This document shows, piece after piece, positions 1 through 64,000 of a stretch of 64,000 nt of DNA. The notes under the pieces are model-generated. The model saw nothing but the letters and a program-made list of their open reading frames with translations, was not told where the DNA came from and ran no database searches. The stretch is taken from assembly GCA_945901855.1 (NCBI GenBank), contig CAMDLT010000021.1, positions 764 to 64,763 of the forward strand. The letters run 5' to 3'. The position numbers were made by a program, and so were the translations under genes. This DNA is from Asaia bogorensis (GTDB lineage: Bacteria; Pseudomonadota; Alphaproteobacteria; CACIAM-22H2). How positions within the stretch are numbered: the first letter of the stretch is position 1; each line of letters opens with the position of its first letter.

Positions 1-1
1 C

Positions 2-853
2 GCCCATGCCTACGGCATTGCCGGCAGCGCTGCCTCGGGCATCATCGAATATCTGGCCGATGGTTCGTCGACGAAGCGTATGCATGCGGGGTGGGCAGCA
101 CAGGCGGGCATTCGTGCGGCGATGCTGGCGCGCGCAGGCTTCGACGGTCCGGCAACCGTATTCGAGGGGACGCACGGACTGTTCAAAGCGTTTGCGCCGT
201 CGCTCAAGGTACCCGAATTCCATCACCTGACCGACGAGCTGGGTAGCCGCTGGATCGCCGGCGATGTCGCTTTCAAGCCCTATGCCTGCGGGACGATGAC
301 CCAGCCCTATATCGACTGCATGCTGAGCCTGCGCCGGCAAGGGCTCAAGCCCGAGGACGTCGCGAGCGTCGTTTGCGAAGTTGGCGAGGGCACGGTGCAC
401 CGGCTATGGGAGCCGTTGGCGCTGAAGCAGTTGCCGCCCTCGCCCTATGGCGCCAAATTCAGCACGCCCTATTGCCTCGCCGTAGCGCTGGTCGATGGCG
501 ATGCGGGTCTCGCCCAGTTCAGCGATGCGCGTATCGCCGACGCGCGCGTCCAGGCGATGGCAGGCAAGGTCACTTACGTGATCGACCCCGACAACGAATA
601 TCCGGCAAACTATACGGGCCATGTGCGCGTCACGTGCATCGACGGACGCGTTCTTGAGGCACGCCAAGGTTGCCTGCGCGGCGGGGTGCGAGAGCCCATG
701 GCGCTCGACGAGCTCAAGGCCAAATACCGCGCCAACACGGGCTTCGCCGGCCTCGGGCAACAGGCCGCCGAGCGCCTGCTCGCCGCTCTTCTCGACCTTC
801 CCAATCGTTCCGATCTCACCTTCCTGAAAGAGGTTGCCCATGACGACGCCTGA
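2..853 (+). CDS. MmgE/PrpD family protein (2-methylcitrate dehydratase-like), 5'-truncated at the window edge
   Basis: Frame 2 is open from base 2 with no in-frame stop. The peptide AHAYGIAGSAASG...GSRWIAGDVAFKPYACGTMTQPYIDCMLSLRRQG matches the MmgE/PrpD C-terminal region. Stop at 851-853. Confidence 0.75.
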   Translation, partial: AHAYGIAGSAASGIIEYLADGSSTKRMHAGWAAQAGIRAAMLARAGFDGPATVFEGTHGLFKAFAPSLKVPEFHHLTDELGSRWIAGDVAFKPYACGTMTQPYIDCMLSLRRQGLKPEDVASVVCEVGEGTVHRLWEPLALKQLPPSPYGAKFSTPYCLAVALVDGDAGLAQFSDARIADARVQAMAGKVTYVIDPDNEYPANYTGHVRVTCIDGRVLEARQGCLRGGVREPMALDELKAKYRANTGFAGLGQQAAERLLAALLDLPNRSDLTFLKEVAHDDA

Positions 854-1613
854 ATCCGCCGAACTGTCCGGCCGTATCGCGCTGGTGACGGGTGCGGCCC
901 GCAATATCGGCAGGGCCATCGCTGTGGCACTGGCACAGGGCGGTGCGGATGTCGCCGTCCATACCCGTGCAGCGCGCGATCAGGCAGAGGAGACGGCGCG
1001 TCAGGTGCGGGCGCTGGGCCGCCGTGCCGTCGTGGTGACGGGCGATCTTGCGGATCCAGCACAGGCCGATGCCGCCGTGGCACAGGCTGTCGAGGCATTG
1101 GGCGGGCTCGATATCGTCGTCAACAACGCCGCCCTGCGTCGCGAAGGCAAGATCGAAACGATCGATTATGCCGCCTGGCGCGAGATCATGGGAGCGACTC
1201 TGGATGGCGCGTTCCTCGCCACGCGCGCCGCGATGCCGCACATCATCGCCCGCGTCGACAAGGGCTTTGGACGCATCGTCAATATCGGCGGAATGACCGG
1301 GCATAGCGGTGCGCCGGAGCGCGTCCATGTGGTAACGGCCAAAGCGGGCATTGTCGGATTTACCAAGGCGCTGGCGCACGATCTCGCCCCTCACGCCATC
1401 ACCTCGAACTGCGTGGTGCCGGGGATGATCGATACCGTGCGCGGCGGCTCGAACCCGGACAAGGCCGCGCACCATGCAGACCGCAAAATCCTGCTGGGAC
1501 GTCGCGGCCTCCCGGAGGAGGTGGCTGGGGCTGTGCGCTATCTTTGCGGGCCGAGTGCGGCTTTCGTCACCGGGCAGACCCTGCATGTGAACGGAGGCAC
1601 CTATATGCCCTGA
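840..1613 (+). CDS. SDR family short-chain dehydrogenase/reductase
   Basis: ATG at 840 sits 8 nt after an AAGAGG RBS; the listed ORF start at 834 is a TTG. N-terminal TGAARNIGRAIA Rossmann motif, NNAA and a YxxxK-type catalytic region. Length 257 aa is typical of SDRs. Confidence 0.85.
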   Translation: MTTPESAELSGRIALVTGAARNIGRAIAVALAQGGADVAVHTRAARDQAEETARQVRALGRRAVVVTGDLADPAQADAAVAQAVEALGGLDIVVNNAALRREGKIETIDYAAWREIMGATLDGAFLATRAAMPHIIARVDKGFGRIVNIGGMTGHSGAPERVHVVTAKAGIVGFTKALAHDLAPHAITSNCVVPGMIDTVRGGSNPDKAAHHADRKILLGRRGLPEEVAGAVRYLCGPSAAFVTGQTLHVNGGTYMP

Positions 1614-1767
1614 AGGGCGGCGAAGCGCCGACCGTAACGCCGGGCGTTTTCTGATCGGGCCCGCGCCCGGCCCCGCAGTTGACACAGTCTGTTGCCCCGG
1701 CGCATCCCGAACGCACTTGCCGCAGCCTAGGCTGCCGGCGCCTGGTTGCTGAAGATGGCCCCTGCGG

Positions 1768-2781
1768 TCATATCGACGCGCGGATCACGAGCTCGGCCGG
1801 ATGGACAATGCGACGGCTGGGACCGGAATAGCCGTCGATCCTTTCGATCAAAGCGTTCCAAGCGCTGCGCGCCATGTCTTCGATGGGGTGACGGACGATG
1901 GAAAGCGGCGGATCGACAATCAACGCCCAATTCGGTTCGTCGAAAACGAGCAGAGAAATATCGTCTGGAATTCGCACTTTGGACCGTTCGATTGCAGCGA
2001 TCAGCGGCAACGCCAGGATGCTGTTCGACGCGATGATCGCATCCGGGCGCGCGCGGCGGCGTAGCATCGCGTCGATTTGTGCCCCAAATTCGCCGTCGTC
2101 GGCAGCGCGGACGAACGTTTGCGTCTGGACGCCAATTTTCTTTCCCGTGGCGGCGAGTGCGGCCATGCGATGCTGCGTCGTGATCAGTTCGGGCCAGCGC
2201 ACCACGAACGTCAGACGCTTGCGCCCGGCCGCGGCAAGGGCCGCAACCGCATCCGCCATAACGCCGCTGTTGTCCATCGAGACATAGTCGAAGCGCGGAT
2301 CGTCGCTGACGCGGTCGATGACGACGGCCGGCACGCCGGCTGCCGCGATCTGGTCGAAAGCCGCACCCGGCGCGGCCGTCGGCACCAAAAGGATCCCGTC
2401 GACCTGGCGTTCGAGCAATGCACGCGCGCGTCGCACTTCCGTCTCGGGATCGCCGCGACTCAGAACCTGCATGACTTCGTAGCCTTGCTGCGCGCCGATG
2501 CGTTCGAAATTGTCCAGCAGCGCCGCGAAATAGGCACTGGCCGTGTCGTGGGCGATCAGCCCGACGACCCGCGAATGGCGCCGACGCAGACTTTGGGCGA
2601 CCCGATTTGGCAGAAAGCCAAGACTGTCGATTGCGGCGACGACGGCGGCACGTCGGGCATCGCTGACCGGAATTTTTGGATTGAGAACGTTCGAGACTGT
2701 GCCGATCGACACGCCAGCAAGGCGCGCGACGTCGCTGATCGTTGCTTTGGGTCTTTCCCTGAAGCGGCTTGCCTTTGTCAT
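1768..2781 (-). CDS. LacI family transcriptional regulator
   Basis: N-terminal HTH ATISDVARLAGVSIGTVSNVLN followed by a periplasmic-binding-fold sugar-binding domain. Divergent from the dehydratase and ABC locus. Confidence 0.9.
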   Translation of the reverse strand: MTKASRFRERPKATISDVARLAGVSIGTVSNVLNPKIPVSDARRAAVVAAIDSLGFLPNRVAQSLRRRHSRVVGLIAHDTASAYFAALLDNFERIGAQQGYEVMQVLSRGDPETEVRRARALLERQVDGILLVPTAAPGAAFDQIAAAGVPAVVIDRVSDDPRFDYVSMDNSGVMADAVAALAAAGRKRLTFVVRWPELITTQHRMAALAATGKKIGVQTQTFVRAADDGEFGAQIDAMLRRRARPDAIIASNSILALPLIAAIERSKVRIPDDISLLVFDEPNWALIVDPPLSIVRHPIEDMARSAWNALIERIDGYSGPSRRIVHPAELVIRASI

Positions 2782-2799
2782 GGTTCCATTTTATATTTA

Positions 2800-2814
2800 T
2801 TTGAACGTTTCAAT
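2800..2814. promoter_or_regulatory. Candidate LacI-type operator half, copy 1 (TTTGAACGTTTCAAT) in the lacI/dehydratase divergent intergenic region
   Basis: Exact 15-nt reverse complement of 2875-2889. The AACGTT palindromic core resembles LacI/PurR/CcpA-class operators (for example ACGCAAACGTTTGCGT). Confidence 0.5.
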
Positions 2815-2859
2815 CGAGAGCAAAAATTGCTCCGACGGTGGGAGGCACGCAGGCGATCA

Positions 2860-3993
2860 ATGAAGATAACCAAAATTGAAACGTTCAAATATTGGGTAGA
2901 TTGGTGCAATTGGATGTTCGTGCGCATCGAGACCGACGATGGTCTTGTTGGCTGGGGCGAAGCGTCTTTGCATGGGGCGCTCGAATCGGTTGCGACCGCG
3001 ATCGCGGAATTTGCGCCGCACCTGATTGGCGAGGATCCGGCCGGCCCCGAGCGTCACTGGCATCGGCTGTACAACGCGTGGCGTTGGCGCGGCGGTGCCG
3101 TTTTCATGTCGGCCCTCGCCGGCATCGATCTCGCCCTCTGGGACCTCGAGGGCAAGCGCCTTGGCGTACCTGTCCATCGTCTGCTCGGCGGCGCCCATCG
3201 CACGCGCCTGCGGGTCTATGCCAGCCATTGGCTGCGCGCCGCGACGCGTCCCGAGGAGGGCTACGCGCGCGCAAAAGAGGCAGTGGAGCTCGGTTTTACG
3301 GCGTTCAAATATTCCCCGCTGACCCGCGAGGCCCTTAAAGCCGACGAGAGCGGCGCCATTCGTCGCGCGAGCGAGATGATGGCGGCGGCGCGCGAAGGCG
3401 CTGGGCCCGACGTCGACATCTTCATCGAGTGCAGCGAACTTCTGACGCCGCGAACTGCCGTGATGCTCGACCGCGCCTTCGCGCCCTATCGACCGGGCTG
3501 GTTCGAAGAACCGCTCCCATTCGAAAACGCCGCAGCGATGGTGCGATTGCAAAAGGAGATTTCAACGCCGATCGCAACGGGCGAGCGGCTCTTGTCGCGC
3601 TACGAGTTCCGCGAACTTCTCGAGGGCGGCGGCTGCAAGATCGTCCAGCCCGACCTGATGCATGCCGGCGGGCTTACCGAAGTGCGGCGGATCGCGAGTT
3701 TTGCCGACACCTATTACGTGCCCGTCGCACCCCACAATCCGGGCGGACCGATCTGCACGATGGCGTCGATGCATCTCGCAGCCGCGATTCCGAATTTCTA
3801 CGTACTCGAACAGATGGAGCCGCAGCGCGCGTTCCGCGACCGGGCATCGCGGCCAGCGGTGCAGTTCGACGCCGGGCACTTCGTTCTGCCCGATGCGCCC
3901 GGCTTCGGCATCGAGCCCGATCTCGAACTTCTCGCAACGATGCCCTTCCGGCCCCAGCCGCGCAGCGAACGTGGCGGGGCCCTATGGACGTAA
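2860..3993 (+). CDS. Enolase-superfamily dehydratase (mandelate racemase / muconate lactonizing enzyme family; sugar-acid dehydratase-like)
   Basis: ATG at 2860 preceded by a GGAGG RBS at 2841-2845. N-terminal MKITKIETFKY...VRIETDDGLVGWGEA capping domain, and a TIM-barrel region with the KxK / D-E-D metal-ligand pattern of MR/MLE enzymes. The longer listed ORF 2077..3993 overlaps lacI on the other strand, so it was trimmed. Confidence 0.85.
   Translation: MKITKIETFKYWVDWCNWMFVRIETDDGLVGWGEASLHGALESVATAIAEFAPHLIGEDPAGPERHWHRLYNAWRWRGGAVFMSALAGIDLALWDLEGKRLGVPVHRLLGGAHRTRLRVYASHWLRAATRPEEGYARAKEAVELGFTAFKYSPLTREALKADESGAIRRASEMMAAAREGAGPDVDIFIECSELLTPRTAVMLDRAFAPYRPGWFEEPLPFENAAAMVRLQKEISTPIATGERLLSRYEFRELLEGGGCKIVQPDLMHAGGLTEVRRIASFADTYYVPVAPHNPGGPICTMASMHLAAAIPNFYVLEQMEPQRAFRDRASRPAVQFDAGHFVLPDAPGFGIEPDLELLATMPFRPQPRSERGGALWT
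2875..2889. promoter_or_regulatory. Candidate LacI-type operator half, copy 2 (ATTGAAACGTTCAAA), overlapping codons 6-10 of the dehydratase gene
   Basis: Perfect inverted copy of 2800-2814, 60 bp away. It lies inside the first ten codons (MKITKIETFK). Confidence 0.5.
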
Positions 3994-4016
3994 AGAACAA
4001 AAAAGGGAGAGAAACC

Positions 4017-5282
4017 ATGACAAAGTTCGCGACCCTTACCGCCGTCGCCGCCTTGCTGAGCAGTACGATCGGACCGGCAGCGGCGCAGCAGCGGGTTGTC
4101 CTGCAATGGCAGACGCCCAACCTCACCGAGGCGCAATACGAGCCGATCTGGAAACAGACAATCGCCGCGTTCGAGGCGGCGAACCCGAACGTCAAAATCG
4201 AGCCCATTCTCGTGGCGCGCCGCGACCATTGGACGAAGTTCGTCGCCGCAGCGCAGGCCCGCCAGGCGCCGTGCATCGTGGCCGTCGACCTTACGACGGC
4301 AGCCGCCGAAGGCTATCTGCGGCCGATCGACGACCTTTGGGACAAAGAGCCGGCCGCCTTCCGCAATGCGTGGAGCGACGACATGCTCAAATCGGCGCGT
4401 TGGAAAGGCAAGCTCTACGGCCTGCCGAACTGGGGCGGCGTCTACGCCGAAATCTACAATCGCGAGCTCGTGGCGAAGGCAGGGCTCGATCCAAAGAGCC
4501 CGCCCCGGAACTGGGCCGAGTATTTGCAATGGGCGAAGGCGCTGACCGGCACCGACCATTGGGCGACCTCCGTCCTCGGCGGAAAGACCGACACCACCAC
4601 GCGCGTACTGCTGACCTGGATCTACGGGAATGGCGGCGAACCGTTCAATGCCGACATGACCGAATCGCGGTTCGCCAAGGACCCAAAATCTCTCGAAGCG
4701 ATCAAATTCTATCTCGGTCTTTTTTCCGACCATAAGGTCGCCTCGCCCGCACCGACGACCACCAACTATCTCGAGCAGACCGTGCTGTTCTCGCAAGGCA
4801 AGATCGCCACGATGCGAAACGCCTATTGGTCGGTCGCAAAGGTGATCGGCGACAATCCGCAAATCGAAGGCAAGATGTTCGCAGCCCCTTTGCCGGCACA
4901 GATCCCAAATGCGCCGACTCTGGCGACCGTGACCGCGCATTCGATCTCGGAAAGCTGCCGCCATCCCGAAGAAGCGTGGCGCTTCATCAAATTCGACATG
5001 GACAAGAAATGGGCCGTCCAGCGCGCCGTGAAGGCCAACTGGATGCCCCTGCGCCGCGATCTGGCCGACGAACCCGAAATCAAAGCAGATCCCATGCTTT
5101 CCGAGTTCGTGCGGATCGGAACCAATGCCAGGAGCTATCCGTTGCCGCATCCCGCATGGGCCGACATCGCCACCAACGACATCGTCGATGCGGTCCAACG
5201 CGCACTGCTCGACCCGGCGCGCACGGAACAGATCTTCCAGGACCTCGATGTGCGGCTTAGCCGCAAGCTGAAAGACCAATGA
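4017..5282 (+). CDS. ABC transporter substrate-binding protein (CUT1 / family 1 sugar-binding)
   Basis: ATG at 4017 after a GGGAGAGAAACC RBS. Signal peptide MTKFATLTAVAALLSSTIGPAAAQ, then an SBP_bac_1-like body. The listed ORF extension to 3429 overlaps the dehydratase and was rejected. Confidence 0.85.
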   Translation: MTKFATLTAVAALLSSTIGPAAAQQRVVLQWQTPNLTEAQYEPIWKQTIAAFEAANPNVKIEPILVARRDHWTKFVAAAQARQAPCIVAVDLTTAAAEGYLRPIDDLWDKEPAAFRNAWSDDMLKSARWKGKLYGLPNWGGVYAEIYNRELVAKAGLDPKSPPRNWAEYLQWAKALTGTDHWATSVLGGKTDTTTRVLLTWIYGNGGEPFNADMTESRFAKDPKSLEAIKFYLGLFSDHKVASPAPTTTNYLEQTVLFSQGKIATMRNAYWSVAKVIGDNPQIEGKMFAAPLPAQIPNAPTLATVTAHSISESCRHPEEAWRFIKFDMDKKWAVQRAVKANWMPLRRDLADEPEIKADPMLSEFVRIGTNARSYPLPHPAWADIATNDIVDAVQRALLDPARTEQIFQDLDVRLSRKLKDQ

Positions 5283-6202
5283 CGGCAACGGTACGGAAGC
5301 GAGCGCGCGCGTGGACCGGCTACGGTCTCGCGCGCGAGCGCTGGCATGGCTACCTGTTCCTCTTGCCGGTCCTGCTGTTTCTGGCGGCCGTCATCGTCCT
5401 TCCTTTGGCGCACGCGTTCTGGACGAGCCTCCATCGGATTCGCGGTCTGCGTTCGACCTTTGTCGGGCTCGCGAACTACGTTCGTGTCCTCGAAGACGAC
5501 GCGTTCTGGCATGCCTTGAAGGTTTCGTTGGGTTTCGTCTCGGTATCCGTGACATTGCATATGCTCTTGGGCCTCGCGCTTGCCTTGGCCTTGAACGAAA
5601 TTCGGTTTGCCCGGACGGCGCTTCGCGTTGTCTTCCTGACGCCGTGGATGGTTTCGGCGGCCGTCGGCGCGACGATTTGGCTCTGGTTGCTGGAGCCGCA
5701 ATTCGGCGTCGTGAACTATCTTCTTCGCGCGGCGGACATCATCGAGCGACCCGTCGCTTGGCTCGGGGAGCCCGGACCCGCTTTTGCGGCAGTGACGGCC
5801 GTCGAGGTGTGGCGCGGCGTGCCGTTCGTGATGCTCCTGATGTTGGCCGGCCTGCAGACCATCCCGGTCGAACAGTACGAGGCGGCCGATATCGACGGCG
5901 CGTCCGCCTGGCAGCGTTTCAGATGGATCACGCTGCCCAACCTCAAATATCTCCTCGTCGTCGCATCGACCCTCGACATCATCAACGTCGTCCGCCACTA
6001 CGATATCATCGGCATCATGACGGCCGGCGGACCGGCCGGTGCGACCGAGGTTCTGCCAGCACTGCTTTACAACACGGCATTTCGCGCCAACCGCTTCGGC
6101 GAGGCAGCGGCGATCGGCGTGCTGTTGCTTGCCATGGTCCTCGTGTTTTCGATCCTGTATCTGCGAGCGACGCGAATCGGGCGTTCGGGCAGCGACGCAT
6201 GA
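5279..6202 (+). CDS. ABC transporter permease (MalF/UgpA-like, CUT1)
   Basis: Six-TM BPD_transp_1 protein with an EAA-like loop (EQYEAADIDGASAWQRFRWITLP). Start overlaps the SBP stop. Confidence 0.85.
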   Translation: MTATVRKRARAWTGYGLARERWHGYLFLLPVLLFLAAVIVLPLAHAFWTSLHRIRGLRSTFVGLANYVRVLEDDAFWHALKVSLGFVSVSVTLHMLLGLALALALNEIRFARTALRVVFLTPWMVSAAVGATIWLWLLEPQFGVVNYLLRAADIIERPVAWLGEPGPAFAAVTAVEVWRGVPFVMLLMLAGLQTIPVEQYEAADIDGASAWQRFRWITLPNLKYLLVVASTLDIINVVRHYDIIGIMTAGGPAGATEVLPALLYNTAFRANRFGEAAAIGVLLLAMVLVFSILYLRATRIGRSGSDA

Positions 6203-7032
6203 ATCGCCGGTCGGTTGCAGCCTCCGCCGCGCTCTGGGCGACGATTCTCGTCGCCGCCTGCGTGACCATCTTCCCGTTCTACTGGATGCTGAACACGGCG
6301 CTGAAGCCGCACAGCGAAGTTTTTCTGTCGCCGCCGACCTTCGCTTCCGCGAACTGGTCGCTTGCGGCCTTTTCGACGCTGCTGGTCGAGCGGCCCTTCG
6401 CGCGCTATTTCCTGAACAGCCTGGTGGTCTCGGCAGGATCGACGCTGCTTTCGGTGACGCTCGCGGCGCTTGCGGCGTACGGGTTCACGCGGTTCCACAT
6501 CCGCGGCGCTTCGGCGCTGATCGTCTTCCTGCTTTTTACGAAGATGCTTCCCGAGACATTGCTGATCATCCCGTACTTCCGGTTGATGTCGGAACTTGGG
6601 CTCATCAATTCCTACTTTGCCCTGATCCTGGCCTATTCGTCGTTCGCCCTGCCATTCAGCGTCTGGATGCTGATCGGGTTCTTTCGATCCATCCCCCGCG
6701 AGATCGACGAAGCCGCGATTATGGATGGCGCAACGCGGCTTGTGGTTTTCTGGCGCGTGATCTTGCCTCTCGCGCGCCCGGGGTTGGTTGCGGTTGCCCT
6801 GTTCACCTTCCTGATTTCCTGGAACGCTTATGTGTGGGCCCTGGTGCTAACGACGGATCCGTCGATGTTCGTGCTATCGGTTGGGATCGCCAACATGGTC
6901 GGCGAATATCGGGTCCAATGGAACGAGTTGATGGCCGCGGCCGTAATCGCAGCGCTGCCGGTGATCGTGCTGTTCGCATTCCTTGAACGGCATTTGGTAA
7001 GTGCCATCACTGCAGGCGCCGTCAAAGGTTAG
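6199..7032 (+). CDS. ABC transporter permease (MalG/UgpE-like, CUT1)
   Basis: The ATG at 6199 overlaps the upstream stop (ATGA). EAA motif IDEAAIMDGATRLVVFWRVILPLARP. Within the longer listed ORF 5311..7032. Confidence 0.85.
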   Translation: MNRRSVAASAALWATILVAACVTIFPFYWMLNTALKPHSEVFLSPPTFASANWSLAAFSTLLVERPFARYFLNSLVVSAGSTLLSVTLAALAAYGFTRFHIRGASALIVFLLFTKMLPETLLIIPYFRLMSELGLINSYFALILAYSSFALPFSVWMLIGFFRSIPREIDEAAIMDGATRLVVFWRVILPLARPGLVAVALFTFLISWNAYVWALVLTTDPSMFVLSVGIANMVGEYRVQWNELMAAAVIAALPVIVLFAFLERHLVSAITAGAVKG

Positions 7033-7405
7033 GCGTTTCGAGCCGGGGCCACACGGCGTTTGCGGGTTTTCAGTCGCGCTCCTCCAGCCAAATGTGCCCG
7101 ATCGCGCGTCAGTATTGCGCGGCATCTCCCACATCCTGCAACGTATGCATATCCCTTGGATCGCGACTTGGGCTGCAGTCCGTTCCGTTAGCGCACCGTC
7201 GAACAAGGCCTATCTTCGTCTGGAAAGCGGTCGGACTTTCTTGGTGAATTGTCGAGCGCTGGCGGCGCCGCGACGGGGAGCCGACCGCTGCGACGCGGCG
7301 TCGGCTCTCAAAAAGTTCACGAAACCGCAACATGCTTCGAACGCATGCTTGGTACCTCCGTTGGATACGCGCCCGCGTTGGGCACGTCGAATCGGAGAAA
7401 TACTC

Positions 7406-8644
7406 ATGCGCAGATCACTTGCATCGCTGGCACTTGCGGCTGTTCTGGTCGGCAGCGGCACCGGTGCCGTTGCCCAAGATCGTCTGGTCATCGCCGGGCG
7501 CGATGCCGCCTTCGGTACCGCCCTCGCCCGGATGGTCGAAGCCTATCAGCAGCGCAATCCGACGGTCCGCATCGAGCGGCTGGAATTGCCCGGCGGTCCG
7601 CTTTACGAGCGCATCGCGCTCAATGCGCGCGAACGTGCGCGCGCCCTCGACGTGCTGATGCTGGACGACATTTGGGCGCCCGAATTCATGGCCAACAACT
7701 GGCTCGCCAATCTCGATGCGCTGGGCGGCGTGCCGGGCGCCTTCGTCAAGTCGGCCGATGCCGTTTCGCGCAATCCGTTCGGCACGGGTCCGCGCTTCGC
7801 CGCACCGATGGTCGGCAACGTTGCGATGTTCGCGTATCGCGGCGATCTGCTGGCCAAACACGGTTTGCAGCCGCCGCGTAACTGGACGGAAGTCGCCGCA
7901 ATCGCGCGCACAATCCAGGAGCGCGAGCCCGGCGTCGCGGGCGTTGCCTTCCGCGGCATTCGCGGCAACCCGATCGTCACGGGCTTTTTGCCCCTGCTGG
8001 GCGCGTTCGGCGGCGAAGTCGTGAATGCGCAAGGGCGCGCCGCGCTCGACCAGCCCGCAGCGCTGGCAGCGCTCGAGCAGTTCCTCGCGTTGCGCGCGTT
8101 TGCGCCGCGCGGCGTGGAAACATGGAACGCGACGGAAGTGCGCGAAGCCATGGAACAAGGCCGCATCGCCATGTCGATCGAGTTCTGGCCCGGTTGGGCG
8201 GGCACGCTGGACGACGTCGCGCGCTCGCGCGTCGTCGGCAACGTCAATCTGGTCTCCGCCCCCGGCCAAACGCGCGGGCCCTCGCCCATGCTCGGCGCCT
8301 GGATGCTCGGCGTTGCGGCCGACAGCCCGAATGCGGCGCGCGCATTGGACTTCATCCGCTTCGTCGTCTCGGCCGAAAACCAGAAACGTATCGCGATTGA
8401 GACTGGCAATCCGCCCACCTTGGCGGCGCTCTATGCCGATCCCGATCTGGTGCGCCAATTCCGCTGGTATCCGGCGCAGCTCCAAGCGCTGGAGAACGCC
8501 GTCGCGCGGCCGCGTATCGCGCAATGGAACCGCGTCGAGGCGATCTTGGGCGAACATCTGCAGATGGCGCTTGTCGGCCAGATGGCGCCGCGCGAAGCGC
8601 TCGTCGAGGCCAACCGGCAGATCGAACGCGCGTTGGCGCGCTGA
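7406..8644 (+). CDS. ABC transporter substrate-binding protein (second CUT1-type SBP)
   Basis: ATG at 7406. Signal peptide MRRSLASLALAAVLVGSGTGAVAQ. SBP_bac_1-like body. The listed ORF starts at 7001 upstream. Confidence 0.8.
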   Translation: MRRSLASLALAAVLVGSGTGAVAQDRLVIAGRDAAFGTALARMVEAYQQRNPTVRIERLELPGGPLYERIALNARERARALDVLMLDDIWAPEFMANNWLANLDALGGVPGAFVKSADAVSRNPFGTGPRFAAPMVGNVAMFAYRGDLLAKHGLQPPRNWTEVAAIARTIQEREPGVAGVAFRGIRGNPIVTGFLPLLGAFGGEVVNAQGRAALDQPAALAALEQFLALRAFAPRGVETWNATEVREAMEQGRIAMSIEFWPGWAGTLDDVARSRVVGNVNLVSAPGQTRGPSPMLGAWMLGVAADSPNAARALDFIRFVVSAENQKRIAIETGNPPTLAALYADPDLVRQFRWYPAQLQALENAVARPRIAQWNRVEAILGEHLQMALVGQMAPREALVEANRQIERALAR

Positions 8645-8711
8645 AGGCGAACCGGGCGGCGGCAGATCCGCTCGCCGCCCGGATTTCCCTTCGTCGCACC
8701 TGGCCATTTCG

Positions 8712-9584
8712 ATGCGCGCACGGAATCGCTCCTGGCTGCTGTTCGCATTGCTTGCCCCGGCTTTGGCGTTGTTCGCATTGCTGACGTTCTATCCGTTGGT
8801 GCGGCTTCTTTTGCTGTCGTTTGCCGCAACCGATCATGGTTTCGAAGGGGCGACCTTCGTCGGCTTCGAAAACTATACGGAATTGTTGGACGGGCGGTCG
8901 TTCCGCCGCGCGGCCTTGAACACGGCGACGTTCGCGCTGGTTGCCACGGTCGCCGAAGTTTTGGTCGGATTGGGGTTGGCGTTGCTGCTGGACCGGCAAT
9001 TCGCATTCCGGCGCGCCCTGACGCTGGTGGTGCTCGCCCCTTACGTGCTGTCGACGGTCGTCGTCGCGGCGATCTGGCGCGCCTGGTTCCACTACGACAT
9101 CGGCTTTCTCAACAACGCGCTGCGTTCCGTCGGACTCGACGGCGTGCCGTGGCTGTTCGACCCGAATATCGCCTTGCTGTCGATCGCGCTCGCCGATGTC
9201 TGGCAGAACGCGCCCTTTTGTTTCCTGATTCTGTATGCGGGTCTGCGCTCCATTCCGCCCGAACTCTACGAAGCCGCGCGCATCGACGGGGCAGGTGCGT
9301 GGCGGCGCTTTCGCGACGTGACCCTGCCGTTGCTGTCGCCCTATCTGTTCGTGGCGGCTTTGATGCGCACGCTCGATTCTTTCAAATTGTTCGACAAGGT
9401 TTACGCGATGACCGGCGGCGGGCCCGGCAACGCAACGGAAACCCTGTCGATGTTCGTGCACCGCCTCGCGTTTCGATTTTTCGACATCGGGCTCGCGAGC
9501 GCGGCGGCCATCGTGATGATCTTGGTTGCGGGCGCTTTGGGGGCGGTCTACGCGGCGCGGTTGCTGCAACCGGAGACGCGCTGA
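8712..9584 (+). CDS. ABC transporter permease (MalF-like)
   Basis: ATG at 8712 within the listed ORF 8025..9584. EAA loop ELYEAARIDGAGAWRRFRDVTLP. Confidence 0.8.
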   Translation: MRARNRSWLLFALLAPALALFALLTFYPLVRLLLLSFAATDHGFEGATFVGFENYTELLDGRSFRRAALNTATFALVATVAEVLVGLGLALLLDRQFAFRRALTLVVLAPYVLSTVVVAAIWRAWFHYDIGFLNNALRSVGLDGVPWLFDPNIALLSIALADVWQNAPFCFLILYAGLRSIPPELYEAARIDGAGAWRRFRDVTLPLLSPYLFVAALMRTLDSFKLFDKVYAMTGGGPGNATETLSMFVHRLAFRFFDIGLASAAAIVMILVAGALGAVYAARLLQPETR

Positions 9585-10411
9585 TGGGAAGCGACCCCAA
9601 AGCCGGACCGCTGCGCATCGCGCTGGCGCTGGCCGCGGCGGCGCTGTTCGCGCTGCCTTTGGTGTGGGCCCTTGCAACCTCCCTCAAGCCGCCGGGCGAA
9701 TATGTTTCGTCGTCGGCAACGTTGCTGCCGCGCGAATTCACGCTCATGCATTACGAGGCGCTGGCCAGTTCGCGCATCTGGCGTTTGGTGCTCAACAGCG
9801 CGATCGTGACGCTCGGCACGACGGCGCTTGCATTGGCAGCGGCGCTGCCCGCGGCCTATGCGCTCGCACGCCTTGCGTTTCCGCGCCGTCTCGATACGGC
9901 TTTCCTCGCTCTCGTGCTGATTGTGAAGCTAACCCCGCCGATTGTGCTGGCGGTACCCCTCTATCAGGTGCTGCGCACGTTGAGGCTGCTGGATACGTTG
10001 GCAGGGCTCGTGCTGGTCAATCAGATTTATGCGTTGCCGTTTGCGATCTGGATGCTTCTGGGTTTCGTTCGCGACGTGCCCGTCGCCTACGAGGAGGCAG
10101 CCGCCATCGACGGCGCCGGCCTCGCGCGCCGGATCGTCCAGATCGTCGTCCCCGTGTTGGGGCCTGGGTTGGCGGCAACGGGCGTACTGGTCGCGATCGC
10201 GGCGTGGAACGAGTTTCTGTTTGCGTTCCTGTTCGTGCAGTCGCCTTCGAATTTCACCCTGCCGACTTACGTTGCCACGCGCATCAACGAAGACGAGACG
10301 CTGTGGGGCCAGCTTTCGGCGATCGGCGTTTTGGCATCGCTGCCGATCCTGGCGATGGTCGGCTTCGTGCATCGCGCCTTGTCGCGCGGCTTTGCGGGCG
10401 GAATGAACTGA
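9584..10411 (+). CDS. ABC transporter permease (MalG-like)
   Basis: ATG at 9584 overlaps the upstream stop. EAA loop YEEAAAIDGAGLARRIVQIVVP. No ATPase gene follows. Confidence 0.8.
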   Translation: MGSDPKAGPLRIALALAAAALFALPLVWALATSLKPPGEYVSSSATLLPREFTLMHYEALASSRIWRLVLNSAIVTLGTTALALAAALPAAYALARLAFPRRLDTAFLALVLIVKLTPPIVLAVPLYQVLRTLRLLDTLAGLVLVNQIYALPFAIWMLLGFVRDVPVAYEEAAAIDGAGLARRIVQIVVPVLGPGLAATGVLVAIAAWNEFLFAFLFVQSPSNFTLPTYVATRINEDETLWGQLSAIGVLASLPILAMVGFVHRALSRGFAGGMN

Positions 10412-10450
10412 ACGCGGTTGCGGCAGCGCTGCAAAGGGACGACAAGCGCG

Positions 10451-11299
10451 TTACACGGCAAGACTTCCGATCGCGAAGCCGAGCGCGGCAACAGTTGCGG
10501 CGACGAGTGCCAGCGGAACAAGCGGGTGGATGTTGTTGAGCCTGCGGAACAGATTGCACAGGAAACCAACGGCGACTTGCGGCGGCGTACGCGGGCTCTT
10601 GGCGTATTCCATGGCCGCTTTCACGACGTAGAACACCCCGGTATTGGCGGCGAACGCCGCGTGCCGCAGGAACGTGGCGCCGCGCGGCACGATCAGATAG
10701 TTGCACTTGAGCAGGATGCGCTGGCGATCTGCAGGATTGTACTGTCCTTCGACCCAATGCAGCTCGCGATGGAAATCGAGCAAGCCAAAATCGTATGTGG
10801 CGAACGCTTTTTCGACGCCGCTGTCGTGGAACACGACCTTGTAGGTCGCGTCCGACTGCAGATAGATCAGCGCGCGCACGACGACGCTTCCCGACAGGAA
10901 GCGCAGATTGCCGTCGTAGTGCCGGTCGAAAAGACCCTGGTCGCCGCCGCGATCCATGTTGTAGTGCGACAGATACAGCTCGTCGGTGTGCTTCATCGCC
11001 ACGATTTCGCAGCCGTCGGGAACGTGGCGCTCGATCAGGGTGCGGATCGGCGCGCCGTCGCGCAGGCGGTCGATCCGTTCGATCGTCGCTTCCGGCAGGG
11101 TGCGAACATAGACATGCTTCGACGGCCGCTGAAGCATCTCCTCGCGATACTGCGTCTCCGCCCATTGGACCAGACCGTCGACCGTCGCCCGGTCGACTGG
11201 ATCGTCGAACCGGCCGAGAGTCGCTGGAAAAAGCCGCGCGGCGCGGGCTTTGGGCCCGGCGTCGGCGCTTGGGTCGGTCAGATTCAGCGTACCGCTCAT
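10451..11299 (-). CDS. Uncharacterised 283-aa protein with a C-terminal transmembrane anchor (possibly an oxygenase-like lipid-modifying enzyme)
   Basis: ATG at 11299 with an AAGGAGAG RBS; the start overlaps the stop of the upstream gene (ATGA). Soluble body with an H-x-D...H pattern (MKHTDE...HRELHW), then a hydrophobic tail HPLVPLALVAATVAALGFAIGSLAV. The listed ORF 10451..11932 includes a non-coding N-terminal extension that overlaps the neighbouring gene. Confidence 0.5.
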   Translation of the reverse strand: MSGTLNLTDPSADAGPKARAARLFPATLGRFDDPVDRATVDGLVQWAETQYREEMLQRPSKHVYVRTLPEATIERIDRLRDGAPIRTLIERHVPDGCEIVAMKHTDELYLSHYNMDRGGDQGLFDRHYDGNLRFLSGSVVVRALIYLQSDATYKVVFHDSGVEKAFATYDFGLLDFHRELHWVEGQYNPADRQRILLKCNYLIVPRGATFLRHAAFAANTGVFYVVKAAMEYAKSPRTPPQVAVGFLCNLFRRLNNIHPLVPLALVAATVAALGFAIGSLAV

Positions 11300-12081
11300 C
11301 GTGCTCTCCTTGAAATTTCCTCGGGCTCGGATACGCGCGCATAGCTGCGATACAGCACGCCTGCACAGGCGACGGCTGCCGCGATCTGCAGCCAAGTGAC
11401 CGGCGACATCGACATCGGCGTTTGCGAAACGAGGCCGGGTAGCACGAATGCCGCAGCAAAAAGCACACCCGCGAAGACGAAGCTGCCAAATCGCACGAGG
11501 CGCGCGCGCGGCGCATCGGCCAGTTCCATCGCGAGCAATCCGACATTGAGCGCGACATGGGTGCACGCAAGCGGCCACCACTGGCGGGCAAATTCCGGAT
11601 TGAGAAGCGTGCCGCCGAAAGCTGCGATATTTCCTGCAATCATCGGATGCGCGATCAGCGAATAGGGAAACGCCGTGACCCGCAGCGGCGGCATGCCCGC
11701 AACCTCGTGACCGTAGTAGGTTCGCTCGAACCCCAGCACCCTCGCGGCCCGGATGTTCAGCAGCGCGCCGCCCGCAACGACCGCAAGCGAAACGAGGTCG
11801 AGCGGGACCGCGAAATAGGCCGTCGCCAGGATCGCGACCGAGACGCTCTTCATCGCCACCGCATCGCGCTTGAAAACCGCAAACCGGACCGCGCCAAAGG
11901 CAAACGCGAGCCAGTAAAGATAGTATTGCCAAAAACTCAAGAGATAGACCGCCAATTCGGACCGCCGCTCGGCGACGGCACCCAGGCCGACGATCACCAC
12001 GAACAGGCCGCAGGCCAATGTGGACCCGTTGCGCTCAACAAGGGCGCGCGGCGAAAACTTGCGTTGCGACGATGTGGCCAT
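11296..12081 (-). CDS. Polytopic membrane protein, weak PEMT/ICMT-like methyltransferase-fold resemblance
   Basis: Multiple TM segments and a conserved-looking region FPYSLIAHPMIAGNIAAFGG. Translationally coupled to the downstream gene. Confidence 0.4.
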   Translation of the reverse strand: MATSSQRKFSPRALVERNGSTLACGLFVVIVGLGAVAERRSELAVYLLSFWQYYLYWLAFAFGAVRFAVFKRDAVAMKSVSVAILATAYFAVPLDLVSLAVVAGGALLNIRAARVLGFERTYYGHEVAGMPPLRVTAFPYSLIAHPMIAGNIAAFGGTLLNPEFARQWWPLACTHVALNVGLLAMELADAPRARLVRFGSFVFAGVLFAAAFVLPGLVSQTPMSMSPVTWLQIAAAVACAGVLYRSYARVSEPEEISRRAR

Positions 12082-12341
12082 TCAAAAAAGCCGATAGTTC
12101 GAGATCACGGAAGCGAAGCGAAGAACACCCAAACGATAGCGCCCGATTGTGTCAGCCGCGTGACCCGCATGCCCTTTGCTGCCGTCGGCGCAAAGCCATT
12201 TTCGGTCAATGCAGGGACGGCGATGGTTGGTCGCCGATCGGTCATCTTTCCGTCATAAATCGGCAATTTTGCCGTCACCGTCGGCGAATATCGTCCAAAG
12301 ACGCGATGTTTTTGTCGCGCACCCCAGCATCTGGACCTGCC

Positions 12342-14543
12342 ATGCGCCTTGCGCCCGTCTTTGCCGTCGCCCTTCTGCTGCCAGCCGCCGTGCACGCCCA
12401 AGAGCCACGGGTGTTCGATCGTATTGCGACCATCGAGGCGGTGCGCATGCTGCCGCCCGATCGCGATCGCACAAAGCGCTCGATCGCGGAAATCGTCGCG
12501 GCAACCGAAGACGGCAACATGCTCGTCTATGTCGACGGCGAGCAAAACGGGCTCGGATTTGTCGATATCGCGGATCCAGCCGCGCCGCGCCCGGCGGGTT
12601 TCCTGCCGCTCGCAGGCGAAGCCACGTCGGTTGCCGTGCGCGGTCCGCGCGCCTATGCGGTCGTCGACACGTCGCCCAACAAGCGCGAAGTCGCGGGCTA
12701 TGTTGCCGTTGTCGACATCGCGTCGCGCCGCGAACTGATGCGCTGCGACCTTGGCGGCCAGCCCGACTCCACGCTCGTCAGCCGCGACGGCCGGTTCCTT
12801 GTGGTCGTCATCGAAAACGAGCGCGACGAGCGCTTGGACCGCGGCGCCCTGCCGCAGCTTCCGGGCGGGAACCTCACGATCCTGCCGCTGTCGAATGCCG
12901 GGCTCGACTGCGCGGGTCTGCGCCGCGTCGACCTCACGGGGCTTGCGGCGGTCGCGCCCGAGGATCCGGAACCCGAATTCGTCGACGTCAATTCGCGCGG
13001 CGAAGCGGTCGTCACGTTCCAGGAGAACAACCATATCGCGATCGTCGACCTTGCGAGCGCCCGCGTCACCGCGCATTTCACAGCCGGCACGGTTACGCTC
13101 GAGCAAGTCGATGCGACGCGCGACGGCGTCATCCGGCCGGTCCAGCGTCTCGAAAATGTCGTGCGCGAGCCCGATGCCGTGAAGTGGCTCGACGACGAGC
13201 GTTTCGTGACGGCCAACGAGGGCGATTACCGCAACGGTTCGCGCGGATTCACGATCTTTCGTCGCGACGGGACCGTCGAATGGGATTCCGGGAATTTCCT
13301 CGAACATCTTGCGATTTCGCTGGGCCACTATCCCGAACTGCGCTCGGGCAATCGCGGCAACGAACCCGAAGGCATGGAAGTTGCGACCTTCGACGGCGAG
13401 CGGTTGATCTTCGTTGGATCCGAACGCGCATCGCTCGTGACGGTTTGGCGCGACGAGGGTGCGGGCCGCGCACCGACCTTCCTGCAGGCGCTGCCTGCCG
13501 GGGCCGGCCCCGAAGGATTGCTTGCGATCCCGACGCGCGGTCTGTTCGTGGCGGCTGCCGAGGTCGACAATCCGGAAACCGGTTTGCGGTCGACGCTGAC
13601 CATCTATCGTCGCGGCACCGGCACATCGTCGTATCCGACGATCCGCTCGGAAAACGGCACCGATGGCGTGCCGCTCGCGTGGGGGGCATTGTCCGGCCTT
13701 GCCGCCGACCCGCAGGTCGCCGGACGCCTTTATGCCGTCACGGACTCGTTCTACGCAGAGGCGCGCATCCTGACCGTCGATGCGACGCGCATGCCCGCGC
13801 GGATCGTATCGGCCGTGACGGTTTCGCGCGACGGCAAGCCCGCGGCCGACCTCGATATCGAGGGCATCGCTGCGCGTGCAGGCGGGGGCTTCTGGCTCGC
13901 CTCGGAAGGCAATCCCGAGCGCCAGCAGGGCGCGCTCGCCGACCGGCTGCTGCGTGTTGCAGCCGACGGCAGCATCGAGGCGGAGTACGTGCTTCCCGAA
14001 GCGTTGTCGCGCCACGCGCTGCGTTTCGGCTTCGAGGGCGTAACGGCGACCGGCAGCGGAACCGACGAAACCGTCTGGATCGCCGTCCAGCGCGAATGGA
14101 AGGACGACCCGAAGGGCCACGCCAAGATTCTTCGCTTTCGGCCGACCACGCAGGAATGGGGCGTACTGCACTATCCGCTTGGCGAGACGCCCGCAGGCTG
14201 GATGGGGCTGTCGGAAATTGCGGCCGACGGCGCCGACGCCTTCATCGTTATCGAGCGCAACAACCAGTGGGGCGATCAGGCGGTAAAGCGGCTGTACCGG
14301 TTCTCGGTCGCAGGCCTGGTGCCGGCCGCACCCGGGGCGGCAGCCGTGCCGGTCGTCGCCAAGACGCTGCTGCGCGACATGGTGCCGGAGCTTGCAAAGC
14401 CGCGCGGCACGGTGCAGGAAAAGCTCGAAGGTTTCGCCATCGACCGGACCGGCGCGATGTACGCCGTGACCGACAATGACGGCGTGCAGGGGACCTCCGG
14501 CGAAACGCAGTTCCTGCGCCTGGGCCAAGTGCCGCGACGCTGA
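12342..14543 (+). CDS. Secreted beta-propeller protein, phytase-like / esterase-like-activity-of-phytase family (about 733 aa)
   Basis: ATG at 12342. Signal peptide MRLAPVFAVALLLPAAVHA|QE. Repeated strand-rich modules (LVYVDGEQNGLGFVDI..., RLYAVTDSFY..., AMYAVTDNDG...). The listed ORF starts at 12018 upstream. Confidence 0.55.
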   Translation: MRLAPVFAVALLLPAAVHAQEPRVFDRIATIEAVRMLPPDRDRTKRSIAEIVAATEDGNMLVYVDGEQNGLGFVDIADPAAPRPAGFLPLAGEATSVAVRGPRAYAVVDTSPNKREVAGYVAVVDIASRRELMRCDLGGQPDSTLVSRDGRFLVVVIENERDERLDRGALPQLPGGNLTILPLSNAGLDCAGLRRVDLTGLAAVAPEDPEPEFVDVNSRGEAVVTFQENNHIAIVDLASARVTAHFTAGTVTLEQVDATRDGVIRPVQRLENVVREPDAVKWLDDERFVTANEGDYRNGSRGFTIFRRDGTVEWDSGNFLEHLAISLGHYPELRSGNRGNEPEGMEVATFDGERLIFVGSERASLVTVWRDEGAGRAPTFLQALPAGAGPEGLLAIPTRGLFVAAAEVDNPETGLRSTLTIYRRGTGTSSYPTIRSENGTDGVPLAWGALSGLAADPQVAGRLYAVTDSFYAEARILTVDATRMPARIVSAVTVSRDGKPAADLDIEGIAARAGGGFWLASEGNPERQQGALADRLLRVAADGSIEAEYVLPEALSRHALRFGFEGVTATGSGTDETVWIAVQREWKDDPKGHAKILRFRPTTQEWGVLHYPLGETPAGWMGLSEIAADGADAFIVIERNNQWGDQAVKRLYRFSVAGLVPAAPGAAAVPVVAKTLLRDMVPELAKPRGTVQEKLEGFAIDRTGAMYAVTDNDGVQGTSGETQFLRLGQVPRR

Positions 14544-14915
14544 AACGCGACACCGGGGGCGATGCAATAATTTGCCGCGTCGAAGCCTATTACGCCGTGA
14601 GCCCGTCGATATAGGAAACGCTCTCGCACAGCGAGCGCTGCAACGCGCGATCGTCGGTGCGACTTCGGCGACTTCCAGCCATAGGGTTGCGCTGCGGCAT
14701 TTGCCGACGGCGGACGCGGGGCACCTTGCCCGTTAAATCGCCGGATTCGACCTAATCGGGTAAATCGGAAGTTGGATTGGCAGGTGTGGCAACGCGCCCC
14801 TGGCGCGGACGCGCGGCAAGGTGCAGCGGGACGAGAACGCCCGGCACCGGTGCAAGCGTCGGAAAATACCCCCGCGATGCGTGCCGAGATCGCACTTGCG
14901 CTTGCGGCGCCTGCC

Positions 14916-15479
14916 TCAGATCTGAAAGCGCAGGTTCGAAATGATGATTCGCTTGCCGAGTTCGATCGAGCTGATCTTCTTCCAGTCGAGCTGCGGCAAC
15001 ATCGCGCGCAATTCGTTTTCGGAATGGCTGAAAAAATCGATCGAACCGAAGATCCGATCCACCGTCGTGCCGTCCTCGGACAAAGGCAGGGCGACATGCT
15101 CGACGGCGAGCTTGATGCCGGTCTGCGTCGTGATCGAGGATTCGTCGACGACGGGCAGCTTCATCTGCACGGTGTAGACGAGATTCCGCCGCCACTCCTC
15201 CTCCCAGCCGCCGATTTGCAAATCCAGCAGCATTTTCCCAGTGCCGTCCTGCTGGAGACGTTCGCTGATCGACGTTCCCACCAATCGAAATTTAAACCAG
15301 GTGCCGAGTTCGTCACGCATGACTTCGGCGATGTAAATGTAGGGCAGTTCCGGCAGCAATTCGGCCGGAATTACGTCGGGCTGCATATCGCGCCTGTTTG
15401 GCATGGCCTTCTTGCCGCACGCCGAAACCCAATGCGCATAGACATGCGCGTTGCGTTTGCTCGCCAATATCAGTCGCAT
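14916..15479 (-). CDS. Small single-domain PAS-fold protein (alphaproteobacterial stand-alone PAS-domain family)
   Basis: The region PDVIPAELLPELPYIYIAEVMRDELGTWFKFRLVGTSISERL resembles the roughly 160-aa stand-alone PAS proteins common in alphaproteobacteria. The start may be the internal M at 15404. Confidence 0.5.
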   Translation of the reverse strand: MRLILASKRNAHVYAHWVSACGKKAMPNRRDMQPDVIPAELLPELPYIYIAEVMRDELGTWFKFRLVGTSISERLQQDGTGKMLLDLQIGGWEEEWRRNLVYTVQMKLPVVDESSITTQTGIKLAVEHVALPLSEDGTTVDRIFGSIDFFSHSENELRAMLPQLDWKKISSIELGKRIIISNLRFQI

Positions 15480-15579
15480 TGACTAGCCTTTCTTGTAAAA
15501 AGCTGGCCCGCCTGCGGGACGCTTGATCGATCGTTTGAATACAAATCATGATACAGCAATCGGCGATACCGAAACAGCG

Positions 15580-16362
15580 CTATCTCCGCGGATCCATTTG
15601 CCCGCCGGACGTCGCTGCCAACCCTGCGAGCGCGCTGGCGCCAACCAACGCGATCGCGGGCCACAGCCACAGCCACCACGCCAATCCGATCAAAGCGAAT
15701 CCGCTGGCTGCCATCTGGCCCCAGCTGGTCGACTGCGGATCGCCAAGTCCGACAAAGGCCAAAGCGGCCTCGGCCAAAATGGCGCCGCCGAACACGATGC
15801 CGAGCGTTGCCGTCAACGACGGCAGCAAGTGGCCAACCAGATGCCGACGCGCGATATAGAAGGGCGTAGCACCGAGCGCCCGGGCGGCGCGCACACGTTC
15901 GGCGGCAAGCAGCGCTTGCGTTTCCGCGCGCACGATCCGCGCGACAAGCGGCCAGCGCGTCAAACCCAAGAGCAGCGCGAGGTTCGCAAGCGAACCGCCG
16001 AACAGCGCGCCGACCAGCACCGCCAACAGAAGCGTCGGCAAGCTTGCGACGATTTCGGCGACGCGCATCGTCGCTTCGTCGACAAGCCGCGAGCCGAGAG
16101 CTGCCACAAGCCCGACCGAGAGCCCGAGGCAAAGTGCGAGCGCCGTCGCGGCGGCCGCAACCGACAGCGACGTGCGCCCGCCTTGCAGCAGCGCCGCCAG
16201 CATGTCGCGTCCCAGATCGTCGGTGCCAAGCGGATGCAAAAAACTTGGCGCCAGCAGCGGCGCGTATGTTGGCAAGCTTGCAAGCATGCCCGACGGCGCC
16301 CACAGCAGGCACGCAAAAAAGAGCGCCGCCAAGCATCCGGCCGCAATTTTTGCGGCGATCAT
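15580..16362 (-). CDS. ABC permease, DppC/NikC-like (peptide/nickel family)
   Basis: ATG at 16362 overlaps the upstream stop. BPD_transp_1 protein with an N-terminal TM segment. The listed ORF 15580..17127 carries an out-of-context extension. Confidence 0.8.
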   Translation of the reverse strand: MIAAKIAAGCLAALFFACLLWAPSGMLASLPTYAPLLAPSFLHPLGTDDLGRDMLAALLQGGRTSLSVAAAATALALCLGLSVGLVAALGSRLVDEATMRVAEIVASLPTLLLAVLVGALFGGSLANLALLLGLTRWPLVARIVRAETQALLAAERVRAARALGATPFYIARRHLVGHLLPSLTATLGIVFGGAILAEAALAFVGLGDPQSTSWGQMAASGFALIGLAWWLWLWPAIALVGASALAGLAATSGGQMDPRR

Positions 16363-17318
16363 GGTGCGGGCCTTGGAATGCGCGGATCGAGAAATTGCGC
16401 GAGCAGATCGGCCAGCAGATTGGCAAGCCACGCGACGGCGCAGGCGGTCACGACCGTGCCGACCAGCACGGGATGGTCGCGCGCCAAGGCTGCGCTGACC
16501 GCCAGGCGCCCCACGCCCGGCAAACCAAAAGCGACCCCGATCGCCAGCGCCCCGCCCACCAAATTGCCGACGCGCACGCCCGTCAAGGCGACGACCGGCA
16601 GCAGCGCGTTTGGCAATGCGTGGCGGCGCAACGTTTGGGCCTGCGACAAGCCGCGCGCCCGTGCCGCCGTCGCGTAGGGCAACCGCATTTGCTCGATCAC
16701 GCCCGCACGCACCAGCAAAGCTGTGAAACAAAGCTGGTGCAGGGCGATCGCAAGTACGGGCAACACAAGGTGTCGCGCGCGTTCGACCAGCAATGCCAAG
16801 CCGTCCGTTGCGGGTGCACGCGAATCGGCAATGCCTTGCACGGGCAGCAGCCCGGCCCATACCGCCAGCAGCAGCACCAACGCCTGTGCCAAGATGAAAG
16901 ACGGCACGGCGTGGAAGCCCGCGAACAACGCGACGGGCCATCGCCGGGGCGAAGCGGCGGCCCAGGCGCCAATTGCAGTTCCAAACATAACTGCAAGCAG
17001 CGCCGCCGACACCACCAAGACGGCGGTCAGCGGCAGCCGTTCCAGGATCAACGCTGCAACCGGACGCTGTTCGCGCCACGAAACGCCCAAATCGCCGCGC
17101 GTCAGGCGCACGATCCAGTCGCGCCAAACTTCCACGCCCGGCCGATCGAGCCCGTAGCGGGCCGCGACTTCCTCCAGATAGCCGGGCGCGCCGTATTCGC
17201 CCGCAAGCCCGACAGCGGGACCCCCCGGTGCATGCCAGACCAGCACAAACGCGACGCTTGCGGCGGCCAGCACGGCCAGCGTTCCGAACAAGATCCGTTG
17301 CAGCAGAAAAACGACCAT
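16359..17318 (-). CDS. ABC permease, DppB/NikB-like
   Basis: ATG at 17318 (MVVFLLQRILFGTLAVL...). Typical DppB N-terminus and six TM segments. Confidence 0.8.
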   Translation of the reverse strand: MVVFLLQRILFGTLAVLAAASVAFVLVWHAPGGPAVGLAGEYGAPGYLEEVAARYGLDRPGVEVWRDWIVRLTRGDLGVSWREQRPVAALILERLPLTAVLVVSAALLAVMFGTAIGAWAAASPRRWPVALFAGFHAVPSFILAQALVLLLAVWAGLLPVQGIADSRAPATDGLALLVERARHLVLPVLAIALHQLCFTALLVRAGVIEQMRLPYATAARARGLSQAQTLRRHALPNALLPVVALTGVRVGNLVGGALAIGVAFGLPGVGRLAVSAALARDHPVLVGTVVTACAVAWLANLLADLLAQFLDPRIPRPAP

Positions 17319-17325
17319 GCCCGCG

Positions 17326-18882
17326 TCAGCGAAGGCGCCGCGCGCGTTCGGCAACTTGCCCGGTCCACGGTGCGAAATCGGCGAAATTGTCGCGCCACGC
17401 GGCCGTGAAATCGGTTTCGACGAGCCACCAATAGGGCAAGTCGCGCGCAAGGATCGTTTGCGCTTCGCGATAGATGTGCCCACGCGCGGCATCGCCGGGC
17501 AAGGTTGCCGCGCGGTCGAACAGCGCATCGAGATCGCGATTGCGGTAGCCGGCCGCATTGGAAAACGGCACGTTGCCCACGGCCGCCGAATGCACCATCC
17601 GCCGGACGCCGATTTCGGGGTCGGTGCCGTTGCAGTACGAGACGAGCGCCAGATCGAAATCGCGTTGCGCGAACACGGTCTGGGCGAGCGCGGCCGGGTC
17701 CATCAAGCGCGCGCGCAACCCAATGCCGAGCGGCGCCAGCTGCTGGCGCAGAATGTCCGACCAGCGCGCGAAGGACGGAAATAGCGCGATATCGAGCGTC
17801 GCGCGCACGCCGTTTGGCCCGCGCAGCAAGCCGCCCGCATCGAGCAAGCGGTTGGCTTCGGGCCCATCGCCGCCCATCGACGCAAAGGTTGCCGGACGAT
17901 GCGCCCACGCGATACCCGATGCGATCGGCGCTTGCGCCACGCGGCCTTGGCCGAACGCCACCTGATCGAGCATGCGTTGGCGGTCGAGCCCGGCGGCGAA
18001 CGCCTGTCGCAAGGCAAGATTGCCGGTCGTCGGCCGATCGAGATTGAACGCGAGCGTCATCGTGCAGTTGGACCCGCCCGCCGCCGCACGCGTATCGACA
18101 AGCGCCACGCCGCGGCCGCGCAGCCGTGCGGCATCGGGAGCCGACACGCGCGCCAGCATGTCCACTTCGCCCGCCAGCAGCGCGTTCACCTGCGTGTTCG
18201 CGTCGGGGACGATGCGGAATACGATCCGGTCCAGATGCGGCAACCCCGCTTTGAAATAGGCCGGGTTGCGCGTCAAAACGACCTGGTCGTCGCGTCGATA
18301 GCTGTCGAACGCAAACGGCCCCGTGCCGACGGGCCGCAGATTGGCCGAGTTCGTCGCGGGGTCGGTATCGGCAAAAAGATGGGCAGGCACGATCGGCGCT
18401 TCGACGACATCGAGCTGGCGCAGCAAGGCCGGATGCGGGCGACGCAACCGAAAGCGCACGGCATGCGCGCTCTCGATTTGGATCGCGGCAATGGCCGGGG
18501 CAAGGCCTGCACGCGCGCGCGCGTGGAAGCGCAGCAGCACATGCTCGAAACCGACCTTCACATCGGTTGCCGTGAAGGGTCTGCCATCGTGCCAACGCAC
18601 GTCGGGGCGCAGACGGAACAAGACACTGAGCCCGTCGTCCGAAACCTCCCACGCGGCGGCGAGATCCGGCTGCGGGTTGCCTTCTTCGTCGAGCGCCACC
18701 AAGCCATTGAACAGCGAGCCCGCCACCGCATGCAGCGGCCCGGCGGTGGAAATGGCGGGATTGAGATGGCCCGGATCGCCCGACACGGCAATGACGGCCG
18801 TCCCGCCGCCGCCTTGCGCTACGGCCGAAGCCGCAACCAAAAGCGCCGACATCGCGGCAAAAAACAGACGGCCAAAACGCAT
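17326..18882 (-). CDS. ABC substrate-binding protein, family 5 (NikA/DppA-like; nickel-type by its NikR neighbour)
   Basis: ATG at 18882 with a GGAGAAG RBS. Signal peptide MRFGRLFFAAMSALLVAASAVAQ, then an SBP_bac_5 body. The listed 1242-aa ORF 17326..21054 is an antisense artefact beyond 18882. Confidence 0.8.
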   Translation of the reverse strand: MRFGRLFFAAMSALLVAASAVAQGGGGTAVIAVSGDPGHLNPAISTAGPLHAVAGSLFNGLVALDEEGNPQPDLAAAWEVSDDGLSVLFRLRPDVRWHDGRPFTATDVKVGFEHVLLRFHARARAGLAPAIAAIQIESAHAVRFRLRRPHPALLRQLDVVEAPIVPAHLFADTDPATNSANLRPVGTGPFAFDSYRRDDQVVLTRNPAYFKAGLPHLDRIVFRIVPDANTQVNALLAGEVDMLARVSAPDAARLRGRGVALVDTRAAAGGSNCTMTLAFNLDRPTTGNLALRQAFAAGLDRQRMLDQVAFGQGRVAQAPIASGIAWAHRPATFASMGGDGPEANRLLDAGGLLRGPNGVRATLDIALFPSFARWSDILRQQLAPLGIGLRARLMDPAALAQTVFAQRDFDLALVSYCNGTDPEIGVRRMVHSAAVGNVPFSNAAGYRNRDLDALFDRAATLPGDAARGHIYREAQTILARDLPYWWLVETDFTAAWRDNFADFAPWTGQVAERARRLR

Positions 18883-18934
18883 CGCCGGAACTTCTCCAAT
18901 CCAACCCCAAAACGAGGCGGCGGCAGAATAAGCT

Positions 18935-18948
18935 GATTTTGATAAATC
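18935..18948. promoter_or_regulatory. Inverted repeat GATTT-TGAT-AAATC in the nikR / nikA-like divergent intergenic region (candidate operator)
   Basis: 5-4-5 palindrome between divergent start codons. A GCATAC hexamer (TCATAC-like) lies just downstream. The full E. coli NikR box GTATGA-N16-TCATAC is not present. Confidence 0.3.
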
Positions 18949-19014
18949 CGCATACTGTCTTTCGCGCCTGCGAGAAACCCGATAGGAAGGTCGAAACGGC
19001 GGACGGAGAAACCC

Positions 19015-19437
19015 ATGACCGAACGGCTGACCATCACGATCGACGCGACGACGGCAACCGAGCTGGACGCGTTCATGGCGGCCCATGGCTACACCAACCG
19101 CTCGGAAGCGATCCGCGATCTGATGCGGTCGGGGCTGCGCCAGAATGCCGCGAGCGCGGCACCCGGCCGCGCGGCCGTGGCGGTCGTCTCGTTCGTCTAC
19201 GACCACCACGAACGCCGGCTCGGCAACCGGCTGCTCGAAGCGCAGCACGACCACCATGCGCTGGGTGTGGGCACGCTGCATGTCCATCTGGACCACGACA
19301 ATTGCCTGGAAGTTGCCGTGCTGCGCGGGCCTTCGGCGGACGTGCGCAGTTTCGCCGACGCGATGATGCGCGAGCGCGGCGTCAAGCATGGCGCCGCCAA
19401 CTTGATGCCGATCGTGGCGAACGTCAAATCGAAATAG
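19015..19437 (+). CDS. nikR: Nickel-responsive transcriptional regulator NikR
   Basis: Ribbon-helix-helix N-terminus (RLTITIDATTATELDAFMAAHGYTNRSEAIRDLMR) and a C-terminal metal-binding domain with the His/Cys nickel ligands (HDHHALGVGTLHVHLDHDNCLEVAV). Colinear with E. coli NikR. Confidence 0.9.
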   Translation: MTERLTITIDATTATELDAFMAAHGYTNRSEAIRDLMRSGLRQNAASAAPGRAAVAVVSFVYDHHERRLGNRLLEAQHDHHALGVGTLHVHLDHDNCLEVAVLRGPSADVRSFADAMMRERGVKHGAANLMPIVANVKSK

Positions 19438-19439
19438 CG

Positions 19440-21002
19440 TCAGAACAGTTTGTCGGGCAACCACGTGGCCAGGGCCGGGAACGCGACCACCAGCGCAAGC
19501 CCGATCAGCTGCAAAATCACGAACGGCACAATGCCGCGATAGATGTCGAGCGTGCGCACGCTGGCGGGCGCAACGCCGCGCAGATAGAACAGCGAAAACC
19601 CGAAGGGCGGGGTGAGGAAGCTGGTCTGCAGATTGACGGCGATCATCACGCCAAGCCAGATTGGATCGATATCCATCTGCAGCAGGATCGGCCCGACGAT
19701 CGGGATGACGATGATCGTGATCTCGACGAAATCGAGGAAAAATCCCATCGCGAATATGACGCCCATCACCAGCGCAATGGCGCCGTATTTGCCGCCCGGC
19801 ATGCCGTCGAGGAAATCGCGCACCATCTCGTCGCCGCCGAGGCCGCGAAAGACCAGCGCGAACAGCGTCGCCCCGATGAGGGTCGCAAAGATCATCGCCG
19901 TGATCGACATGGTGGTGCGCGACACGCCCGCCAGCACGCCGGTCGCAAAACAGCGCAGCGCCGCCGCGCCGATCCCGAAGGCAAGCCCGAGCGCCAGCGC
20001 GCCCGCCACCCAAATCGCGATGCGGTCGCCGAGCGGCGCCGCCGCGCGCCCCAAGCGCATGTCGAAATTCGAGCCGAGCACCACCAGGCCGACGGCGCAC
20101 GCAAAGCCGATATAGATCGGCAGGCCGTTGCGCTCGTCGAGCCTGAGCCCGGCAAGCAGCGTCGCGCCGATCGCGCCCACGGCGGCGGCTTCGGTCGGCG
20201 TCGCAATACCGCCCAAGATCGAGCCCAGCACCGCCACAATCAGCACGATCGGCGGCACCAGCGCGTGGCCGATATCCCGTGCGCCCACGCTGCCCACTTC
20301 TTCGCGCGGAATGGCAGGCCCAACTTCCGGCTTCAGCCAGGCGAGCGTCAGCTGGTAGGCGATATAAAGCAAGACCAGCATCAAGCCCGGGATCATCGAG
20401 CCTGCGAAGAGCTGGCCGACGCTGACGGTCTCCAACATGAATTTGCCTTGGGCGAGCTGGGCCTGCTGGTAGGCGGCCGACAGCACCTCGCCCAGAATGA
20501 CCATTACGGTCGACGGCGGAATAATCTGGCCAAGCGTGCCGGCAGCGCAGATCGTGCCGCAGGCGAACGCCGGATCGTAGCCGCGCCGCAGCATGGCGGG
20601 CAGCGCCATCAGCCCCATCGTGACGACCGTGGCCCCGACGATGCCGGTCGACGCCGCGAGCAGCGCGCCGACGATGCTGACCGAAATCGCAAGACCGCCG
20701 CGCACGCTGCCGAACAGGCGGCCCATCGCCTCCAGCAGTTCTTCGGCGATCTTGGATTTCTCCAGCATGATGCCCATGAACACGAACAGCGGGATGGCGA
20801 TCAGCACTTCGCTGGTCATGGTGCCGAAGATGCGCTGGGCAAGCGCGCCCAGCAGGAACGGATCGAACGTGCCAAGCGCCCAGCCGAGCGCGCCGAACAC
20901 GACGGCGCAGCCGGTCAAAATGAAAACGACCGGCACGCCCGTCAAAATCAGCAGACAGAGCGACAGGAACATAAAAAGATCGAGAATGCCGCCGAGACCC
21001 AT
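19440..21002 (-). CDS. dctM: TRAP transporter large permease DctM (about 520 aa, larger than the usual about 430 aa)
   Basis: ATG at 21002 (MGLGGILDLFMFLSLCLLILTGVPVVFILTG...). Many TM helices. The listed ORF extends to 21578 across dctQ and was rejected. Confidence 0.85.
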   Translation of the reverse strand: MGLGGILDLFMFLSLCLLILTGVPVVFILTGCAVVFGALGWALGTFDPFLLGALAQRIFGTMTSEVLIAIPLFVFMGIMLEKSKIAEELLEAMGRLFGSVRGGLAISVSIVGALLAASTGIVGATVVTMGLMALPAMLRRGYDPAFACGTICAAGTLGQIIPPSTVMVILGEVLSAAYQQAQLAQGKFMLETVSVGQLFAGSMIPGLMLVLLYIAYQLTLAWLKPEVGPAIPREEVGSVGARDIGHALVPPIVLIVAVLGSILGGIATPTEAAAVGAIGATLLAGLRLDERNGLPIYIGFACAVGLVVLGSNFDMRLGRAAAPLGDRIAIWVAGALALGLAFGIGAAALRCFATGVLAGVSRTTMSITAMIFATLIGATLFALVFRGLGGDEMVRDFLDGMPGGKYGAIALVMGVIFAMGFFLDFVEITIIVIPIVGPILLQMDIDPIWLGVMIAVNLQTSFLTPPFGFSLFYLRGVAPASVRTLDIYRGIVPFVILQLIGLALVVAFPALATWLPDKLF

Positions 21003-21013
21003 TTTGTCGTGTC

Positions 21014-21556
21014 CTAACCGCCGGCGGCTTTGCGCGGAAAATGGGTTGCAGCATCGCCCGTGAGCACGGCCACGGCGCGCAACGCGATGGCGATCGCCTG
21101 CAACGCCAGCAGCACGGCCATGGTCGGGATCAGCGCTTTCAGCACGTAGACAAAGGGCAGGCCACCGACCGACATGGCCCCTTCTTTGAGCCGCCACGAC
21201 AGCGACACGTAGGGCCAGCACGCCCAGATCACGAGCGCGCAAAACGGCAGCACGGCAAACAAAATGCTCAGCAGGTCGGCGAGCGCCTTGGCGCGCGGGC
21301 TCCAATCGGCATAGAGCACGTCGACGCGCACATGGCCGTCCTGCAAATAGGCGTAGCCGATCGCCAGCATGAACAAGGCGGCATGCAGATAGACGACGCT
21401 TTCCTGCATCCAGATAAAGCTGGAGCCGTAGGCATAGCGCAGCACGACGACCGAAAACTGCACGAGCACGAGCAGGCCCGCGCACCACATGACAATGCGG
21501 CCGATCCGGTCGTTGGCGGCATCGATCAGATCGGCGATTTTGAGAAGCGCGTTCAT
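21014..21556 (-). CDS. dctQ: TRAP transporter small permease DctQ
   Basis: ATG at 21556 (MNALLKIADLIDAANDRIGRIVMW...). Four TM helices, about 180 aa. Confidence 0.8.
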   Translation of the reverse strand: MNALLKIADLIDAANDRIGRIVMWCAGLLVLVQFSVVVLRYAYGSSFIWMQESVVYLHAALFMLAIGYAYLQDGHVRVDVLYADWSPRAKALADLLSILFAVLPFCALVIWACWPYVSLSWRLKEGAMSVGGLPFVYVLKALIPTMAVLLALQAIAIALRAVAVLTGDAATHFPRKAAGG

Positions 21557-21614
21557 CGCGGCGAATCGGCGGCGGCACGGCGCACTTGCGTGGCCCTGCC
21601 GCCGCCCGTTCGGC

Positions 21615-22700
21615 TCAGCCCCAGCGGATCGGCAGGGCGCGGGCGTTGAAATTGCCCGCATACGATTGCAACATGTAGTTTTGCGAGCGCACGCGGAACT
21701 CGGCATAGCTGTCCGCGATGCGCTTGACCAGCGGATCGGTATGGGCGCGGAACTCGGCCATCATTTCGCCCGCCGAATTGCCAAAAGCGACCAGCAGGTC
21801 GCGCGGCGCTTCGCGCGCCACGACCTGGTTGTTCGCGATCAAGCCCGCGAGCGCGATCGGATGGCGCACGTCGTATTCGGTGGTGATTTCCTCGGCGACC
21901 GACTGGCAGGCGAACTGCACGGCCTGCTTGAGGTCGGCGGGCAACGCGTTCCACTTGGCCATGTTGATGCCGATTTCCTCGGCCGAGGAGGGTTCCTGGA
22001 CGCCCGGATAGTAGTAATTCTTGGCGACCTGGTGCAGGCCCAACGGCCCGTCGGAGAACGGCCCGATGAATTCGGCCGCATCGATGGCGCCCGACTGCAA
22101 GGCGGCGAAGATTTCGCCCCCCGGCAGCGAGACGACCGAAGCGCCCGCGCGCCGGAACATTTCGCCGCCCAGGCCCGCCGTGCGGAACCGCAGGCCGCGG
22201 AAATCGTCGATCGAGCGCAGCTCGCGCCGGAACCAGCCCAGCCACTGCGGACCCGAATTGCCGCAGATGAAGGGCTTCACGCCGAAGCGGCCGTAGATTT
22301 CGTCGTACAGCGCCTGCCCGCCGCCATGCATCATCCAGCCTTGCTGTTCGAAGGCGGTCATGCCGAAGGGAAACGAGCCGAAGAAGCCGATGCCCAGCGA
22401 CTTCGAAATCCAGAAGGACGGCACGCCGTGATAGAGATCGGCCGTGCCCGCCGCAACGGCATCGAATGCGCCGGGTGCCGGCACCACTTCGCCGGCCGAA
22501 AACAGGCGCACCGAAATGCGCCCGCCCGAGACGAGGCCGATGCGGTCGGCGACTTTTTGGGCGGCAACGCCGGGGCCCGGCAAATTGCGCGGCCACAGCG
22601 TGACCATGCGCCATTCGATGCGGTTTTGCGACAAAGCGGGGGCGGCCAAGCCGGCGCTCGAAGCGGCGGCGACGCCCGCCAAAAGATGACGACGTTTCAT
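21615..22700 (-). CDS. dctP: TRAP transporter substrate-binding protein DctP family
   Basis: Tat/Sec-like signal MKRRHLLAGVAAASSAGLAAPALS. DctP-family body, 361 aa. Confidence 0.85.
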   Translation of the reverse strand: MKRRHLLAGVAAASSAGLAAPALSQNRIEWRMVTLWPRNLPGPGVAAQKVADRIGLVSGGRISVRLFSAGEVVPAPGAFDAVAAGTADLYHGVPSFWISKSLGIGFFGSFPFGMTAFEQQGWMMHGGGQALYDEIYGRFGVKPFICGNSGPQWLGWFRRELRSIDDFRGLRFRTAGLGGEMFRRAGASVVSLPGGEIFAALQSGAIDAAEFIGPFSDGPLGLHQVAKNYYYPGVQEPSSAEEIGINMAKWNALPADLKQAVQFACQSVAEEITTEYDVRHPIALAGLIANNQVVAREAPRDLLVAFGNSAGEMMAEFRAHTDPLVKRIADSYAEFRVRSQNYMLQSYAGNFNARALPIRWG

Positions 22701-22761
22701 GAGGGGGGACTCTCCGGTTGCGGTTGCTGTATCCCCACTATCGTTGAAACGACCGGCGGCT

Positions 22762-22932
22762 TCAAGTCGGCGTCTGGGCGCCTGCCTTGGGCGTTTTTTG
22801 CGCGCGACAGCGATCGGAGCAGTATTTGACGCTCGCCCAGCTCTGCGCCCATTTGCGCCGCCATGCGAACGGGCGCCCGCACGCGACGCAGATTTTCGAC
22901 GCCAAGTCCGATTTTTTGCGCATTTTAGGCAT
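22762..22932 (-). CDS. DUF2256 small zinc-ribbon protein
   Basis: The Cys motif KICVACGRPFAWRRKWAQSWASVKYCSDRCR is a hallmark of DUF2256. Start chosen at the internal M (MPKMRKK...); the listed ORF runs to 23067. Confidence 0.6.
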   Translation of the reverse strand: MPKMRKKSDLASKICVACGRPFAWRRKWAQSWASVKYCSDRCRAQKTPKAGAQTPT

Positions 22933-23803
22933 CGCTTGGCGGATTTTCGGGGCGGAGGGCGCGGCGGCCAAAATCGGGGACGGCATAGGGTACGCGCAGT
23001 TTATAGTCGGCGAACCGCGCGCCGTAGCGCCGGGCAAAACGGCGTTCTTTGAGCTTCGGCGCCGCAACGCAGTAGACGGTAAAGCTCAACGCCAGCGCCA
23101 ACTGGTCCGGCGTCCACACCGGCACGGTCCACAGCGTCAGCGCAAACGCGACATAGATCGGCTGGCGCACCACGCGGAAAAGACCGCGCGTCGGCATGTC
23201 CGGAAAGACCGGCCGCAGGCGCGCGGCCAGCGACATCCAGCCGAGCGCGCCGGACTGCACCTCCAGCCCCGCATCGAAACTGGCTTTCGCCAGCACCAGC
23301 CACGCGCCGGCGTAGAGCGCGCATACGATCCAGAACACAACGCCCTCGGCGCGCCACCACACGATGCCCGAGGGCGTCCACAAAACGAACAGCGCCAGCA
23401 ATTGCAGCGCGGCGATGAAGGCATAGGTGGTCGATGCCAGCGTCTCGCCGTGCGCGCCGGGCACGATCTGCGCCAGCAACCGCGTGCCGCGCGGGGTCAG
23501 CAACAGCGAATGCGCCAACGGAAATTGCAGCACCAGCGCCAGATTGGCCAAGGCCGCAAAGGGCCACGGCACCGTGCCAAGGCCGGCCCCCAAGCCAAAA
23601 AACATCGCGACCACCATCGCCAGCACGCCCGCCGCAAAAACGATATGGCACGCGAGGCCCATGACGAGCGCCAGCGCGATGCGTCCCCGACCGGGGGGCG
23701 GCGCTGCGGCAGCCGCAACCAGCCGCGCAATGCCCGCGATGCGCGGGTCGGCAAAAAGGCGCCGCGTCGAAGCGGCAAACGAGCCGCGTTTGCTGTCGGA
23801 CAT
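22925..23803 (-). CDS. Membrane methyltransferase-like protein (isoprenylcysteine carboxyl methyltransferase / PEMT / NnrU-like family)
   Basis: Polytopic. C-terminal signature VRQPIYVAFALTLW...KERRFARRYGARFADYKLRVPY matches the RHPxY...EExxLxxxFGxxY family motif. Overlaps the DUF2256 start by 8 nt. Confidence 0.6.
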   Translation of the reverse strand: MSDSKRGSFAASTRRLFADPRIAGIARLVAAAAAPPPGRGRIALALVMGLACHIVFAAGVLAMVVAMFFGLGAGLGTVPWPFAALANLALVLQFPLAHSLLLTPRGTRLLAQIVPGAHGETLASTTYAFIAALQLLALFVLWTPSGIVWWRAEGVVFWIVCALYAGAWLVLAKASFDAGLEVQSGALGWMSLAARLRPVFPDMPTRGLFRVVRQPIYVAFALTLWTVPVWTPDQLALALSFTVYCVAAPKLKERRFARRYGARFADYKLRVPYAVPDFGRRALRPENPPSDA

Positions 23804-23880
23804 GGCTACCGACGTAGAACCGCGCGCGCGGATGGTCAAGGGGCGCTGGAATTCGTGCCCACGCGCGCCACATCAATAAG

Positions 23881-24276
23881 ATGGAAACCGAAAAACCGGT
23901 GACGGTCTATTACGACGGCGCGTGCCCGGTGTGCGCGCGCGAGATCGGCGTCTATCGCGCGTGCGCAGGCGCTGAGCGCGTCGTTTGGGTCGATGTCGGC
24001 GCAGCCGACATGGGCGAACAAGCCGCACCCGACTTGAAGCGCGCCGACGCCTTGGCGCGGTTCCATGTGCGCGATGCCGACGGCAAGCTTGTGTCGGGCG
24101 CAAGGGCATTTGCCGCCTTGTGGCTTGTCCTGCCCGCCTGGCGCTGGCTTGGCTGCGTGGCGCGCATGCCGCTGATCGCGCCGCTGCTTGAGCTTGGGTA
24201 TCAGTATTTTTTGCGGTTGCGAATCTGGCGCCGTCCGCGCGGCGCTGGAACGGCGGATCGGAATCATCTACGCTAA
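23881..24276 (+). CDS. Thiol-disulfide oxidoreductase DCC family protein (DUF393)
   Basis: VTVYYDGACPVCAREIGVYR has the CPxC near the N-terminus, typical of DCC proteins. Confidence 0.75.
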   Translation: METEKPVTVYYDGACPVCAREIGVYRACAGAERVVWVDVGAADMGEQAAPDLKRADALARFHVRDADGKLVSGARAFAALWLVLPAWRWLGCVARMPLIAPLLELGYQYFLRLRIWRRPRGAGTADRNHLR

Positions 24277-24314
24277 CTACTTATGTATTCTTCACCTGCA
24301 CGAAGGAAACCGAG

Positions 24315-25235
24315 ATGCCCGACTCCGCAAACATCGAACCCGTCCTGGTGCCGACCGGCGAAGCGACCCCGATCCATATCGACCGGCGGATCTACGATCT
24401 CTACGACGAGTATTGCCACGGCAGCATGGATCGGCGCGACTTCTTGGCGCGCGCCGCGGCCTTGACGGTCGGCGGACTGGCGATGGCGCAAGCGCTGCTG
24501 CCGCGTTACGCCAAGGCGCAGGTCATCTCCTTCACCGATCCGCGCATCAAGGCAAGCTATGTCAACTACCCGTCGCCGGGCGGCAATTCGGGTACGATGC
24601 GCGGCTATCTGGTGCAGCCCGCCGGAACCGGACCGTTTCCGGCCGTGCTGGTGATCCACGAAAATCGCGGCCTCAATCCCTACATCGAAGACGTGGCGCG
24701 CCGCGCGGCGGCCGAGGGTTTTCTGGCCCTCGCGCCCGACGGGCTCGCCCCGGTCGGCGGCTATCCCGGCAACGACGACGACGGCCGCACGCTGCAATCG
24801 GGCCTGGATCAAGCCAAGCTGATGGCCGACATGCTCAACAGCGCGCGCTTCGTCAAAGCCCATGCGCTGTCGACGCGCAAACTGGGCGTGACGGGCTTTT
24901 GCTGGGGCGGCGGCGCGACGAACGAGCTGGCGGTAACGCTGGGGGCGGACATGCAAGCGGGCGTCCCGTTCTACGGAATGGCGCCCGCACCGGCATCGGT
25001 GCCGTCGATCAAGGCGGCGATTTTGGCGCATTTCGCCGCCGACGATGCGCGCATCAATGCATCCTGGCCGGCTTACGAGGCCGCCCTCAAAGCGGCGCAA
25101 GTGCCCCACGAAGGGCATTCGTATCCGGGCACGCTGCACGGCTTCCACAACAATTCCACGCCGCGCTACCAAGAGGCAGCCGCCAAGCTTGCATGGGAGC
25201 GCACAATCGCGCATTTCAAGAAATATCTGGCCTAA
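24315..25235 (+). CDS. Dienelactone hydrolase family protein (Tat-secreted)
   Basis: Tat-like motif MDRRDFLARAAALTVGGLAMAQA. DLH fold with VTGFCWGGG (nucleophile Cys/Ser position) and HGFHN. Confidence 0.8.
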   Translation: MPDSANIEPVLVPTGEATPIHIDRRIYDLYDEYCHGSMDRRDFLARAAALTVGGLAMAQALLPRYAKAQVISFTDPRIKASYVNYPSPGGNSGTMRGYLVQPAGTGPFPAVLVIHENRGLNPYIEDVARRAAAEGFLALAPDGLAPVGGYPGNDDDGRTLQSGLDQAKLMADMLNSARFVKAHALSTRKLGVTGFCWGGGATNELAVTLGADMQAGVPFYGMAPAPASVPSIKAAILAHFAADDARINASWPAYEAALKAAQVPHEGHSYPGTLHGFHNNSTPRYQEAAAKLAWERTIAHFKKYLA

Positions 25236-25339
25236 AACTTTCCCGCACGGACGCAAGCGCGCTTGCGTCCGTGCGGTCGGGCCGCCCGGCGCCGTCGCGC
25301 AACTGCCGATGGGACCGCCAAGCGCAGGAGCAGGCCGAC

Positions 25340-26290
25340 ATGCCGCACGTTGCCGTCGTGGGCAGCTACAACCGCGATCTTAGTTTTGCCCTGCAGCGCA
25401 TGCCGGTGGCGGGCGAAACCGTGATCGGCGCCGATCTGGCCGAGGGGCCGGGCGGCAAAGGCAGCAACCAAGCCATTCAAGCCGCCAAAGCCGGGGCGCT
25501 TGTCGCGCTGGTGGCAGCACTTGGCGCGGATGCCGCCGCGCGCGACGCGCTGGCATTTTGGCGGCCCTTGAAAATCGACGTTCGCGGCATCGCGCGCAAA
25601 ACCAAGGCGCCGACCGGATCGGCCGCGATTCTGGTCGAAGCGGGCGGTGCCAATCGCATCGTCGTGGCGTCCGGCGCCAATGCGCTTTTGTCGGCGGCCG
25701 ATATGCGCAAGGCAGCATCGGTTTTCAAACGCGCGCGCGTGGTCGTGGGCCAGCTTGAAGTGCCGGTGGCGGCAACGCTTGCGGCGTTTGCGCTGGCGCA
25801 TCAAGCAGGGGCAACGACCTTGCTCAATGCCGCGCCGGCTATGGGGCCGTTGCCGCAACGCTTGCTGCATCGCATCGATATTTTGGTCGCCAACGAAATC
25901 GAGGCTTGCGCGCTGACGGGCCTGCCGCCCGCAACGCCGCTGCAAGCGCTGGTGGCGGCCCTGCGCCACTACGCCAGGCGAACCGCGATCGTCACGGCAG
26001 GCGCAGCGGGCGCGTGGTTGGCCGACCGCACGAACGCGCCGATCCGCATCGCAGCGCCGCCCGCCGAAATCGTCGATACGACAGGTGCGGGCGATGCGTT
26101 TGTCGGCGCATTTGCCGCGCGTTTTGCAGCGGACGGCGATGCGTATCTGGCGACCTGTTGGGGCGTCGCGGCCGGTTCGCTTGCGTGCCGGAAGCGCGGC
26201 GCCGCATCGTCTTACGCCGGGCATGCGGCGATCGCGCGGCTGGCCCGCCCTTATGCCCGCTTGACGTTGCCCGGCGGCAAGGCGCCATAA
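25340..26290 (+). CDS. PfkB-family carbohydrate kinase (ribokinase-like)
   Basis: ATG at 25340. VAVVGSYNRDLSF...GGKGSNQAIQAAKAG and a C-terminal DTTGAGDAFVGAF anion hole. The listed ORF 24188..26290 has an artefactual extension. Confidence 0.85.
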   Translation: MPHVAVVGSYNRDLSFALQRMPVAGETVIGADLAEGPGGKGSNQAIQAAKAGALVALVAALGADAAARDALAFWRPLKIDVRGIARKTKAPTGSAAILVEAGGANRIVVASGANALLSAADMRKAASVFKRARVVVGQLEVPVAATLAAFALAHQAGATTLLNAAPAMGPLPQRLLHRIDILVANEIEACALTGLPPATPLQALVAALRHYARRTAIVTAGAAGAWLADRTNAPIRIAAPPAEIVDTTGAGDAFVGAFAARFAADGDAYLATCWGVAAGSLACRKRGAASSYAGHAAIARLARPYARLTLPGGKAP

Positions 26291-26313
26291 AGTCGGGCCA
26301 ATAGGAGCCCGCT

Positions 26314-28761
26314 ATGGAAGCACAAAGCACCACACTGACCCTGCCGATCGACGGCATGAACTGCGCCTCGTGCGTCGCGCATGTCGAAAAAGCGCTGGCC
26401 GCCGTGCCGGGCGTTGCGGCCGTCGCGGTCAATCTTGCGACCGCGCGCGCCAGCGTGCGGTTGAGCGACCCCGCAGCGCGCGCAACCTTGGCAAAGGCCG
26501 TCGAAAAAGCGGGCTACGCGGTGCCGACCGAAACGGTGTCGTTCGACATCGCGGGCATGAGTTGCGCATCGTGCGTCGCGCATGTCGAAAAGGCGATCCG
26601 CGCGGTTCCGGGCGTGGCCGATGCGGCCGTCAATCTTGCCACGGCCAGCGCATCCGTCACGCGCCATCGCGCGGTTGCCGCCGACGGCGCCGTCGAAAGC
26701 GCGGTTGCCAAAGCGGGCTACGATGCGCGCTTGCGCACGGACAGCGCAACCGGCCTCGACCCGCAAGTGCCCGACACGCAAGCGCTTGAAGCCGCAGCGC
26801 TGGGCCGCAGGGCGTTGACGGCGTGCGTGCTGGCGCTGCCGATCTTCGTGCTGGAGATGGGCGCGCATCTGGTGCCCGCGATGCGCGGCTGGATCGCGCG
26901 CGACATTTTGGATGCGGTGTTTTTTGCGCTGACGACGGTCGTGCTGTTCGGGCCGGGCTGGCGCTTCGTTGCGGTCGGCGTGCCCATGTTGCTGCGCGGC
27001 ACGCCCGACATGAACGCGCTTGTCGCGGTCGGCACGCTGTCGGCCTACGGCTATTCGAGCGTGGCCGCCTTTGCGCCCGACTGGCTGCCCGCGGGCACGG
27101 CGCATGTCTATTTCGAAGCGGCCAGCGTGATCGTGGCGCTGGTGCTGGTCGGGCGCTATCTGGAAGCGCTCAGCCGCGGGCGCACCAGCCTTGCCATCAA
27201 GCGCCTGGTCGGGTTGCAGCCGCAGACGGCGTCGGTCGAACGCGACGGCGTTTTTGGCGACGTGCCGCTGGGCGAGGTGCGCTTGGGCGACCGCATTCAG
27301 ATGCGCCCCGGCGCGCGCGTGCCGGTGGACGGCGTCGTGCGCGCGGGCGAAAGCCATCTCGACGAATCGATGCTGACCGGCGAGCCGATGCCGGTCTTCA
27401 AACAGACGGGCGCCGGCGTCGTCGGCGGCACGCTCAATACGACGGGAAGTTTCGTTTTCGAAGCGACCAAGATCGGCGCCGACACGCTGCTGGCCCAGAT
27501 CCTGCGCATGGTCGAAGACGCGCAAGCCGCCAAATTGCCGATCCAAGCGCTGGTCGATCGCGTGACCGCCTATTTTGTGCCCGCGATCTTTGCCGCTGCG
27601 GCAGCGACGTTTTTGCTGTGGGCGCTGCTGGGACCGGCACCGGCGTCGAGCTTTGCGCTGGCCAACGCGGTGGCGGTTTTGATCGTCGCGTGCCCGTGCG
27701 CCATGGGGCTTGCCACGCCGACCTCGATTCTGGTCGGAACCGGGCGCGCAGCCGAACTCGGCATTCTGTTCAAACGCGGCACGGCGCTGCAAACGCTGCG
27801 CGCGGTGCGCGTCGTCGCATTCGACAAAACCGGCACTTTGACCATCGGCAAGCCTGCGCTGGAAAATCTTGTGCCCGCGCCCGGTTTTGCGCGCGCATCG
27901 GTGCTGGCGGCGGTCGCGGCCGTCGAAGCGTCGTCCGAACATCCGCTGGCAAGCGCCATCGTTGCCGCCGCGCGCGCCGAGGGGATCGCCCCGGCGCAAG
28001 CCACGGCGTTTCGCGCCGTGCCCGGCATGGGGCTTGGCGGCCAGTTCGAAGGCGTGCGCGTCGAGATCGGCGCCGACCGCTACATGGCGTCGCTGGGGAT
28101 CGCCGTCGACAGCTTTGCAGCCGACGCGGCGGCGTTCGGCAAGGCCGGCAAGACGCCGCTTTATGCCGCCATCGACGGCAAGCTTGCGGCCCTGTTGGCC
28201 GTCGCCGATCCGATCCGCGCGGAAGCGGCGGCGGCGATCCGCGCATTGCAAGCGCTTGGCCTCAAAACCGCGATGGTCACGGGCGACAATGCCGCGACGG
28301 CAGCGGCGGTCGCGGCGCGCCTCGGCATCGACCATGTCACGGCCGAAACGCTGCCGCGCGGCAAGCGCGAGGCGGTCGAAGCGCTGCGCGCGACCTTCGG
28401 CGCGGTCGCGTTTGTCGGCGACGGCATCAACGATGCGCCCGCCCTGGCGGAGGCCGATGTCGGCATCGCCGTGGGCACGGGCACCGACATTGCGGTCGAA
28501 AGCGCTGCGCTGGTTCTGATGTCGGGCGATCTTGGCGGCGTCGTGCGCGCGATCGCGCTGTCGAAGGCGACGATGCGCAATATCGAAGAGAATCTATTCT
28601 GGGCGTTTGCGTACAATACGGCGCTTGTCCCGGTGGCGGCGGGCGCGCTCTATCCGGCGTTCGGGGTGCTGCTCTCGCCGATGCTGGCGGCGGCGGCCAT
28701 GGGCCTTTCGAGCGTATTCGTGGTCGCCAACGCGCTGCGCTTGCGGAAATTTGCTGCATAG
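26314..28761 (+). CDS. copA: Copper-translocating P1B-type ATPase
   Basis: Two N-terminal HMA domains (GMNCASCVAHVEKA, GMSCASCVAHVEKA), the CPC membrane motif (VACPCAMGLATPTS), DKTGTLT phosphorylation site and GDGINDAPAL. Confidence 0.95.
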   Translation: MEAQSTTLTLPIDGMNCASCVAHVEKALAAVPGVAAVAVNLATARASVRLSDPAARATLAKAVEKAGYAVPTETVSFDIAGMSCASCVAHVEKAIRAVPGVADAAVNLATASASVTRHRAVAADGAVESAVAKAGYDARLRTDSATGLDPQVPDTQALEAAALGRRALTACVLALPIFVLEMGAHLVPAMRGWIARDILDAVFFALTTVVLFGPGWRFVAVGVPMLLRGTPDMNALVAVGTLSAYGYSSVAAFAPDWLPAGTAHVYFEAASVIVALVLVGRYLEALSRGRTSLAIKRLVGLQPQTASVERDGVFGDVPLGEVRLGDRIQMRPGARVPVDGVVRAGESHLDESMLTGEPMPVFKQTGAGVVGGTLNTTGSFVFEATKIGADTLLAQILRMVEDAQAAKLPIQALVDRVTAYFVPAIFAAAAATFLLWALLGPAPASSFALANAVAVLIVACPCAMGLATPTSILVGTGRAAELGILFKRGTALQTLRAVRVVAFDKTGTLTIGKPALENLVPAPGFARASVLAAVAAVEASSEHPLASAIVAAARAEGIAPAQATAFRAVPGMGLGGQFEGVRVEIGADRYMASLGIAVDSFAADAAAFGKAGKTPLYAAIDGKLAALLAVADPIRAEAAAAIRALQALGLKTAMVTGDNAATAAAVAARLGIDHVTAETLPRGKREAVEALRATFGAVAFVGDGINDAPALAEADVGIAVGTGTDIAVESAALVLMSGDLGGVVRAIALSKATMRNIEENLFWAFAYNTALVPVAAGALYPAFGVLLSPMLAAAAMGLSSVFVVANALRLRKFAA

Positions 28762-28824
28762 AGCGGCTATGTATGCTGGCCTAGACATTGGCGGCGGGTT
28801 TGCGCCGCCCCGAAGGATCGTCCG

Positions 28825-29769
28825 TTGCAAAATCTGCCGAGCGCGCTGATCGATCGCGCGCAACGCCACTTCCGGCTTTTGCCGCCCGACCTGTCGGCAT
28901 CGCTGCTGATGCTGCTGGCGATGTTCGTCTTCACCGCGACCGGCGTGCTGGTGCGGATGGCGGCCGAATCGATGCCGATTTTCCAGATTCTGTTTTTGCG
29001 CCAAGTCCTGACGGTTGCGCTGATGTCGCCGCTTTTCTGGCGGCATCGGAACCAGATTCTGCATCCGCAGGGCATGCGCCTGCATTTGTTTCGCGGCTTC
29101 GCGGCGGTCGGCGCCATGAGCTGCGGCAACGCCGCCGTCATCTACATTCCCTTCGCCGACGTGACGGCCATCCAAATGTCGGAGGTGCTGTTCATCACCG
29201 CCTTGGCCGCCCTGTTTTTGGGCGAGAAAGTCGGCTGGCGGCGCTGGACGGCGACGCTCGTTGGTTTTACGGGCGTGGGCGTGATGCTGCAGCCGTTCTC
29301 GGGGCCGATCGAAACCTTCGCGCTGATCGCGCTGGTTGGATCGATGTTCGGCGCCATGTCGGTCATAACGCTGCGCTTTGGGTCGCGCCTGGACACGACC
29401 GAGACCGTGATCTTTTTCCAAAGCTGCGTCGTGATCGTGTGCATGGCGCCGCTGGCGTGGTGGTATTGGGTCCCGATCACCGCGCGCGGCCTCGGCATTT
29501 TGATGGTCATGGCCGTGATGCTGGCGCTGGGCACGCTGCTGTTTACCAACGCGTTCCGGCGCGGCAACGCGTCGGCGATCGCGCCGTTGCAGTATCTGCG
29601 CTTGCTGATGATGGCGGGCGTCGGCTACTGGCTTTACGACGAAACGCCGGGGCTTGCGACGGTCGTCGGCTCGGCGCTGATCGTGGGTGCGGCGATCTAC
29701 ACGCTGCGCCGCAACGCAATCCGCCAGTCGCCGATCCCGGCCGCCCCGCGTCCCGACAGCCCCGCCTGA
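28825..29769 (+). CDS. DMT superfamily transporter (EamA-like)
   Basis: Ten predicted TM segments with two EamA repeats. Confidence 0.7.
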   Translation: MQNLPSALIDRAQRHFRLLPPDLSASLLMLLAMFVFTATGVLVRMAAESMPIFQILFLRQVLTVALMSPLFWRHRNQILHPQGMRLHLFRGFAAVGAMSCGNAAVIYIPFADVTAIQMSEVLFITALAALFLGEKVGWRRWTATLVGFTGVGVMLQPFSGPIETFALIALVGSMFGAMSVITLRFGSRLDTTETVIFFQSCVVIVCMAPLAWWYWVPITARGLGILMVMAVMLALGTLLFTNAFRRGNASAIAPLQYLRLLMMAGVGYWLYDETPGLATVVGSALIVGAAIYTLRRNAIRQSPIPAAPRPDSPA

Positions 29770-29784
29770 GAAATACGCGCGCCT

Positions 29785-30624
29785 TCAATCCCTCTTGGCG
29801 GTTTCGATGCGCGCCAACGCCGCGCGCAGCGCGCGCATTTCCAGCGCAAGCGCGGCAAGTTCGGCCGCCATGGCCGCTTGCGGATCGGATTTGGGGGCAT
29901 CGGCAGCATCGGCATGCAAACGCGTCATCGAATCGACGATCAGCGCGATGAACAGGTTCAGCACCACGAATGTCGATATCAAGATGAACGGCAGGAAATA
30001 GAGCATCGCCGCCGAATGTTCGGCCAGGATCGGCTTGACGATCTCGCCCGACCAGCCGTCCAGCGTCATAAGCTGGAACAGCGTCATGAAGGTTGCCCCC
30101 AGATCGCCGAACTGCTCGGGGTGGGTTTGTCCGAACAGTTTGGTGCCCATCACCGCAAAAACGTAGAACACCAACGACAGCAACGCGACGATGGCCGACA
30201 TGCCGGGCAGCGAGCGCAGCAACGCTTCGACCACCACGCGCATCGACGGCACGATGGAAACGAGCCGCAAGACGCGCAAGACGCGAAGCGCGCGCAGCAC
30301 CGACAGCGGCCCGGACGCCGGTACCAGCGCAATCCCCACCACGATCAGATCGAACCAGTTCCAGCCGCCGCGAAAAAACCGGCCGCCATGCGCAAGGAGG
30401 CGGATCGCAAGCTCGCCGACAAACACCGCCAAGATCGCGCTGTCGAGCGCGCGCAAGATTGGGCCGATCGCGTCCACGACGCTCGCCGACGTTTCGAGGC
30501 CGAGCGTGACGGCATTGAGCACGATCAAGCCCATCACGATGCGTTGGATTGGCGGCGATTCGATCCAAGCGCGCAACCGCGCGCGCCAAGGATTTGCAGG
30601 CTCGGGAAGGGAAATGTCGGTCAT
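29785..30624 (-). CDS. Bacterial voltage-gated ion channel (BacNaV / NaChBac family, 6TM, 279 aa)
   Basis: ATG at 30624. S4 with four Arg at every third position (LRALRVLRVLRLV). Pore FQLMTLDGWSGEIVKPI, against NaChBac FQVVTLESWASGVMRPI. C-terminal coiled coil. The rest of the listed ORF 29785..33255 is antisense to cheA. Confidence 0.85.
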   Translation of the reverse strand: MTDISLPEPANPWRARLRAWIESPPIQRIVMGLIVLNAVTLGLETSASVVDAIGPILRALDSAILAVFVGELAIRLLAHGGRFFRGGWNWFDLIVVGIALVPASGPLSVLRALRVLRVLRLVSIVPSMRVVVEALLRSLPGMSAIVALLSLVFYVFAVMGTKLFGQTHPEQFGDLGATFMTLFQLMTLDGWSGEIVKPILAEHSAAMLYFLPFILISTFVVLNLFIALIVDSMTRLHADAADAPKSDPQAAMAAELAALALEMRALRAALARIETAKRD

Positions 30625-30753
30625 GGTGCAGGCTCCGGGGGGAAGCAGGCGACTCGCTGGACGGCGACTATAGAAAACCGCAAGCGACGGCGATAGCGCT
30701 AGGCGAAGGCTGCGGCGCGCGCTAATAATTGATTGCGTTATTCGAGGGTTTTC

Positions 30754-31056
30754 ATGGCGTCTGATGCGGCAACGGCACGGATCGAACTGGCGGCGACCTG
30801 CGATATCGCAGGGGCGATCGCCTTGCACGGCGAACTGCTCGAAAAACTGGCGGCCGGCACGCCCACCTTGCTCGACGCCAGCGGCGTTGCCGAACCCTCC
30901 ACCGCGCTGGTCCAAGTGGTCGAGTCGGCTGCGGCCGCCTTTGCGTCGCGCGACTTGCGATTCGGTCTCTACAATCCGTCGGACGCGCTGTGCATTGCCT
31001 ACGAAGACATGGGCCTGTACGGCGCTTTGATGGGCCGCATCGCGATGGAAATCTGA
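30754..31056 (+). CDS. STAS-domain protein (anti-sigma-factor-antagonist-like), first gene of the che operon
   Basis: ATG at 30754 (MASDAATARIELAATCDIAGAIALHGELLE...). STAS fold, about 100 aa. Confidence 0.6.
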   Translation: MASDAATARIELAATCDIAGAIALHGELLEKLAAGTPTLLDASGVAEPSTALVQVVESAAAAFASRDLRFGLYNPSDALCIAYEDMGLYGALMGRIAMEI

Positions 31057-31068
31057 CGGCGGGCGCGC

Positions 31069-33174
31069 ATGGCAAGCGAAGAAGAAGAACTTCAGGGCAT
31101 CTTTTTCCTCGAATGCGAGGAACTGCTTGCCAGCGCCGAACAGAGCGTCGAAACGCTGCGCGAAGGCGACGGCTCCGACGATGCGATCCACGCGCTGTTC
31201 CGGTCGGTCCACTCCATCAAGGGCGGGGCCGGCGCCTTTGGCATGGACAAACTCGCCAAGTTCGCGCACGCGTTCGAATCCTATATGGATCTGCTGCGCA
31301 AGGGGCGCGCCGAACTTGACGCGACCGCCGTCAAGTTGCTGTTCGACGGCGTCGACGTGCTGCGCATGCTGGTCGAAGAATCGCAGCACGGCACGCCCGC
31401 GCCGGCCGTTCGCTACGATGCGGCGTTTGCAGCACTGCGTGCGGCGGCGGGCCTCGACGATGCGCCCGCCGACGAACTGGCGCCGGGCGCGGATTTCGAT
31501 CCGATGGCGGCGTTCGTCGCCGAAGCGGCCGCCGCAGAAGCGGCGGCGCCCACGACGCGCTACAAAATCCGGTTTGTGCCGGGCCCCGGGTTGCTTGCGG
31601 CAGGCGTCGATCCGCTGCGCATCCTGGGCGCGCTCAAAGCGATGGGCAGTTTGGCGGTCGAAATCGACGCCAGCACCGTGCCGGCACTGGCCGATCTGGA
31701 GCCCGGCGTTTGCCATTTCGCGTGGTCGCTGGCGCTCGACACGGCAGCGCCGTTCGCCGATCTCGACGAAATTCGCGAGATGATCGACGATTTGGCAGTT
31801 TTCGAAATCGAAGCCCCACCCCCACCCGAAACGCCCCCACCCGAAACGCCCGCGCTCGAAACGCCCTTGCTCGAAACGCGGGCGCCCGAGCTGCAAGCGC
31901 CGGTCGCAAGCGGCGCCAAGCCGTCCGCAGCGCCAGCCCATGCGGCACGCGAAAAACCCGTCGCGACCGTGCGCGTCGACGTGCCGAAACTCGAACGGCT
32001 GGGCAATATGGTGGGCGAGCTCATCATCACCCAGGCGTTTTTGGCGCGTCAGGCCAGCGGCCTCGATCCCGACGCGCATCGCCGCCTGTTCCGCGCCCTC
32101 GACGACATGTCGCAGCATATTCGCGACCTTGCCGATGCGGCGACATCGATCCGCGCGCAACCGCTGAAGGTCGTCTTCTCGCGCTTCGGGGCCGTGGTGC
32201 GCGATCTGGAAAAAAGCACGGGCAAACGCATCCGCCTGGAAATCGAGGGCGATTCGACCGAAATCGACAAAACGGTCGTCGAACGGCTCGGCGAACCGCT
32301 GACGCACCTGATCCGCAATTCGATCGACCACGGCATCGAATCGCCGGAGAAGCGCGAAGCGGCGGGCAAGGATCCGGTCGGTCGGCTGCGTCTGGCCGCC
32401 GAACAGCGCGGCAGCCAGGTCGTGATCGAATTGTCCGACGACGGGGCGGGCGTCAATCGGCCGCGCGTCCTCAAAATCGCGATCGAGCGCGGCCTGGTCG
32501 CGCAAGGCGCGACGCTCGCCGACGACGAAATCGACGCGTTGATTTTTCTGCCCGGCTTCTCGACCGCCGATTCCGTGACGTCGGTGTCCGGGCGCGGCGT
32601 CGGCATGGATGCCGTGCGCCAGTCGATCGGCGAGATGGGCGGGCGCGTGGCGTTGGGCTCGACGCCGGGCAAGGGCACGGTGTTCTCGCTCTATCTGCCG
32701 CTGTCGCTGGCCGTGCTCGACGCGATGGTGACGCTCGTCGCGCGCAACAACTACCTGATCCCGCTCGGCGACATCGTCGAAAGCCTGCGCCCGACCGCCG
32801 CCATGATCGTGCGCCTCGACCGCAACCGCGCCATGCTGGCATGGCGCGGGGCGATGGTGCGAATCCTGGTGCTGGGCGAGGAATTCGACGTGCCGGATTT
32901 TGTCGCCGAGCCGACCGAGTGCATTTTGGTCGTGGTGCGCGCGGCAGGCGGCGAGATGCTGGCCTTGCAGGTCGACGATCTGATCGGGCAGGAACCGGTC
33001 GTGGTCAAAAGCCTCGAAAAGAATTTCCGCAAAGTGGCGGGCCTGTCCGGCGCCACGATTTTGGGCGACGGGCGGCCTGCCCTCATTTTGGACCCGCAAT
33101 CGTTGGGCACGGCCGGCGCACGGCGCAAACGCCTCGAAGCCCAGAACGATCCCGCGAGCGAGCAAGGGACATAG
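31069..33174 (+). CDS. cheA: Chemotaxis histidine kinase CheA
   Basis: HPt domain with HSIKGGAGAFG, a P2-like region, a Pro-rich linker, the HATPase domain, and a C-terminal CheW-like domain. Confidence 0.95.
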   Translation: MASEEEELQGIFFLECEELLASAEQSVETLREGDGSDDAIHALFRSVHSIKGGAGAFGMDKLAKFAHAFESYMDLLRKGRAELDATAVKLLFDGVDVLRMLVEESQHGTPAPAVRYDAAFAALRAAAGLDDAPADELAPGADFDPMAAFVAEAAAAEAAAPTTRYKIRFVPGPGLLAAGVDPLRILGALKAMGSLAVEIDASTVPALADLEPGVCHFAWSLALDTAAPFADLDEIREMIDDLAVFEIEAPPPPETPPPETPALETPLLETRAPELQAPVASGAKPSAAPAHAAREKPVATVRVDVPKLERLGNMVGELIITQAFLARQASGLDPDAHRRLFRALDDMSQHIRDLADAATSIRAQPLKVVFSRFGAVVRDLEKSTGKRIRLEIEGDSTEIDKTVVERLGEPLTHLIRNSIDHGIESPEKREAAGKDPVGRLRLAAEQRGSQVVIELSDDGAGVNRPRVLKIAIERGLVAQGATLADDEIDALIFLPGFSTADSVTSVSGRGVGMDAVRQSIGEMGGRVALGSTPGKGTVFSLYLPLSLAVLDAMVTLVARNNYLIPLGDIVESLRPTAAMIVRLDRNRAMLAWRGAMVRILVLGEEFDVPDFVAEPTECILVVVRAAGGEMLALQVDDLIGQEPVVVKSLEKNFRKVAGLSGATILGDGRPALILDPQSLGTAGARRKRLEAQNDPASEQGT

Positions 33175-33176
33175 CC

Positions 33177-33683
33177 ATGGAAACGCAACGCAAAGCCGCC
33201 ACGGGCGAAACCGACGATTCCCAATTCGTCTCGTTCGAAATCGGGACCAGCACATTTTTGATCCCGATCGACAAGGTCGTCGAGTTCCGCACCTGGAGCG
33301 AACCCACGCCCGTTCCGCACACGCCCGACTTCGTGCGCGGCATCATCAATATTCGCGGCGAGATCGTGCCGATCTACGACGTTGCCGCGCGCCTGGGACG
33401 CGGCGCGACGCAAGCCCATGCGCGCCATGTGGTGGTCATCGTGCGCTCGGACGATGCGCGTTCGGTGGGGCTGCTTGTCGATTCGGTGACCGACATCGTC
33501 AATGCGCGCAGCGCCGACATGGCGTCGATCCCGCGCATCGAAGGGGGCGACGCGACGCCGTTCATGCGCGGCGTCGTGTTCGTGGCCGAGCGCATTCTGG
33601 GCGTCACCGACGTCGACCGGCTGGTGCAGGAAACCCTGCCCGACGGCGCGCTCGAACTGCCCGCCGAGCCGCAGGACGCATGA
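33177..33683 (+). CDS. cheW: Chemotaxis coupling protein CheW
   Basis: ATG at 33177 after a GGGACATAGCC spacer. FVSFEIGTSTFLIPIDKVVEF...IRGEIVPIYD is the CheW fold. Confidence 0.9.
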   Translation: METQRKAATGETDDSQFVSFEIGTSTFLIPIDKVVEFRTWSEPTPVPHTPDFVRGIINIRGEIVPIYDVAARLGRGATQAHARHVVVIVRSDDARSVGLLVDSVTDIVNARSADMASIPRIEGGDATPFMRGVVFVAERILGVTDVDRLVQETLPDGALELPAEPQDA

Positions 33684-34495
33684 TCGAGACCGCGCCCGCA
33701 TTCACCGGCAGCGATCTGGCATTTTTTGCCGCCGCCATGCGCGCGCGCACGGGCATCGTGCTGGCCGACGGCAAAGCGGCGCTGGTGCTGCGCCGCTTGT
33801 CGCCGCGGCTGCGCGAAACCGGGTGCCGCGATTTCGCCGACTACCGCGCGCTGCTCGAGGATCCCGAGGCGCCGGAATGGACGCGCGTCGTCGAATTGCT
33901 GACCACCAACCATTCGCGCTTTTTTCGCGAGATCCACCATTTCAAACTGCTCGCGCGCCATCTGGATACGCTGCTGGCGGCAGGGCAGGCGCGTTTGCGG
34001 CTGTGGTCGGCGGCGTGCGCGTCGGGGCAGGAGCCCTATTCGATGGCGCTGGTGCTGCACGACCGACTGGCCGACCAGAAAAATGTCGATTCGCGCATCT
34101 TGGCAACCGACATCGACCGCACGGTGCTGGCGGCGGCCGAGGCCGGGCTCTATCGGCCCGAGGATGTCGGCCATCTGCCGGCCTTTGCGCGCGCCCACAT
34201 GGCCAAGGCGGCCGACGGCACCTTTTCGGTATCGGGGGCGATGAAAAACTATGTACGCTTCAAGCCGCACAATCTGGTCGGCAGCGAATGGCCCATACAG
34301 GGGCCGTTCGATGCGATCTTTTGCCGCAACATGCTGATCTATCTCGACCCTGCCGACCAAACCAAAGTGGTGGCGCGGCTTGCGAACCTCGTCAGACCGG
34401 GCGGCCTTCTGTGCCTGGGCCATTCGGAAATCGTGCGTGACAAAACTTTGCCTCTCGAACGCCTTGGAGTGCCCAGCAGCTATGTCCGACTCTGA
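33680..34495 (+). CDS. cheR: Chemotaxis protein methyltransferase CheR
   Basis: SAM-binding LRLWSAACASGQEPYSMA and FCRNMLIYLD motifs. Confidence 0.9.
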   Translation: MIETAPAFTGSDLAFFAAAMRARTGIVLADGKAALVLRRLSPRLRETGCRDFADYRALLEDPEAPEWTRVVELLTTNHSRFFREIHHFKLLARHLDTLLAAGQARLRLWSAACASGQEPYSMALVLHDRLADQKNVDSRILATDIDRTVLAAAEAGLYRPEDVGHLPAFARAHMAKAADGTFSVSGAMKNYVRFKPHNLVGSEWPIQGPFDAIFCRNMLIYLDPADQTKVVARLANLVRPGGLLCLGHSEIVRDKTLPLERLGVPSSYVRL

Positions 34496-35576
34496 CACGC
34501 CGAAAAAACGCGTCCGCGTCATGATCGTCGACGACTCCGCGTTGGTGCGCGAAATGCTGACCGGGATTCTGTCGGCCGATCCCGACATCGAAGTGGTGGG
34601 AACCGCACCCGACCCGATCGTGGCGCGCGACAAGATCAAAACGCTGGCGCCCGACGTGCTCACGCTCGACGTCGAAATGCCGCGCATGAGCGGCATCGAG
34701 TTTCTCGAACGGCTCATGCGCCTGCGCCCGATGCCGGTCGTGATGATTTCGACGCTAACGCAAGAGGGCGCCGACACCACGCTGCGCGCCCTCGAGCTTG
34801 GCGCCGTCGACTATGTCGCCAAGCCCACCCAGCGCCTCAGCGACTCGTTCGCCGAACTCAAAGAATCGATCTGCAGCAAGGTCAAGATGGCGGCCGGTGC
34901 GCGCGTGCGCGCGACGCCCGCCGCGCGCCATGTACCCGCATCGGGTCCCGTTTCGGGCGACGCGCCGCCCCAGCGGATCGCAACCCATCTCGACGCGATC
35001 GCGATCGGCGCCTCCACGGGCGGGGTGGAAGCGCTGGGCGAGATCTTGTCCGCGATTCCCCCCGGCGCGCCCGGCATCTTGATCGTGCAGCACATGCCCG
35101 GCAATTTCACCGGGCGATTCGCCGCCCGCCTCGATGCCAGTCTCAATCTGAAAGTGGTCGAGGCGAGCGACGGCGCAGAAATTCTGCGGGGCCATGTCTA
35201 TATCGCGCCCGGCGGTCGCCATTTGGCCGTGTCGCGCGCGGGCGGAACGCTCAAATGCAGCCTCAGCGACGGGCCGCCGGAAAGCGGGCACGTACCCTCG
35301 GTCGACCATTTGTTCCGCTCCTTTGCAGCGCTTGGCGACCGGGCGGCGGGCGCCATTTTGACCGGCATGGGCCGCGACGGGGCGGTCGGCCTCAAACACA
35401 TGCGCGACGCGGGCGCCTTGACGATCGCGCAGGACGCTGCAACATCCGTCGTCTATGGTATGCCGAGGGTTGCAGCGGAAACGAACGCCGCAGCGCTGGT
35501 GCTGCCGCTGACGCGCATCGCAGCGGCGCTGCTGGCAGCGCCGAATGGCGCAAACAAAGAGGGAGGATCGACATGA
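34482..35576 (+). CDS. cheB: Chemotaxis response regulator protein-glutamate methylesterase CheB
   Basis: ATG at 34482. REC domain (VMIVDDSALVREML...LDVEMPRMSG) and a methylesterase domain (IGASTGG...HMPGNFTGRF...GMGRDGA). Confidence 0.9.
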   Translation: MSDSDTPKKRVRVMIVDDSALVREMLTGILSADPDIEVVGTAPDPIVARDKIKTLAPDVLTLDVEMPRMSGIEFLERLMRLRPMPVVMISTLTQEGADTTLRALELGAVDYVAKPTQRLSDSFAELKESICSKVKMAAGARVRATPAARHVPASGPVSGDAPPQRIATHLDAIAIGASTGGVEALGEILSAIPPGAPGILIVQHMPGNFTGRFAARLDASLNLKVVEASDGAEILRGHVYIAPGGRHLAVSRAGGTLKCSLSDGPPESGHVPSVDHLFRSFAALGDRAAGAILTGMGRDGAVGLKHMRDAGALTIAQDAATSVVYGMPRVAAETNAAALVLPLTRIAAALLAAPNGANKEGGST

Positions 35577-35962
35577 CCAACGCCCGCAGTTTGCGCGTCC
35601 TCGTCGTCGACGATCAGGGCAGCATGCGCATGCTCGTTCGCAGCTATCTTCGCAAACTCGGCTTCGAATCGATCGACGAAGCCGAAAGCGGCCAAGCGGC
35701 GCTGAAGGAGCTGCAGAACCGGCCCTACAATCTGGTCATTTCGGACATCAACATGGATGGCGGCACCGGCCTCGATCTGCTGAAGGGCATGCGCGCGCAC
35801 CCTGTTCTCAAGCGCACGCCCGTCATCATGGTCACGGGAAATTCCGACAAAGCCACGGTCGCCGCGGTCGTGCAGGCGGGCGTCAACGGCTACGTCGTCA
35901 AGCCCGTGTCGCTTGAGGCGCTCAAGGCGCGCATCCTGCATATTCTGGGCCCCCTTACTTGA
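35573..35962 (+). CDS. cheY: Chemotaxis response regulator CheY
   Basis: The ATG at 35573 overlaps the cheB stop. Single REC domain (LVVDDQGSMR...ISDINMDGGTGLDLLK...KPV). Confidence 0.85.
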   Translation: MTNARSLRVLVVDDQGSMRMLVRSYLRKLGFESIDEAESGQAALKELQNRPYNLVISDINMDGGTGLDLLKGMRAHPVLKRTPVIMVTGNSDKATVAAVVQAGVNGYVVKPVSLEALKARILHILGPLT

Positions 35963-35981
35963 GCTTGCGGAAGCGAACGAC

Positions 35982-38081
35982 ATGAAAATCTCCACCAAAC
36001 TTTCGGGTCTGATCGTCGTCGCATCGCTGCTGTCGGCGGGGCTGTTCGGGTATCTAACCTACCTTGCGCATGTCGCGCTCAATGCCGAGGAGCGCGTGAT
36101 TGCGGGCTCGACCTATGCCGGGCCGATGCGCGATCTGGGCGAGGCGATCTACCGGCACAAGCTCAATATGCTTAAAAATGTCGGCGTGGCTTCCCCCGAC
36201 AATGACGGGCTCGCGCGCGCCAAGGAAACGATCCGCGCGGTGCTTGTGCGCATCGACGCGCTCGATGCGCGCACGCAGGCAAAATTCGGCACGGCGCCCG
36301 CGGCCCCCGGCCTCAGGCCCGCGATCGAGCGCATACTGGCGCTGCGCCATGGGCCGACGCAAAATTCCGCCAATGTCATCGAGTTTCACGAAGCGACCTT
36401 CGCGCAGTACCGCGAATTGACTTTTTCCGCCGCCGACACGTTCGAGATTTTGGGCGATCCGGACGTCGATTTTGTTTTGATGTTCCAGAACCAGATCGAA
36501 GTCTATCCCAACATCCTGATGTCGCGCGCGTATCTTGCGGGCCGCTCGTTCGTTTTCGACGAAACGGCGAGCGGGCGTTTTGCGCATACCGAAACGCTGC
36601 AGATCCAGATCAACCGGCTGATCGAGCAGCAGGGCGTGATCGCCGAAAACATGCGCCGCCTGACGCGCAATGTGGGCCGCGCCGAGAAAGTGCAAGGCAA
36701 CGGGCGCGACTGGACCAATCGCGCGCCCATCGCAGCGGCGCTGGCCGAGCGCTCGCAGCGCCTGGAGAACGGCTATCTCGCCGCTCTCAACAAATCGCCT
36801 TCGCCGGTGGGCTCGGTCATGGTCGGCGAAGAAGAGATGTTTTTGGCGACGCTCCTCGACGGCTGGCGCTCGCTGACAACGCAAGTTGATCGCGCGCTTG
36901 CCGATCGCATGGTGGCCAATACGCGCACCTTCTATTTGCAGACTGGCTTGCTGGCGATAAGCCTGCTCGTGCTGTTCGGCGCGATGAGCCTGGGCGTTCG
37001 CGGCGTGTCGCGCGACATCGAAGCGACCAACGCGCTTACCATGCGCATCGCCAAGGGCGAGCTCGACGTGGTCGTGCCGGGCACGGACCGGCCCGACGAA
37101 ATCGGCGGACTGGCGCGCTCGATCGAAATCTTGCGCAGGAATTCGCTGGCGCAGCGCGAACTCCAGCAAAAAGAGCGCGAGACCGCCCGGCATCTGGCCG
37201 ATACGGCCGCGCGCGTGGCCGATTCGGTGGATGCGATCCGCGCGGCAGCCAGCGAAATTTCGCAAGGCAGCAACGACCTTGCCACGCGCACCGAGCGCCA
37301 GGCGTCGGCCCTGCAGCAGACCGTCGCGACGATGGCGGAAATTTCGGCAACCGTTTCGACCAACGCGCTCAATTCCGACCAGGCGCGCAAATTGGCCGCC
37401 GACGCGCTGGGACGCGCCGAAGGCGGCGGCCATGCGGTCACCAGCGTGGTCACGGCCATGTCGGGCATCGAAGCCTCGTCCGCGCGCATTGCCGCAATCA
37501 TCCAGGTGATGGAAGAAATTTCGTTCCAGACCAAACTGCTCGCGCTCAATGCGGCCGTCGAAGCCGCGCGCGCGGGCGAAACGGGCAAGGGCTTTGCGGT
37601 GGTCGCCCAGGAAGTGCGCTCGCTCGCCGACCGCTCGCGCCAAGCCTCGCAGCAGATCCGCGATCTGATCGCCGAGAGCACGCGCGAAGTGGGCCAGGGG
37701 GTGCAATTGGCGGGGGCGGCAGGCGAGGCGCTGGGCACGATCATCGAGATCGTGCGCAAGGTTGCCGACATTGCGCCCGAAATCGCGGCCGGCAGCCGCG
37801 AGCAGGCGCGCAGCATCACCGAGATCAACAAGGCGCTCGGCGATCTCGACGCCGCGACGCAGCAGAACGCTGCCTTGGTCGAACAAAGCTCGGCCTCGGC
37901 CGCGTCGCTGGCCGAACAAGCGGGCCAGCTTGTCGAAGTTGTATCGAGCTTCCGCGCCGATGGCGGGGCGGACGGGGCGGCGAAGCCAGCACCGGCCGCC
38001 GCGCCCAAGGCGGCGGCGCCAAAAACGGTTGCGGCGAAAAAAGCGCCCGCACGCGACGCCGACTGGGACGAGGAGTTCTAA
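35982..38081 (+). CDS. Methyl-accepting chemotaxis protein
   Basis: ATG at 35982. N-terminal TM segment, a periplasmic region, HAMP, and the MCP signalling domain (NALNAAVEAARAGETGKGFAVVAQEVRSLA). Confidence 0.9.
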   Translation: MKISTKLSGLIVVASLLSAGLFGYLTYLAHVALNAEERVIAGSTYAGPMRDLGEAIYRHKLNMLKNVGVASPDNDGLARAKETIRAVLVRIDALDARTQAKFGTAPAAPGLRPAIERILALRHGPTQNSANVIEFHEATFAQYRELTFSAADTFEILGDPDVDFVLMFQNQIEVYPNILMSRAYLAGRSFVFDETASGRFAHTETLQIQINRLIEQQGVIAENMRRLTRNVGRAEKVQGNGRDWTNRAPIAAALAERSQRLENGYLAALNKSPSPVGSVMVGEEEMFLATLLDGWRSLTTQVDRALADRMVANTRTFYLQTGLLAISLLVLFGAMSLGVRGVSRDIEATNALTMRIAKGELDVVVPGTDRPDEIGGLARSIEILRRNSLAQRELQQKERETARHLADTAARVADSVDAIRAAASEISQGSNDLATRTERQASALQQTVATMAEISATVSTNALNSDQARKLAADALGRAEGGGHAVTSVVTAMSGIEASSARIAAIIQVMEEISFQTKLLALNAAVEAARAGETGKGFAVVAQEVRSLADRSRQASQQIRDLIAESTREVGQGVQLAGAAGEALGTIIEIVRKVADIAPEIAAGSREQARSITEINKALGDLDAATQQNAALVEQSSASAASLAEQAGQLVEVVSSFRADGGADGAAKPAPAAAPKAAAPKTVAAKKAPARDADWDEEF

Positions 38082-38088
38082 CGCGCCG

Positions 38089-38796
38089 CTATCTGTCGTC
38101 GCGGGCGAGCTGTTTGTGCTCCATGGCGCCGTAGGCTTTGCCGTAATGCGCTTCGATGCGGCGCTGCACGAAATCCCAGCACGTGGTCATCGACAGATAG
38201 AGAATGGCCACGACCATAAACACTTCGAGCACTTCGAAGCGCTGCTGCATCAGAATTTGGCCGCGCCGCAGCAGCTCTTCCATCGAAATGACCGACGCGA
38301 TCGACGTCGCCTTGAGCAGGCCGTTGACCGAGTTGCCGAGCGGCGGAATGATCACGCGCAGCGCCTGCGGGAAAACCACCTTGCTGAAGATATGCAAGGG
38401 TCGAAGGCCGAGCGAGCGCGCAGCCTCCGTCTGGCCCTTGGCGACCGACAGGATGCCGCCGCGCAAAATCTCCGACAGATACGCCGCCTCGTTGAGCGCA
38501 AGGCCGATCAGCGCCGATTCGAGCACGCTCAAGCGCACGAGCCCCAATTGCGGCAGACCGGTATAGATGATGATGAGCTGGACCAGCAGCGGCGTGCCGC
38601 GAAAGATCCAGATATAGGTCTGCGCCGCGCGGTCGAGCCATTTGGATTTCGACATGCGCATGGCCGCAAGGCCGAGCCCGAGCAGAAATCCGAACACCAG
38701 CGTGTTGGCGGTCAGCGCCAACGTCCACAACGCGCCTTCGAGCAGATACGGGTTGAGGAAATAGGTCCAAAACCCGTCCCAGTTCCAAACTTTCAT
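38089..38796 (-). CDS. Polar amino-acid ABC transporter permease (HisM/HisQ family)
   Basis: BPD_transp_1 with the EAA loop GQTEAARSLGLRPLHIFSKVVFPQA, 235 aa. Confidence 0.85.
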   Translation of the reverse strand: MKVWNWDGFWTYFLNPYLLEGALWTLALTANTLVFGFLLGLGLAAMRMSKSKWLDRAAQTYIWIFRGTPLLVQLIIIYTGLPQLGLVRLSVLESALIGLALNEAAYLSEILRGGILSVAKGQTEAARSLGLRPLHIFSKVVFPQALRVIIPPLGNSVNGLLKATSIASVISMEELLRRGQILMQQRFEVLEVFMVVAILYLSMTTCWDFVQRRIEAHYGKAYGAMEHKQLARDDR

Positions 38797-38830
38797 CGGT
38801 CTATCCTCTGGGACGGGTCGCTGGCGTTTC

Positions 38831-39697
38831 TCAGACCGGTCCCGGACCGTTGATCGAGAAGGTCGACTCGGGCATTTTCAGCACGCCATAGCGGTCGAAC
38901 AGCGTGTCGTAATACCCGTCTTTCTTGAGGTCGTTGAGCGCGCCGACCACGGCTTCGGCAAGCGTTTTGTTGGCGAACGCGAATGTCGCGGTCTGCGGGA
39001 ACACGCCGCTGACCGCGCGCGTGAAGTCGCCGCGCTGCTGCATGAACATCGCCGTCGCATCGATGCTGGTTGCGGCATCGACTTGGCCCGCGCGCAGCGC
39101 CTGGAAAGCTTCGGCGAAATTGTTGAAAGTACGCACTTCGACCGGACGCAAGCCTTCCTTGACCAGAATTTCGCTGACCTCGCGCGTGCGGCGCTCTTCG
39201 ATGCCGCCCAGCTCCACCGAGACGCGGCGCCCGGCCAGATCCTGAATCTTGGAAATGCCAAGAGGATTGCCGCGCGCGGCCAGGAAGCTGACGGCGGCCT
39301 GTTCGTAAGGCACCATGTACATCAGCTTCGAGCGTTCTTCGGTCCAGAAGATGCCGGTGTTGATCATGTCCCAACGCTTGGCCGCAAGGCCCGGCACCAT
39401 CGCCGCAAATTCGATGCGCACATATTCGGGCGTCAGGCCCAAACGCTTGGCGATTTCATTGCCGAGTTCCACGCGCATGCCCTGCAGCTGGCCGCGATCG
39501 TCGACGAATTGCAGCGGCGGCAGGGTCGGGTTGATCGACATGACCAGCGTACCGGCCTTGATGATGTTGGGCGGGGCGATTTTCGCCTGCGCCTTGGCAA
39601 GCTTGGGAAGGGCTGCAAGCGTGGCGGCTGCAGCACCTGCGGCGATCAGGCTGCGGCGGTCGAGAGCGACGGCGCCGAATTTGGATTTTTTGGACAT
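38831..39697 (-). CDS. Polar amino-acid ABC transporter substrate-binding protein (SBP family 3)
   Basis: Tat-like signal DRRSLIAAGAAAATLAALPKLAKAQA and an SBP_bac_3 body. Confidence 0.85.
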   Translation of the reverse strand: MSKKSKFGAVALDRRSLIAAGAAAATLAALPKLAKAQAKIAPPNIIKAGTLVMSINPTLPPLQFVDDRGQLQGMRVELGNEIAKRLGLTPEYVRIEFAAMVPGLAAKRWDMINTGIFWTEERSKLMYMVPYEQAAVSFLAARGNPLGISKIQDLAGRRVSVELGGIEERRTREVSEILVKEGLRPVEVRTFNNFAEAFQALRAGQVDAATSIDATAMFMQQRGDFTRAVSGVFPQTATFAFANKTLAEAVVGALNDLKKDGYYDTLFDRYGVLKMPESTFSINGPGPV

Positions 39698-39738
39698 CTT
39701 TGGTCTCCCCTTGAGTGGCGAACGGAATGAAAGCGATT

Positions 39739-39774
39739 CAGGTGAAATTCCAGGTGAAATTCCAGGTGCAATTC
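39739..39774. repeat. Three tandem 12-bp direct repeats (CAGGTGAAATTC x2, CAGGTGCAATTC) in the promoter region of the amino-acid SBP gene
   Basis: Read directly from 39739-39774. It lies 42-77 bp upstream of the SBP start on the minus strand, between the DapA-family stop and the SBP start. Confidence 0.7.
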
Positions 39775-39788
39775 GGGCGCCAACTCGC

Positions 39789-40679
39789 TCAGGGCGCGAC
39801 GAGTCCGAGCGCGGCGAGGTCTTTGCGCAAAATTTCGGCGTCGCTTGCGACCAGCGGCAAACGCGGCGGGCGCGGCGGGCCCACCGGGCGGCCCATCATG
39901 TTGAAACCGGCCTTGGTTGCCGACACGTAGCGCTGCCCGCCGACCCAGCGCACGATCGGCAGAATTTTTTTGTAGAGCGCCAAGGCGGCCGGCTGGTCGC
40001 GCTGGTCGGCGACGAGTTCGAACAGCTTTGCGGAATCTTTGGGCAACAGGTTCGAGCACACGGCAACCCATCCTTGCGCGCCGAGCCAGAACGATTCGTA
40101 GCCCAAAATGCCCGCAAACACGGTCATTTTGTCGCCGCACAGCTCGATAATGTCGCGCACCCGCGTGACTTCGAGCGTCGATTCCTTGATGTAGCGCACA
40201 TTGTCGATGGCCGACAGGCGCTTGACCGTTTCGGGCCGCATGTCGACATTGGCGGTCGCGGGGTTGTTGTAGATCATGATCGGAATGCCGATCGACTCGC
40301 CGATGCGTTTGTAGTGCTGGAACAGCTCGTCCTCGGTCGGCGTCGAATAGAAAGGCGGGATGATTATCACGCCGTCGGCGCCCAACTTTTCGGCGCGCTT
40401 GGAAAGCCGTACCGATTCGAGCGTGTTTTCGGCCCCCGTCCCAATCAGCACGGGCACGCGCCCGCGCGCGGCCTTGATCGCGGTCGCTGCAACCGCTTCG
40501 GCTTCCGCGTCGGTGAGCGACAAAAATTCGCCCGTCGAGCCCAGCGGGATAAGCCCGTGGATGCCCTCTTTGATTTGCCAATCGACCAGATCGGCCAGTG
40601 CCGCGAAATCGACCGCGCTGCCGTCCTCGGTGAACGGCGTGATCAAAACGGTATAGGTACCCCGGAACGGCTTCGACAT
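39789..40679 (-). CDS. DapA / dihydrodipicolinate synthase family lyase (DHDPS-like aldolase or deaminase)
   Basis: TPFTEDGSAVDF...GIHGLIPLGSTGE...YNNP with a Schiff-base lysine region, 296 aa. Confidence 0.8.
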   Translation of the reverse strand: MSKPFRGTYTVLITPFTEDGSAVDFAALADLVDWQIKEGIHGLIPLGSTGEFLSLTDAEAEAVAATAIKAARGRVPVLIGTGAENTLESVRLSKRAEKLGADGVIIIPPFYSTPTEDELFQHYKRIGESIGIPIMIYNNPATANVDMRPETVKRLSAIDNVRYIKESTLEVTRVRDIIELCGDKMTVFAGILGYESFWLGAQGWVAVCSNLLPKDSAKLFELVADQRDQPAALALYKKILPIVRWVGGQRYVSATKAGFNMMGRPVGPPRPPRLPLVASDAEILRKDLAALGLVAP

Positions 40680-40753
40680 TTTTCAATCCAACTGTATGAT
40701 CTTGTAGATCAATATTGGCGCTTGATGGGCACCTTGCGCAAGAGCGGGATTGT

Positions 40754-41776
40754 ATGGCCGATATAACCACGGTTTTGGGACCCGTTCCGGCCGACGCGCT
40801 GGGGCTGATCCTGCCGCACGAGCATATTCTGTGCGATCTGACGCCGCTCGATCTGCGCAACCCCGCGATCGCCGACACGCCGCTTTCGCTCGGCAACGCG
40901 CATGCGGTCGCCTATCGGCCCAACGATCACAAAGGCAACCACCGCCTGACCCAGATCGCGGTCGCGCACGGCGAACTGGCCGCGTTCAAACAAGCGGGCG
41001 GCAGCACGATTTTCGAACTCTCGACGATCGGCATTGCGCCCGATCCGGCAGGTTTGGCGGAACTTTCGCGCGCAACGGGCGTTGCGATCGTCGCGGGGGC
41101 CGGTTTCTACACCGCCCCCTTTATCGATGCCGAGATCCGCGAACGCGACGTCGCGTGGCTCGCCGACCAAATCGCCACGCAAATTCATGTCGGCATGAAC
41201 GGCACCGATATCAAAGCCGGAATCATCGGCGAGGTTGGTTGCAGCTGGCCGTTGGCAGATTTCGAGCGCAAATCGCTGGCGGCAAGCGCCATCGCCCAGC
41301 GCGGCACCGGACTTGCGATCAACATCCATCCCGGCCGCGATCCGCAAGCCCCGCACGAGATTTTGGATATCCTGGAGCGTGCGGGCGCCGATCCCGCGCG
41401 CGTGGCGTTCAGCCATATCGACCGGACCTATTTCGACTATCCGGCGATTGCGGCACTGGCCGCGCGCGGCTGCTGGATCGAGTTCGATTTTTTCGGCATC
41501 GAGACCTCGAACTACTGGATGGGCGTGGCCGACCTGCCGACCGACTGGATGCGCTTGCGCTATATCCGCCAGCTGATCGGCGACGGGTTCGGCAAGCGCG
41601 TCTTGCTCTCGCACGACATTTGCACGCGCTCGCGTCTGGCGGCCTATGGCGGCCACGGCTACGCGCATCTGCCCGCCAACGTGCCGGGCCTGATGCGCGA
41701 CCGGGGTTTTGGCGACGGCGAAATCGCGATGCTGATGTGCGACAATCCGCGCCGCTTTGTAACGGGAGAAGATTGA
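40754..41776 (+). CDS. Phosphotriesterase (PTE) family amidohydrolase
   Basis: ATG at 40754. LILPHEHILCDL (HxH metal site) and later His/Asp ligands, with TIM-barrel length. Confidence 0.75.
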   Translation: MADITTVLGPVPADALGLILPHEHILCDLTPLDLRNPAIADTPLSLGNAHAVAYRPNDHKGNHRLTQIAVAHGELAAFKQAGGSTIFELSTIGIAPDPAGLAELSRATGVAIVAGAGFYTAPFIDAEIRERDVAWLADQIATQIHVGMNGTDIKAGIIGEVGCSWPLADFERKSLAASAIAQRGTGLAINIHPGRDPQAPHEILDILERAGADPARVAFSHIDRTYFDYPAIAALAARGCWIEFDFFGIETSNYWMGVADLPTDWMRLRYIRQLIGDGFGKRVLLSHDICTRSRLAAYGGHGYAHLPANVPGLMRDRGFGDGEIAMLMCDNPRRFVTGED

Positions 41777-41777
41777 G

Positions 41778-42659
41778 ATGGCGGGCGAACCGATTCTTTA
41801 CTGCAACGGCGCCTATGTGCCCGAAAGCCAGGCGCGGCTGTCGGCGTTCGATTTGGGCGTGCAGTTCGGCGACGGCGTGTACGAGGTGGTGTCGGCCTGG
41901 AAGGGCCTCGTCTTCCAGCTCGACGCGCATATCGCCCGCTTGAGCGATACGCTGCACGCCGCGCGCATCGATACCGGCATCGATGCGGCGGGCTGGCGCG
42001 ACATCGTGTGCGAAACCGCGCGGCGCAACGGCCTCGCCGATGCCGCGATCAAAATCATCGTCACGCGCGGCCTGCTCGCCCCCGGCAACGGCGATCCGCG
42101 CGCGGCAACGCCCAGCGTGCGCGCATTTGCCACGCCCTATGCGCATCTGGGCTCGGCCGAGCAGCGCGCGGGCGGCATTCGTCTGCAGATCGGCCACCAG
42201 CGCGGCATGTCGCCCGATACGCTGGACCCGCGCTACAAACATACGGCGCGCCTGCAATACCAGCTCGCCAAGATCGAAGCGCTCGATTCGGGCTACGACG
42301 ACGTGGTGTGGCTGTCGGCGCAAGGCTTTGTCGAGGAAGCGCCGCGTTCGAATATTTTTCTGGCGAAAAACGGCGTGTTGCGCACGCCCGCCTTGGGCGT
42401 GCTGCACGGCATCACGAGGCGCACGTTTTTCGAACTTGCCGCAGAACTGCGCATTCCCGTCGAGGAAGGTGCAGTGACCGCGTTCGATCTGTTTGTCGCC
42501 GACGAGGTTTTTACCTGCTCGACCTCGGGGGCGGCGCTTGGCGTGCGCGAAGTGGCGGGACGCCGGATTCGCGGCGGCGCGCCGGGGCCGCTGACGGACA
42601 AGCTCAACGCGCTCTATTGGCAAAAACGCGAAGCGGGCTGGCACGGGACAAAGCTTTGA
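41778..42659 (+). CDS. Class IV aminotransferase (branched-chain / D-amino-acid aminotransferase family)
   Basis: PLP fold-type IV features (GDGVYEV..., ...EAPRSNIF...), 293 aa. Confidence 0.8.
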   Translation: MAGEPILYCNGAYVPESQARLSAFDLGVQFGDGVYEVVSAWKGLVFQLDAHIARLSDTLHAARIDTGIDAAGWRDIVCETARRNGLADAAIKIIVTRGLLAPGNGDPRAATPSVRAFATPYAHLGSAEQRAGGIRLQIGHQRGMSPDTLDPRYKHTARLQYQLAKIEALDSGYDDVVWLSAQGFVEEAPRSNIFLAKNGVLRTPALGVLHGITRRTFFELAAELRIPVEEGAVTAFDLFVADEVFTCSTSGAALGVREVAGRRIRGGAPGPLTDKLNALYWQKREAGWHGTKL

Positions 42660-45571
42660 CGCGCCGCCTCGACAGCAGCCGCGTGCGCCGCGTCGGCGCA
42701 ACGCAACGCATCCGGTTCGACGGGCGCGAGATCGAAGCGCTGGCAGGCGAAAGCGTCGCCGCTGCGTTGGCGGCCGCGGGCATTCGCACGCTGCGCAAGA
42801 CGCGCTTGGGCGCGCCGCGCGGCGTGTGGTGCGGCATGGGCGCATGTTTCGAATGCGTCGTCGCCATCGACGGCAAACCCGAGCAGCGCGCGTGCCTGGC
42901 CAAAGTCGAAGACGGCATGGACATACGCTCGGCCGCGCCCGACACGCCCGCAGCGCTGGCGCCTGCGCCGACAAGCGCACCCGAACGGCGCCAGGTCGAT
43001 GTGCTGGTGATCGGCGGCGGGCCGGCCGGCTTGCACGCGGCGCGCGTTGCGGGCGAAGCGGGCTTGCGCGTGGTGCTGCTCGACGAGCGCCCGGCCCCCG
43101 GCGGCCAGTATTTCAAACCGCTGGGACCCTCGCACGCTTTTGCGGCAGGCGGGGCCGACAAACAGTTTCTGGCCGGCGCCGCGCTTGTCGCAGCGACGCT
43201 TGCGGCGGGCGTTACGATCTTCAGCGGGGCCGTCGTGTGGGCCGCGTTTTCGGCGGACGAAATCGGCGCGCTGATCGACGGGCGCTCGATGCTGTTCGCC
43301 GCCAAGAACATCGTCGTCGCGGCGGGCGCGTACGAGCGGCCTGTCCCCATGCCGGGCTGGACCTTGCCGGGCGTTTCGACCACGGGTGCCGCCCAAACGC
43401 TTGCCCGCAGCTATCGCGTGGCGCCGGGTCTGCGCACCATCGTTGCGGGCAACGGACCGCTCAATCTGCAAACCGCGCTGGAGCTGGTCGAGGGCGGCGC
43501 CCGCGTCGTCGCGGTCGTCGAAAGCGCGCCGCGTCCGGGTTTGTCGCGCCTGCGCGATGCGTGGCGTTTGGCGATGGCCGCCCCCGACCTTGCCGTCGAC
43601 GGCATCGCGATGCTGCGCAAACTTGCCGCCGCCAACGTGCCGATCTTGTGGGGCCGCACGGCGCTCGCGGCCGAGGCCGACGCCAACGGCGAGTTTTCGG
43701 CGCTTGTGCTCGACGACGGCACCCGTCTTGCGGGCGAAGCGCTGGCGCTTGGATATGGCTTTGCGCCGTCCAGCGAAATCGCGCGCCAATTGGGCGTCGC
43801 ACATCGTTTTGTCGATCGCCATGTCGGCTATCTTGCCGCGATTGCCGACGACGACGGCAGCTGCAACGTGCCGCATGTCCATGTCGTGGGCGACGGCGCC
43901 GAGATCGGCGGATCGCGCATCGCGGCCGCACGCGGCATTTTGGCGGGCGCGGCGATCGCAGGCCACGCAGCGCCGCCCGAAACCGTGCGCGAATTGGCGC
44001 GCGCGCGTCGTTTCCAAGAAGCGCTGTGGCGGCTGTATGCGCAAGCGCCCTTCGATGCCGCGTCGCTTGCCGACAGCACGACCGTATGCCGCTGCGAAGA
44101 CGTGAACGCGGGTGCCGTGCGCGCCTGCCTCGATGCGGGTTCGGCGTCGCTTGGCGCCATCAAGCGCCATACGCGCGCGGGCATGGGGCGCTGCCAAGGG
44201 CGCAATTGCGCGGCAACGCTTGCGCGCTTGGTACAAAGCCGCACGGGCGCGCTGCCCGGCGAATACGATTTTTTCGCGCCCCGCGTGCCCGCCAAGCCCG
44301 TGCCGGTCGCAGCCCTTGCCGTCGAGCAGGGCGAATGGGGCGGCCACAAACAAGTCGAAGCGCCGTTGCCGATCGTCGCGCGCACCAGGCTTGCGCACGC
44401 GCAAGAAAAGCGCGCGCGCAGCTGCGACGTGCTGGTGATCGGCGGCGGCGTTTTGGGCGCGTCGTGCGCGCTGGGCCTTGCCAAAGCGGGCGTCGATGTC
44501 GTCGTGGCCGAACGCGACGAGCCCAATTTGCAGGCGTCCGGCGCCAATGCCGGCAGCTTGCATGTGCAGCTGTTGTCGTTCGATTTCGGCGCCAAGGCGC
44601 AAGCGGGCGGCGGGCCTGCCGCACAGACATTGGTGTTGGGCCCGGCCGCGATCGCGCTCTGGCGCCAGATCGAACGCGACTGGGGCCGGGATCTGGAGAT
44701 CCGCACGACCGGCGGTTTGATGGTTGCCGAAACCGACAAGGACATGGCGTTTCTGGCAGCCAAGGTCGCGCTCGAAAAATCCTACGGCATCGAGTGCGAG
44801 GTGATCGGCGCGAACGAGCTGCGCGCCCTCGCGCCCGCTTTGTCGCAACGATTGATCGGCGCCGCCTATTGCCCGAGCGAGGGCAAGATCAATCCCGCCA
44901 TCGCGACCTACGCGGTGGTCGGACTTGCCGAGCGGCACGGCGCGCGTTTCGAAAACGGCACGCAGGTCGAATCGATCGCGCGCGTGCCCGGCGGTTTTCG
45001 CGTGGTCGCGTCGAACGGCACGATCGACTGCAAGCGCATCGTCAATGCGGCCGGCCCTTGGAGCGCGCGCATCGGCGCCATGCTGGGCATCGACGTGCCG
45101 GTCAAGGGCGCGCCCTTGCAGATTGTGGTCACCACCCCCGGCCCCAAGATCGTCGCGCAATTGATCGCGCATGCCGACCGGCATCTGACGCTGAAGCAAG
45201 CCGACACCGGCGGCTTCATCGTGGGCGGCGGCTGGACGGCCGCATCCGACCCCGCCACGGGCCTGCCGCGCGTGCTGCGCGGATCGATGGAAGGAAATCT
45301 GTGGGTGGCGCGACGCGTTATTCCCGCCCTCGATGGCTGCAACGTGCTGCGCGGCTGGGCGGCGATGAACGTCAATCTGGACGGCGCGCCGCTGGTGGGC
45401 GAGGTCCCCGGCGAGCCGGGATTTTTCAACGCCGTCACATCGAACGGCTACACGCTCGGCCCCATCGTCGGGCAGATGACGGCCGATCTGATGTGCGGCC
45501 GCGATCCCGGATTCGACGTTACGCCGTTTTCGATCCGGCGTTTCGGCGCTGGAGCAGGGCCAGCAAACTGA
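42656..45571 (+). CDS. Three-domain fused oxidoreductase: N-terminal [2Fe-2S] HcnA/OoxA-like domain, then an FAD/NAD pyridine-nucleotide-disulfide oxidoreductase with a BFD-like [2Fe-2S] (HcnB/OoxA-like), then an FAD-dependent DAO-type oxidase (HcnC/OoxB-like)
   Basis: Single open frame. Probable TTG start at 42656 overlapping the upstream stop, with an alternative GTG at 42683; there is no in-frame ATG before the first domain. Motifs, in order: CGMGACFECVV; DVLVIGGGPAGLHAARVAGEAGLRVVLLDE; BFD-like TVCRCEDVNAGAVRACLDAGSASLGAIKRHTRAGMGRCQGRNC; CDVLVIGGGVLGASCALGLAKAGVDVVVAE. About 970 aa. Confidence 0.7.
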   Translation: MTRRLDSSRVRRVGATQRIRFDGREIEALAGESVAAALAAAGIRTLRKTRLGAPRGVWCGMGACFECVVAIDGKPEQRACLAKVEDGMDIRSAAPDTPAALAPAPTSAPERRQVDVLVIGGGPAGLHAARVAGEAGLRVVLLDERPAPGGQYFKPLGPSHAFAAGGADKQFLAGAALVAATLAAGVTIFSGAVVWAAFSADEIGALIDGRSMLFAAKNIVVAAGAYERPVPMPGWTLPGVSTTGAAQTLARSYRVAPGLRTIVAGNGPLNLQTALELVEGGARVVAVVESAPRPGLSRLRDAWRLAMAAPDLAVDGIAMLRKLAAANVPILWGRTALAAEADANGEFSALVLDDGTRLAGEALALGYGFAPSSEIARQLGVAHRFVDRHVGYLAAIADDDGSCNVPHVHVVGDGAEIGGSRIAAARGILAGAAIAGHAAPPETVRELARARRFQEALWRLYAQAPFDAASLADSTTVCRCEDVNAGAVRACLDAGSASLGAIKRHTRAGMGRCQGRNCAATLARLVQSRTGALPGEYDFFAPRVPAKPVPVAALAVEQGEWGGHKQVEAPLPIVARTRLAHAQEKRARSCDVLVIGGGVLGASCALGLAKAGVDVVVAERDEPNLQASGANAGSLHVQLLSFDFGAKAQAGGGPAAQTLVLGPAAIALWRQIERDWGRDLEIRTTGGLMVAETDKDMAFLAAKVALEKSYGIECEVIGANELRALAPALSQRLIGAAYCPSEGKINPAIATYAVVGLAERHGARFENGTQVESIARVPGGFRVVASNGTIDCKRIVNAAGPWSARIGAMLGIDVPVKGAPLQIVVTTPGPKIVAQLIAHADRHLTLKQADTGGFIVGGGWTAASDPATGLPRVLRGSMEGNLWVARRVIPALDGCNVLRGWAAMNVNLDGAPLVGEVPGEPGFFNAVTSNGYTLGPIVGQMTADLMCGRDPGFDVTPFSIRRFGAGAGPAN

Positions 45572-46268
45572 ACGTCGAATAATCGACCGGATCGCCGCCG
45601 GGGCCGACCGCACGCCCGTCGATGCGCAGGCGGCACGCGCCCGGATCGGCGTCGAAATCCAGCTCGTGCTGCGTCGCGTCGGTCGCGGGATCGGCGATCA
45701 GCTGAAGTTCCGTGCGATCGAGCCCGAGACCCGCCAGCGCCGCGCCGACCGCGACGTTCAGGTTGTGCGGAAACAAGCGCGCCACCGCGCGCGCCGAGCC
45801 TTCGAAAAATACGCGCCGTTCGGCGATGGCGCCAAGATCGGCCAACGCCACCGCGGGCGTTCGCGCCCACATCGCGGGCGATTTGATCTGGCGATAGACG
45901 ACGCGCTTAAGTCCGCCCAGGCGCGCCGCACGCAAAATTTCCAGCGTGCCGAGGGCGCCCGGCGGCATATCGAGTTTGCCGGGGCCCGCTTCCAGCAATC
46001 GCCGCTCGGTCTGCGGATCGCAGAACGCCGTCAGCGACAGCGGCGCAAGGTCGATCCCCGCCGCCAAAATGCGCGGCCCCCAATCGCCCAGCGTTTGGGG
46101 CGACGCGCATTCGACGACGATGTCGGGTCGCAAGGCCAGCAGCGCGGCAAAATCGCGCGCCGGGGCGCCGACGAACAGCGGGCCTGCGGCATCGCGTTGG
46201 AGCAGATCGCAGAGGCGCGTGCCGATCCGCCCGAGCCCGACAATGGCAACGCGCAACCGGCCGTTCAT
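45519..46268 (-). CDS. Aspartate dehydrogenase domain-containing protein (NadX-like)
   Basis: ATG at 46268 (MNGRLRVAIVGLGRIGTRL...), Rossmann N-terminus, about 249 aa. Its 3' end overlaps the 3' end of the fusion oxidase by 53 bp on the opposite strand. Confidence 0.65.
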   Translation of the reverse strand: MNGRLRVAIVGLGRIGTRLCDLLQRDAAGPLFVGAPARDFAALLALRPDIVVECASPQTLGDWGPRILAAGIDLAPLSLTAFCDPQTERRLLEAGPGKLDMPPGALGTLEILRAARLGGLKRVVYRQIKSPAMWARTPAVALADLGAIAERRVFFEGSARAVARLFPHNLNVAVGAALAGLGLDRTELQLIADPATDATQHELDFDADPGACRLRIDGRAVGPGGDPVDYSTFSLLALLQRRNAGSKTA

Positions 46269-46545
46269 GGCCGTTGCGACGTCGGCAGCACAAGCGCCAG
46301 GCGCTTGCTGAGGCGCGCATTGTCCGCAAACGCAGGCGGCGCAAAATTTGCGGCGATCCGGAACGGCCAAAAAAATACGCGCATGCAAACACCTTGATGC
46401 TGGAACTTTTCGCGCTCGACGGTAAGGCAGTGCATGTCGATTCGCCAACAGGCGATTCGCGCGGCAATTCCCTAGATCGGCTGTAAGGTTTGTCCTAGTC
46501 TCGATTCAAATCGACGGCCTCAGCACTTTCGAACGGACCGCACGC

Positions 46546-48750
46546 GTGACCGATCTGGCCCCTGTAATTTCGCCGCCAACGGCACGCAGCTTGCGGACGC
46601 GGGCGGGGCCGCTGGCAATCTTGGCGATTGGGCTTGGCGCGTCGGCATTGGCGGCATGGCTGCTCGTGCTCGACCAGCGTGCCGACGATCAGCACCGCCT
46701 GGTCGCGCAAAGCGAACGGTTTGTCGCTGCCCTTGGCAACCATCTGCAAGTCTATGAAACCGCCATGGCGAGCGGCGCGGCGCTGTTCGCCGCATCGAAG
46801 GACGTTGCGCGCGACGCGTGGGGCACCTATGTGCGCGAAACGAAGGTCCGCGAACGGCTGCCGGGGAACCAGGCGCTTGGCTATGCGGCCTACGTGCCGG
46901 CACCCGAGCGCGCGGCGCATGTGGCGGCGATGCGCGCCGACGTTGGCGACAGCTACGACATTCGCCCGCCGGGGGCGCGCAGCGCCTATGTGCCGATCGT
47001 GTTCAACGAACCCTATGTCGGGCGCAATCGCACGGTGGTGGGGTTCGACATGTACGGCGAAGCCACGCGCCGCGCGGCCATCGACAGCGCCATCGCGTCG
47101 CGCCGGGCGACGATGTCGGGCAAGGTCGTTCTGGCGGGCGAAAGCGGCGACGACCGGCCGCCCGGCTTTGTGATCTACGCGCCGATTTTCAATTCGGCCG
47201 ATGGCCCGCCGATGGGGTTTGTTTTCGGCCCCTTCCGCATGCCTGATTTGATGGCGGGCTTGTCGAAAAGCTGGGACTCGGCGCTGAGCATCCGCATCTA
47301 TGACGGGCGCACGCTGGACGAGGCAGCATTGCTCTTCGCCTCGAAGACCGCCAGCGCCGCCCTTCCGACGCACGCGACCGTCATCGAAACGCTCGGGCGC
47401 GAATGGACGATCGCGGTATCGGCCGGACCCGCCATCGGCAATCGCAGCGACGCGTGGGTTCCGGCGCTGGTGCTGGCGTTGGGCGCGGCCTTGAGCCTGC
47501 TGATCTTCGGTCAGGCGCGCAGCTTGGTTGCGATCCGCGCCCAGGCGGACGATCTGGCGCTGGCCAAAGCGCAGGCCGAAGCCGCCGACCGCGCCAAATC
47601 CGCGTTCGTCGCCACGGTCAGCCACGAAATTCGCACGCCGATGAACGGCATCATGGGCATGGCAGGCTTGCTGCTCGACCGCGATCTGACGGCCGAGCAG
47701 CGCGGTTTTGCGCTCGCCATTCGCGCATCGAGCGAGAGCCTGCTGCAAATCGTCAACGACGTGCTCGATCTTTCCAAACTGACGGCCGACCGGCTGACGC
47801 TCGAGCGCGTCGCGTTCGATCCGCGCCAGACGCTGGGCGACGCGCTCGAGGTCGTGCGCCCGCACGCCGATGCCAAGGGTTTGGCGCTGAAGGTCGCGTT
47901 CGCCGACAACGTGCCCGCGCGCGTCGAAGGCGATCCGGGCCGGTTGCGCCAAGTGGCGCTGAACTTGCTGTCGAACGCGGTCAAATTCACCGAAAGCGGG
48001 AGCGTGCAGCTCGCGCTCGCGCGCGACGAAACGTCGCCGGCCGCGTCGCAAACGGTCGCCTTGACCATCCTTATCAGCGACACCGGCATCGGCATCGCCG
48101 CCGACCAGGTGCCGCACCTGTTCGAAGATTTTGTCCAGGCCGACGCGTCGGTCGCGCGCCGCTTCGGCGGCACGGGCCTGGGGCTTGCGATCGTGCGGCG
48201 ATTGGTCGAACGCATGGGCGGCAGCATCGACGTGCAAAGCGAGCTTGGCCGCGGCAGCGTCTTTTGCGTGCGGCTTGTTTTGCCCGTGGCCGCCGCCATC
48301 GCCGGCCCCGCCGACGACACGGCGTTTGCACGGGGGAGCGCGCGTCTGGCGGCTTGTTCGGCAGCGCTGGGACGACCCTTGCGCGTGCTGTTGGCCGAAG
48401 ACAACCCGACCAATCGCATCGTCGCGATCGAACTGCTGAAGCCGCATCCGGTGCGCGTCGATGCGGTGGCCAACGGCCGCGAAGCGGTCGAAGCCGTGCG
48501 CACGGCACCCTACGATGCCGTGCTGATGGACGTAAACATGCCGGAAATGGATGGGCTGGCCGCCACGCGCGCGATCCGCACGCTGGCGGGCGAGGCCGGG
48601 CGCGTGCCGATCGTGGCGGTCACGGCCGCCGCGTTCGACGGCGATCGCGAGCGCACCAAGATGGCGGGGATGACGGGCTATCTTGCCAAGCCCTATCGCA
48701 TCGCGGCCCTGCTGGAAGCGCTGGCGGCGGCCGTCGAAACGCGCGTCTAA
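46546..48750 (+). CDS. Hybrid sensor histidine kinase with a periplasmic CHASE domain
   Basis: GTG start at 46546. TM segment, a CHASE-like region ([25 protein letters not shown]...), second TM, HisKA ([14 protein letters not shown]), HATPase_c, and a C-terminal REC ([10 protein letters not shown]...DVNMPEMDG). Confidence 0.85.
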
Positions 48751-50201
48751 GCCGGATCGGGCAACAAGATTTCGCGCGCGTCGAAGGCAGCAAGGCTTGC
48801 GGCCAGCCCGCCCGCCTGTTCCAAAAAGAAGCTGCGCGCCAGACCGCGCGTCAAGCGCGGCAGCGAAAATTTATGGCCGCTGATCGACGTGCATTGGCCG
48901 CCATGGCTGACGCTGGCCGAGAAACTGAAACACTGGATGTTTGCAAGCCACGGCGCGGTGCCGGGCCGTTTTTCGAGAAACTCGAACGCCGGTCCCAAAT
49001 AGGGCGCCGCCCCCAGCCCCGCATGCGTTTGGTCGGCCGGCGGCGCGTAGCGATCGGCCCACAGCGCAATGTCGCCGCACAGATCCGCAAGTTCGGGGCG
49101 CAGCGCCAGATCGCTCGCAAGGCCGGTGGCGCAGATCAGAAAATCGGCGTCGATCGCGCCCGTCGCCGTCCGCAGGCTGAGCGCGCCGTTCCGATGCTCG
49201 ATCTGCTGCCAATCCGCGCCGGGGCGCACGCCAAAATTGGGATAGGCGCTGGCCGCCGCGACGCCGTTTTTGGTCGGCGGCTGGTCCAGCACGCGAAACA
49301 TGTAGCCAAGCTGCCAGCGCAGCGCGTCGGGCAGGTCGTAAAAATGGTCGAGGAATCCTGCAAACTCCGCCCAGCGATGCGGGTTGATTTCGGGCAGCTT
49401 CGGGCGCCGGAAACATAGATCGACCGACGCGGCGCCGTTGTCCAGCGCATAGGCCGCATTGTCGAACGCCGACGCGCCGTGGCCCAAAATCGCGACGCGC
49501 TTGCCCGCGATTTTTTCGCGCGGCAGCGGTCCGTTCGAATGGGCCCACAACGCCGGATCGACGGTGTTTTTGACCACGCCCGGCACGTCCCAAGCGCCGC
49601 TGCCTTCGAAGCCGGTCGCCAGCACCACGCGCCGCGCATGGACGGCGAATTCGCCGTCGGACGTTTGGCACTGCAGCTTGAAGCCGCCCGCGACCGGCTC
49701 GATCCGCGCAACGCTGGTCGCGTAGCGAATTTCGGGCTCGGTCACGTCGGCATACCAGTCGAGATAGGCCGCCCAATGCACGCGTGCGATACGCTCCAGC
49801 CCCTGCCAGGCAGGCGCGCCGAACTGCGCTTCGTACCAGGCGCGGAAGCCAAGCGCGGCGTGGCCGTATTCCAGCCCGACCAAATCTTTGGGGGTGCGCA
49901 ACGTGGCCATGCGCGCATAGCCAAGCCACGGCCCCGCATGGCCGCGCGCGGCGCGCTCCAAACACACCGTGTCCGCGATGCCCAGTCGCTTGAGGCCAAA
50001 TGCGATGCCGAGCGCCGATTGGCCGCCGCCGACGATCGCGACATCGCGGAAGCCCGCGCGCGGCTGCACCCAACCTTGCGCGGGGTAGGCCAGCGCCGCG
50101 ATTTCGGCGCGCGCGCGCGACGCCAAATGCTGCAAGGCGGGGCTTTTCAAATCGACGCTTGGGTATCCGTGCTGTTCGTAGCGCATGAAGTTCCTTGCCA
50201 A
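48747..50201 (-). CDS. FAD/NAD(P)-dependent oxidoreductase, probable flavin monooxygenase (SidA/IucD/PvdA-like dinucleotide motifs)
   Basis: FAD motif [17 protein letters not shown] and a second GxGxSA motif [14 protein letters not shown], 484 aa. Confidence 0.6.
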
Positions 50202-50279
50202 AACGCGGGCGGCGATTCGATAGTCGCCGCACGCACGGTCCCAATTCTAGCAAAACACGCGCCGAAGGAACCTCCCGCC

Positions 50280-50768
50280 ATGCCCGCAAGCGAAACCGTC
50301 GAGATGGTTCTGCAGCCGATCGCGGCGGCCGCGTTTGCGCCCTACGGGCAAGTGATCGAAGCGGCGGCGGACGGCGTCCCGTTCGGCCCGCAGGATGCGC
50401 AGCTCGATCTGTCGCGCGGCACACCGCGTTTCTACATCATGGCGCTGACGCGGCGCGCGCCCGAAATCCGCGCGATCACGCGCCACGCGCTTGTCACGCA
50501 GTGCCTGGCCAGCGTGGGCGGCGCGCCCTGGGCCTTGCTGGTAGCGCCGCCCGGCGACGTGCCCGACGAAACCAAGCTTGCGGCATTTGCGGTGCCCGGC
50601 CACGTCGCGATCAAGCTGCATGTCGGCACGTGGCATGCGGGCCCGTATTTTGCCGCGCCCAGCTGCGATTTTTTCAATCTGGAACTGGCCGACACCAACG
50701 AGAACGACCATCGCACCCTTGGTTTCGCCCGCACATATCGTCTGGTCGGTCCTGCCGTTACGGCATGA
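50280..50768 (+). CDS. Ureidoglycolate lyase (AllA) family cupin protein
   Basis: ATG at 50280, about 162 aa, with a ureidoglycolate-hydrolase-like fold signature (PFGPQDAQLDLSRGTPRFYIM...). The listed ORF 49479..50768 is extended upstream. Confidence 0.55.
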   Translation: MPASETVEMVLQPIAAAAFAPYGQVIEAAADGVPFGPQDAQLDLSRGTPRFYIMALTRRAPEIRAITRHALVTQCLASVGGAPWALLVAPPGDVPDETKLAAFAVPGHVAIKLHVGTWHAGPYFAAPSCDFFNLELADTNENDHRTLGFARTYRLVGPAVTA

Positions 50769-51507
50769 TCTCGCCGCCATTGGGATGCAGCAACTGGCCG
50801 CAGAAATAGCGGCTTTCGTCGCTCGCCAAAAACACGAAGCTTGGCGTCATGTCGCCGGGCGTGCCCAACCGCCCAAGCGGCAATCCCGCCGCATGCGCTT
50901 TTTTGGCAGCGCTCGACAGCGGATCGAATCCGGTATCGACCAGCCCCGGCGCCACGCCGTTGACGAGGATGCCGTGCGGGGCAAGTTCCTTCGCAAGCGC
51001 GCGCGTGAAGCCGATGAGCCCCGCCTTGGCGGCGCTGTAGGCGGTGTAGTCCGCGCGCCCGATATAGCCAAGCTGCGAGCACACATTGACGATGCGGCCT
51101 TGGCGGCGCGGTTTCATGGCGGCGGCGGCGGCCTTCGAACATAAAAACGCGCCGCGCAGATGCACGGCCATCATGCGCTCCCAATCGGCCAGCGTCGTGC
51201 GCGCGATCGACTGCGATTTTTGGATGCCGGCATTGTTGACCAGAATATCGAGCTTGCCGAAGCGCTTTTTATGCGCGGCAAAAAGCGCTGCGACGCTTTT
51301 TTCGGCCGTCACGTCGACGCGCACCGCGATCGCCTGGCGGCCAAGTGCCACGATGCGTTTGACGGTGGTTTCGGCCGCCGCCGGATTTTCGAACCACGCG
51401 ACGCAAACATCGGCGCCCGCTTGGGCATAGGCAAGGGCAACCGCCTGGCCGATGCCGCTGTTGCCGCCCGTCACGAGCGCCGTTTTGCCTGCAAGTTTCC
51501 CGGCCAT
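50758..51507 (-). CDS. SDR family oxidoreductase
   Basis: ATG at 51507 (MAGKLAGKTALVTGGNSGIGQAVA). NNAG and a catalytic YxxxK (YSAAK). Confidence 0.85.
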   Translation of the reverse strand: MAGKLAGKTALVTGGNSGIGQAVALAYAQAGADVCVAWFENPAAAETTVKRIVALGRQAIAVRVDVTAEKSVAALFAAHKKRFGKLDILVNNAGIQKSQSIARTTLADWERMMAVHLRGAFLCSKAAAAAMKPRRQGRIVNVCSQLGYIGRADYTAYSAAKAGLIGFTRALAKELAPHGILVNGVAPGLVDTGFDPLSSAAKKAHAAGLPLGRLGTPGDMTPSFVFLASDESRYFCGQLLHPNGGEIMP

Positions 51508-51682
51508 CGTCGCTTGTCTTTTCAACCGTCCCCGTTTTGGCGATCGCAAGATCGCCGCTGCGCATTCGACTAACACCATACACTGGCGCTAGCGCGCAAT
51601 ATCGCCCGCCCGGCCCCGACAGAAAAATCTTGCGCGATCGGCGCCGACGCCCGACCTTGGCGCGCCCAAGGAGGGTTTCAAG

Positions 51683-52525
51683 ATGTCCGCTTCCGACCGT
51701 TTCAAGCTGGCCGGCGTCATGGGCTGGCCCATCGCGCATTCGCGCTCGCCCCTGCTCCACAATCATTGGTTCGAGGAACACGGGCTCAAAGGCAGCTACG
51801 TGCCATTGGCGGTCGAGGTGGCGAATCTGGGCGCGGCCTTGCGCGCGCTGCCGACGCTTGGTTTTGCGGGCTGCAATCTGACCATTCCGCACAAGATCGC
51901 GGCACTTGGCCTCGTCGACCGGCTCGATTCGACGGCCGCGCGCATCGGCGCCACCAATACGATTTCGGTCGGCCAAGACGGTTCGCTTGCAGGCACCAAC
52001 ACCGACGCGCGGGGCTTCGTGCAAAGCGTGTTGGCCGACTGCCCCGACTGGCGCGCCGACAGCCGGCCGGCGTTGGTCGCGGGCGCTGGCGGGGGTGCGC
52101 GCGCGATCGTCGACGGTTTGCTCGAACGCGGCTGCCGGGAGATCCGCATCGTCAATCGCAGTGCGGGGCGAGCAAACGATCTGGCGCGCGATTTTGGCAG
52201 CTGCGTCGTCGGACTTGCGTGGGAAGACCGGCACGCGGGGCTCGCCGATATCGGTCTGCTCGTCAACGCGACGAGCCAGGGCATGGCGGGCCAAGCGCCG
52301 CTCGATCTGGCGCTCGACCGGTTGCCGAACGCGGCCATCGTGGCCGACATAGTCTACACGCCGCTCGAAACGCCGTTGCTGGCGGCAGCGCGCGCGCGCG
52401 GCAATCCCACCGTCGACGGGCTTGGCATGCTGATCCACCAAGCGCGGCTGGCGTTCCAAGTGTGGTTCGGCATTCTGCCCGAAGCCAGCGTCGAATTGCG
52501 CGCCAAGATAAAAGCGACTCTTTAG
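51683..52525 (+). CDS. aroE: Shikimate dehydrogenase
   Basis: GVMGWPIAHSRSPLLHN substrate site, NLTIPHK, GAGGGARAI NADP site, 280 aa. Confidence 0.9.
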   Translation: MSASDRFKLAGVMGWPIAHSRSPLLHNHWFEEHGLKGSYVPLAVEVANLGAALRALPTLGFAGCNLTIPHKIAALGLVDRLDSTAARIGATNTISVGQDGSLAGTNTDARGFVQSVLADCPDWRADSRPALVAGAGGGARAIVDGLLERGCREIRIVNRSAGRANDLARDFGSCVVGLAWEDRHAGLADIGLLVNATSQGMAGQAPLDLALDRLPNAAIVADIVYTPLETPLLAAARARGNPTVDGLGMLIHQARLAFQVWFGILPEASVELRAKIKATL

Positions 52526-52549
52526 CGGTGATGCTGTACGGTCTTTTTT

Positions 52550-53356
52550 ATGCGCATCGACCTAGGGTACGAAATAGTCTACGAATGCCCGCAAGCGACG
52601 CCGATGCTGCTGATGCTGCGCGTGCATCCCTCGCACGCCAACGCCCTGCAAAAGCCCGATTTCCTGCAAAGCGACCCGGCCGTCGACGTCGACACGTATC
52701 TCGACGGGTTCGGCAATCTGTGCAGCCGCGTGACGGCGCCCCAAGGCACCTTTCGCCTGTTCGCAAACGCCACCATCGAAATATCGAACGCCGCCGACAT
52801 CTACGCGCCCGAAGCGCCGCAATTGCCCGTGCAGCAATTGCCCGCAGAAGCGCTCGTCTATCTGCTCGGCAGCCGCTATTGCGAGACCGACAAACTTTCC
52901 GAGCAGGCGTGGGCCTTGTTCGGGCACACGCAGCTGGGATGGGCGCGGGTGCAGGCGATTTGCGACTACGTGCATCGCGCGGTGCGTTTCGACTACGCCA
53001 AAGCGCGCGCCACCAAATCGGCCTGCGAGGCGCTGTCGGAAGGCGTCGGCGTGTGCCGCGATTTTGCGCATGTGGCGGTCGCCTTTTGCCGCTGCATGAA
53101 TATTCGGGCCCGCTATTGCACGGGCTACCTTGGCGATATCGGCGTGCCCAGCGATCCGGCACCGATGGATTTCAGCGCCTGGTTCGAGGTCTATTTGGGC
53201 GGCCAATGGTATACGTTCGATGCGCGCCACAACCGGCCGCGCATCGGGCGCGTGCTGATGGGTCGCGGGCGCGACGCGGCCGACGTGCCGCTGTCGAACA
53301 GTTTCGGCCAAACGACGCTTAAGTCCTTCCGCGTGTGGACCGACGAAGCGCGCTAA
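52550..53356 (+). CDS. Transglutaminase-like superfamily protein
   Basis: N-terminal bact-transglutaminase-N-like region and catalytic core GVGVCRDFAHVAVAFCRCMNIRARYCTGY (Cys nucleophile). Confidence 0.8.
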   Translation: MRIDLGYEIVYECPQATPMLLMLRVHPSHANALQKPDFLQSDPAVDVDTYLDGFGNLCSRVTAPQGTFRLFANATIEISNAADIYAPEAPQLPVQQLPAEALVYLLGSRYCETDKLSEQAWALFGHTQLGWARVQAICDYVHRAVRFDYAKARATKSACEALSEGVGVCRDFAHVAVAFCRCMNIRARYCTGYLGDIGVPSDPAPMDFSAWFEVYLGGQWYTFDARHNRPRIGRVLMGRGRDAADVPLSNSFGQTTLKSFRVWTDEAR

Positions 53357-53393
53357 AGGGTTTGGCCCGAAGGCCGTGCAAACGGCACACGCT

Positions 53394-53816
53394 CTAGCGC
53401 GCGATCCAACTGCGTTCGGCAACGGCAACGCGAAGTCCCGGCACGCGCTTGAACTCGACCAGATTCGACGTCACGAAATCGGCGCCGCGCGCGACCGCTT
53501 GGCCTGCCAGCAGGATATCGACGGGCCCAATCGATTGGCCCTTGGCTTCGAGCGCCGCCCGGATGCGCGCAGCGGCAGCGGCATCGTCGGGTTCGAACGC
53601 GAGCGGCGGATTCGATACGACCAAAAACGCATCGAGCAACGCACGCGCTCGGGTCGGGTTCGCGCTCCGCTGGACGCCGACTTCGAGTTCGTATCGCACC
53701 AGAACCGAAAAACCGATCGCGAGGCCCGCATTCCGGGCAGCAGCATCAGAACGCTTTGCGCTGGCGCGCGCGCCCCTGCTTGGCGCGAGCCGGAAAGCCG
53801 CCGCCGATTTCATCAA
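53394..53816 (-). pseudogene. vapC: vapC-like PIN-domain toxin gene, apparently degraded (N-terminal catalytic region displaced into another frame)
   Basis: The C-terminal two-thirds matches VapC (…RIRAALEAKGQSIGPVDILLAGQAVARGADFVTSNLVEFKRVPGLRV). An ATG overlaps the vapB stop at 53746 in a different frame (listed ORF 53471..53746, MLLPGMRASRSVFRFWCDTNS...) and carries the DTN acidic motif. Only about 3 codons separate that motif from the point where the PIN-like frame resumes, so a deletion plus frameshift is likely. Confidence 0.5.
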
Positions 53817-53976
53817 GGCGCTCGAACAGATGTGTGGTATCGCAAACGACCGGCGTCAGCACAAGGCTGGCGCCGCTGCGCCTGACCCGCACTTCGCCCA
53901 CGTCGAAACGGAATTTCTTGGGCAACCGCACCGCCTGGCTGCTGCCGCTCATAGAAACTTTAGCTGTTTCGGCCAC
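53746..53976 (-). CDS. vapB: VapB-type antitoxin (AbrB/SpoVT-like swapped-hairpin)
   Basis: MSGSSQAVRLPKKFRFDVGEVRVRRSGASLVLTPV is the typical VapB N-terminal DNA-binding domain. GTG at 53976, or an ATG at 53952. Confidence 0.75.
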   Translation of the reverse strand: MAETAKVSMSGSSQAVRLPKKFRFDVGEVRVRRSGASLVLTPVVCDTTHLFERLDEIGGGFPARAKQGRARQRKAF

Positions 53977-53996
53977 GGGAGTTCACTCCCAAAAAA

Positions 53997-54015
53997 GATA
54001 TACAAAGAGTATATC
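53997..54015. promoter_or_regulatory. Perfect palindrome GATATAC-AAAGA-GTATATC immediately upstream of vapB (candidate VapB(C) autoregulatory operator)
   Basis: 7-5-7 inverted repeat read from the sequence. It lies 20-40 bp upstream of the vapB start on the minus strand. Confidence 0.5.
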
Positions 54016-54083
54016 TTATTGGTTGGCCCCAGGGTCAATTTGCCGGATCTTCGAAGGAGGCGAGTGTGGAGCTAACTTTTCGC

Positions 54084-54247
54084 TTACGCGGCCGATTTGA
54101 TGGACGGAGAGACGGAAACCTGTGTCGATTTCCGTTTACTCTTTTTGAAAGCAAACCAACCGCTCTTCAAGAACTCGTCCTTGCCCATCGCCATGATCGA
54201 ATCAAGACACGCCCTGTAGAGCTTTGCCGCTAAAATCTTGTCGTCCA
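54084..54247 (-). CDS. Small hypothetical protein (54 aa, basic C-terminus), below the ORF-track length cutoff
   Basis: Manual translation: MDDKILAAKLYRACLDSIMAMGKDEFLKSGWFAFKKSKRKSTQVSVSPSIKSAA. The ATG lies 10 nt after the stop of the 175-aa gene. GC is low, like the islet. The frame and length are from hand translation and need checking. Confidence 0.35.
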
Positions 54248-54257
54248 TATTTCCGCC

Positions 54258-54785
54258 TCAGGGTTCAAGATTTTCCAGGTGAAGCCAAGAGCCACGCACC
54301 GCAACAACGACCTCTGAAAGACTATCCTTAAGTCCCACCGCGATGCCGTGCGCTAGATCTTTTAGCTGTTTATCCTGAAGATAAACCTTAACATGGTTAG
54401 CTCGCATTTGACTCTTGCACAATTCTATGGATCGGTGCAACAGACTCGAAGCCAGCACCGCTAAACTATCAACTGAAACAGTCTCGTACTCATATAGTGG
54501 AGATCCGATAAACCATAATACTCTCAATGTTTTACCGGTTGTTCCTGGCAGTTCTGCGACATTGGCATGAAACATCCCATGGAAGTGCCCTGCTTGATCG
54601 CGAAGTACAAAAATACCGTACTTCTTGGGAGCTGGTACCTCCGAGGCGATTTTATGCGCATGCTCAAGCTGGGGGACTGCAAATGAGTTAGGGTCGTCTC
54701 CATACGCACGTACCCGCCCCTCCCACTCTGCTCGCAGAAGTTTAAAAAGGTCATTATCGACAGTAGCGCGCTCGACTACCAGCAT
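54258..54785 (-). CDS. Hypothetical protein (175 aa) in the low-GC islet, no recognisable family
   Basis: ATG at 54785 with a GGAGAAG RBS, and an AT-rich promoter-like region upstream. Local GC is about 40-50% against about 66% background. No motif of a known family recognised. Confidence 0.6.
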   Translation of the reverse strand: MLVVERATVDNDLFKLLRAEWEGRVRAYGDDPNSFAVPQLEHAHKIASEVPAPKKYGIFVLRDQAGHFHGMFHANVAELPGTTGKTLRVLWFIGSPLYEYETVSVDSLAVLASSLLHRSIELCKSQMRANHVKVYLQDKQLKDLAHGIAVGLKDSLSEVVVAVRGSWLHLENLEP

Positions 54786-54978
54786 AGTTCTTCTCCAAAA
54801 TACGCCTCACAGTTATAGAACTTTATATTGGTTATTTTCCAAAAGAGAAGTCTTTAAGTATGCTGCCTCTTAAAATCGAGAACTGTGGCTGCATTTGATT
54901 CTACGTCAAAGCGCCCTACGTTACCGTTGCAACTTCTGTGTCGGCCTTGAGAGAAAACTAGACTAATTTTTTCAAATC

Positions 54979-55377
54979 CTAGAATAAAACGGAATCGCCG
55001 GTCGCCACATGCCACCATTTGGGGCGCGTGCTGCGGAACGAATGCGCTGTCGGGCGCAGGGCCGCGGCGCCCGGTTTGTCGAAGACGCCGAGCAGCAAGG
55101 CCACAACCGGTTTGTCGTCGATCGCGCCGAGCGAGCTGCCGCAAACCTTGCAAAAAGCGCGGCTCGAAAAAGGCGACGAACGATAGGTGGCCGGTTTGCC
55201 GCCCTTGCCGGTCCACGCGACCGCATCGCGCGGGAATTCGACCCAAGCAAGCGTAAGGCCGCCCGTGTGGCGCTGGCACATGGTGCAAGAACAAGTATGC
55301 GGCTTGGCAGCGGGGCTTTTCGCTTCGAAGCGGATCGCGCCGCACAGGCAACCGCCGCTATACGTTTTTTCCGGCAT
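54979..55377 (-). CDS. GFA family protein (glutathione-dependent formaldehyde-activating / CENP-V zinc domain)
   Basis: GGCLCGAIRF...CSCTMCQRHTGG...CKVCGSSLG Cys ligand pattern, 132 aa. Confidence 0.8.
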   Translation of the reverse strand: MPEKTYSGGCLCGAIRFEAKSPAAKPHTCSCTMCQRHTGGLTLAWVEFPRDAVAWTGKGGKPATYRSSPFSSRAFCKVCGSSLGAIDDKPVVALLLGVFDKPGAAALRPTAHSFRSTRPKWWHVATGDSVLF

Positions 55378-55380
55378 GGA

Positions 55381-56751
55381 TCAGTTGGCGGGATCGTCGA
55401 AGATCGTCGGGGCGGGGCTTAACGTGCGCGCACCGTCGCGCGCGATTTCCAGCACGGCAAATCCGCGCTCGACCGCGCCGTTGGCGCGCAGACGAAAAAC
55501 GCCTTCGATGCCCGCAAACCCGGCGGGCGTGCCCAAGGCTGCCAGCGAATAATCGGCGCCCTCGGGACCTTTGCCGCGCGCCAAAATTGCGGCGAGCGCC
55601 ACCGCCTCGTAGGCAAGCGTCGCGACGCGCGGGGGGGCGCGGCCAAACGCATCGCGGTAGCGGCGCTCGAAATCCTGCCGGGCGGCGGGCGGCGGGGCCG
55701 CAAACCATGCCCCTTGCAGCGAGGATTCGCGCATCAAGCGCGCGTCTTCCCACAGCGGAATGCCCAGATACTTGATGCGGACCGGATCGATTTCGTGGCC
55801 GTGCAGCTGGGCCACGAGCTGCACCAGACGGTCGCCGAAATCGGGCAGCAGCACGGCTTCGAAATCGAGTTCGGGCGGCGGCGGCGCCACTTCGCCGCGC
55901 GCCAAACGCGGCGGCGGTCCAGCCAGCTGGCCCAAGCGGCGCACGGCAGGCGCGTAGTCGAGGGCGGACGGCTCGTAGCGTTCGACGCGCACGAGCGTGC
56001 CGCCATGCGCCGCAAGGCTGGCGCGCAGCGCCTGTTCGGCCGCCTGGCCAAGCCCGTTATTGGGCACGAGGGCGGCGAAGCGCTCCAGCCCCCGGTCGCG
56101 CGCGAACTCGATGACCCGCGCAACCGCCGCTTGCGGCGCGAGCCCCAGCGCAAAAATGCCAGGGGCTTCGATCGTGCGGTCGTTGGATAGGCTCAAGACC
56201 GGCACGCCGGCCGCGCGCATGGCAGGCGCGATCGCCTGCGCTTCGCCGCCGAGCAGCGGGCCCACCACAAGCGCGGCTTGTTGTTCGAGCGCCCATTCGG
56301 CGGCAAGTGCTGCCCCTTGGGGCGTTCCGCCGGTGTCGCGGACCAGCAGCACAAAATCGTCGTCGGCAACGTCGAACACCGCTTGCGTCGCCGCATCGAG
56401 CAACGCCTGGCCGACGGCCGCATTGGCGCCCGACAGCGGCAGCAACAGCGCCACGCGCGGCATCATTCGCACGTCGCTCTGCGACGCTGGCACAGGTGCG
56501 GCTGGAATCGCATCGACGCGCAACGCCGGTTGCGGCGCCGCGCTGGCGGGCACGTCGGCTGGCAGCGGCTCGGCGCGAATCGGCGGGCCGGAGGCGAGGG
56601 TCGGTGCCGCCGGGGGCGGCACGATACGCGGCTGAGCAGGCTGGCTCTCGCGGAAAAGGCCCGTTACGCTCTCGCGCAAATTTCCGCCCGACTGGCAGGC
56701 CGCCAGCACGGGCATCAGCAGCGCAAGAACGGGCACAAAAATGGGACGCAA
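55381..56751 (-). CDS. Periplasmic-binding-fold lipoprotein (LpoA/YraM-like penicillin-binding-protein activator candidate; Peripla_BP_6 fold)
   Basis: Lipoprotein signal MRPIFVPVLALLMPVLAAC|Q, a Pro/Ala-rich linker, then an LivJ-like binding fold. Divergent from rsmI as in the E. coli yraL/yraM arrangement. Confidence 0.55.
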   Translation of the reverse strand: MRPIFVPVLALLMPVLAACQSGGNLRESVTGLFRESQPAQPRIVPPPAAPTLASGPPIRAEPLPADVPASAAPQPALRVDAIPAAPVPASQSDVRMMPRVALLLPLSGANAAVGQALLDAATQAVFDVADDDFVLLVRDTGGTPQGAALAAEWALEQQAALVVGPLLGGEAQAIAPAMRAAGVPVLSLSNDRTIEAPGIFALGLAPQAAVARVIEFARDRGLERFAALVPNNGLGQAAEQALRASLAAHGGTLVRVERYEPSALDYAPAVRRLGQLAGPPPRLARGEVAPPPPELDFEAVLLPDFGDRLVQLVAQLHGHEIDPVRIKYLGIPLWEDARLMRESSLQGAWFAAPPPAARQDFERRYRDAFGRAPPRVATLAYEAVALAAILARGKGPEGADYSLAALGTPAGFAGIEGVFRLRANGAVERGFAVLEIARDGARTLSPAPTIFDDPAN

Positions 56752-57709
56752 CGTCGAACCCTCCGGGTCAAACCCGCGCGAGACTAGCGATCCGCCCGAT
56801 TTTAATCCAGCCGCGTCTGATCCGGCACCCGAACGGCCGGCGGCCGGGCTCTATCTGGTCGGAACGCCGCTCGGCAATTTGGGCGACATGACCGCGCGCG
56901 GGCGCGCGCTGCTGGCCGCCGCCGCCGTGATTGCGGCCGAAGACACGCGCGTGGCGCGCCGTCTGCTGTCGGCGCTTGGCTTGCCCGCGCCAAAATTGGT
57001 GCGCTTCGATGCGACCGCCAGCGACGCCAGCGCGGCATATCTGGCAGCGCAGGCGCGCGAGCGCATCGTCGTCTATGTGTCCGACGCGGGCATGCCGGGC
57101 ATCGCCGATCCGGGGGCCGAGCTTGTGGCGGCTGCACGTCAAGCGGGCATTGCGGTGACGGTCGTGCCCGGCCCTTCGGCCATCGCGACGGCAATCGCCT
57201 TGTCGGGGTTGCCGGCCGAGCCGTTTTTGTTTTTGGGCTTTTTGCCGCCCAAGACCGGGCCGCGCGCGCGCCGCTTGATGGAATTTCGCGATGTGGCGGC
57301 CAGCCTCGTGGCCTTCGAAGCGCCGCATCGTTTGGCCGAAACGCTGGCCGCCATGGCCGAAATTCTGGGACCGCGCCCGGCTGCGGTTGCGCGCGAAATG
57401 ACCAAGCGGTTCGAGGAATGCCGCTTGGGCACGCTCGATGCGCTTGCCGCCCATTACCGGGACCAACCGGCACTCGGCGAAATCGTGCTGGTAATCGGCC
57501 CGCCCTTGGCCGCCGCCAAGCCGGGGCTCGACGACGCGGCGGTTCGCGCCAAGCTTGAAAAGGCGCTGGCCAGTTTGGGCGTGCGCGATGCTGCCGACCG
57601 CGTGGCGGCGGAAACCGGTTTGCCGCGCCGCCCGATCTATGCCGCCGCCTTGGCGCTCACGGGAAAGAATGGCGCCGGAAAGAGCGGTACAGGCAAAAAA
57701 CAACGATGA
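56741..57709 (+). CDS. rsmI: 16S rRNA (cytidine1402-2'-O)-methyltransferase RsmI
   Basis: LYLVGTPLGNLGDMTARGRALLAAAAVIAAEDTRVARRLL matches the tetrapyrrole-methylase-fold RsmI N-terminus. The start overlaps the divergent lpoA-like start by 11 nt. Confidence 0.85.
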   Translation: MGRNVEPSGSNPRETSDPPDFNPAASDPAPERPAAGLYLVGTPLGNLGDMTARGRALLAAAAVIAAEDTRVARRLLSALGLPAPKLVRFDATASDASAAYLAAQARERIVVYVSDAGMPGIADPGAELVAAARQAGIAVTVVPGPSAIATAIALSGLPAEPFLFLGFLPPKTGPRARRLMEFRDVAASLVAFEAPHRLAETLAAMAEILGPRPAAVAREMTKRFEECRLGTLDALAAHYRDQPALGEIVLVIGPPLAAAKPGLDDAAVRAKLEKALASLGVRDAADRVAAETGLPRRPIYAAALALTGKNGAGKSGTGKKQR

Positions 57710-58077
57710 GCCGGTCGGCCCGCCATGTCGAAGCCCAAAAGCGCGGTCGCTTTGCCGAGTTTCTTGCGGCTTGGCGGCTGCGCTTGGCGGGCTGGCGGAT
57801 TGTGGCGCACGACGCGCGCCTGCCGGCGGGCCAGATCGATCTGATCGCAAAACGCGGCCGCGTGCTGGCGTTTGTCGAGGTCAAAGCGCGCCGCGCCTAC
57901 GACGATGCGGCAGAAGCGATACACCCTGCCCAAGCTTTGCGCATCGCGCGCGCGGCCGAACAGTTTCTCGCCAAGCGCCCCGAATTCGACACATTCGAGA
58001 TTCGCTTCGACCTGGTTCTTGTCGCAGCGCGCGGCTGGCCAAAACATATCCAAGATGCTTGGCACGACCGGCGCTGA
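57706..58077 (+). CDS. YraN family protein (UPF0102, predicted endonuclease fold)
   Basis: GRFAEFLAAWRLRLAGWRIVAHDARLPAGQIDLIAKRGRVLAFVEVKAR is conserved in YraN. Follows rsmI. Confidence 0.8.
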   Translation: MSRSARHVEAQKRGRFAEFLAAWRLRLAGWRIVAHDARLPAGQIDLIAKRGRVLAFVEVKARRAYDDAAEAIHPAQALRIARAAEQFLAKRPEFDTFEIRFDLVLVAARGWPKHIQDAWHDRR

Positions 58078-58130
58078 CGCTTAGATTCGGGGCAATCGAT
58101 TCGAGGCGTATTTGCCGAGGAGAATTGAAC

Positions 58131-58763
58131 ATGCCCATGAAATCCAAAATTCCCGCGTTGGCCGTGCTGGCATTGGGTCTGGCGCTGCAAGGCTGCGTCG
58201 GTCTGGCCGTCGGCGGCGCTGCGACGGCAGGCTCGGCCGCGATGCAGGAGCGCGGCATTCGCGGCGCCGTCAGCGACAATGCGATCGCGCTGGAGATCAA
58301 CCACTACTGGTTCCAAAGCAGCGAAAGTCTGTTTGCCTCGGTGCAGACGCAGATTTACGAAGGGCGCGTGCTGGTGTCCGGCGCCATGACCGATGCCGAC
58401 AAACGCGCCGAAGCGATCCGGCTCGCCTGGCAGGCCAAGGGCGTGCGCGAGATCATCAACGAAATCGAATTGACCGACGCAGGCGGCCTCAAAGCCTATG
58501 CCAAGGACACGTGGTCGGCGGGCGAGCTGCGTTCGCGCCTGCTGTTCGCGCGCAACGTCAACTCCGCGAACTACTCGGTCGAGGTCGTCAACGGCACGGT
58601 TTATCTGCTGGGCGTCTATACGGACGCGGCCGAGCACGACCGCGTGCTGAGCATCGCGCGCAGCCAGGCGAATATCCGGCGCGTGGTCAGCCACGTGATC
58701 GCGCGCGACGATCCGCGCCGCTTCCGCGCACCGCCGGGCGAGGAGCAGGGGAAGGCTTCTTGA
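58131..58763 (+). CDS. BON-domain lipoprotein (OsmY/YraP-like)
   Basis: ATG at 58131. Lipoprotein signal MPMKSKIPALAVLALGLALQGC, then two BON domains. Confidence 0.75.
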   Translation: MPMKSKIPALAVLALGLALQGCVGLAVGGAATAGSAAMQERGIRGAVSDNAIALEINHYWFQSSESLFASVQTQIYEGRVLVSGAMTDADKRAEAIRLAWQAKGVREIINEIELTDAGGLKAYAKDTWSAGELRSRLLFARNVNSANYSVEVVNGTVYLLGVYTDAAEHDRVLSIARSQANIRRVVSHVIARDDPRRFRAPPGEEQGKAS

Positions 58764-59617
58764 CGCAAGTCTTTCGCCCCGGCGCCAACGCGCCCAGCGA
58801 TGCGGTTGCGCTCTTGCGCGCGGCCGCCGGTCGCGGGGAAGAGGAGCTGGCGCTTGCCGAGACCGCCTTGGCGCTGTCGGCTGCCGCGACGCCGGCGATC
58901 GATCTGGCGCCGCTGCGCGCGCACTTGGCCGATATCGCCCGGGGCGTTGCGGCCGAAGCCGAGAAAAGTTCGGACACGGTTGCCGCGCGCGTGGCCGCGC
59001 TGCGCACAGTGCTGGTCGCGCAAATGGACTATCGTGGCGACCGCGACAGCTACGACGATCTGCAGAACGCGGACCTGGCGCGCGTGATCGCACGGCGGCG
59101 CGGCTTGCCGGTGGCGCTCGCCGTCGTTTGGATCCATGGCGCGCGCAGCCAGGGCTGGCCCGCGACGGGCCTCGCCTTCCCCAGCCATTTTTTGATCCGC
59201 ATCGAAGGCCCCGACGGGCGCGCCATCGTCGATCCGTTCGACGACGGCGCCGTGCTGGATACGCCCGCGTTGCGCCGCCTGCTCAAAAACGTCGAAGGGC
59301 CGCAGGCGGAATTGCAGAACCACCATTATGCGGGCGTGTCGGACCGCACTTTGCTGCTGCGCCTGCAGAACAACATCAAATTGCGTCTGCTCAAGGCCGA
59401 AGAATTTGCGCCTGCACTTGCCGCGCTCGAGCGCATGCTGATGCTGGCGCCGGGCGACGCCGCCTTGTGGCACGAGGCGGGGCTCGTGCATGCCGGGCTC
59501 GACAATCTGCGGGCGGGCGTGATGTGCTTGGAGCAGGCATATGCGCTGGTCGAGGCGCCAAGCGCCAGGGCGCGCATCGCCATGGAGCTGCAAGCGCTCA
59601 ATAGCCGTCTCAACTGA
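58760..59617 (+). CDS. Transglutaminase-like / TPR protein (SirB1 N-terminal domain family)
   Basis: Probable TTG start at 58760 overlapping the BON stop; no ATG is available. A SirB1-like region and C-terminal TPR-like helices. Confidence 0.55.
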
Positions 59618-59631
59618 AGGGAATATACGAC

Positions 59632-60582
59632 ATGGGTCTTCGCGTCGCGGTCCAGATGGACCCGCTGGTCGGCATCAATATCGACGGCGATTCGAGTTTC
59701 GCGCTGATGCTGGAAGCGCAGAAGCGCGGCCACGCGCTGTTCCATTATCTGGTGCGCGATCTTTCCATGCGCGGCAAGCACAACATCACCGCCAAAGCGC
59801 ATCCCGTGGCGGTGCGCCGCGAGCATGGCAACCATTTTTCGTTCGGCCCCAAGGAGACGATCGACCTTGCGGCAACCAACGTCATCTTGATGCGCCAGGA
59901 CCCGCCGTTCGACATGGCGTACATCACGGCGACGCACGTGCTGGAGCATCTGCATCCGCGCACGCTGGTCGTCAACGACCCGGCGCATGTGCGCAACGCG
60001 CCCGAAAAACTGTTCGTGACGCATTTTCCCGAACTGATGCCGCCCACGCTGATCACCGCCGACAGCGCCGAAATTCTGGCCTTCCGCGCCGAGTTCAAGG
60101 ACATCATCGTGAAGCCCCTGTTCGGCAATGGCGGGGCCGGCGTGTTTCGCATCAAACCCGACGACGAGAATCTGACGGCGCTGATCGAGATGTTCACCGC
60201 CGCCAGCCGCGAGCCGCTGATGGTGCAGCGCTACGAGCCGGCCGTGCGCCAAGGCGACAAGCGCATCATCCTGATCGACGGCAAGGCGGAGGGCGCCATC
60301 AACCGCGTGCCCGCCGCAGGGGAAGCGCGCGCCAACATGCATGTCGGCGGCAAGGCGGTCAAAACCACGCTGACCAAGCGCGAGCACGAGATCTGCGAAG
60401 CGATCGGACCGGAGCTTAAAAGACGTGGCCAGATTTTTGTCGGCATCGACGTGATCGGCGACTGGCTGACCGAAATCAACGTGACCTCGCCCACGGGCTT
60501 GCAGGAAATCGGCCGCTTCGACGGCACCGACCTCGCCGCCAAAATCTGGGACACGATCGAAGCGAAGCTCGGCTATTCCTGA
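59632..60582 (+). CDS. gshB: Glutathione synthetase
   Basis: Colinear with E. coli GshB ([34 protein letters not shown]...[12 protein letters not shown]...[10 protein letters not shown]). Confidence 0.9.
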
Positions 60583-60603
60583 CGCGCGCTTGGTTTTGCA
60601 GCG

Positions 60604-61347
60604 CTAGAACAGCCCGCGCGCGGCCAGGTACGCGCCAAGCGCCAGCAACCCCGCCAGGAAGACGCGCCGGAACGTCTCGCCGCCCAAGCGACGGCGCAGC
60701 TTGGTGCCGATCCACATGCCCGCCAAGGCCGGCAGCAGCGCGAAGCCCGACAAAGCGAGCGTCGAAAAATCGTAGACGTCGCCCGCCGCAAGGCTCGCCC
60801 CCAGCGCCAGCATCGCCACCATAAAGGTGAGGCCGAGCGCCTGGATAAGATCTTCCTTGTCGAGGTCCAGCGCCTGCAAATAGGGCACGCTTGGCATCAC
60901 CACCACGCCCGTTGCGGCCGTAACCAGCCCCGTCGCCAAACCGATCAACGGGCCTGCCACAGGTTCGTAGCGGCCGGGCGACGGCAGACGAACATTGGCA
61001 AGTGCGAGCCCCGCATAGGCCACGATGGCAAGGCCCAAGGCGATGCGCGCTTGCAGGGCGCCCTCGCCCACAAGCCAGCCGTCGCCGAGCCACACGCCGA
61101 CGCAGATCGCCGCCAGCATCGGCCACAGACGTTTCAAGATCGCGCGAAAATCCGGCCCGTCCCACAATTGCCAGGCGTTGGTAACGAAGGTCGGCACCGT
61201 CAGCAACGCGGCCGCCTGCCCCGGCAGCACGGCGAGGCTCAACAGCCCCATCGAGATCGTCGGCAAGCCCAGGCCGACGACGCCTTTGACGAACCCCGCA
61301 ACCAGCAGCACGCCCGCCACGAGCGCGTAGAAATCGACATCGTCCAT
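60604..61347 (-). CDS. Sulfite exporter TauE/SafE family membrane protein
   Basis: ATG at 61347. Eight TM segments with a duplicated 4TM repeat, 247 aa. Confidence 0.75.
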   Translation of the reverse strand: MDDVDFYALVAGVLLVAGFVKGVVGLGLPTISMGLLSLAVLPGQAAALLTVPTFVTNAWQLWDGPDFRAILKRLWPMLAAICVGVWLGDGWLVGEGALQARIALGLAIVAYAGLALANVRLPSPGRYEPVAGPLIGLATGLVTAATGVVVMPSVPYLQALDLDKEDLIQALGLTFMVAMLALGASLAAGDVYDFSTLALSGFALLPALAGMWIGTKLRRRLGGETFRRVFLAGLLALGAYLAARGLF

Positions 61348-61397
61348 CGCTCGAATGTGCGCTCGGGCGCGCGCCAAGGCAATCGGCGCGTTGCGCC

Positions 61398-62045
61398 CTA
61401 CGCGTCGCACTTCTTGAAACGGCCGACATCCAGATGCAGGTGCGTTGCATGGGCCGCATCGGAGTCGGGCGTCAGCACGATGTTGAAATGGCGACAGGCG
61501 CCCTTGGCGACCTCGCGCAGGAACGCGCCGCGCGGGCCGCGTTCGCGCCAGTGCTGGCGCACCGAAATGGTGACGCGACCCGGCAGTTCGAAGCCGCCAA
61601 TATCGATCGCGCGGCCGAATGCGTGTTCCGACATGCGGTCCGCGCGCCCGGTCTGCGACTTGCACACGTAGGCGCCAAAATGCACGACCTGCACGACCGG
61701 GCGGCCGAAATGGCGCTGGGCAGCGGGCTGCACGATTTCGCGTTCGAACTGCACCAGCGCGCGTGCAAGGCCGCAGCCCATCAGCGCCGGGCGATTGAGC
61801 GGGATCGTCGCCTGCTCAAGCATCAGCGCTTCGGCGATGCCGCAGCCTTCGCGCGTGGTGGCGGTCGCGCGACGCTCGAACTTTGCCCCCGCCGCAGCAA
61901 GGCCCGCAAAACAATCGGCGGCGGGAGCCGCGAGCGCGGGCGGCGCTGGCGGCGGATCGGGCACGGCGGCCGGGGGTGCCAGGCGCGGCGCGCACGCCGC
62001 CATCCCCAGTGCCACCAGAACGACAAGAATTTTGCGAATCGACAC
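61398..62045 (-). CDS. Extensin-like C-terminal domain lipoprotein
   Basis: Probable GTG start at 62045 giving the signal VSIRKILVVLVALGMAAC. A Pro-rich spacer and a conserved extensin-like domain (HAFGRAIDIGGFEL...THLHLD). Confidence 0.6.
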   Translation of the reverse strand: MSIRKILVVLVALGMAACAPRLAPPAAVPDPPPAPPALAAPAADCFAGLAAAGAKFERRATATTREGCGIAEALMLEQATIPLNRPALMGCGLARALVQFEREIVQPAAQRHFGRPVVQVVHFGAYVCKSQTGRADRMSEHAFGRAIDIGGFELPGRVTISVRQHWRERGPRGAFLREVAKGACRHFNIVLTPDSDAAHATHLHLDVGRFKKCDA

Positions 62046-62052
62046 GCCGGGA

Positions 62053-62973
62053 TTATAGGCGGGCAGATTTCTTTCGTGAATCCGTCGCGTAGGAAAGCGC
62101 CGTTGCGAGCAACAGAAACTCGGCCTGGCGCGCCGTGCCCTTGCGCCAAACCAGGCCAAGTTCGCGCGCGGGGTCGTCTTCGACGCGCAGCGCGATGAGG
62201 TCGGTGCCCCCGAGCAAGCCCGCATCGACGGCCATCTGCGGCAGCAGCGTGATGCCAAGCCCGTTGTCGACCATTTGCACGAGCGTGAACAACGACGTCG
62301 CCGCCAGCGTGTCGGCCTCGCCCGCATCGCGCAGACCGCACGCGGCGAGCGCGTGGCGCTTCATGCAGTGCCCGTCGGCCAGCAGCAGCAATTTGCGTTT
62401 GCGAATTTCGGCCGTCGGCACGGTCTTGAATTTCGCCAGCGCATCGTCGCGCCGCACGACCAGGCGGAACCCGTCGCGCCCAAGCGGCGCGCCCGCATTG
62501 GGCCCGCAATCGCACGGCAGCGCCAGCAGCGCCACGTCGATCGCCCCGTGGGCGAGTTTTTCGACCAAGCGTTCGGTTAGATCTTCGACCAGAAACAATT
62601 TGAGCAGCGGATAGGCCTTGCGCAGCGCGGGCAGCGCCTTTGGCATCCAGAACGGACTGACCGACGGAATGACGCCAAGCCGCAGCTCGCCCGTCAGCGG
62701 CGCCCGCGCGCGCTGCGCTTCGAGCGCCAGTTCCTCGGCATCCGCCAGCAACCGGCGGGCACGCGCCAGCACGCGCTCGCCAAGCGGGGTGATGACGACC
62801 GAGCGGCGGGTGCGGTCGACCAGCCCTGCGCCCAAGATCGCTTCGAGCTCCTGCAAGCTTGCGGACAAGGTGGATTGCGTGACGTTGGCGGCCTCGGCCG
62901 CGCGCCCGAAATTCAGCGTGTCGGCCAAGGCGGCAAAGTGGCGCAGTTGTTTGAGCGTGGGCAGATGGATCAT
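62053..62973 (-). CDS. oxyR: LysR-family peroxide-sensing regulator OxyR
   Basis: HTH LKQLRHFAALADTLNFGRAAEAANVTQSTLSASLQELE, redox Cys pair context (LADGHCMKRH...C), and a position divergent from ahpC. Confidence 0.75.
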   Translation of the reverse strand: MIHLPTLKQLRHFAALADTLNFGRAAEAANVTQSTLSASLQELEAILGAGLVDRTRRSVVITPLGERVLARARRLLADAEELALEAQRARAPLTGELRLGVIPSVSPFWMPKALPALRKAYPLLKLFLVEDLTERLVEKLAHGAIDVALLALPCDCGPNAGAPLGRDGFRLVVRRDDALAKFKTVPTAEIRKRKLLLLADGHCMKRHALAACGLRDAGEADTLAATSLFTLVQMVDNGLGITLLPQMAVDAGLLGGTDLIALRVEDDPARELGLVWRKGTARQAEFLLLATALSYATDSRKKSARL

Positions 62974-63079
62974 CGTTTTTCTCGATTATAGAGACAAATT
63001 ATATCAATTGGACCGATTAAACGCAAGCCATCATTCTGCGCTCGTTCCGCTTCACCCGCCCCTTTGGAGTAAAAAAAAC
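62974..63079. promoter_or_regulatory. oxyR / ahpC divergent promoter region with an ATAG-type OxyR box candidate (GATTATAGAGACAAATTATATCAATTGG)
   Basis: AT-rich intergenic region with ATAG and TTAT elements spaced about 10 bp apart, partially fitting the OxyR ATAG-N7-CTAT-N7-ATAG-N7-CTAT pattern. Confidence 0.4.
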
Positions 63080-63619
63080 ATGCTGACCATCGGCGACAAG
63101 TTCCCCGCATTCGACCTCAAGGCCGTCGTCTCGGCCGATCCCAAAACCGCGTTCGCGCAGATCGACAGCCAGTCGAATGCCGGCAAGTGGAAGATCGTCT
63201 TCTTCTGGCCCAAGGACTTTACGTTCGTGTGCCCGACCGAAATTGCCGCGTTCGGCAAGCTCAACGGCGATTTCCAGGACCGCGACGCGGTCGTCTACGG
63301 CGTTTCGACCGACAGCGAGTTCGTGCATCTGGCTTGGCGCCAGAACCATGTTGATCTGAAGTCGCTGCCCTTCGCGATGCTGGCCGACATCAAGCGCGAA
63401 TTGTCGGCGGCCCTTGGCGTGCTCGACAAGAACGAAGGCGTTGCGATGCGCGCGACCTTCGTCGTCGATCCCGAGGGCATCATCCGCTTCGTTTCGGTCA
63501 ACGATCTGTCGGTCGGCCGCAACCCGGCGGAAGTGCTGCGCGTTCTGGACGCGCTGCAGACCGACGAGCTGTGCCCGTGCAACTGGCAAAAGGGCGACGA
63601 CGTTCTGAAGGCCGCCTGA
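63080..63619 (+). CDS. ahpC: Peroxiredoxin, alkyl hydroperoxide reductase subunit C
   Basis: ATG at 63080. Peroxidatic Cys in FTFVCPTEI and resolving Cys in ELCPCNW. 179 aa. Confidence 0.9.
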
Positions 63620-63644
63620 TTTCCGTCAATTGAGGAGAACCGAT

Positions 63645-64000
63645 ATGTCTCTCGAAACGCTCAAAGCCGCACTGCCGGACTACGCCAAAGACCTCAAGCT
63701 CAATCTGGGGTCGCTCGACACGGAAGCAGCCTTAAGCCCCGAACAGCGCGCGATGCTGTTCGTGGCAAGCGCGCTTGCCGTGCGCCAACCGGCGCTGCGC
63801 GATGCGATCGTCGGGCACTACGCGCCGGGCTTGAGCGCGGAGCAGCTGGGGGCCGCCAAGATTGCGGTCGCGATCATGGGCATGAACAATGTCTATTATC
63901 GCTTCACGCATCTGGTGTCGGCGGGCGACTACGCGACGATGCCCGCACGCCTGCGCATGAACGCGATGGCAAAGCCCGGCATCCCGGCATCGGAGTTCGA
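63645..64000 (+). CDS. ahpD: Alkylhydroperoxidase AhpD (carboxymuconolactone-decarboxylase fold), 3'-truncated at the window end
   Basis: ATG at 63645 after a [35 protein letters not shown] is the AhpD N-terminus. The gene runs off the window. Confidence 0.8.

Follow-up and report, generated by a model that had tools for sequence, protein, structure and literature searches.

A NavAb-like bacterial voltage-gated cation channel with a conserved TLDGWSGE selectivity filter, encoded beside a chemotaxis operon

Described channels related to the locus

The described channels most similar to the one studied here are NavMs of Magnetococcus marinus and NavAb of Arcobacter butzleri, which share 42% and 39% full-length identity with it, respectively, and carry the selectivity filter TLESWSMG. 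NavBP of Bacillus pseudofirmus OF4, a Na+-selective channel of the Bacillus group with the filter TLESWAS, is 36% identical. NsvBa of Bacillus alcalophilus (TLDSWGSG; DeCaen 2014, PMC4225499), also of the Bacillus group and 36% identical, is non-selective and is the best precedent for a BacNaV-family channel that is natively not Na+-selective. CavMr of Meiothermus ruber (TLEGWVD; Shimomura 2020, PMC7041947), a single-domain channel with 36% identity, was still called the only identified prokaryotic Cav as of 2026 (PMC12919392).

Published mutagenesis bears on several of the filter positions considered below. The single change D186E brings Na+ selectivity back to NsvBa, and NaChBac loses its selectivity with E192D (PMC4225499). 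NavAb S178G (TLEGWSM, ‘LivAb’) shows Li+ preference, with PCa/PNa and PK/PNa both <0.05; M181A raises PCa/PNa from <0.05 to 0.36–0.47, and the double mutant S178G/M181A has a PCa/PNa of 0.47, still with higher permeability to Na+ than to Ca2+ (JGP 2026, PMC12919392; PDB 9uc3). For Ca2+, the key determinant in both CavMr and NavPp is glycine at position 4 of the filter (PMC7041947). Under a ‘beacon’ classification, glycine next to the high-field-strength (HFS) site (HFS+1) marks one-domain channels as Ca2+-selective, irrespective of whether Glu or Asp occupies the HFS site (PMC10120453), and Gly at HFS+1 accompanies Asp at the HFS site in the Ca2+-selective CatSper3 and CatSper4. What such substitutions do varies with the background: TLEGW confers Ca2+ selectivity in CavMr and fails to do so in NavAb, and TLDDW filters did not make NavPp Ca2+-selective. 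NavRh, whose filter TLSSWET is non-canonical, was nevertheless found to be Na+-selective (PMC4225499). Some BacNaV homologues gave no current on expression, among them those of H. elongata and T. turnerae (PMC7041947) and NavRh (PMC4225499).

Gene, fold and subfamily of the channel

The window (the whole stretch of 64,000 nucleotides of Asaia bogorensis DNA that was analyzed) encodes a 279-amino-acid, single-domain voltage-gated cation channel on the minus strand at 29785–30624, with its ATG at 30624–30622 and its stop codon at 29785–29787. The program-made open reading frame extends past this start to 33255 because the sequence there, at 65% G+C, contains no stop codon; the true start was set by the MTD N-terminus shared among homologues and by a GGAG motif 8 nt upstream. 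An earlier sequence-only reading had given the locus as 29785–30753. Of this stretch the gene takes up the part to 30624, and position 30753 is the last intergenic base.

The protein matches Pfam Ion_trans over residues 26–238 (E=4.3e-44) and the solved structures of NavMs (5hvx, 7e-67) and NavAb (3rvy, 2e-58), whereas NCBIfam returned no family for it or for the neighboring EamA and STAS proteins. An AF2 monomer model built from an alignment of 102 diverse relatives has a pLDDT of 90.1, and its helices fit S1–S6, P1 and P2; this run replaced a poor model (pLDDT 62) based on 24 close-clade sequences. All top Foldseek matches of the model are NavMs, NavAb or CavAb, with TM scores of 0.90–0.91 (normalized to the target) and an rmsd of ~2 Å against NavAb structures. 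Pfam, AF2 and Foldseek thus all reveal the six-transmembrane BacNaV layout, an S1–S4 sensor followed by an S5–P1–filter–P2–S6 pore. The product of 29785–30624 is a genuine BacNaV-type bacterial voltage-gated cation channel, as the sequence-only reading had proposed.

The S4 segment carries the gating charges R111, R114, R117 and R120 in the motif RALRVLRVLR (30265–30294, minus strand), and none of the four changes in any of the 102 relatives. The channel residues E44, D61, F68, E71, R75 and D92 align with NavAb E32, N49, F56, E59, R63 and D80. The four arginines at every third position that had been read from the sequence are therefore present in the translation, together with the S1–S3 counter-charge and aromatic residues typical of the BacNaV family. 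At the C-terminus, residues 248–278 (29791–29883, minus strand) form one predicted helix, with block-mean pLDDT values of ~94–98 over 251–279. The hydrophobic residues M252, L256, L259, M263, L266, L270 and I273 follow a 4-3-4-3-4-3 spacing over three heptads, and L259, L266 and L270 never vary within the close clade. The coiled coil suggested earlier for this end of the protein thus finds a counterpart in a coiled-coil-like predicted helix, which putatively contributes to a four-helix coiled coil in the tetramer.

Phylogenetic analysis of 78 sequences, including the published FASTA of Shimomura 2020 (PMC7041947), by neighbor joining (NJ) with 200 bootstraps separated the NavAb-like channels, including that of the window, from the AnclNav and Bacillus groups with a support of 0.995. 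The channel groups with NavAb, NavMs, NavSp1 and NavPz. In addition to this grouping, it shares with NavMs and NavAb the six-transmembrane fold, the S4 arginines with their counter-charges, a short P2–S6 loop, and the C-terminal neck followed by a heptad helix. Membership of the AnclNav set, to which CavMr belongs, was rejected, as the channel falls outside that set (support 0.87) and its P2–S6 loop is short and NavAb-type; in the alignment, insertions of ~10 and ~5 residues in this loop occur only in CavMr and NavPp.

The selectivity filter and its likely ion selectivity

The selectivity filter reads TLDGWSGE (T187–E194; 30043–30066, minus strand) and, in the model, is the loop joining the P1 helix (175–186) and the P2 helix (191–202). 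It aligns without gaps to TLESWSMG of NavAb and NavMs, which disposes of the concern that the region had been misaligned and bears out the earlier statement that the filter is TLDGWSG instead of TLESWAS or TLESWSM. The T, L and W framework is retained and positions 3, 4, 7 and 8 differ: relative to NavAb, the channel has Asp for the HFS Glu, Gly for Ser178, Gly for Met181 and Glu for Gly182. The Na+-selective consensus T-L-E-S-W-x-x-G is thus violated at positions 3, 4 and 8. The AnclNav channels combine Gly (CavMr) or Asp (NavPp) at position 4 with an acidic residue at position 7; in the channel of the window, positions 4 and 7 are both Gly and the acidic residue sits at position 8.

TLDGWSGE is identical in 36 loci that span 45–100% identity to the channel, is carried by all 23 of the 23 closest 90%-clusters, and occurs in Rhodospirillales-like MAGs, Caulobacterales and some Chloroflexi. 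The DNA encoding it exists in 21 distinct versions across the 36 loci, which differ synonymously at seven of the eight codons, the exception being Trp with its single codon. The fixation of the four differing residues over this range of identity, combined with the turnover of synonymous codons, indicates that they are not the product of neutral drift, and we conclude that the filter is strictly conserved under purifying selection. Monophyly of the TLDGWSGE carriers was recovered in 0 of 200 NJ bootstraps; the motif may be ancestral, convergent or horizontally transferred. A literature text search for the filter motif found no relevant paper.

The filter had been described as atypical. It is non-canonical but no rarity, as non-canonical filters are common in near relatives: of the 30 nearest 50%-cluster representatives with a single domain among the matches listed, 21 do not show the canonical filter. 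These 30 were among 150 listed matches from a search of 1.84 billion representatives, which is dominated by eukaryotic four-domain channels because their four domains are summed. Sister clades carry the filters TLEGWPDI and TLDDWANI, the latter found in Acetobacteraceae relatives and nearly identical to the engineered Ca2+-selective TLDDW(S/A)D. The titles of carrier records, as distinct from their metadata, hint at mostly freshwater sources such as lakes and ponds (Lake Mendota bins, pond MAGs, UKL13-1, Aquidulcibacter paucihalophilus).

NsvBa has Asp at the HFS site, as the channel does (D189), and both have two glycines in the outer filter, but those of NsvBa lie at positions 6 and 8 (GxG) and those of the channel at 4 and 7, with S6, G7 and E8 in place of the GxG motif; NsvBa also lacks Glu at position 8. 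On a scaffold of the same group, NavAb S178G, with Gly at position 4, and S178G/M181A, with a small residue at position 7 as well, are the nearest experimental stand-ins for G190 and G193; unlike the channel, both still have Glu3 and Gly8. The likeness to the Ca2+ channel CavMr that had been noted earlier holds for Gly at position 4, which is common to both. It does not extend further: CavMr belongs to another subfamily and has Glu at position 3, Asp at position 7 and a long Cys-containing P2–S6 loop, whereas the channel has Asp3, Gly7 and no such loop. The engineered Ca2+ filters of CavAb and CaChBac have Asp at positions 3, 4 and 7, and the channel at position 3 only. The T-x-D-G-W core recurs in the one-domain, voltage-gated-like channel subunits CatSper3 (TVDGWTD) and CatSper4 (TQDGWVD), where position 7 is Asp. 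CatSper is a eukaryotic, heterotetrameric, Ca2+-conducting channel with many auxiliary subunits that controls flagellar motility, and its likeness to the channel is at the level of the motif only.

Given its four filter changes relative to NavMs and NavAb, the channel is not expected to be Na+-selective. The single-substitution literature on Asp3 and on loss of Met7 likewise argues against classic Na+ selectivity and makes an altered selectivity plausible. Because Asp3 abolishes Na+ selectivity in NsvBa and NaChBac, and because NavAb no longer excludes divalents once Met7 is lost, the likeliest condition of the channel is Ca2+-permeable and weakly selective. We therefore suggest, with a probability of roughly one half, that this is a depolarization-activated, homotetrameric NavAb/NavMs-like channel that would admit Ca2+ with weak selectivity, an assignment of selectivity that draws on mutagenesis of its relatives. 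In such a channel, the four Asp189 side chains would form a shorter HFS ring, Gly190 would remove the Ser hydroxyl site and widen the mouth, Gly193 would replace the Met that excludes divalents in NavAb, and Glu194 would add an outer acidic ring. Together, these changes would be expected to remove classic Na+ selectivity, so that Ca2+ could enter along with monovalent cations, with a PCa/PNa of perhaps ~0.3 to 10. The channel may thus provide a voltage-gated route for Ca2+ and other cations where external Na+ is scarce, in line with the mostly freshwater sources that the record titles suggest.

Alternatively, the channel may be an ordinary BacNaV whose Na+ selectivity is essentially unaffected by the filter differences, these being variation that the channel tolerates. 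The characterized members of the NavAb-like group are Na+-selective, annotation pipelines already call cluster-mates of the channel ‘voltage-gated sodium channel’, and both the S178G mutant of NavAb, with its low permeability to Ca2+ and K+ (PCa/PNa and PK/PNa <0.05), and the non-canonical NavRh agree with this possibility. We nevertheless consider it unlikely, as half of the eight filter positions depart from TLESWSMG, with their residues fixed across 45–100% identity despite synonymous codon turnover, Asp3 by itself is enough to eliminate Na+ selectivity in two BacNaV backgrounds, and divalent exclusion is gone when NavAb loses Met7.

It is likewise improbable that the channel is natively highly Ca2+-selective (PCa/PNa >10), which would make it a second type of prokaryotic Cav, built on a NavAb scaffold with a CatSper-like T-x-D-G-W filter. 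The D3 and G4 shared with CatSper3 and CatSper4, the ‘beacon’ rule on Gly at HFS+1 (PMC10120453), the outer acidic ring that E194 would give and the filters TLEGWPDI and TLDDWANI of sister clades are all consistent with such a channel. However, position 7 is not acidic as it is in CavMr, CavAb and CaChBac, and CatSper is a heteromer whose overall pore is different. NavAb S178G remains Ca2+-impermeable, showing that Gly4 alone does not make NavAb Ca2+-selective, and the filters TLEGWSM and TLEGWSA in NavAb give PCa/PNa values of <0.05 and 0.47. The literature as of 2026 also names CavMr as the sole identified prokaryotic Cav.

The adjoining chemotaxis operon

The channel gene stands back to back with a full che operon, as had been noted from the sequence. 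Its complete core lies on the plus strand from 30754 and encodes a 100-amino-acid STAS-domain protein (30754–31056; Pfam STAS_2, 9.4e-09), a 701-amino-acid CheA histidine kinase (31069–33174; Pfam Hpt, H-kinase_dim, HATPase_c and CheW domains), a 168-amino-acid CheW (33177–33683; 98% identical to the CheW-annotated gene of a related locus, L001), a 271-amino-acid CheR methyltransferase (33680–34495; Pfam CheR, 1.2e-54, and CheR_N), a 364-amino-acid CheB methylesterase with a receiver domain (34482–35576; Response_reg and CheB_methylest in the L001 orthologue), a 129-amino-acid CheY-type response regulator (35573–35962; Response_reg in the L001 orthologue) and, as its last gene, a 699-amino-acid methyl-accepting chemotaxis protein (MCP; 35982–38081; HAMP and MCPsignal in the L001 orthologue). 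On its other side, the channel gene converges across a 15-bp gap with a neighboring EamA-family transporter gene (28825–29769, plus strand; Pfam EamA, 3e-24). In the loci L010/L090, L002–L005 and L091, too, the channel has an EamA gene nearby, in varying arrangements.

A 129-bp intergenic region (30625–30753) separates the channel from the che operon. Its channel-proximal part contains an element on the minus strand (30633–30673) that comprises TATAGT (30667–30672), CG-N-CGA(G/T)TCG, a C-rich tract and GGAG (30633–36). The alignment of relatives shows this element, including the TATA(G/T)T form, to be conserved in seven loci, among them L009 and L010, which have no adjoining che operon; it may serve as the promoter of the channel. 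The other half of the spacer, next to che, shows no conservation from one lineage to another. The promoter region that had been described as shared is only an adjacency: relatives without a che operon at this place retain the upstream element. A scan of 29500–31100 for the sigma-70 consensus found no promoter-like site and yielded a single weak terminator-like site, which does not exceed the yield of shuffled sequence. Neither Rfam nor a tRNA scan gave a hit anywhere in the window.

We considered whether the channel is coupled to the adjacent Che pathway, such that voltage-gated entry of Ca2+ or other cations would tune CheA or motor switching and the divergent arrangement would reflect co-regulation. 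The divergent pairing is kept in five of the nine close-clade lineages (window/L001, L002/L008, L003–6, L007 and L091/92), whose channels are 79–97% identical to that of the window and whose other flank differs. Moreover, window/L001 and L003 differ by a joint inversion of the che operon and the channel as a single block, relative to flanks that they have in common (EamA on one side and ABC permease/SBP/DHDPS on the other). By analogy, NavBP has a reported role in chemotaxis of alkaliphilic Bacillus (review PMC4453477), and in some bacteria both chemotaxis and flagellar reversal respond to Ca2+ (PMC7041947). However, the pairing is missing from the four sister lineages (L009; L010/L090; L087/88; L089) and from all of the ~76 more distant BacNaV loci, including every TLDGWSGE carrier of the Caulobacterales and Chloroflexi, and is therefore limited to one sub-lineage. 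The conserved upstream element travels with the channel and not with che, and the lack of conservation in the che-proximal half of the spacer also speaks against co-regulation. One adjacent lineage among many is close to the level of chance, as we roughly estimate that the DNA up to 6 kb away from a che operon makes up a few per cent of a genome. Clustering of neighboring open reading frames across 86 loci with a crude GC3 gene filter revealed only within-lineage synteny and no partner common to different TLDGWSGE clades.

We consider the coupling doubtful, and less probable than either alternative for the selectivity of the channel. The adjacency is best described as synteny of one sub-lineage; as the channel has an upstream element of its own and is also found without che in sister lineages, a link to chemotaxis is possible but not indicated, and is speculative. 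It is highly improbable that TLDGWSGE channels are strongly Ca2+-selective on the NavAb scaffold and, in the che-paired Rhodospirillales, also turn changes in membrane potential into a Ca2+ signal that modulates the neighboring chemotaxis pathway, although such a mechanism, if true, would parallel in bacteria the steering of flagella by Ca2+.

Implications for the channel family

The chemotaxis link in its present form contributes little, and should the channel prove merely Na+-selective or non-selective, it would be a routine member of its family. CavMr is the only native prokaryotic Ca2+ channel characterized so far and is without a solved structure, and the engineered Ca2+ filters of NavAb contain more acidic residues than those of animal channels. 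A natural, conserved Asp-Gly filter on a NavAb scaffold would be tractable by expression, by grafting into NavAb and by crystallization. TLDGWSGE could thereby test the joint effect of Gly at HFS+1, the side-chain length of the HFS residue and the Met at position 7 on the discrimination between Na+ and Ca2+. More broadly, the NavAb-like group holds many natural filters of uncharacterized selectivity, one of them TLDDWANI, almost identical to the engineered filter of CavAb, and some filter types may track the ion composition of the habitat, as the record titles hint for TLDGWSGE.

The channel gene and its place in the BacNaV family

The channel gene runs on the minus strand from an ATG at 30624 to the end of its stop codon at 29785 and translates to 279 residues. 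In a mechanical listing of open reading frames the same frame continues to 33255 (1156 aa), antisense across cheA, because stop codons are missing from this 65% G+C DNA. Three marks, namely the N-terminus MTD shared by homologues, a GGAG 8 nt upstream of the ATG and a conserved leader, fix the start at 30624. Spurious long antisense frames occur elsewhere too, including one of 694 aa at 26251-28335 (minus strand) opposite copA. As a consequence of base composition, ORF length by itself misleads in the window.

The product is a BacNaV-type channel (Pfam Ion_trans, 4.3e-44), with NavMs (7e-67) and NavAb (2e-58) as the closest single-domain solved structures. S4 reads RALRVLRVLR, and the final 31 residues are modelled as one confident helix with large hydrophobic residues spaced 4-3-4-3-4-3. 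In a model with pLDDT of 90, the TLDG of the filter TLDGWSGE (T187-E194) coincides exactly with the loop that joins the P1 (175-186) and P2 (191-202) helices, and the top Foldseek matches are solely NavMs, NavAb and CavAb structures (target-normalised TM up to 0.91, rmsd ~2 Å). The alignment of FQLMTLDGWSGEIVKP with FQVMTLESWSMGIVRP is gap-free and the filter is correctly placed. The gene is real, and the sequence-only reading, with its canonical S4, C-terminal coiled coil and non-canonical filter, described it correctly.

We built a neighbour-joining tree (200 bootstraps) from the sequences of Shimomura et al. 2020 (PMC7041947, supplement 1), the query, database matches and genome loci. The query and its close relatives nest in the NavAb-like group beside NavMs, NavSp1 and NavPz, a group split from AnclNav (CavMr, NavPp) and the Bacillus group in 99.5% of bootstraps. 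The query is 44% identical to NavSp1, 42% to NavMs, 39% to NavAb, and 36% to NaChBac, NavBP, NsvBa and CavMr. Annotation pipelines name its cluster-mates 'voltage-gated sodium channel'. The earlier comparison with CavMr is partly apt, as both filters have Gly at position 4, but the long cysteine-containing P2-S6 loop and the position-7 acidic residue of CavMr and NavPp are missing in the query. Given these differences and the NavAb-like placement, we rejected a CavMr-type identity.

Distribution and conservation of the filter

TLDGWSGE is present in all 23 of the nearest 90%-identity clusters (68-97% identity to the query). A wider motif scan, using one genome per species, located it in metagenome-assembled genomes (MAGs) labelled Telmatospirillum, Azospirillum, Tagaea and Rhodospirillaceae (channels 73-81% identical), in a well-supported Caulobacterales/Hyphomonadaceae clade including Aquidulcibacter, UKL13-1, Phycosocius and Maricaulis (52-61%), in one unclassified proteobacterial MAG and in an Oscillochloris MAG (45%). 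Across 36 loci the motif occurs in 21 DNA versions, with seven of the eight codons varying synonymously (Trp, with its single codon, cannot) and zero amino-acid changes. Such synonymous-only variation points to purifying selection that preserves the exact residues. The tree does not recover the carriers as a monophyletic group (0/200 bootstraps), and the scattered occurrence may reflect ancestry, convergence or transfer.

Channels from Chloroflexi (Oscillochloris, Oscillochloridaceae and Candidatus Viridilinea) carry TLDGWSGE (L076, 1585-2391), TLDGWNGD (L063, 6001-6786) and TLDSWSGD (L045, 1986-2795). The filter Ser codon is AGC in L076 and TCN in all proteobacterial copies, a difference that fits convergent arrival at the motif as well as a long separate history.

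Among the matches listed, the 30 nearest single-domain representatives at 50% clustering comprise 9 with TLESWSMG, 19 with a non-canonical filter (for example TLEGWADI, TVEGWPDI, TLDGWPNI, SLDGWTSE and TGEAWPDI) and 2 with no extractable motif; NavAb-like TLEGW sequences are already present in the Shimomura data set (PMC7041947). Judged by these sequences, TLDGWSGE is no isolated oddity among near relatives. Full-text literature searches for TLDGW, DGWSG and LDGWS gave no relevant paper. We regard TLDGWSGE as a selected, recurring and undescribed motif, yet one among many variants.

Some 35 Acetobacteraceae genomes (Roseomonas, Roseococcus, Rubritepida, Falsiroseomonas, Craurococcus and others; L011, L014, L020, L022-L031, L034-L044, L047, L048, L052, L054-L057, L061, L069, L083) carry a NavAb-like channel whose natural filter, TLDDWANI, almost matches TLDDW(S/A)D, the engineered Ca2+-selective filter of CavAb/CaChBac. 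We found no characterisation of these channels in the literature; they may be better native Ca2+ channel candidates than the protein studied here. Actinomycete relatives (Nocardia, Actinocorallia, Planomonospora, Streptosporangium and others; L059, L062, L065, L067, L070-L072, L074, L075, L077, L078, L080-L082, L084-L086) form another uncharacterised filter class, with Gly or Ala replacing Leu at position 2 (for example TGEAWPDI, TGDAWSDI, TADGWSEI and TGDGWSDI).

The che operon and the gene neighbourhood

As the sequence-only reading stated, a che operon (STAS, CheA, CheW, CheR, CheB, CheY, MCP) lies back to back with the channel gene, beginning 129 bp away at 30754 on the plus strand. The same divergent layout from STAS-CheA to MCP is found in homologue loci L001 (channel 97% identical), L002/L008, L003-L006, L007 and L091/L092. 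Operon and channel are inverted as a single block (window 29785-38081; L003 2463-10828) relative to shared flanks, with EamA to one side and ABC permease, SBP and DHDPS to the other; these sides are swapped between window/L001 and L002/L003. This joint inversion argues mildly for linkage. In four sister lineages within the close clade the channel has no che neighbours: in L010/L090 the gene immediately upstream of the channel is EamA and a CHASE kinase follows the channel, and in L087/88, L089 and probably L009 the order is LysE, channel, HpcH. No che genes occur within 6 kb at any of ~76 more distant loci, all other TLDGWSGE carriers included.

The proposed divergent promoter pairing fared less well. 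The conserved part of the spacer is channel-proximal (TATA(G/T)T, CG-N-CGA(G/T)TCG, a C-rich tract and GGAG) and is kept in L009 and L010, both lacking che at the channel; between-lineage conservation is absent from the che-proximal half, and a scan found no sigma-70 consensus promoter. The adjacency is real but the conserved element accompanies the channel even without che, and we conclude that the pairing is lineage-specific synteny. The link to che is weak. The analogies of NavBP (PMC4453477) and of Ca2+ effects on bacterial motility (PMC7041947) make some chemotactic role possible, though we consider it improbable. The CheA linker between Hpt and dimerisation domain (residues ~250-278, window 31816-31900) contains Pro/Glu/Thr-rich repeats, PPPPETPPPETPALETPLLETRAPELQAP, and Pfam detected no P2 (CheY-binding) domain in this CheA.

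The remaining neighbourhood is ordinary metabolism and transport, with TRAP DctPQM, dienelactone hydrolase, PfkB kinase, a two-HMA CopA ATPase and EamA on one side, and an ABC system, DHDPS, phosphotriesterase, opine-oxidase-like flavoprotein, aspartate dehydrogenase and CHASE hybrid kinase on the other. The window as a whole yielded neither flagellar genes nor tRNA genes nor matches to Rfam RNA families. The CopA-type P1B ATPase (26314-28761; two N-terminal HMA domains), two genes from the channel, is near it in window/L001 only and missing from other lineages. A small-molecule exporter adjoins the channel in every close-clade arrangement seen, EamA in some lineages (window 28825-29769; L010 4946-5887; L090 6946-7887) and LysE in Tagaea-like ones (L087 7240-7941; L089 7237-7872); this adjacency may be coincidental.

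Predicted ion permeation

TLDGWSGE differs from TLESWSMG at positions 3, 4, 7 and 8, three of which have been mutated in relatives. At position 3 the query has Asp instead of Glu, as does NsvBa (TLDSWGSG), which does not discriminate among Na+, K+ and Ca2+ and regains Na+ selectivity through D186E alone; NaChBac E192D likewise loses selectivity (PMC4225499). At position 7 the query has Gly where NavAb has Met181, and the M181A mutant of NavAb no longer excludes divalent ions (PCa/PNa 0.36-0.47, also combined with S178G), from which the authors concluded that Met181 sorts monovalent from divalent ions (PMC12919392). The position-8 Glu, canonically Gly, would add an outer acidic ring. Summed, the four changes probably disfavour classic Na+ selectivity and favour Ca2+ permeation, and we put a Ca2+-permeable, weakly selective channel at about 0.5 (our own estimates for four phenotypes total 0.95, with the rest left unassigned).

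Strong Ca2+ selectivity would accord with the position-4 Gly (Ser in TLESWSMG), which determines Ca2+ selectivity in CavMr and NavPp (PMC7041947), is joined to Asp3 in CatSper3/4 as in the query, and places one-domain channels in a Ca2+-selective class in a 2023 review (PMC10120453). Filter effects vary with scaffold (PMC12919392 among sources), so high selectivity is not established, and we consider it rather unlikely. Ordinary Na+ selectivity, to which we give equally little credence, would agree with NavAb S178G, where PCa/PNa stays <0.05 and only Li+ permeability rises (PLi/PNa 2.18; PMC12919392), and would have to accommodate the changes at positions 3 and 7. A silent or otherwise different channel is very improbable.

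Marine bacteria are the source of the TLESWSMG channels characterised to date. Record titles, as opposed to metadata, place carriers of TLDGWSGE mostly in lakes and ponds, and in such Na+-poor settings a filter that passes Ca2+ would be a sensible fit. On present comparisons the query is a NavAb-like BacNaV whose conserved, unpublished filter variant probably loosens selectivity for Na+ and lets Ca2+ through. Channel specialists are unlikely to be surprised by this variant, and the protein is reasonably suited to patch-clamp study and to grafting of its filter into NavAb.

Follow-up and report, generated by a model that had tools for sequence, protein, structure and literature searches.

One uninterrupted gene in the window (the whole stretch of 64,000 nucleotides that was analysed) encodes a protein in which gamma-, alpha-, and beta-type oxidoreductase modules are joined in a single polypeptide. 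We consider this protein to be probably a single-chain flavin/iron-sulfur amine dehydrogenase that is linked to the respiratory chain and acts in catabolism on an imported amino-acid derivative. It belongs to the same family as bacterial D-hydroxyproline dehydrogenase (LhpBEF), flavin-containing opine dehydrogenase (OdhABC/OoxAB), HCN synthase (HcnABC), and archaeal L-proline dehydrogenase. In the ORF analysis of the window, the frame of the fusion gene ran without interruption from 42008 up to its stop codon at 45571; the first 648 nt of this interval (42008-42655), which overlap the aminotransferase gene in a different frame, are GC-rich read-through of the fusion frame and not coding sequence. 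The start codon of the fusion gene overlaps the TGA of the class-IV aminotransferase gene. The TTGA overlap was kept in the window and in loci L004, L001, L007, L011, L008, L006, and L010, and in L009 and L058 an ATG two codons downstream takes the place of the TTG. A deposited public protein (P0131) was 100% identical to the window product over 971 aa and had the same start. Neither domain junction contained a stop codon or a frameshift in the window sequence. Since the 120 best relatives and 71 genome loci have the same continuous architecture, a sequencing artefact is excluded. The uninterrupted form was found in all of the best 120 relatives and in loci from many genera and assemblies, and this cross-genome conservation rules out a fusion created by a frameshift, an overlooked stop codon, or the joining of neighbouring genes during assembly. 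The independent deposition of the identical protein and an AlphaFold (AF2) model that is confident across both junctions argue in the same direction, and nothing in favour of such an origin was found, the open frame upstream of the start being the sole oddity.

All four Pfam domains of the window protein scored above the curated cut-offs (Table 1). The CGMGACFEC motif of the gamma-like domain corresponds to aa 59-67. The alpha-like domain contains a GxGxxG motif (G120/G122/G125) and a second dinucleotide site, A-G265-N-G267-P-L-N-L; the beta-like domain contains its own GxGxxG (G596/G598/G601), an invariant block at aa 631-645, and R899-x-W901. In an alignment of 52 homologues with 54-92% identity, the two GxGxxG motifs, both Cys motifs, and the Arg-x-Trp motif were all invariant. 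Conservation fell to 0.61-0.64 in linker 1, with 10 insertion columns at aa 98, and to 0.43 in linker 2, where the gap fraction was 0.19 and the pLDDT of the model dropped to 65-72. The two linkers thus show the lowest conservation and carry indels, which is what joints between fused modules should show. For the three-subunit enzymes, Watanabe et al. 2015 (PMC4575208) described the gamma motif C-x4-C-x2-C-x11~12-C, the alpha motif C-x-C...C-x4-C, and the beta motif Arg-x-Trp, and all of them were present. The middle spacer of the BFD-type Cys motif is 32 residues in the window, however, compared with 15-20 quoted for the split enzymes (PMC4575208). These results confirm what the earlier note had read from the sequence, namely a single-polypeptide fusion of HcnA-, HcnB-, and HcnC-like domains in this order, with a non-ATG start overlapping the aminotransferase stop and kinship to HcnABC, OoxAB, and three-subunit D-hydroxyproline dehydrogenase; Pfam, sequence matches to solved structures, and the fold search agreed on the domains. 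Its further suggestion of translational coupling is plausible from the overlap, but would be limited to lineages with the aminotransferase gene upstream (9 of 36 well-flanked loci).

Table 1 Features of the fusion gene and its neighbours in the window.
Feature	Position (nt)	Strand	Remarks
ABC transporter permease gene (BPD_transp_1)	38089..38796	-	
Polar-amino-acid ABC transporter substrate-binding protein gene (SBP_bac_3)	38831..39697	-	
DHDPS-family Schiff-base enzyme gene (not DapA)	39789..40679	-	Divergent partner; Pfam DHDPS 222 bits
Sigma-70-like promoter match TCGACA-16-TATGAT	40673..40700	+	10/12 matches
PTER-type (phosphotriesterase-related) amidohydrolase gene	40754..41776	+	First gene of operon; Pfam PTE 217.7 bits
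Class-IV (fold type IV) aminotransferase gene	41778..42659	+	Immediately upstream, same operon; Pfam Aminotran_4
TTGA start/stop overlap of fusion and aminotransferase genes	42656..42659	+	4 nt
Fused gamma-alpha-beta oxidoreductase gene	42656..45571	+	971 aa plus stop; TTG start
Fer2_4 [2Fe-2S] domain, gamma-like, aa 18-93	42707..42934	+	Pfam 87.6 bits
Gamma-like cluster ligands C59-x4-C64-x2-C67-x12-C80	42830-42895	+	Cys invariant in 52 homologues
Linker 1, Pro/Ala-rich, aa 94-112	42935..42991	+	Insertions/deletions among homologues
Pyr_redox_2 domain, alpha-like, aa 115-416	42998..43903	+	Pfam 99.3 bits
BFD-like [2Fe-2S] / SO_alpha_A3 domain, aa 476-555	44081..44320	+	Pfam Fer2_BFD 32.8, SO_alpha_A3 39.3 bits
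BFD-type ligands C478-x-C480-x32-C513-x4-C518	44087-44209	+	Four Cys invariant
Linker 2, alpha-to-beta fusion joint, aa 571-588	44366..44419	+	Least conserved internal stretch
DAO flavoprotein domain, beta-like, aa 591-945	44426..45490	+	Pfam 221.4 bits
Aspartate-dehydrogenase-family gene	45519..46448	-	Convergent with fusion; near fusion in 12/36 loci

The AF2 model of the fusion protein had a pLDDT of 87.9 and a pTM of 0.89. In sequence searches, the N-terminal part matched 1y56_A and the N-terminal half of SoxA, and the C-terminal part matched glycine oxidase, 1y56_B, and SoxB; the fold search agreed with these matches, with TM-scores (normalised to the target) of 0.82-0.88. The closest solved complex is the alpha4-beta4 L-proline dehydrogenase of Pyrococcus horikoshii (1Y56), whose alpha chain resembles the N-terminal part of the fusion (TM-score 0.82) and is itself a natural gamma-alpha fusion because it carries a gamma-like N-terminal region of ~120 residues. 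Its beta chain resembles the C-terminal domain (TM-score 0.85; 0.85-0.88 for 1y56_B and 4ysh), and R899-G-W901 of the fusion is aligned with R-T-W of this L-ProDH beta chain. However, the complex is archaeal, consists of two chains, is ~22% identical in sequence, and its beta chain lacks the invariant block inserted in the fused family. Heterotetrameric sarcosine oxidase SoxABDG (2GAG, 1VRQ) is similar in that the N-terminal half of SoxA corresponds to aa 8-556 and SoxB to aa 587-966, but the fusion matched the SoxA model only at positions 167-599 of 996, has neither the folate-binding C-terminal half of SoxA nor SoxD and SoxG, and scored far under the cut-offs (soxA, 131.6 vs 1164; soxB, 77.6 vs 529). 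Glycine oxidase was the best solved sequence match of the beta domain and HcnA/B/C-like modules are present, which would suit a single-chain HCN synthase producing cyanide from glycine. This match is weak (~106 bits), however, the beta domain reached 103 bits against the ThiO model cut-off of 250.8, and the conserved genomic context is one of uptake and catabolism (ABC transporter, DHDPS-like protein, amidohydrolases) rather than a stand-alone secondary-metabolism operon, so that cyanide synthesis is very improbable.

The best 120 of 1582 database relatives, from Tagaea, Roseomonas, Reyranella, Variovorax, Azospirillum, and other genera, were all full-length fusions (953-1021 aa), and the fused gene was present in 71 species-level genome loci; it is carried by dozens of bacterial genera. 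In RefSeq and JGI these relatives bear names such as 'FAD-dependent oxidoreductase' and 'D-hydroxyproline dehydrogenase subunit alpha'. When a fragment spanning the alpha-to-beta joint was used as a query against representatives of 50%-identity clusters, 48 representatives were found at E<=1e-30, and ~60 of the 150 matches listed covered both sides of the joint. With this query the number of hits rose to 571 at E<=1e-10 and to 3453 at E<=0.001, and many of these were proteins consisting of alpha alone or of gamma and alpha. The fusion is therefore a minority architecture inside a wider superfamily. The earlier note had regarded a complete fusion as uncommon and hence novel, and had named beforehand a search for fused homologues as able to overturn the novelty but not the annotation. 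The search revealed a common, already annotated family; the novelty was thus lost while the annotation stands. The single-chain form is a real variant that is not rare and is already in databases under a generic name, and a literature search brought up no publication on it.

Among 36 well-flanked loci, genes for the substrate-binding protein and the permease were present in 36 and an ABC ATPase gene in 20; the window lacks an ABC ATPase gene next to the fusion cluster. The fusion gene lies beside this polar-amino-acid transporter and is almost always divergent from a DHDPS-family gene that is not DapA, which was found at 35 of the 36 loci and at 51 loci in unbiased ORF clustering. Amidohydrolases of the M20 (16/36), hydantoinase-like (14/36), and PTE (9/36) types were frequent but not universal, several of the 36 loci having none; AspDH-like genes occurred in 12. 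Unbiased ORF clustering agreed with this ranking of neighbours. No ETF, cytochrome, or quinone-reductase partner was conserved near the fusion loci. The DHDPS-family protein of the window retains the Lys in IKEST and has another residue where DapA has Arg138 (YNNPATAN), and its best PDB match was 3na8 (PA0223). The closest solved relatives of the substrate-binding protein were generic Gln/Arg/LAO binders.

Based on gene adjacency, we suggest that the adjacent ABC transporter would take up a compound from which one of several interchangeable amidohydrolases, PTER-like in the window and dihydropyrimidinase/hydantoinase-like or M20 elsewhere, may release the amine of an N-acylated or cyclic-amide precursor. 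The fusion enzyme would then oxidise the freed amine, its C-terminal DAO-type domain using FAD to oxidise a C-N bond in a substrate resembling an amino acid and so form an imine, which may hydrolyse or remain cyclic. The conserved DHDPS-family enzyme would then act through a lysine Schiff base on the 2-oxo or cyclic imino acid so formed. The characterised relatives carry two FAD, one FMN, and [2Fe-2S], and are dehydrogenases, not oxidases (PMC4575208). By extrapolation from such relatives, electrons would travel by way of a flavin between the alpha and beta modules (FMN in those relatives), the FAD of the alpha domain, and the two [2Fe-2S] clusters, one BFD-type and one gamma-type, and would presumably reach a respiratory-chain acceptor rather than O2. 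Joining the three modules in one chain sets their ratio at 1:1:1.

Two substrate classes of characterised relatives were considered for this putative amine dehydrogenase. The core of the lhp cluster reportedly combines a dehydrogenase of the alpha/beta/gamma type with a DHDPS-family enzyme and an ABC transporter of the SBP_bac_3 type, and the conserved trio of the fusion loci matches this core in family composition. The enzyme might accordingly act on D-hydroxyproline or a closely related cyclic D-imino acid, the DHDPS-family neighbour being pyrroline-4-hydroxy-2-carboxylate deaminase; JGI calls several orthologues 'D-hydroxyproline dehydrogenase subunit alpha', and D-hydroxyproline dehydrogenase is among the three-subunit relatives named in PMC4575208. 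We nevertheless regard this as unlikely, since neither the hydroxyproline epimerase nor the alpha-ketoglutarate-semialdehyde dehydrogenase of lhp loci was found among the recurrent neighbours or the scanned window genes. In addition, JGI calls the DHDPS-like protein 4-hydroxy-tetrahydrodipicolinate synthase, not a deaminase, its closest solved relative is PA0223, and hydroxyproline catabolism has no role for the recurrent hydantoinase-like, M20, and PTER-like neighbours.

An opine-type dehydrogenase such as OdhABC/OoxAB/NoxAB, splitting an N-(carboxyalkyl) amino acid (a secondary amine) into an amino acid and a 2-oxo acid, shares with the fusion the family and its motifs: a DAO-type beta, a Pyr_redox_2 alpha with its Cys cluster, the gamma Cys motif, both GxGxxG motifs, and the beta Arg-x-Trp, in common with LhpBEF. 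The gene order OdhC-A-B of Burkholderia thailandensis equals the module order of the fusion, and ABC transporters accompany opine catabolic loci too (PMC4575208). The OdhABC/OoxAB/NoxAB and LhpBEF enzymes are alpha4-beta4-gamma4 assemblies (Watanabe et al. 2015, PMC4575208) of three polypeptides rather than one. However, Ti-plasmid OoxB, the single protein compared directly, shared only 26.5% identity with the beta domain. Furthermore, the generic binders nearest to the substrate-binding protein, the lack of opine-specific genes (opine synthase, arginase, ornithine cyclodeaminase) among the neighbours, and the conserved DHDPS-family partner, which the opine loci described in PMC4575208 do not have, make an opine substrate doubtful, more so than D-hydroxyproline.

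A partly fused relative was found at the JGI metagenome locus L075, where gamma and alpha form one protein of 569 aa and beta has a gene of its own two genes downstream; the two products were 43% and 40% identical to the fusion over aa 3-540 and aa 590-958, respectively. This locus likewise has genes for SBP_bac_3, permeases, an ATPase, and a DHDPS-family protein (49% identity), but differs in having OYE-family and short-chain dehydrogenase genes. The operon of the window runs from the PTER-like amidohydrolase (best PDB match 9efa, 280 bits) through the class-IV aminotransferase (7p3t, 325 bits) to the fusion gene, which is last. The PTER-type ORF was listed from a TTG at 40715, its likely start is the ATG at 40754, and its L001 orthologue has 340 aa. 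The promoter-like match upstream of this gene, within the 74-bp divergent intergenic region, was the sole one in 39600-46700 and is weak evidence because chance alone would give 0.7 matches over this region. The 3' end of the aspartate-dehydrogenase-family gene overlaps that of the fusion gene by ~53 nt, and its true start is probably ~60 codons inside the listed ORF.

The fusion gene, whose 971-aa product carries gamma-, alpha- and beta-type modules (HcnA-, HcnB- and HcnC-like) on one chain, lies in a plus-strand frame that is free of stop codons from position 42008 to the TGA at 45569-45571. Its start is the TTG at 42656, which overlaps the stop of the preceding class-IV aminotransferase gene as TTGA; the same TTG/TGA overlap was found in eight relatives (69-79% identity), and two others have an ATG two codons downstream. 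The 648 nt between the opening of the frame and the real start (42008-42655) overlap the aminotransferase gene in a different frame and are simply a long stop-free stretch in a region of 65-69% GC. Since the frame is open there, a naive longest-ORF call yields a spurious protein of 1187 aa. The deposited protein P0131 (NCBI/ENA/Logan; 66.8-kb contig) is identical to the fusion at 971 of 971 residues, start included. Reading of the ORF together with Pfam bore out the coordinates, the CGMGACFEC motif (aa 59-67), the domain order and the non-ATG start codon that an earlier note on this DNA had proposed.

The same note had taken the complete fusion to be uncommon and novel, and this view was refuted by database comparison. 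All of the best 120 matches in a database of 5.8 billion proteins share this domain set and measure 953-1021 aa, and 71 loci of species-representative genomes encode the fusion, in Tagaea, Telmatospirillum, Reyranella, Roseomonas, Falsiroseomonas, Humitalea, Paracraurococcus and Phreatobacter as well as in Geminicoccaceae and Burkholderiales; the protein search added Variovorax, Acidovorax, Xenophilus, Verminephrobacter and Azospirillum. A 211-aa fragment covering the alpha-to-beta joint (aa 470-680) was searched against the representative sequences (1.84 billion) of clusters made at 50% identity. It had 48 matches with E ≤ 1e-30, and of the 150 matches listed about 60 span both sides of the joint. 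Weaker matches (571 with E ≤ 1e-10, 3453 with E ≤ 0.001) are in many cases one-sided. Deposited names include 'FAD-dependent oxidoreductase', 'D-hydroxyproline dehydrogenase subunit alpha' and 'glycine/D-amino acid oxidase-like deaminating enzyme/bacterioferritin-associated ferredoxin'. These results demonstrate that, although only a minority of the superfamily has the complete fusion, the fused proteins are an established, widespread and already annotated family, which is the very finding that the note had said would remove its claim to novelty. Conservation across genomes (the best 120 relatives, the 71 loci and the identical P0131) also rules out an artefact; the gene is real and should stay unsplit in annotation. 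A full-text search, of a kind that misses most subscription journals, brought up no paper devoted to the fused form, only a study of the split enzymes (PMC4575208). The window gene is an ordinary member of a fused family that is known to databases and uncharacterised in the literature searched.

Pfam recognised four domains, every one above its curated cut-off (listed in the table below), and the conservation of their motifs was measured in 52 aligned fused homologues that are 54-92% identical to the window protein. Characteristic of the opine and D-hydroxyproline dehydrogenases with three subunits are a pair of ADP-binding motifs, [2Fe-2S] motifs of two types and, in the beta subunit, an Arg-X-Trp that is the putative FMN site (PMC4575208). 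In the fusion, the gamma-type motif C59-x4-C64-x2-C67-x12-C80 fits Cys-X4-Cys-X2-Cys-X11~12-Cys, and the alpha-type cluster motif reads C478-x-C480-x32-C513-x4-C518, deviating from the Cys-X-Cys-X15~20-Cys-X4-Cys of PMC4575208 by its middle spacer of 32 residues; all four cysteines of each motif are invariant among the 52 homologues. Equally invariant are the GxGxxG of the alpha module (G120/G122/G125) and that of the DAO-type beta module (G596/G598/G601), each an ADP-binding motif, together with the alpha module's second dinucleotide site, G265-N-G267, and R899 and W901 of R899-G-W901, which aligns with the R-T-W of PH1364, the beta chain of Pyrococcus L-proline dehydrogenase (1y56_B). [quoted passage not shown] Conservation was lowest, with insertions and deletions, in the stretches between modules, aa 94-112 and above all aa 571-588 (conservation 0.43), both of which look as fusion linkers do.

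An AlphaFold2 model built from the 52-homologue alignment reached a mean pLDDT of 87.9 and a pTM of 0.89. Foldseek comparison with the PDB matched the N-terminal ~570 residues to the N-terminal half of SoxA (1vrq_A, 2gag_A) and to 1y56_A (TM-score 0.82), and the C-terminal domain to glycine oxidase 4ysh (0.88), 1y56_B (0.85) and SoxB; a sequence search of the PDB agreed with this picture. Internally, the model is least confident at aa 631-645 (window 44546-44590; pLDDT 54-58), an insertion relative to 1y56_B whose sequence, NAGSLHVQLLSFDFG, is 100% conserved in the 52 homologues; a reasonable guess is that it may be a clade-specific cofactor or interface loop. Among the solved structures searched, the family is represented only by archaeal L-proline dehydrogenase and the sarcosine oxidases. 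Expression and purification are difficult for the three-subunit opine oxidases, D-hydroxyproline dehydrogenase and HCN synthase. For Oox/Nox the difficulty has lasted decades (PMC4575208). The fusion, a natural single chain with modules fixed at 1:1:1 and a confident predicted fold, offers a practical route to structure and a useful handle for structural work, which would also give the electron path FAD -> FMN -> FAD -> two [2Fe-2S] clusters.

The fusion differs from characterised enzymes in several respects. D-HypDH and OpnDH consist of three separate subunits (alpha4-beta4-gamma4), whereas the window protein, like its best 120 of 120 relatives, is a single ORF, and for failing this feature it was filed as a variant rather than an ordinary member of that kind. 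No characterised member is close to it: its identity to the 1Y56 chains (PH1363/PH1364) is ~22%, that of its beta domain to OoxB is 26.5%, and it scored far below every cut-off of the NCBIfam equivalogs. That it is an HCN synthase, with which it shares module types, is highly improbable. Membership of the heterotetrameric sarcosine oxidases was rejected: the fusion obtained 131.6 bits against a cut-off of 1164 for soxA and 77.6 against 529 for soxB, only positions 167-599 of the 996 of the SoxA model were matched, the folate-binding C-terminal half of SoxA being absent from the fusion, and SoxD and SoxG are likewise missing. The alpha chain of archaeal L-proline dehydrogenase already includes a gamma-like N-terminal stretch of ~120 residues, and the gene order OdhC-A-B of Burkholderia thailandensis equals the module order of the fusion. 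A partly fused locus, L075 (JGI metagenome 3300000063, 3020-11107), encodes a gamma-alpha protein of 569 aa that is 43% identical to aa 3-540 of the fusion, and a separate 376-aa beta protein that is 40% identical to aa 590-958. DHDPS-family and OYE-family (Oxidored_FMN) genes sit between the two, and upstream are genes for SBP_bac_3, an ATPase and two permeases; the fusion's DHDPS partner (49% identity) and its transporter are both retained. With these shared partners, L075 represents an intermediate stage of fusion, and together with the archaeal gamma-alpha chain it places the window protein at the end of a series running from three genes through gamma-alpha plus beta to gamma-alpha-beta. 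Given the known gamma-alpha fusions and the abundant homologues, the architecture will not surprise a specialist.

In the window, the fusion forms an operon with a PTE-family gene and the aminotransferase gene, and the genes for a DHDPS-family protein, a binding protein (SBP) and an ABC permease are divergent from it. The sigma-70-like site just upstream of the operon is the sole one in 7 kb, but 0.7 such matches are expected by chance, which makes it weak evidence. Downstream, the 3' ends of the fusion and of a convergent aspartate-dehydrogenase (AspDH)-family ORF overlap by ~53 nt (45519-45571), with equal spacing in two relatives' loci, L004 and L006, and no terminator-like site was found between these ends.

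Features of the fusion locus (window positions) and domains of the fusion protein (aa positions)
Feature	Position	Strand	Remarks
ABC permease gene	38089-38796	-	divergent
SBP_bac_3 binding-protein gene	38831-39697	-	divergent
DHDPS-family gene	39789-40679	-	divergent
Sigma-70-like site	40673-40700		upstream of operon
PTE-family gene	40754-41776	+	operon with fusion; ORF listed from 40715, likely start 40754
Class-IV aminotransferase gene	41778-42659	+	operon with fusion
Fusion gene	42656-45571	+	operon
AspDH-family ORF	3' end from 45519	-	convergent with fusion, downstream
Fer2_4 domain	aa 18-93		gamma-type; Pfam, 87.6 bits
Pyr_redox_2 domain	aa 115-416		alpha module; Pfam
Fer2_BFD / SO_alpha_A3 domain	aa 476-555		Pfam; Fer2_BFD 32.8 bits, cut-off 26
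DAO domain (PF01266)	aa 591-945		beta module; Pfam, 221.4 bits

Neighbours were counted in 36 loci, each extending 5 kb or more to either side of the fusion. The SBP and the permease recurred in all 36 and the DHDPS-like gene in 35, followed by an ABC ATPase (20), an M20 (ArgE/DapE-type) deacylase (16), a dihydropyrimidinase/hydantoinase-type amidohydrolase (14), an AspDH-like gene (12) and the PTE-like and class-IV aminotransferase genes (9 each); an unbiased clustering that took in every coding-like ORF of the loci ranked them alike. The ABC system of the window comprises the binding protein and one permease without an ATPase gene, which in other lineages adjoins the cluster. A gene beside the fusion/DHDPS/ABC core, located at 3847-5301 in the relatives' loci L002 and L003 and comparably placed in about 14-20 loci, was assigned to the hydantoinase type (802 bits, cut-off 647); it replaces the PTER-like gene of the window lineage in the lineages of Variovorax, Falsiroseomonas, Reyranella and Humitalea. 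PTER-like, hydantoinase-like and M20 accessory enzymes are all amide-bond hydrolases.

The PTE-family protein belongs to the PTER type: its best solved relative is 9efa, a 'Phosphotriesterase-related protein' (280 bits over aa 15-350), whereas classical parathion hydrolases and phosphotriesterases align only from aa 88. The PTER of animals acts as an amidohydrolase on N-acetyltaurine and N-acetyl-beta-alanine (PMC11374699, PMC13311154), and its bacterial counterpart in an operon of amino-acid catabolism may likewise be an amidohydrolase of N-acyl amines. We infer that 9efa is the sponge PTER of a 2026 preprint whose text omits this code; the literature search returned nothing on 7P3T, the best PDB match of the aminotransferase, and nothing relevant on 9EFA. 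Solved relatives of the SBP are only of the generic Gln/Arg/LAO type and gave no substrate clue.

In DapA, Arg138, which lies in a Y-N-x-P-x-R-T motif, binds aspartate semialdehyde. The DHDPS-like protein keeps the Schiff-base lysine (IKEST) and reads YNNPATAN at the Arg138 position, without an arginine, versus YNxPGR(S/T) in DapA. Its closest solved relative is 3NA8, P. aeruginosa PA0223. For PA0223, DapA activity was looked for and not seen (PMC3281039). A DapA function for the gene was rejected on the strength of this inactive relative and of the replaced Arg138 position. The DHDPS-like protein has an identical counterpart, P0136. The window protein scored barely above the NCBIfam dapA cut-off (208.8 vs 206.15) and JGI names its relatives DapA, so automated pipelines likely mis-annotate it; the name DapA should not be used for this neighbour.

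Characterised relatives contain 2 FAD, 1 FMN and [2Fe-2S] and reduce artificial acceptors without using O2, which makes them dehydrogenases rather than oxidases (PMC4575208). By analogy the fusion probably works like D-HypDH, OpnDH, HcnABC and L-ProDH, and we favour, with fair confidence and irrespective of the substrate, a catabolic, respiratory-linked dehydrogenase for an imported compound. As in those enzymes, the DAO-type domain would oxidise a C-N bond of the substrate, and electrons would pass from the interface flavin to the FAD of the alpha module and the two [2Fe-2S] clusters and end at a respiratory acceptor; fusion would fix the stoichiometry of the modules and dispense with their assembly. 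The gene context suggests a pathway in which the ABC system would import the compound and the amidohydrolase of each lineage would free it from an N-acyl or cyclic-amide form; the fusion enzyme would then oxidise it, or in some lineages it would be transaminated, and the DHDPS-family enzyme would take up the resulting 2-oxo or cyclic imino compound. The genes conserved so tightly around the fusion would mark such a catabolic pathway in Alpha- and Betaproteobacteria that are common in fresh water and soil.

A D-hydroxyproline-like substrate for this dehydrogenase is unlikely. In the lhp pathway a DHDPS-family partner serves as pyrroline-4-hydroxy-2-carboxylate deaminase; the DHDPS-family partner found here, in 35 of 36 loci, is not DapA (JGI calls it DapA-like), and the unannotated Sinorhizobium pSymB region L076 has no DHDPS homologue. 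Against this substrate, neither hydroxyproline 2-epimerase nor alpha-ketoglutarate-semialdehyde dehydrogenase, whose genes cluster with D-hydroxyproline dehydrogenase in that pathway, occurs among the recurrent neighbours or the Pfam-scanned window genes, some ORF clusters of at most 6 loci being unannotated. Still less probable is an opine-like substrate. In a pairwise comparison the beta domain shows 26.5% identity to Ti-plasmid OoxB over 97% of the domain. The largest share within the dehydrogenase reading falls to a compound of neither type, which would be the novel case. Meso-diaminopimelate, beta-alanine/taurine, sarcosine from N-methylhydantoin and homoserine lactone were considered and none was adopted, family names being all that suggested them.

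More tentatively, and with somewhat less than balanced confidence, we propose that the fusion, its non-DapA DHDPS partner, the amino-acid ABC transporter and the interchangeable PTER-like, dihydropyrimidinase-like and M20 amidohydrolases constitute an undescribed, widespread catabolic pathway; the compound degraded would be an amino-acid derivative, N-acylated or in cyclic-amide form, and not hydroxyproline, a classical opine or glycine. The single-chain enzyme would then found a new substrate class in the flavoenzyme family and be its first form manageable enough for a complete electron-path structure.

Further downstream in the window lie genes for a CHASE-domain hybrid histidine kinase (46546-48750, plus strand) and a flavin-dependent Lys/Orn-monooxygenase-like protein (48747-50201, minus strand); since they are absent among the recurrent neighbours, both are probably unrelated to the fusion. 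On the other side, a methyl-accepting chemotaxis protein gene (35913-38081, plus strand) directly follows the ABC genes, and a CheA gene is located at 31069-33174.

Follow-up and report, generated by a model that had tools for sequence, protein, structure and literature searches.

The minus strand of the window, i.e. the whole stretch of 64,000 nucleotides analyzed here, carries in succession a gene for a 175-aa protein, a 54-aa ORF, vapB and a vapC pseudogene (Table 1). The common orientation of the four genes, already noted in a preliminary description of this DNA, was confirmed by the ORF list. The strong ribosome-binding site described for the 175-aa gene is present (GGAG, 7 nt upstream of the ATG start codon), whereas the AT-rich promoter of its own found no such backing, as a sigma-70 consensus scan of positions 53300–55400 gave no match and the AT-rich spacer upstream is only presumed to act as a promoter. 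The 54-aa ORF indeed encodes a basic protein and is tightly spaced downstream, although the gap between the stop codon of the large gene and its start measures 9 nt and not 10; a GAGG motif overlaps that stop codon.

Table 1 Features of the low-GC locus and of the adjacent vapB-vapC genes
Feature	Position	Strand	Remarks
vapC pseudogene	53394..53746	-	70-nt deletion, frameshift
vapB, 76 aa, AbrB/MazE-type antitoxin	53746..53976	-	GTG start, intact; NCBIfam VapB 5.9e-17, Pfam MazE_antitoxin
Resident vapB promoter/operator	53992..54038	-	-35-like TTGACC (54033-54038) and palindrome
Inserted cassette	54057..54989	.	933 nt, 46.5% GC; boundaries good to ~10 nt
54-aa partner, ending in IKSAA, proposed labile inhibitor	54084..54248	-	Basic, pI 9.8
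175-aa GNAT-fold protein of an unclassified family, proposed effector	54258..54785	-	Acidic, pI 6.5
AT-rich upstream spacer, presumed promoter	54786..54978	-	193 nt, 38% GC

The vapBC module had been described as degraded, and this proved accurate. While vapB is intact, vapC has, compared with intact relatives, lost 70 nt between direct repeats ATGCTGCTGC, so that codons 1–23 (MLLLDTNVCIDILRGKRPEIRKHY) including the aspartate of LLDTN are gone and the frame is shifted. Owing to these losses, the vapB-vapC pair of the window does not constitute a functional vapBC. The PIN match begins only at about profile position 25–36, and against solved VapC chains the PIN and VapC matches begin at about residue 36; the intact vapC genes of seven related contigs (L121–L127) encode 140 aa. 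The perfect 7-5-7 palindrome reported for the vapB promoter exists and extends beyond the length given (AAGATATAC-TCTTT-GTATATCTT, within 53992–54020); downstream of it lie a T-run and then a small hairpin over the vapB ribosome-binding site. The TTGACC motif and a GTATAT half-site are kept upstream of vapB in the cassette-free L121 and in L120, a locus with its own copy of the cassette. The inserted segment is 54057–54989; the AT-rich 80 nt before vapB, including the palindrome, do not belong to it, because they also occur in cassette-free relatives. The AT-rich hairpin with its T-run (53991–54017) was dropped as a candidate terminator of the cassette, since both L120 and the relatives without the cassette have this element in front of vapB; it could still terminate read-through. 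Host-like GC content and a synonymous divergence like that of core genes indicate that vapBC is resident and lies outside the insertion. The toxin gene of this module is dead in the window, and neither protein of the cassette is related to VapB or VapC.

Extent and origin of the low-GC segment

A low-GC islet of about 1 kb had been claimed at this position, and the deviation holds up quantitatively. The composition of the inserted segment compares with 65.2% GC for the whole window, the islet taken as 53977–54978 has 46.6%, and with 1-kb windows averaging 65.3% (standard deviation 3.2%) it is the sole stretch of the window below 57%. Codon usage deviates likewise, with a GC3 of 0.44 in the 175-aa gene versus 0.72–0.80 in the neighboring genes. 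An Rfam search of the locus gave only a sub-threshold YrlA match within the coding part of GFA (E = 0.019; 24.9 bits versus a gathering score of 69), which was taken as chance.

Orthologous loci were examined for presence or absence of the islet, and the empty site was reached by exact look-up of a VapB cluster member. The seven contigs L121–L127, from near-identical relatives, contain GFA, 142 nt of spacer, vapB and an intact vapC without the cassette. In BLASTN alignments with the window, their flanks were 95–97% identical at the nucleotide level, and homology stopped at 54990 and restarted at 54056. The cassette stands in place of 74 nt of the GFA-vapB spacer known from these relatives; since its left end falls within the last GFA codons, the C-terminus of GFA reads GDSVLF here and not GDSGF. 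Flanking direct repeats, which had been suggested as a check, and target-site duplications were searched for in the junction sequences and by a repeat search, and none were found at the cassette junctions. An integron cassette was dropped as a candidate, as inspection by eye revealed no attC-like site and no integrase nearby. With the transglutaminase gene as anchor, a synteny comparison in GTDB genomes reached no relative closer than 72% identity, and this one was not syntenic.

Between the window and L120, 4-fold sites of the cassette were 28% identical and thus saturated, compared to 60–75% for GFA, LppC, RsmI and vapB (75% for vapB). As the synonymous sites of the cassette are saturated and those of the flanking genes are not, and as the nearest relatives lack the cassette, vertical inheritance from an ancestor shared by the window and L120 was rejected; the pattern fits independent acquisitions of the two copies. 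In seven further loci, whose GC content was measured within the flanks of the host, the cassette was always lower in GC than the host, and the 193-nt spacer upstream of the 175-aa gene is identical in the metagenome contig L091. The islet DNA had no match among PLSDB plasmids or GenBank phages, and tblastn searches of these two collections with the 175-aa protein of the window and with P0134 returned nothing. The comparison with the empty site bears out the claimed horizontal acquisition and shows that a 0.93-kb bicistronic cassette entered the spacer between GFA and vapB by horizontal transfer in this genome, probably that of a Rhodospirillales-like alphaproteobacterium.

Conservation and distribution of the gene pair

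The general feature of TA systems, two adjacent and co-conserved genes that move as a unit, was found in the cassette. Wherever the locus allowed a judgment (29 of 29), the partner gene lies 2–93 nt downstream of the large gene, strong terminators follow the partner gene in other loci, and the pairwise identities of the large and small proteins are correlated (r = 0.76). Both genes are under purifying selection, with dN far below dS also in isolated copies and a dN/dS of 0.07–0.09 for the partner. Hence, the tight coupling claimed for the two genes was corroborated, and the 54-aa ORF, whose conservation had been questioned, has a counterpart of 41–54 aa in each of the 29 loci.

The genomic neighborhoods of the cassette differ from genus to genus, the upstream genes differ in every locus, and the nearest relatives lack the cassette, unlike a housekeeping family with conserved synteny. 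In prophages, the cassette was found in an early region with ERF, PDDEXK and cI-like neighbors and in a neighborhood of portal, capsid and TerL genes; S24 repressor and Rha/Bro genes were further prophage neighbors. One subfamily shows the order terL-cassette-portal in HK97-type head modules, whereas other prophages carry the cassette in the early/immunity region, or outside the head module in opposite orientation. In IMG/VR, the family occurs in nine contigs. The copies in the window, L086 and L087 are isolated in the chromosome with no phage genes nearby, and the named hosts are Alphaproteobacteria only. Across Alphaproteobacteria, the cassette is common in prophages, where it takes accessory ("moron") positions, and it also forms small islets in chromosomes.

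Properties of the two proteins

A word-indexed homology search with the 175-aa protein alone gave nothing, the exact protein being absent from that collection, and an exhaustive phmmer search was required to retrieve 129 family representatives of matching length. No close relatives appeared in a single-protein scan of metagenome contigs or in a scan of viral contigs with the profile of alignment A3; for some scans, A1 and A3 proved to be too divergent as alignments. The large protein matched nothing in Pfam, NCBIfam or PHROGs, the GNAT family (Acetyltransf) was matched by none of 88 members at E-values up to 1, a profile search of PDB sequences with the family was empty at E-values up to 10, and neither cassette protein matched the PADLOC-DB v2 defense models at E-values up to 1. 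The cassette, previously proposed as the best candidate in the window for an undescribed system, is absent from Pfam, NCBIfam, PADLOC and PHROGs. The proposed profile searches and structure prediction differed in outcome: neither protein matches a family in these databases, as previously stated, but the predicted structure of the large protein has a recognizable GNAT fold.

The single-sequence AF2 model was poor (pLDDT 49), and an MSA-based model (pLDDT 96.6) was used instead. This model displays the GNAT topology beta1-alpha1-alpha2-beta2-beta3-beta4-alpha3-beta5-alpha4-beta6(-beta7) with splayed beta4 and beta5, and we are confident in assigning the large protein, on its predicted structure, to a highly divergent GNAT fold and a previously unclassified family. 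The fold matches in BFVD included several kinds of phage GNAT-fold proteins and the T7-like 'internal virion protein A' and 'host specificity protein A'. The acetyl-CoA-binding loop of motif A (Q/R-x-x-G-x-G/A) was not found between beta4 and alpha3, where no glycines are conserved. Inspection of the alignment alongside the predicted secondary structure gave TLRxxWxxLAPxYDxxxxxxxxxA as the consensus of the family downstream of beta4. Catalysis is uncertain, because LAPxYDFxD occupies the position of the canonical acetyl-CoA loop. The large proteins are acidic across the family (pI 4.7–6.5), which speaks indirectly against tRNA binding.

The partners (41–54 aa) are mostly basic (pI 8–10), and their alignment A5 has G22, F32, A53 and A54 as invariant positions. 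Among the C-termini of 71 database partners, 66 end in AA and four in VA, with KKAA in 46; the tail before Ala-Ala varies in length and sequence. A Pfam search at E-values up to 10 gave nothing but one chance AAA_lid match, no DNA-binding, nucleic-acid-binding or membrane motif was recognized in the partner, which is not hydrophobic, and exact look-up of the identical 54-aa protein (P0252) yielded no locus. A C-terminal Ala-Ala is a typical ClpXP substrate signature in Caulobacter (PMC4470285) and the degradation signal of CtrA (PMC12421884), and by motif resemblance the end of the partner appears similar to this degron signature of Alphaproteobacteria. It shares -Ala-Ala-COOH, often after basic residues, with CtrA, NstA and ssrA-tagged ClpXP substrates, whereas the remainder of the partner is unrelated to them. 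The invariant dipeptide represents a tighter constraint than most antitoxin degrons and could be a substrate or docking element.

Known systems and possible function

Type II TA systems of the GNAT/RHH kind (TacAT, AtaRT, KacAT, ItaRT) resemble the cassette in having two small co-oriented genes, one for a GNAT-fold protein of ~175 aa, and in being mobile and prophage-associated. In contrast to these systems, the large cassette protein is acidic, lacks the Q/RxxGxG/A loop and is 7–14% identical to their toxins, i.e. without sequence similarity; the effector gene comes first, and the downstream partner of 41–54 aa has a near-invariant Ala-Ala end and no RHH/DUF1778 domain. No upstream RHH (DUF1778) antitoxin was found in the cassette loci. 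For TacAT, the title of PDB entry 7ak9 states that the C-terminal peptide of the antitoxin occupies the active site of the toxin, which is a plausible analog for the conserved tail of the small partner. Literature searches yielded no described GNAT-type module with a small downstream partner. In SocAB, a type VI TA of Caulobacter, it is the toxin that serves as substrate of ClpXP, with the antitoxin as adaptor. The cassette, likewise a two-gene module of Alphaproteobacteria, may be analogous in that ClpXP is proposed to govern the balance of the partners, but no relation of its proteins to SocAB was found in sequence or fold.

From the sequence patterns, the predicted fold, the mobile-element context and these analogies, we tentatively favor a module of TA-like or abortive-infection type whose small protein would be a labile inhibitor, a reading to which we accord somewhat less than an even chance. 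The small protein would bind and restrain the GNAT-fold effector, with its conserved C-terminal tail perhaps in the beta4-beta5 substrate cleft, like the TacA tail in TacT, and ClpXP would keep it short-lived through the Ala-Ala degron. If its synthesis stopped upon loss of the element or phage-induced host shut-off, the effector would be freed and, by acyl transfer to a target of the cell or the phage, would halt growth or the development of the phage. The position of the effector gene as the first of the two and the partner without a recognizable DNA-binding domain argue against such a module. On the same side, the large protein is acidic, unlike tRNA-binding GNAT toxins, PADLOC gave no match, the replaced acetyl-CoA loop makes catalysis uncertain, and the Ala-Ala dipeptide is constrained more tightly than most antitoxin degrons. 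Should the inhibitor reading be right, the pair would be an uncatalogued TA or defense family and a prophage accessory gene pair, with named hosts in Alphaproteobacteria only, whose effector has a GNAT fold too divergent for sequence methods and whose partner has a built-in ClpXP-type degron. It would offer a compact, testable model of protease-controlled stability arming a mobile module, and would do so in the clade whose ClpXP biology is known best (Caulobacter, Agrobacterium, Rhizobium). For this strain-variable 1-kb islet, fold, conserved partner and insertion history could be assigned from sequence data alone, and the two protein families merit curation (129 representatives for the large one; 68 database matches plus the locus finds for the small one).

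A less probable explanation, which we nevertheless take seriously, is an enzyme with a dedicated substrate or cofactor. The GNAT-fold protein would acylate, for example, the conserved Lys of the ...K-K-A-A tail, or the small protein would be an activating subunit, and the pair would serve a prophage accessory function (anti-defense or host takeover) without being self-toxic. The strict co-occurrence and co-divergence of the pair, the near-invariant K-x-A-A-COOH tail, the combination of an acidic enzyme with a basic partner, the positions inside phage head modules and early regions, and the several kinds of phage GNAT-fold proteins among the BFVD matches are all consistent with it. However, the acetyl-CoA loop is absent, the cassette also stands alone in chromosomes with no phage genes near (window, L086, L087), and its own terminator and its polymorphism between near-identical strains suit a selfish or defense module better. 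It is doubtful that the polarity is reversed, so that the small basic protein is harmful and the GNAT-fold protein neutralizes it by sequestration or by modification as in type VII TA, or that an adaptor logic applies, in which the Ala-Ala tail hands the bound large protein over to ClpXP in trans, in the way that SocA acts on SocB. In classical type II pairs the toxin is usually the basic member, and the basic small protein (pI 8–10) beside an acidic large partner, its ClpXP-type C-terminus and the missing standard cofactor loop of the enzyme-like partner would agree with this. Yet the small protein shows neither hydrophobic character nor a recognizable nucleic-acid-binding or membrane motif, a degron on the toxin would provide no addiction logic, and the literature searched offered no precedent for an antitoxin with a GNAT fold.

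We regard it as very improbable that the pair encodes accessory proteins of the virion or its assembly in phages or GTAs and that the copy in the window is a stranded prophage remnant. The placement of one subfamily precisely between the terL and portal genes of HK97-type head modules and the virion and host specificity proteins among the BFVD matches point in this direction, but the insertion in the window is limited to 933 nt, has precise junctions and is accompanied by no other phage DNA, the L086 and L087 copies are likewise isolated, both genes are under purifying selection in isolated copies, and elsewhere the cassette lies in the early/immunity region or, in opposite orientation, outside the head module. 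An ordinary resident housekeeping pair, or spurious ORFs in an AT-rich spacer, could be imagined from a function without any known counterpart and from the absence of the exact 175-aa protein from the word-indexed collection; this explanation, to which we assign a negligible probability, is refuted by the empty site in the nearest relatives, the 129 representatives of matching length, the pLDDT of 96.6, the dN/dS far below 1 and the different neighborhood in every genus.

Besides the inhibitor reading, a more speculative and improbable one would be a novel, non-classical two-protein device whose working part is the near-invariant ...K-K-A-A-COOH tail of a ~45-residue protein. The tail would be either the substrate, or a substrate-mimicking plug, of a cofactor-divergent GNAT-fold enzyme, or a trans-acting ClpXP degron setting the lifetime of the enzyme, and prophages and GTA-like elements of Alphaproteobacteria would thereby sense or exploit the proteolytic state of the host. 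If this were true, the two independent arrivals beside vapB, each with vapC lost, would suggest a functional link to AbrB-type regulators.

Composition and origin of the locus

The GC content of the window was 65.2% (1-kb windows: mean 65.3%, sd 3.2%), and only those 1-kb windows that overlap 53.5–55.5 kb had less than 57% GC, the lowest value being 46.7%. The low-GC islet drawn in the preliminary description (53977–54978) had a GC content of 46.6%, which is the sole such dip in the window, and the four ORFs listed below were present as described there. The GC3 of the 175-aa gene was 0.44, compared to 0.72–0.80 in vapB, the vapC remnant, GFA, the transglutaminase-like gene, aroE, LppC, rsmI, and SDR.

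Genes of the low-GC cassette and of the adjoining vapBC locus
Feature	Position	Strand	Start context
Large-protein ORF, 175 aa	54258-54785	-	GGAG 7 nt 5' of ATG
Small-protein ORF, 54 aa	54084-54248	-	start 9 nt past large-gene stop; GAGG overlaps that stop
vapB	53746-53976	-	
PIN-like ORF	53394-53816	-	

An exact look-up of a VapB belonging to the same 90% identity cluster yielded seven cassette-free contigs with DNA (L121–L127), whose flanks were 95–97% identical to the window. The longer contigs share the order rsmI – LppC – GFA – [142 nt] – vapB – vapC – transglutaminase – aroE – SDR, with an intact vapC of 140 aa (MLLLDTNVCI...), and the shorter ones likewise contain the core GFA – vapB – vapC. 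This is the gene order of the window minus the cassette. Homology of the window to these relatives ends at 54990, in the last GFA codons, and restarts at 54056; 74 nt of ancestral spacer are replaced by 933 nt at 46.5% GC (boundaries accurate to ~10 nt), and no target-site duplication was found at the junctions in this comparison. The empty site shows that the cassette is an insertion, gained horizontally as had been proposed, and that vapBC is resident.

The reported degradation of vapC could be mapped against the intact relatives: 70 nt are missing between two ATGCTGCTGC repeats, so that codons 1–23, with the aspartate of LLDTN among them, are gone and the reading frame is displaced. Matches of the window vapC to Pfam, NCBIfam, and solved VapC chains begin only at about residue 25–36, consistent with this loss. 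A TTGACC box and the RBS of vapB flank the palindrome AAGATATAC-TCTTT-GTATATCTT. The earlier assignment of this palindrome to the vapB promoter was borne out, as both the box and the half-site GTATAT are conserved 5' of vapB in the relatives lacking the cassette and also in L120, a more distant relative that has one. Because of this conservation, the AT-rich 80 nt before vapB are resident DNA outside the insertion. A consensus scan of the 193-nt, 38%-GC spacer upstream of the large gene found no sigma-70 promoter, so that the cassette's supposed own promoter is still an assumption.

In the cassette-free relatives, direct repeats bracket the GFA gene (window 55378–55444 and about 54040–54064; L121 4883–4949). 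The junction between the LppC 3' end and the region upstream of GFA recurs, as a copy of 67 nt with 87% identity, just downstream of GFA, where it runs on into the vapB −35 box; the left part of this second copy was lost from the window through the cassette insertion. These repeats suggest that GFA itself either was brought in through a duplication or gave rise to one, and that the GFA–vapB spacer is prone to recombination. A sub-threshold match to Rfam YrlA (Y RNA-like) at 55168–55275 on the minus strand (E 0.019; 24.9 bits, gathering score 69) falls within the coding sequence of GFA, and chance is its likeliest explanation.

The large protein and its small partner

The large protein had no match in Pfam, NCBIfam, or PADLOC, no meaningful match in PHROG, and no sequence match in the PDB, and none of 88 family members matched an acetyltransferase model. 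An exhaustive phmmer search of 1.84 billion representatives recovered 129 relatives with an E-value cutoff of 1e-3 and 69 with a cutoff of 1e-10; nearly all are 170–190 aa long and match end to end. In the family alignment (A1), W21 and W167 are invariant, N75, R88, P96, and G165 occur in at least 90%, and the C-terminus carries an RGxWLH motif. AlphaFold2 with A1, where alignment and model were built on the relatives recovered in this analysis, gave a pLDDT of 96.6, a pTM of 0.90, and exactly the secondary-structure order of GNAT; Foldseek against the PDB and BFVD agreed with this fold (TM about 0.4–0.55). We regard the predicted GNAT fold as settled. The acetyl-CoA loop Q/R-x-x-G-x-G/A after beta4 is absent from A1, where the family has LAPxYDFxD. 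The large proteins are acidic (pI 4.7–6.5).

All 29 loci that extended far enough past the large gene (from genomes of Shinella, Agrobacterium, Aliiroseovarius, Paracoccus, and Rhizobium, nine viral contigs of IMG/VR, fifteen metagenome contigs, and the closest relatives L118 and L120) had a co-oriented 41–54-aa ORF 2–93 nt downstream of it; the count takes in related contigs and the near-duplicates L081-83, L084/85/93, L087/88, L100/114, and L101/116. In those loci whose 3' sequence was inspected, the small gene is directly followed by a GC-rich hairpin and a T-run. The partner alignment has invariant G22 and F32 in the pattern helix - G - x3 - F/L - K - x - T/S - S/G - x - F. The 54-aa protein of the window is clearly homologous to the partner of the nearest relative (large proteins 50% identical), with the shared consensus AKL(Y/F)xACLxxIxxMGxxEFxKxxWFxxKKS...SPxxxKxAA. 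A profile search found 68 small-protein relatives, all of 41–65 aa, none fused, and none with a name or Pfam domain. The C-terminus is a near-invariant, nonpolar Ala-Ala (66 of 71 database sequences; Val-Ala in 4, KKAA in 46), preceded by a tail of variable length and sequence.

Large and small proteins co-diverge (r = 0.76 over 300 pairwise comparisons). Both genes are under purifying selection (dN/dS 0.07–0.09 for the small gene; dN 0.08–0.47 with saturated dS for the large gene), and with a homologous partner in every locus examined, the 54-aa ORF is clearly conserved. Of the two proteins, the small one is the more informative.

Distribution and the association with vapB

Named hosts are exclusively Alphaproteobacteria (Rhizobiales/Hyphomicrobiales, Rhodobacterales, Sphingomonadales). 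Going by the names in its GFA cluster, the window seems to derive from a Rhodospirillales/Roseomonas-like MAG. Cassette GC was below that of the host flanks in all seven further loci measured (0.45–0.53 versus 0.56–0.65), and the surroundings vary between genera. The cassette occurs in a prophage early region with GapR, cI/Cro-like HTH proteins, PDDEXK, and ERF; adjoining portal, protease, capsid, HNH, and TerL genes; on viral contigs next to S24 repressor, Rha/Bro, DUF5131, or SNase genes; and alone amid housekeeping genes. In one subfamily (L114 1018–5571; L099 2156–4796) it is placed precisely between terL and the portal gene of an HK97-type head module, with an S78 prohead protease next and partners of the type MxKFDEAKA...FVRTLSFFPSA...KKAA; the locus would belong to a prophage or else to a GTA-like cluster. 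GenBank phage records and PLSDB plasmids contained no cassette. The cassette is shown to be a mobile, selected, strictly paired bicistronic unit. On a chromosome stretch shared with housekeeping genes, an MNT/HepT-type nucleotidyltransferase TA pair (L087 1–508, GCA_900472395.1) lies ~4.5 kb from the cassette.

L120 is a genus-level relative (protein identity to the window 87% for GFA, 80% for LppC, 71% for RsmI), and its cassette proteins are 74% and 67% identical to those of the window. Its cassette adjoins vapB on the downstream side, where it occupies the position of the missing vapC. Identity between the two cassettes at 4-fold sites of conserved residues is 28% (saturated), versus 60–75% for vapB, GFA, LppC, and RsmI. 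This saturation and the empty site in the nearest relatives point to two independent arrivals beside a resident vapB, with the PIN toxin lost each time; faster synonymous change in the low-GC genes is a less likely alternative.

In both genomes with the cassette beside vapB (window 53394–53976, cassette upstream; L120 5138–6165, cassette downstream), vapC is dead or absent and vapB intact, and in the seven cassette-free contigs vapC is intact (L121 5001–5653). As the comparison comprises only two versus one independent lineages, the association may be a coincidence, or the cassette and the AbrB-type VapB may be linked in function or by selection.

One metagenome (run ERR3719139) has two contigs, L091 and L092, that encode proteins identical to those of the window, L091 being DNA-identical over the aligned stretch. 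Both stop within the cassette, at about window positions 54665 (L091) and 54121 (L092), and large-protein fragments 98% and 92% identical to the window's exist in other samples. These observations fit strain-level variation at the cassette site; a coverage drop at the low-GC insert may also have ended the contigs.

Possible function of the pair

The common KKAA ending of the small proteins resembles both the -LAA or -VAA terminus of ssrA tags and RRKKAI, the C-terminus of MuA that ClpX recognises. A C-terminal Ala-Ala has been described as a typical signature of ClpXP substrates in Caulobacter (NstA, PMC4470285); it is also the degradation signal of CtrA, which is stabilised by Asp-Asp replacement (PMC12421884). 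We propose that the small protein is a short-lived inhibitor of a GNAT-fold effector, with the pair serving prophages and islets for addiction or abortive infection. We favour this reading only tentatively, somewhat short of an even chance; points against it are that the effector is acidic and lacks the cofactor loop, its gene comes first, and the partner has no DNA-binding domain. A GNAT-fold enzyme with the small protein as its dedicated substrate or activator is a less probable but serious competitor, whereas reversed polarity or a SocAB-like adaptor logic is distinctly unlikely and a virion accessory role of the pair very improbable. Housekeeping genes or spurious ORFs, with next to no probability left, are refuted as an explanation.

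In fold and layout, the pair is like GNAT/RHH TA systems. However, these have an RHH antitoxin upstream and an acetyl-CoA motif, both of which the cassette lacks, and there is no sequence relation; since these defining features fail, we do not file it there. The pair has no entry in PADLOC v2, Pfam, or NCBIfam, nor in PHROGs with a function, and the literature searches turned up no published description of such a module. We rate it as a two-gene TA-like module with a putative GNAT-fold effector, composed of two unclassified protein families. Candidate two-gene modules are numerous, and we infer the function of this one; the hypotheses are sharp and cheaply testable, and of relevance to TA systems, phage defence, and alphaproteobacterial proteolysis.

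In one branch, an extra 63-aa Lys/Pro-rich ORF without a Pfam match (MAKAKATPTPTPKAPKLEFEPDAWERF...KAKKKAAKRA; L117 1495–1686, L118/L119 86–277) sits 37 nt upstream of the closest full-length cassette relative (large protein 50% identical) and could be a third component or regulator there.
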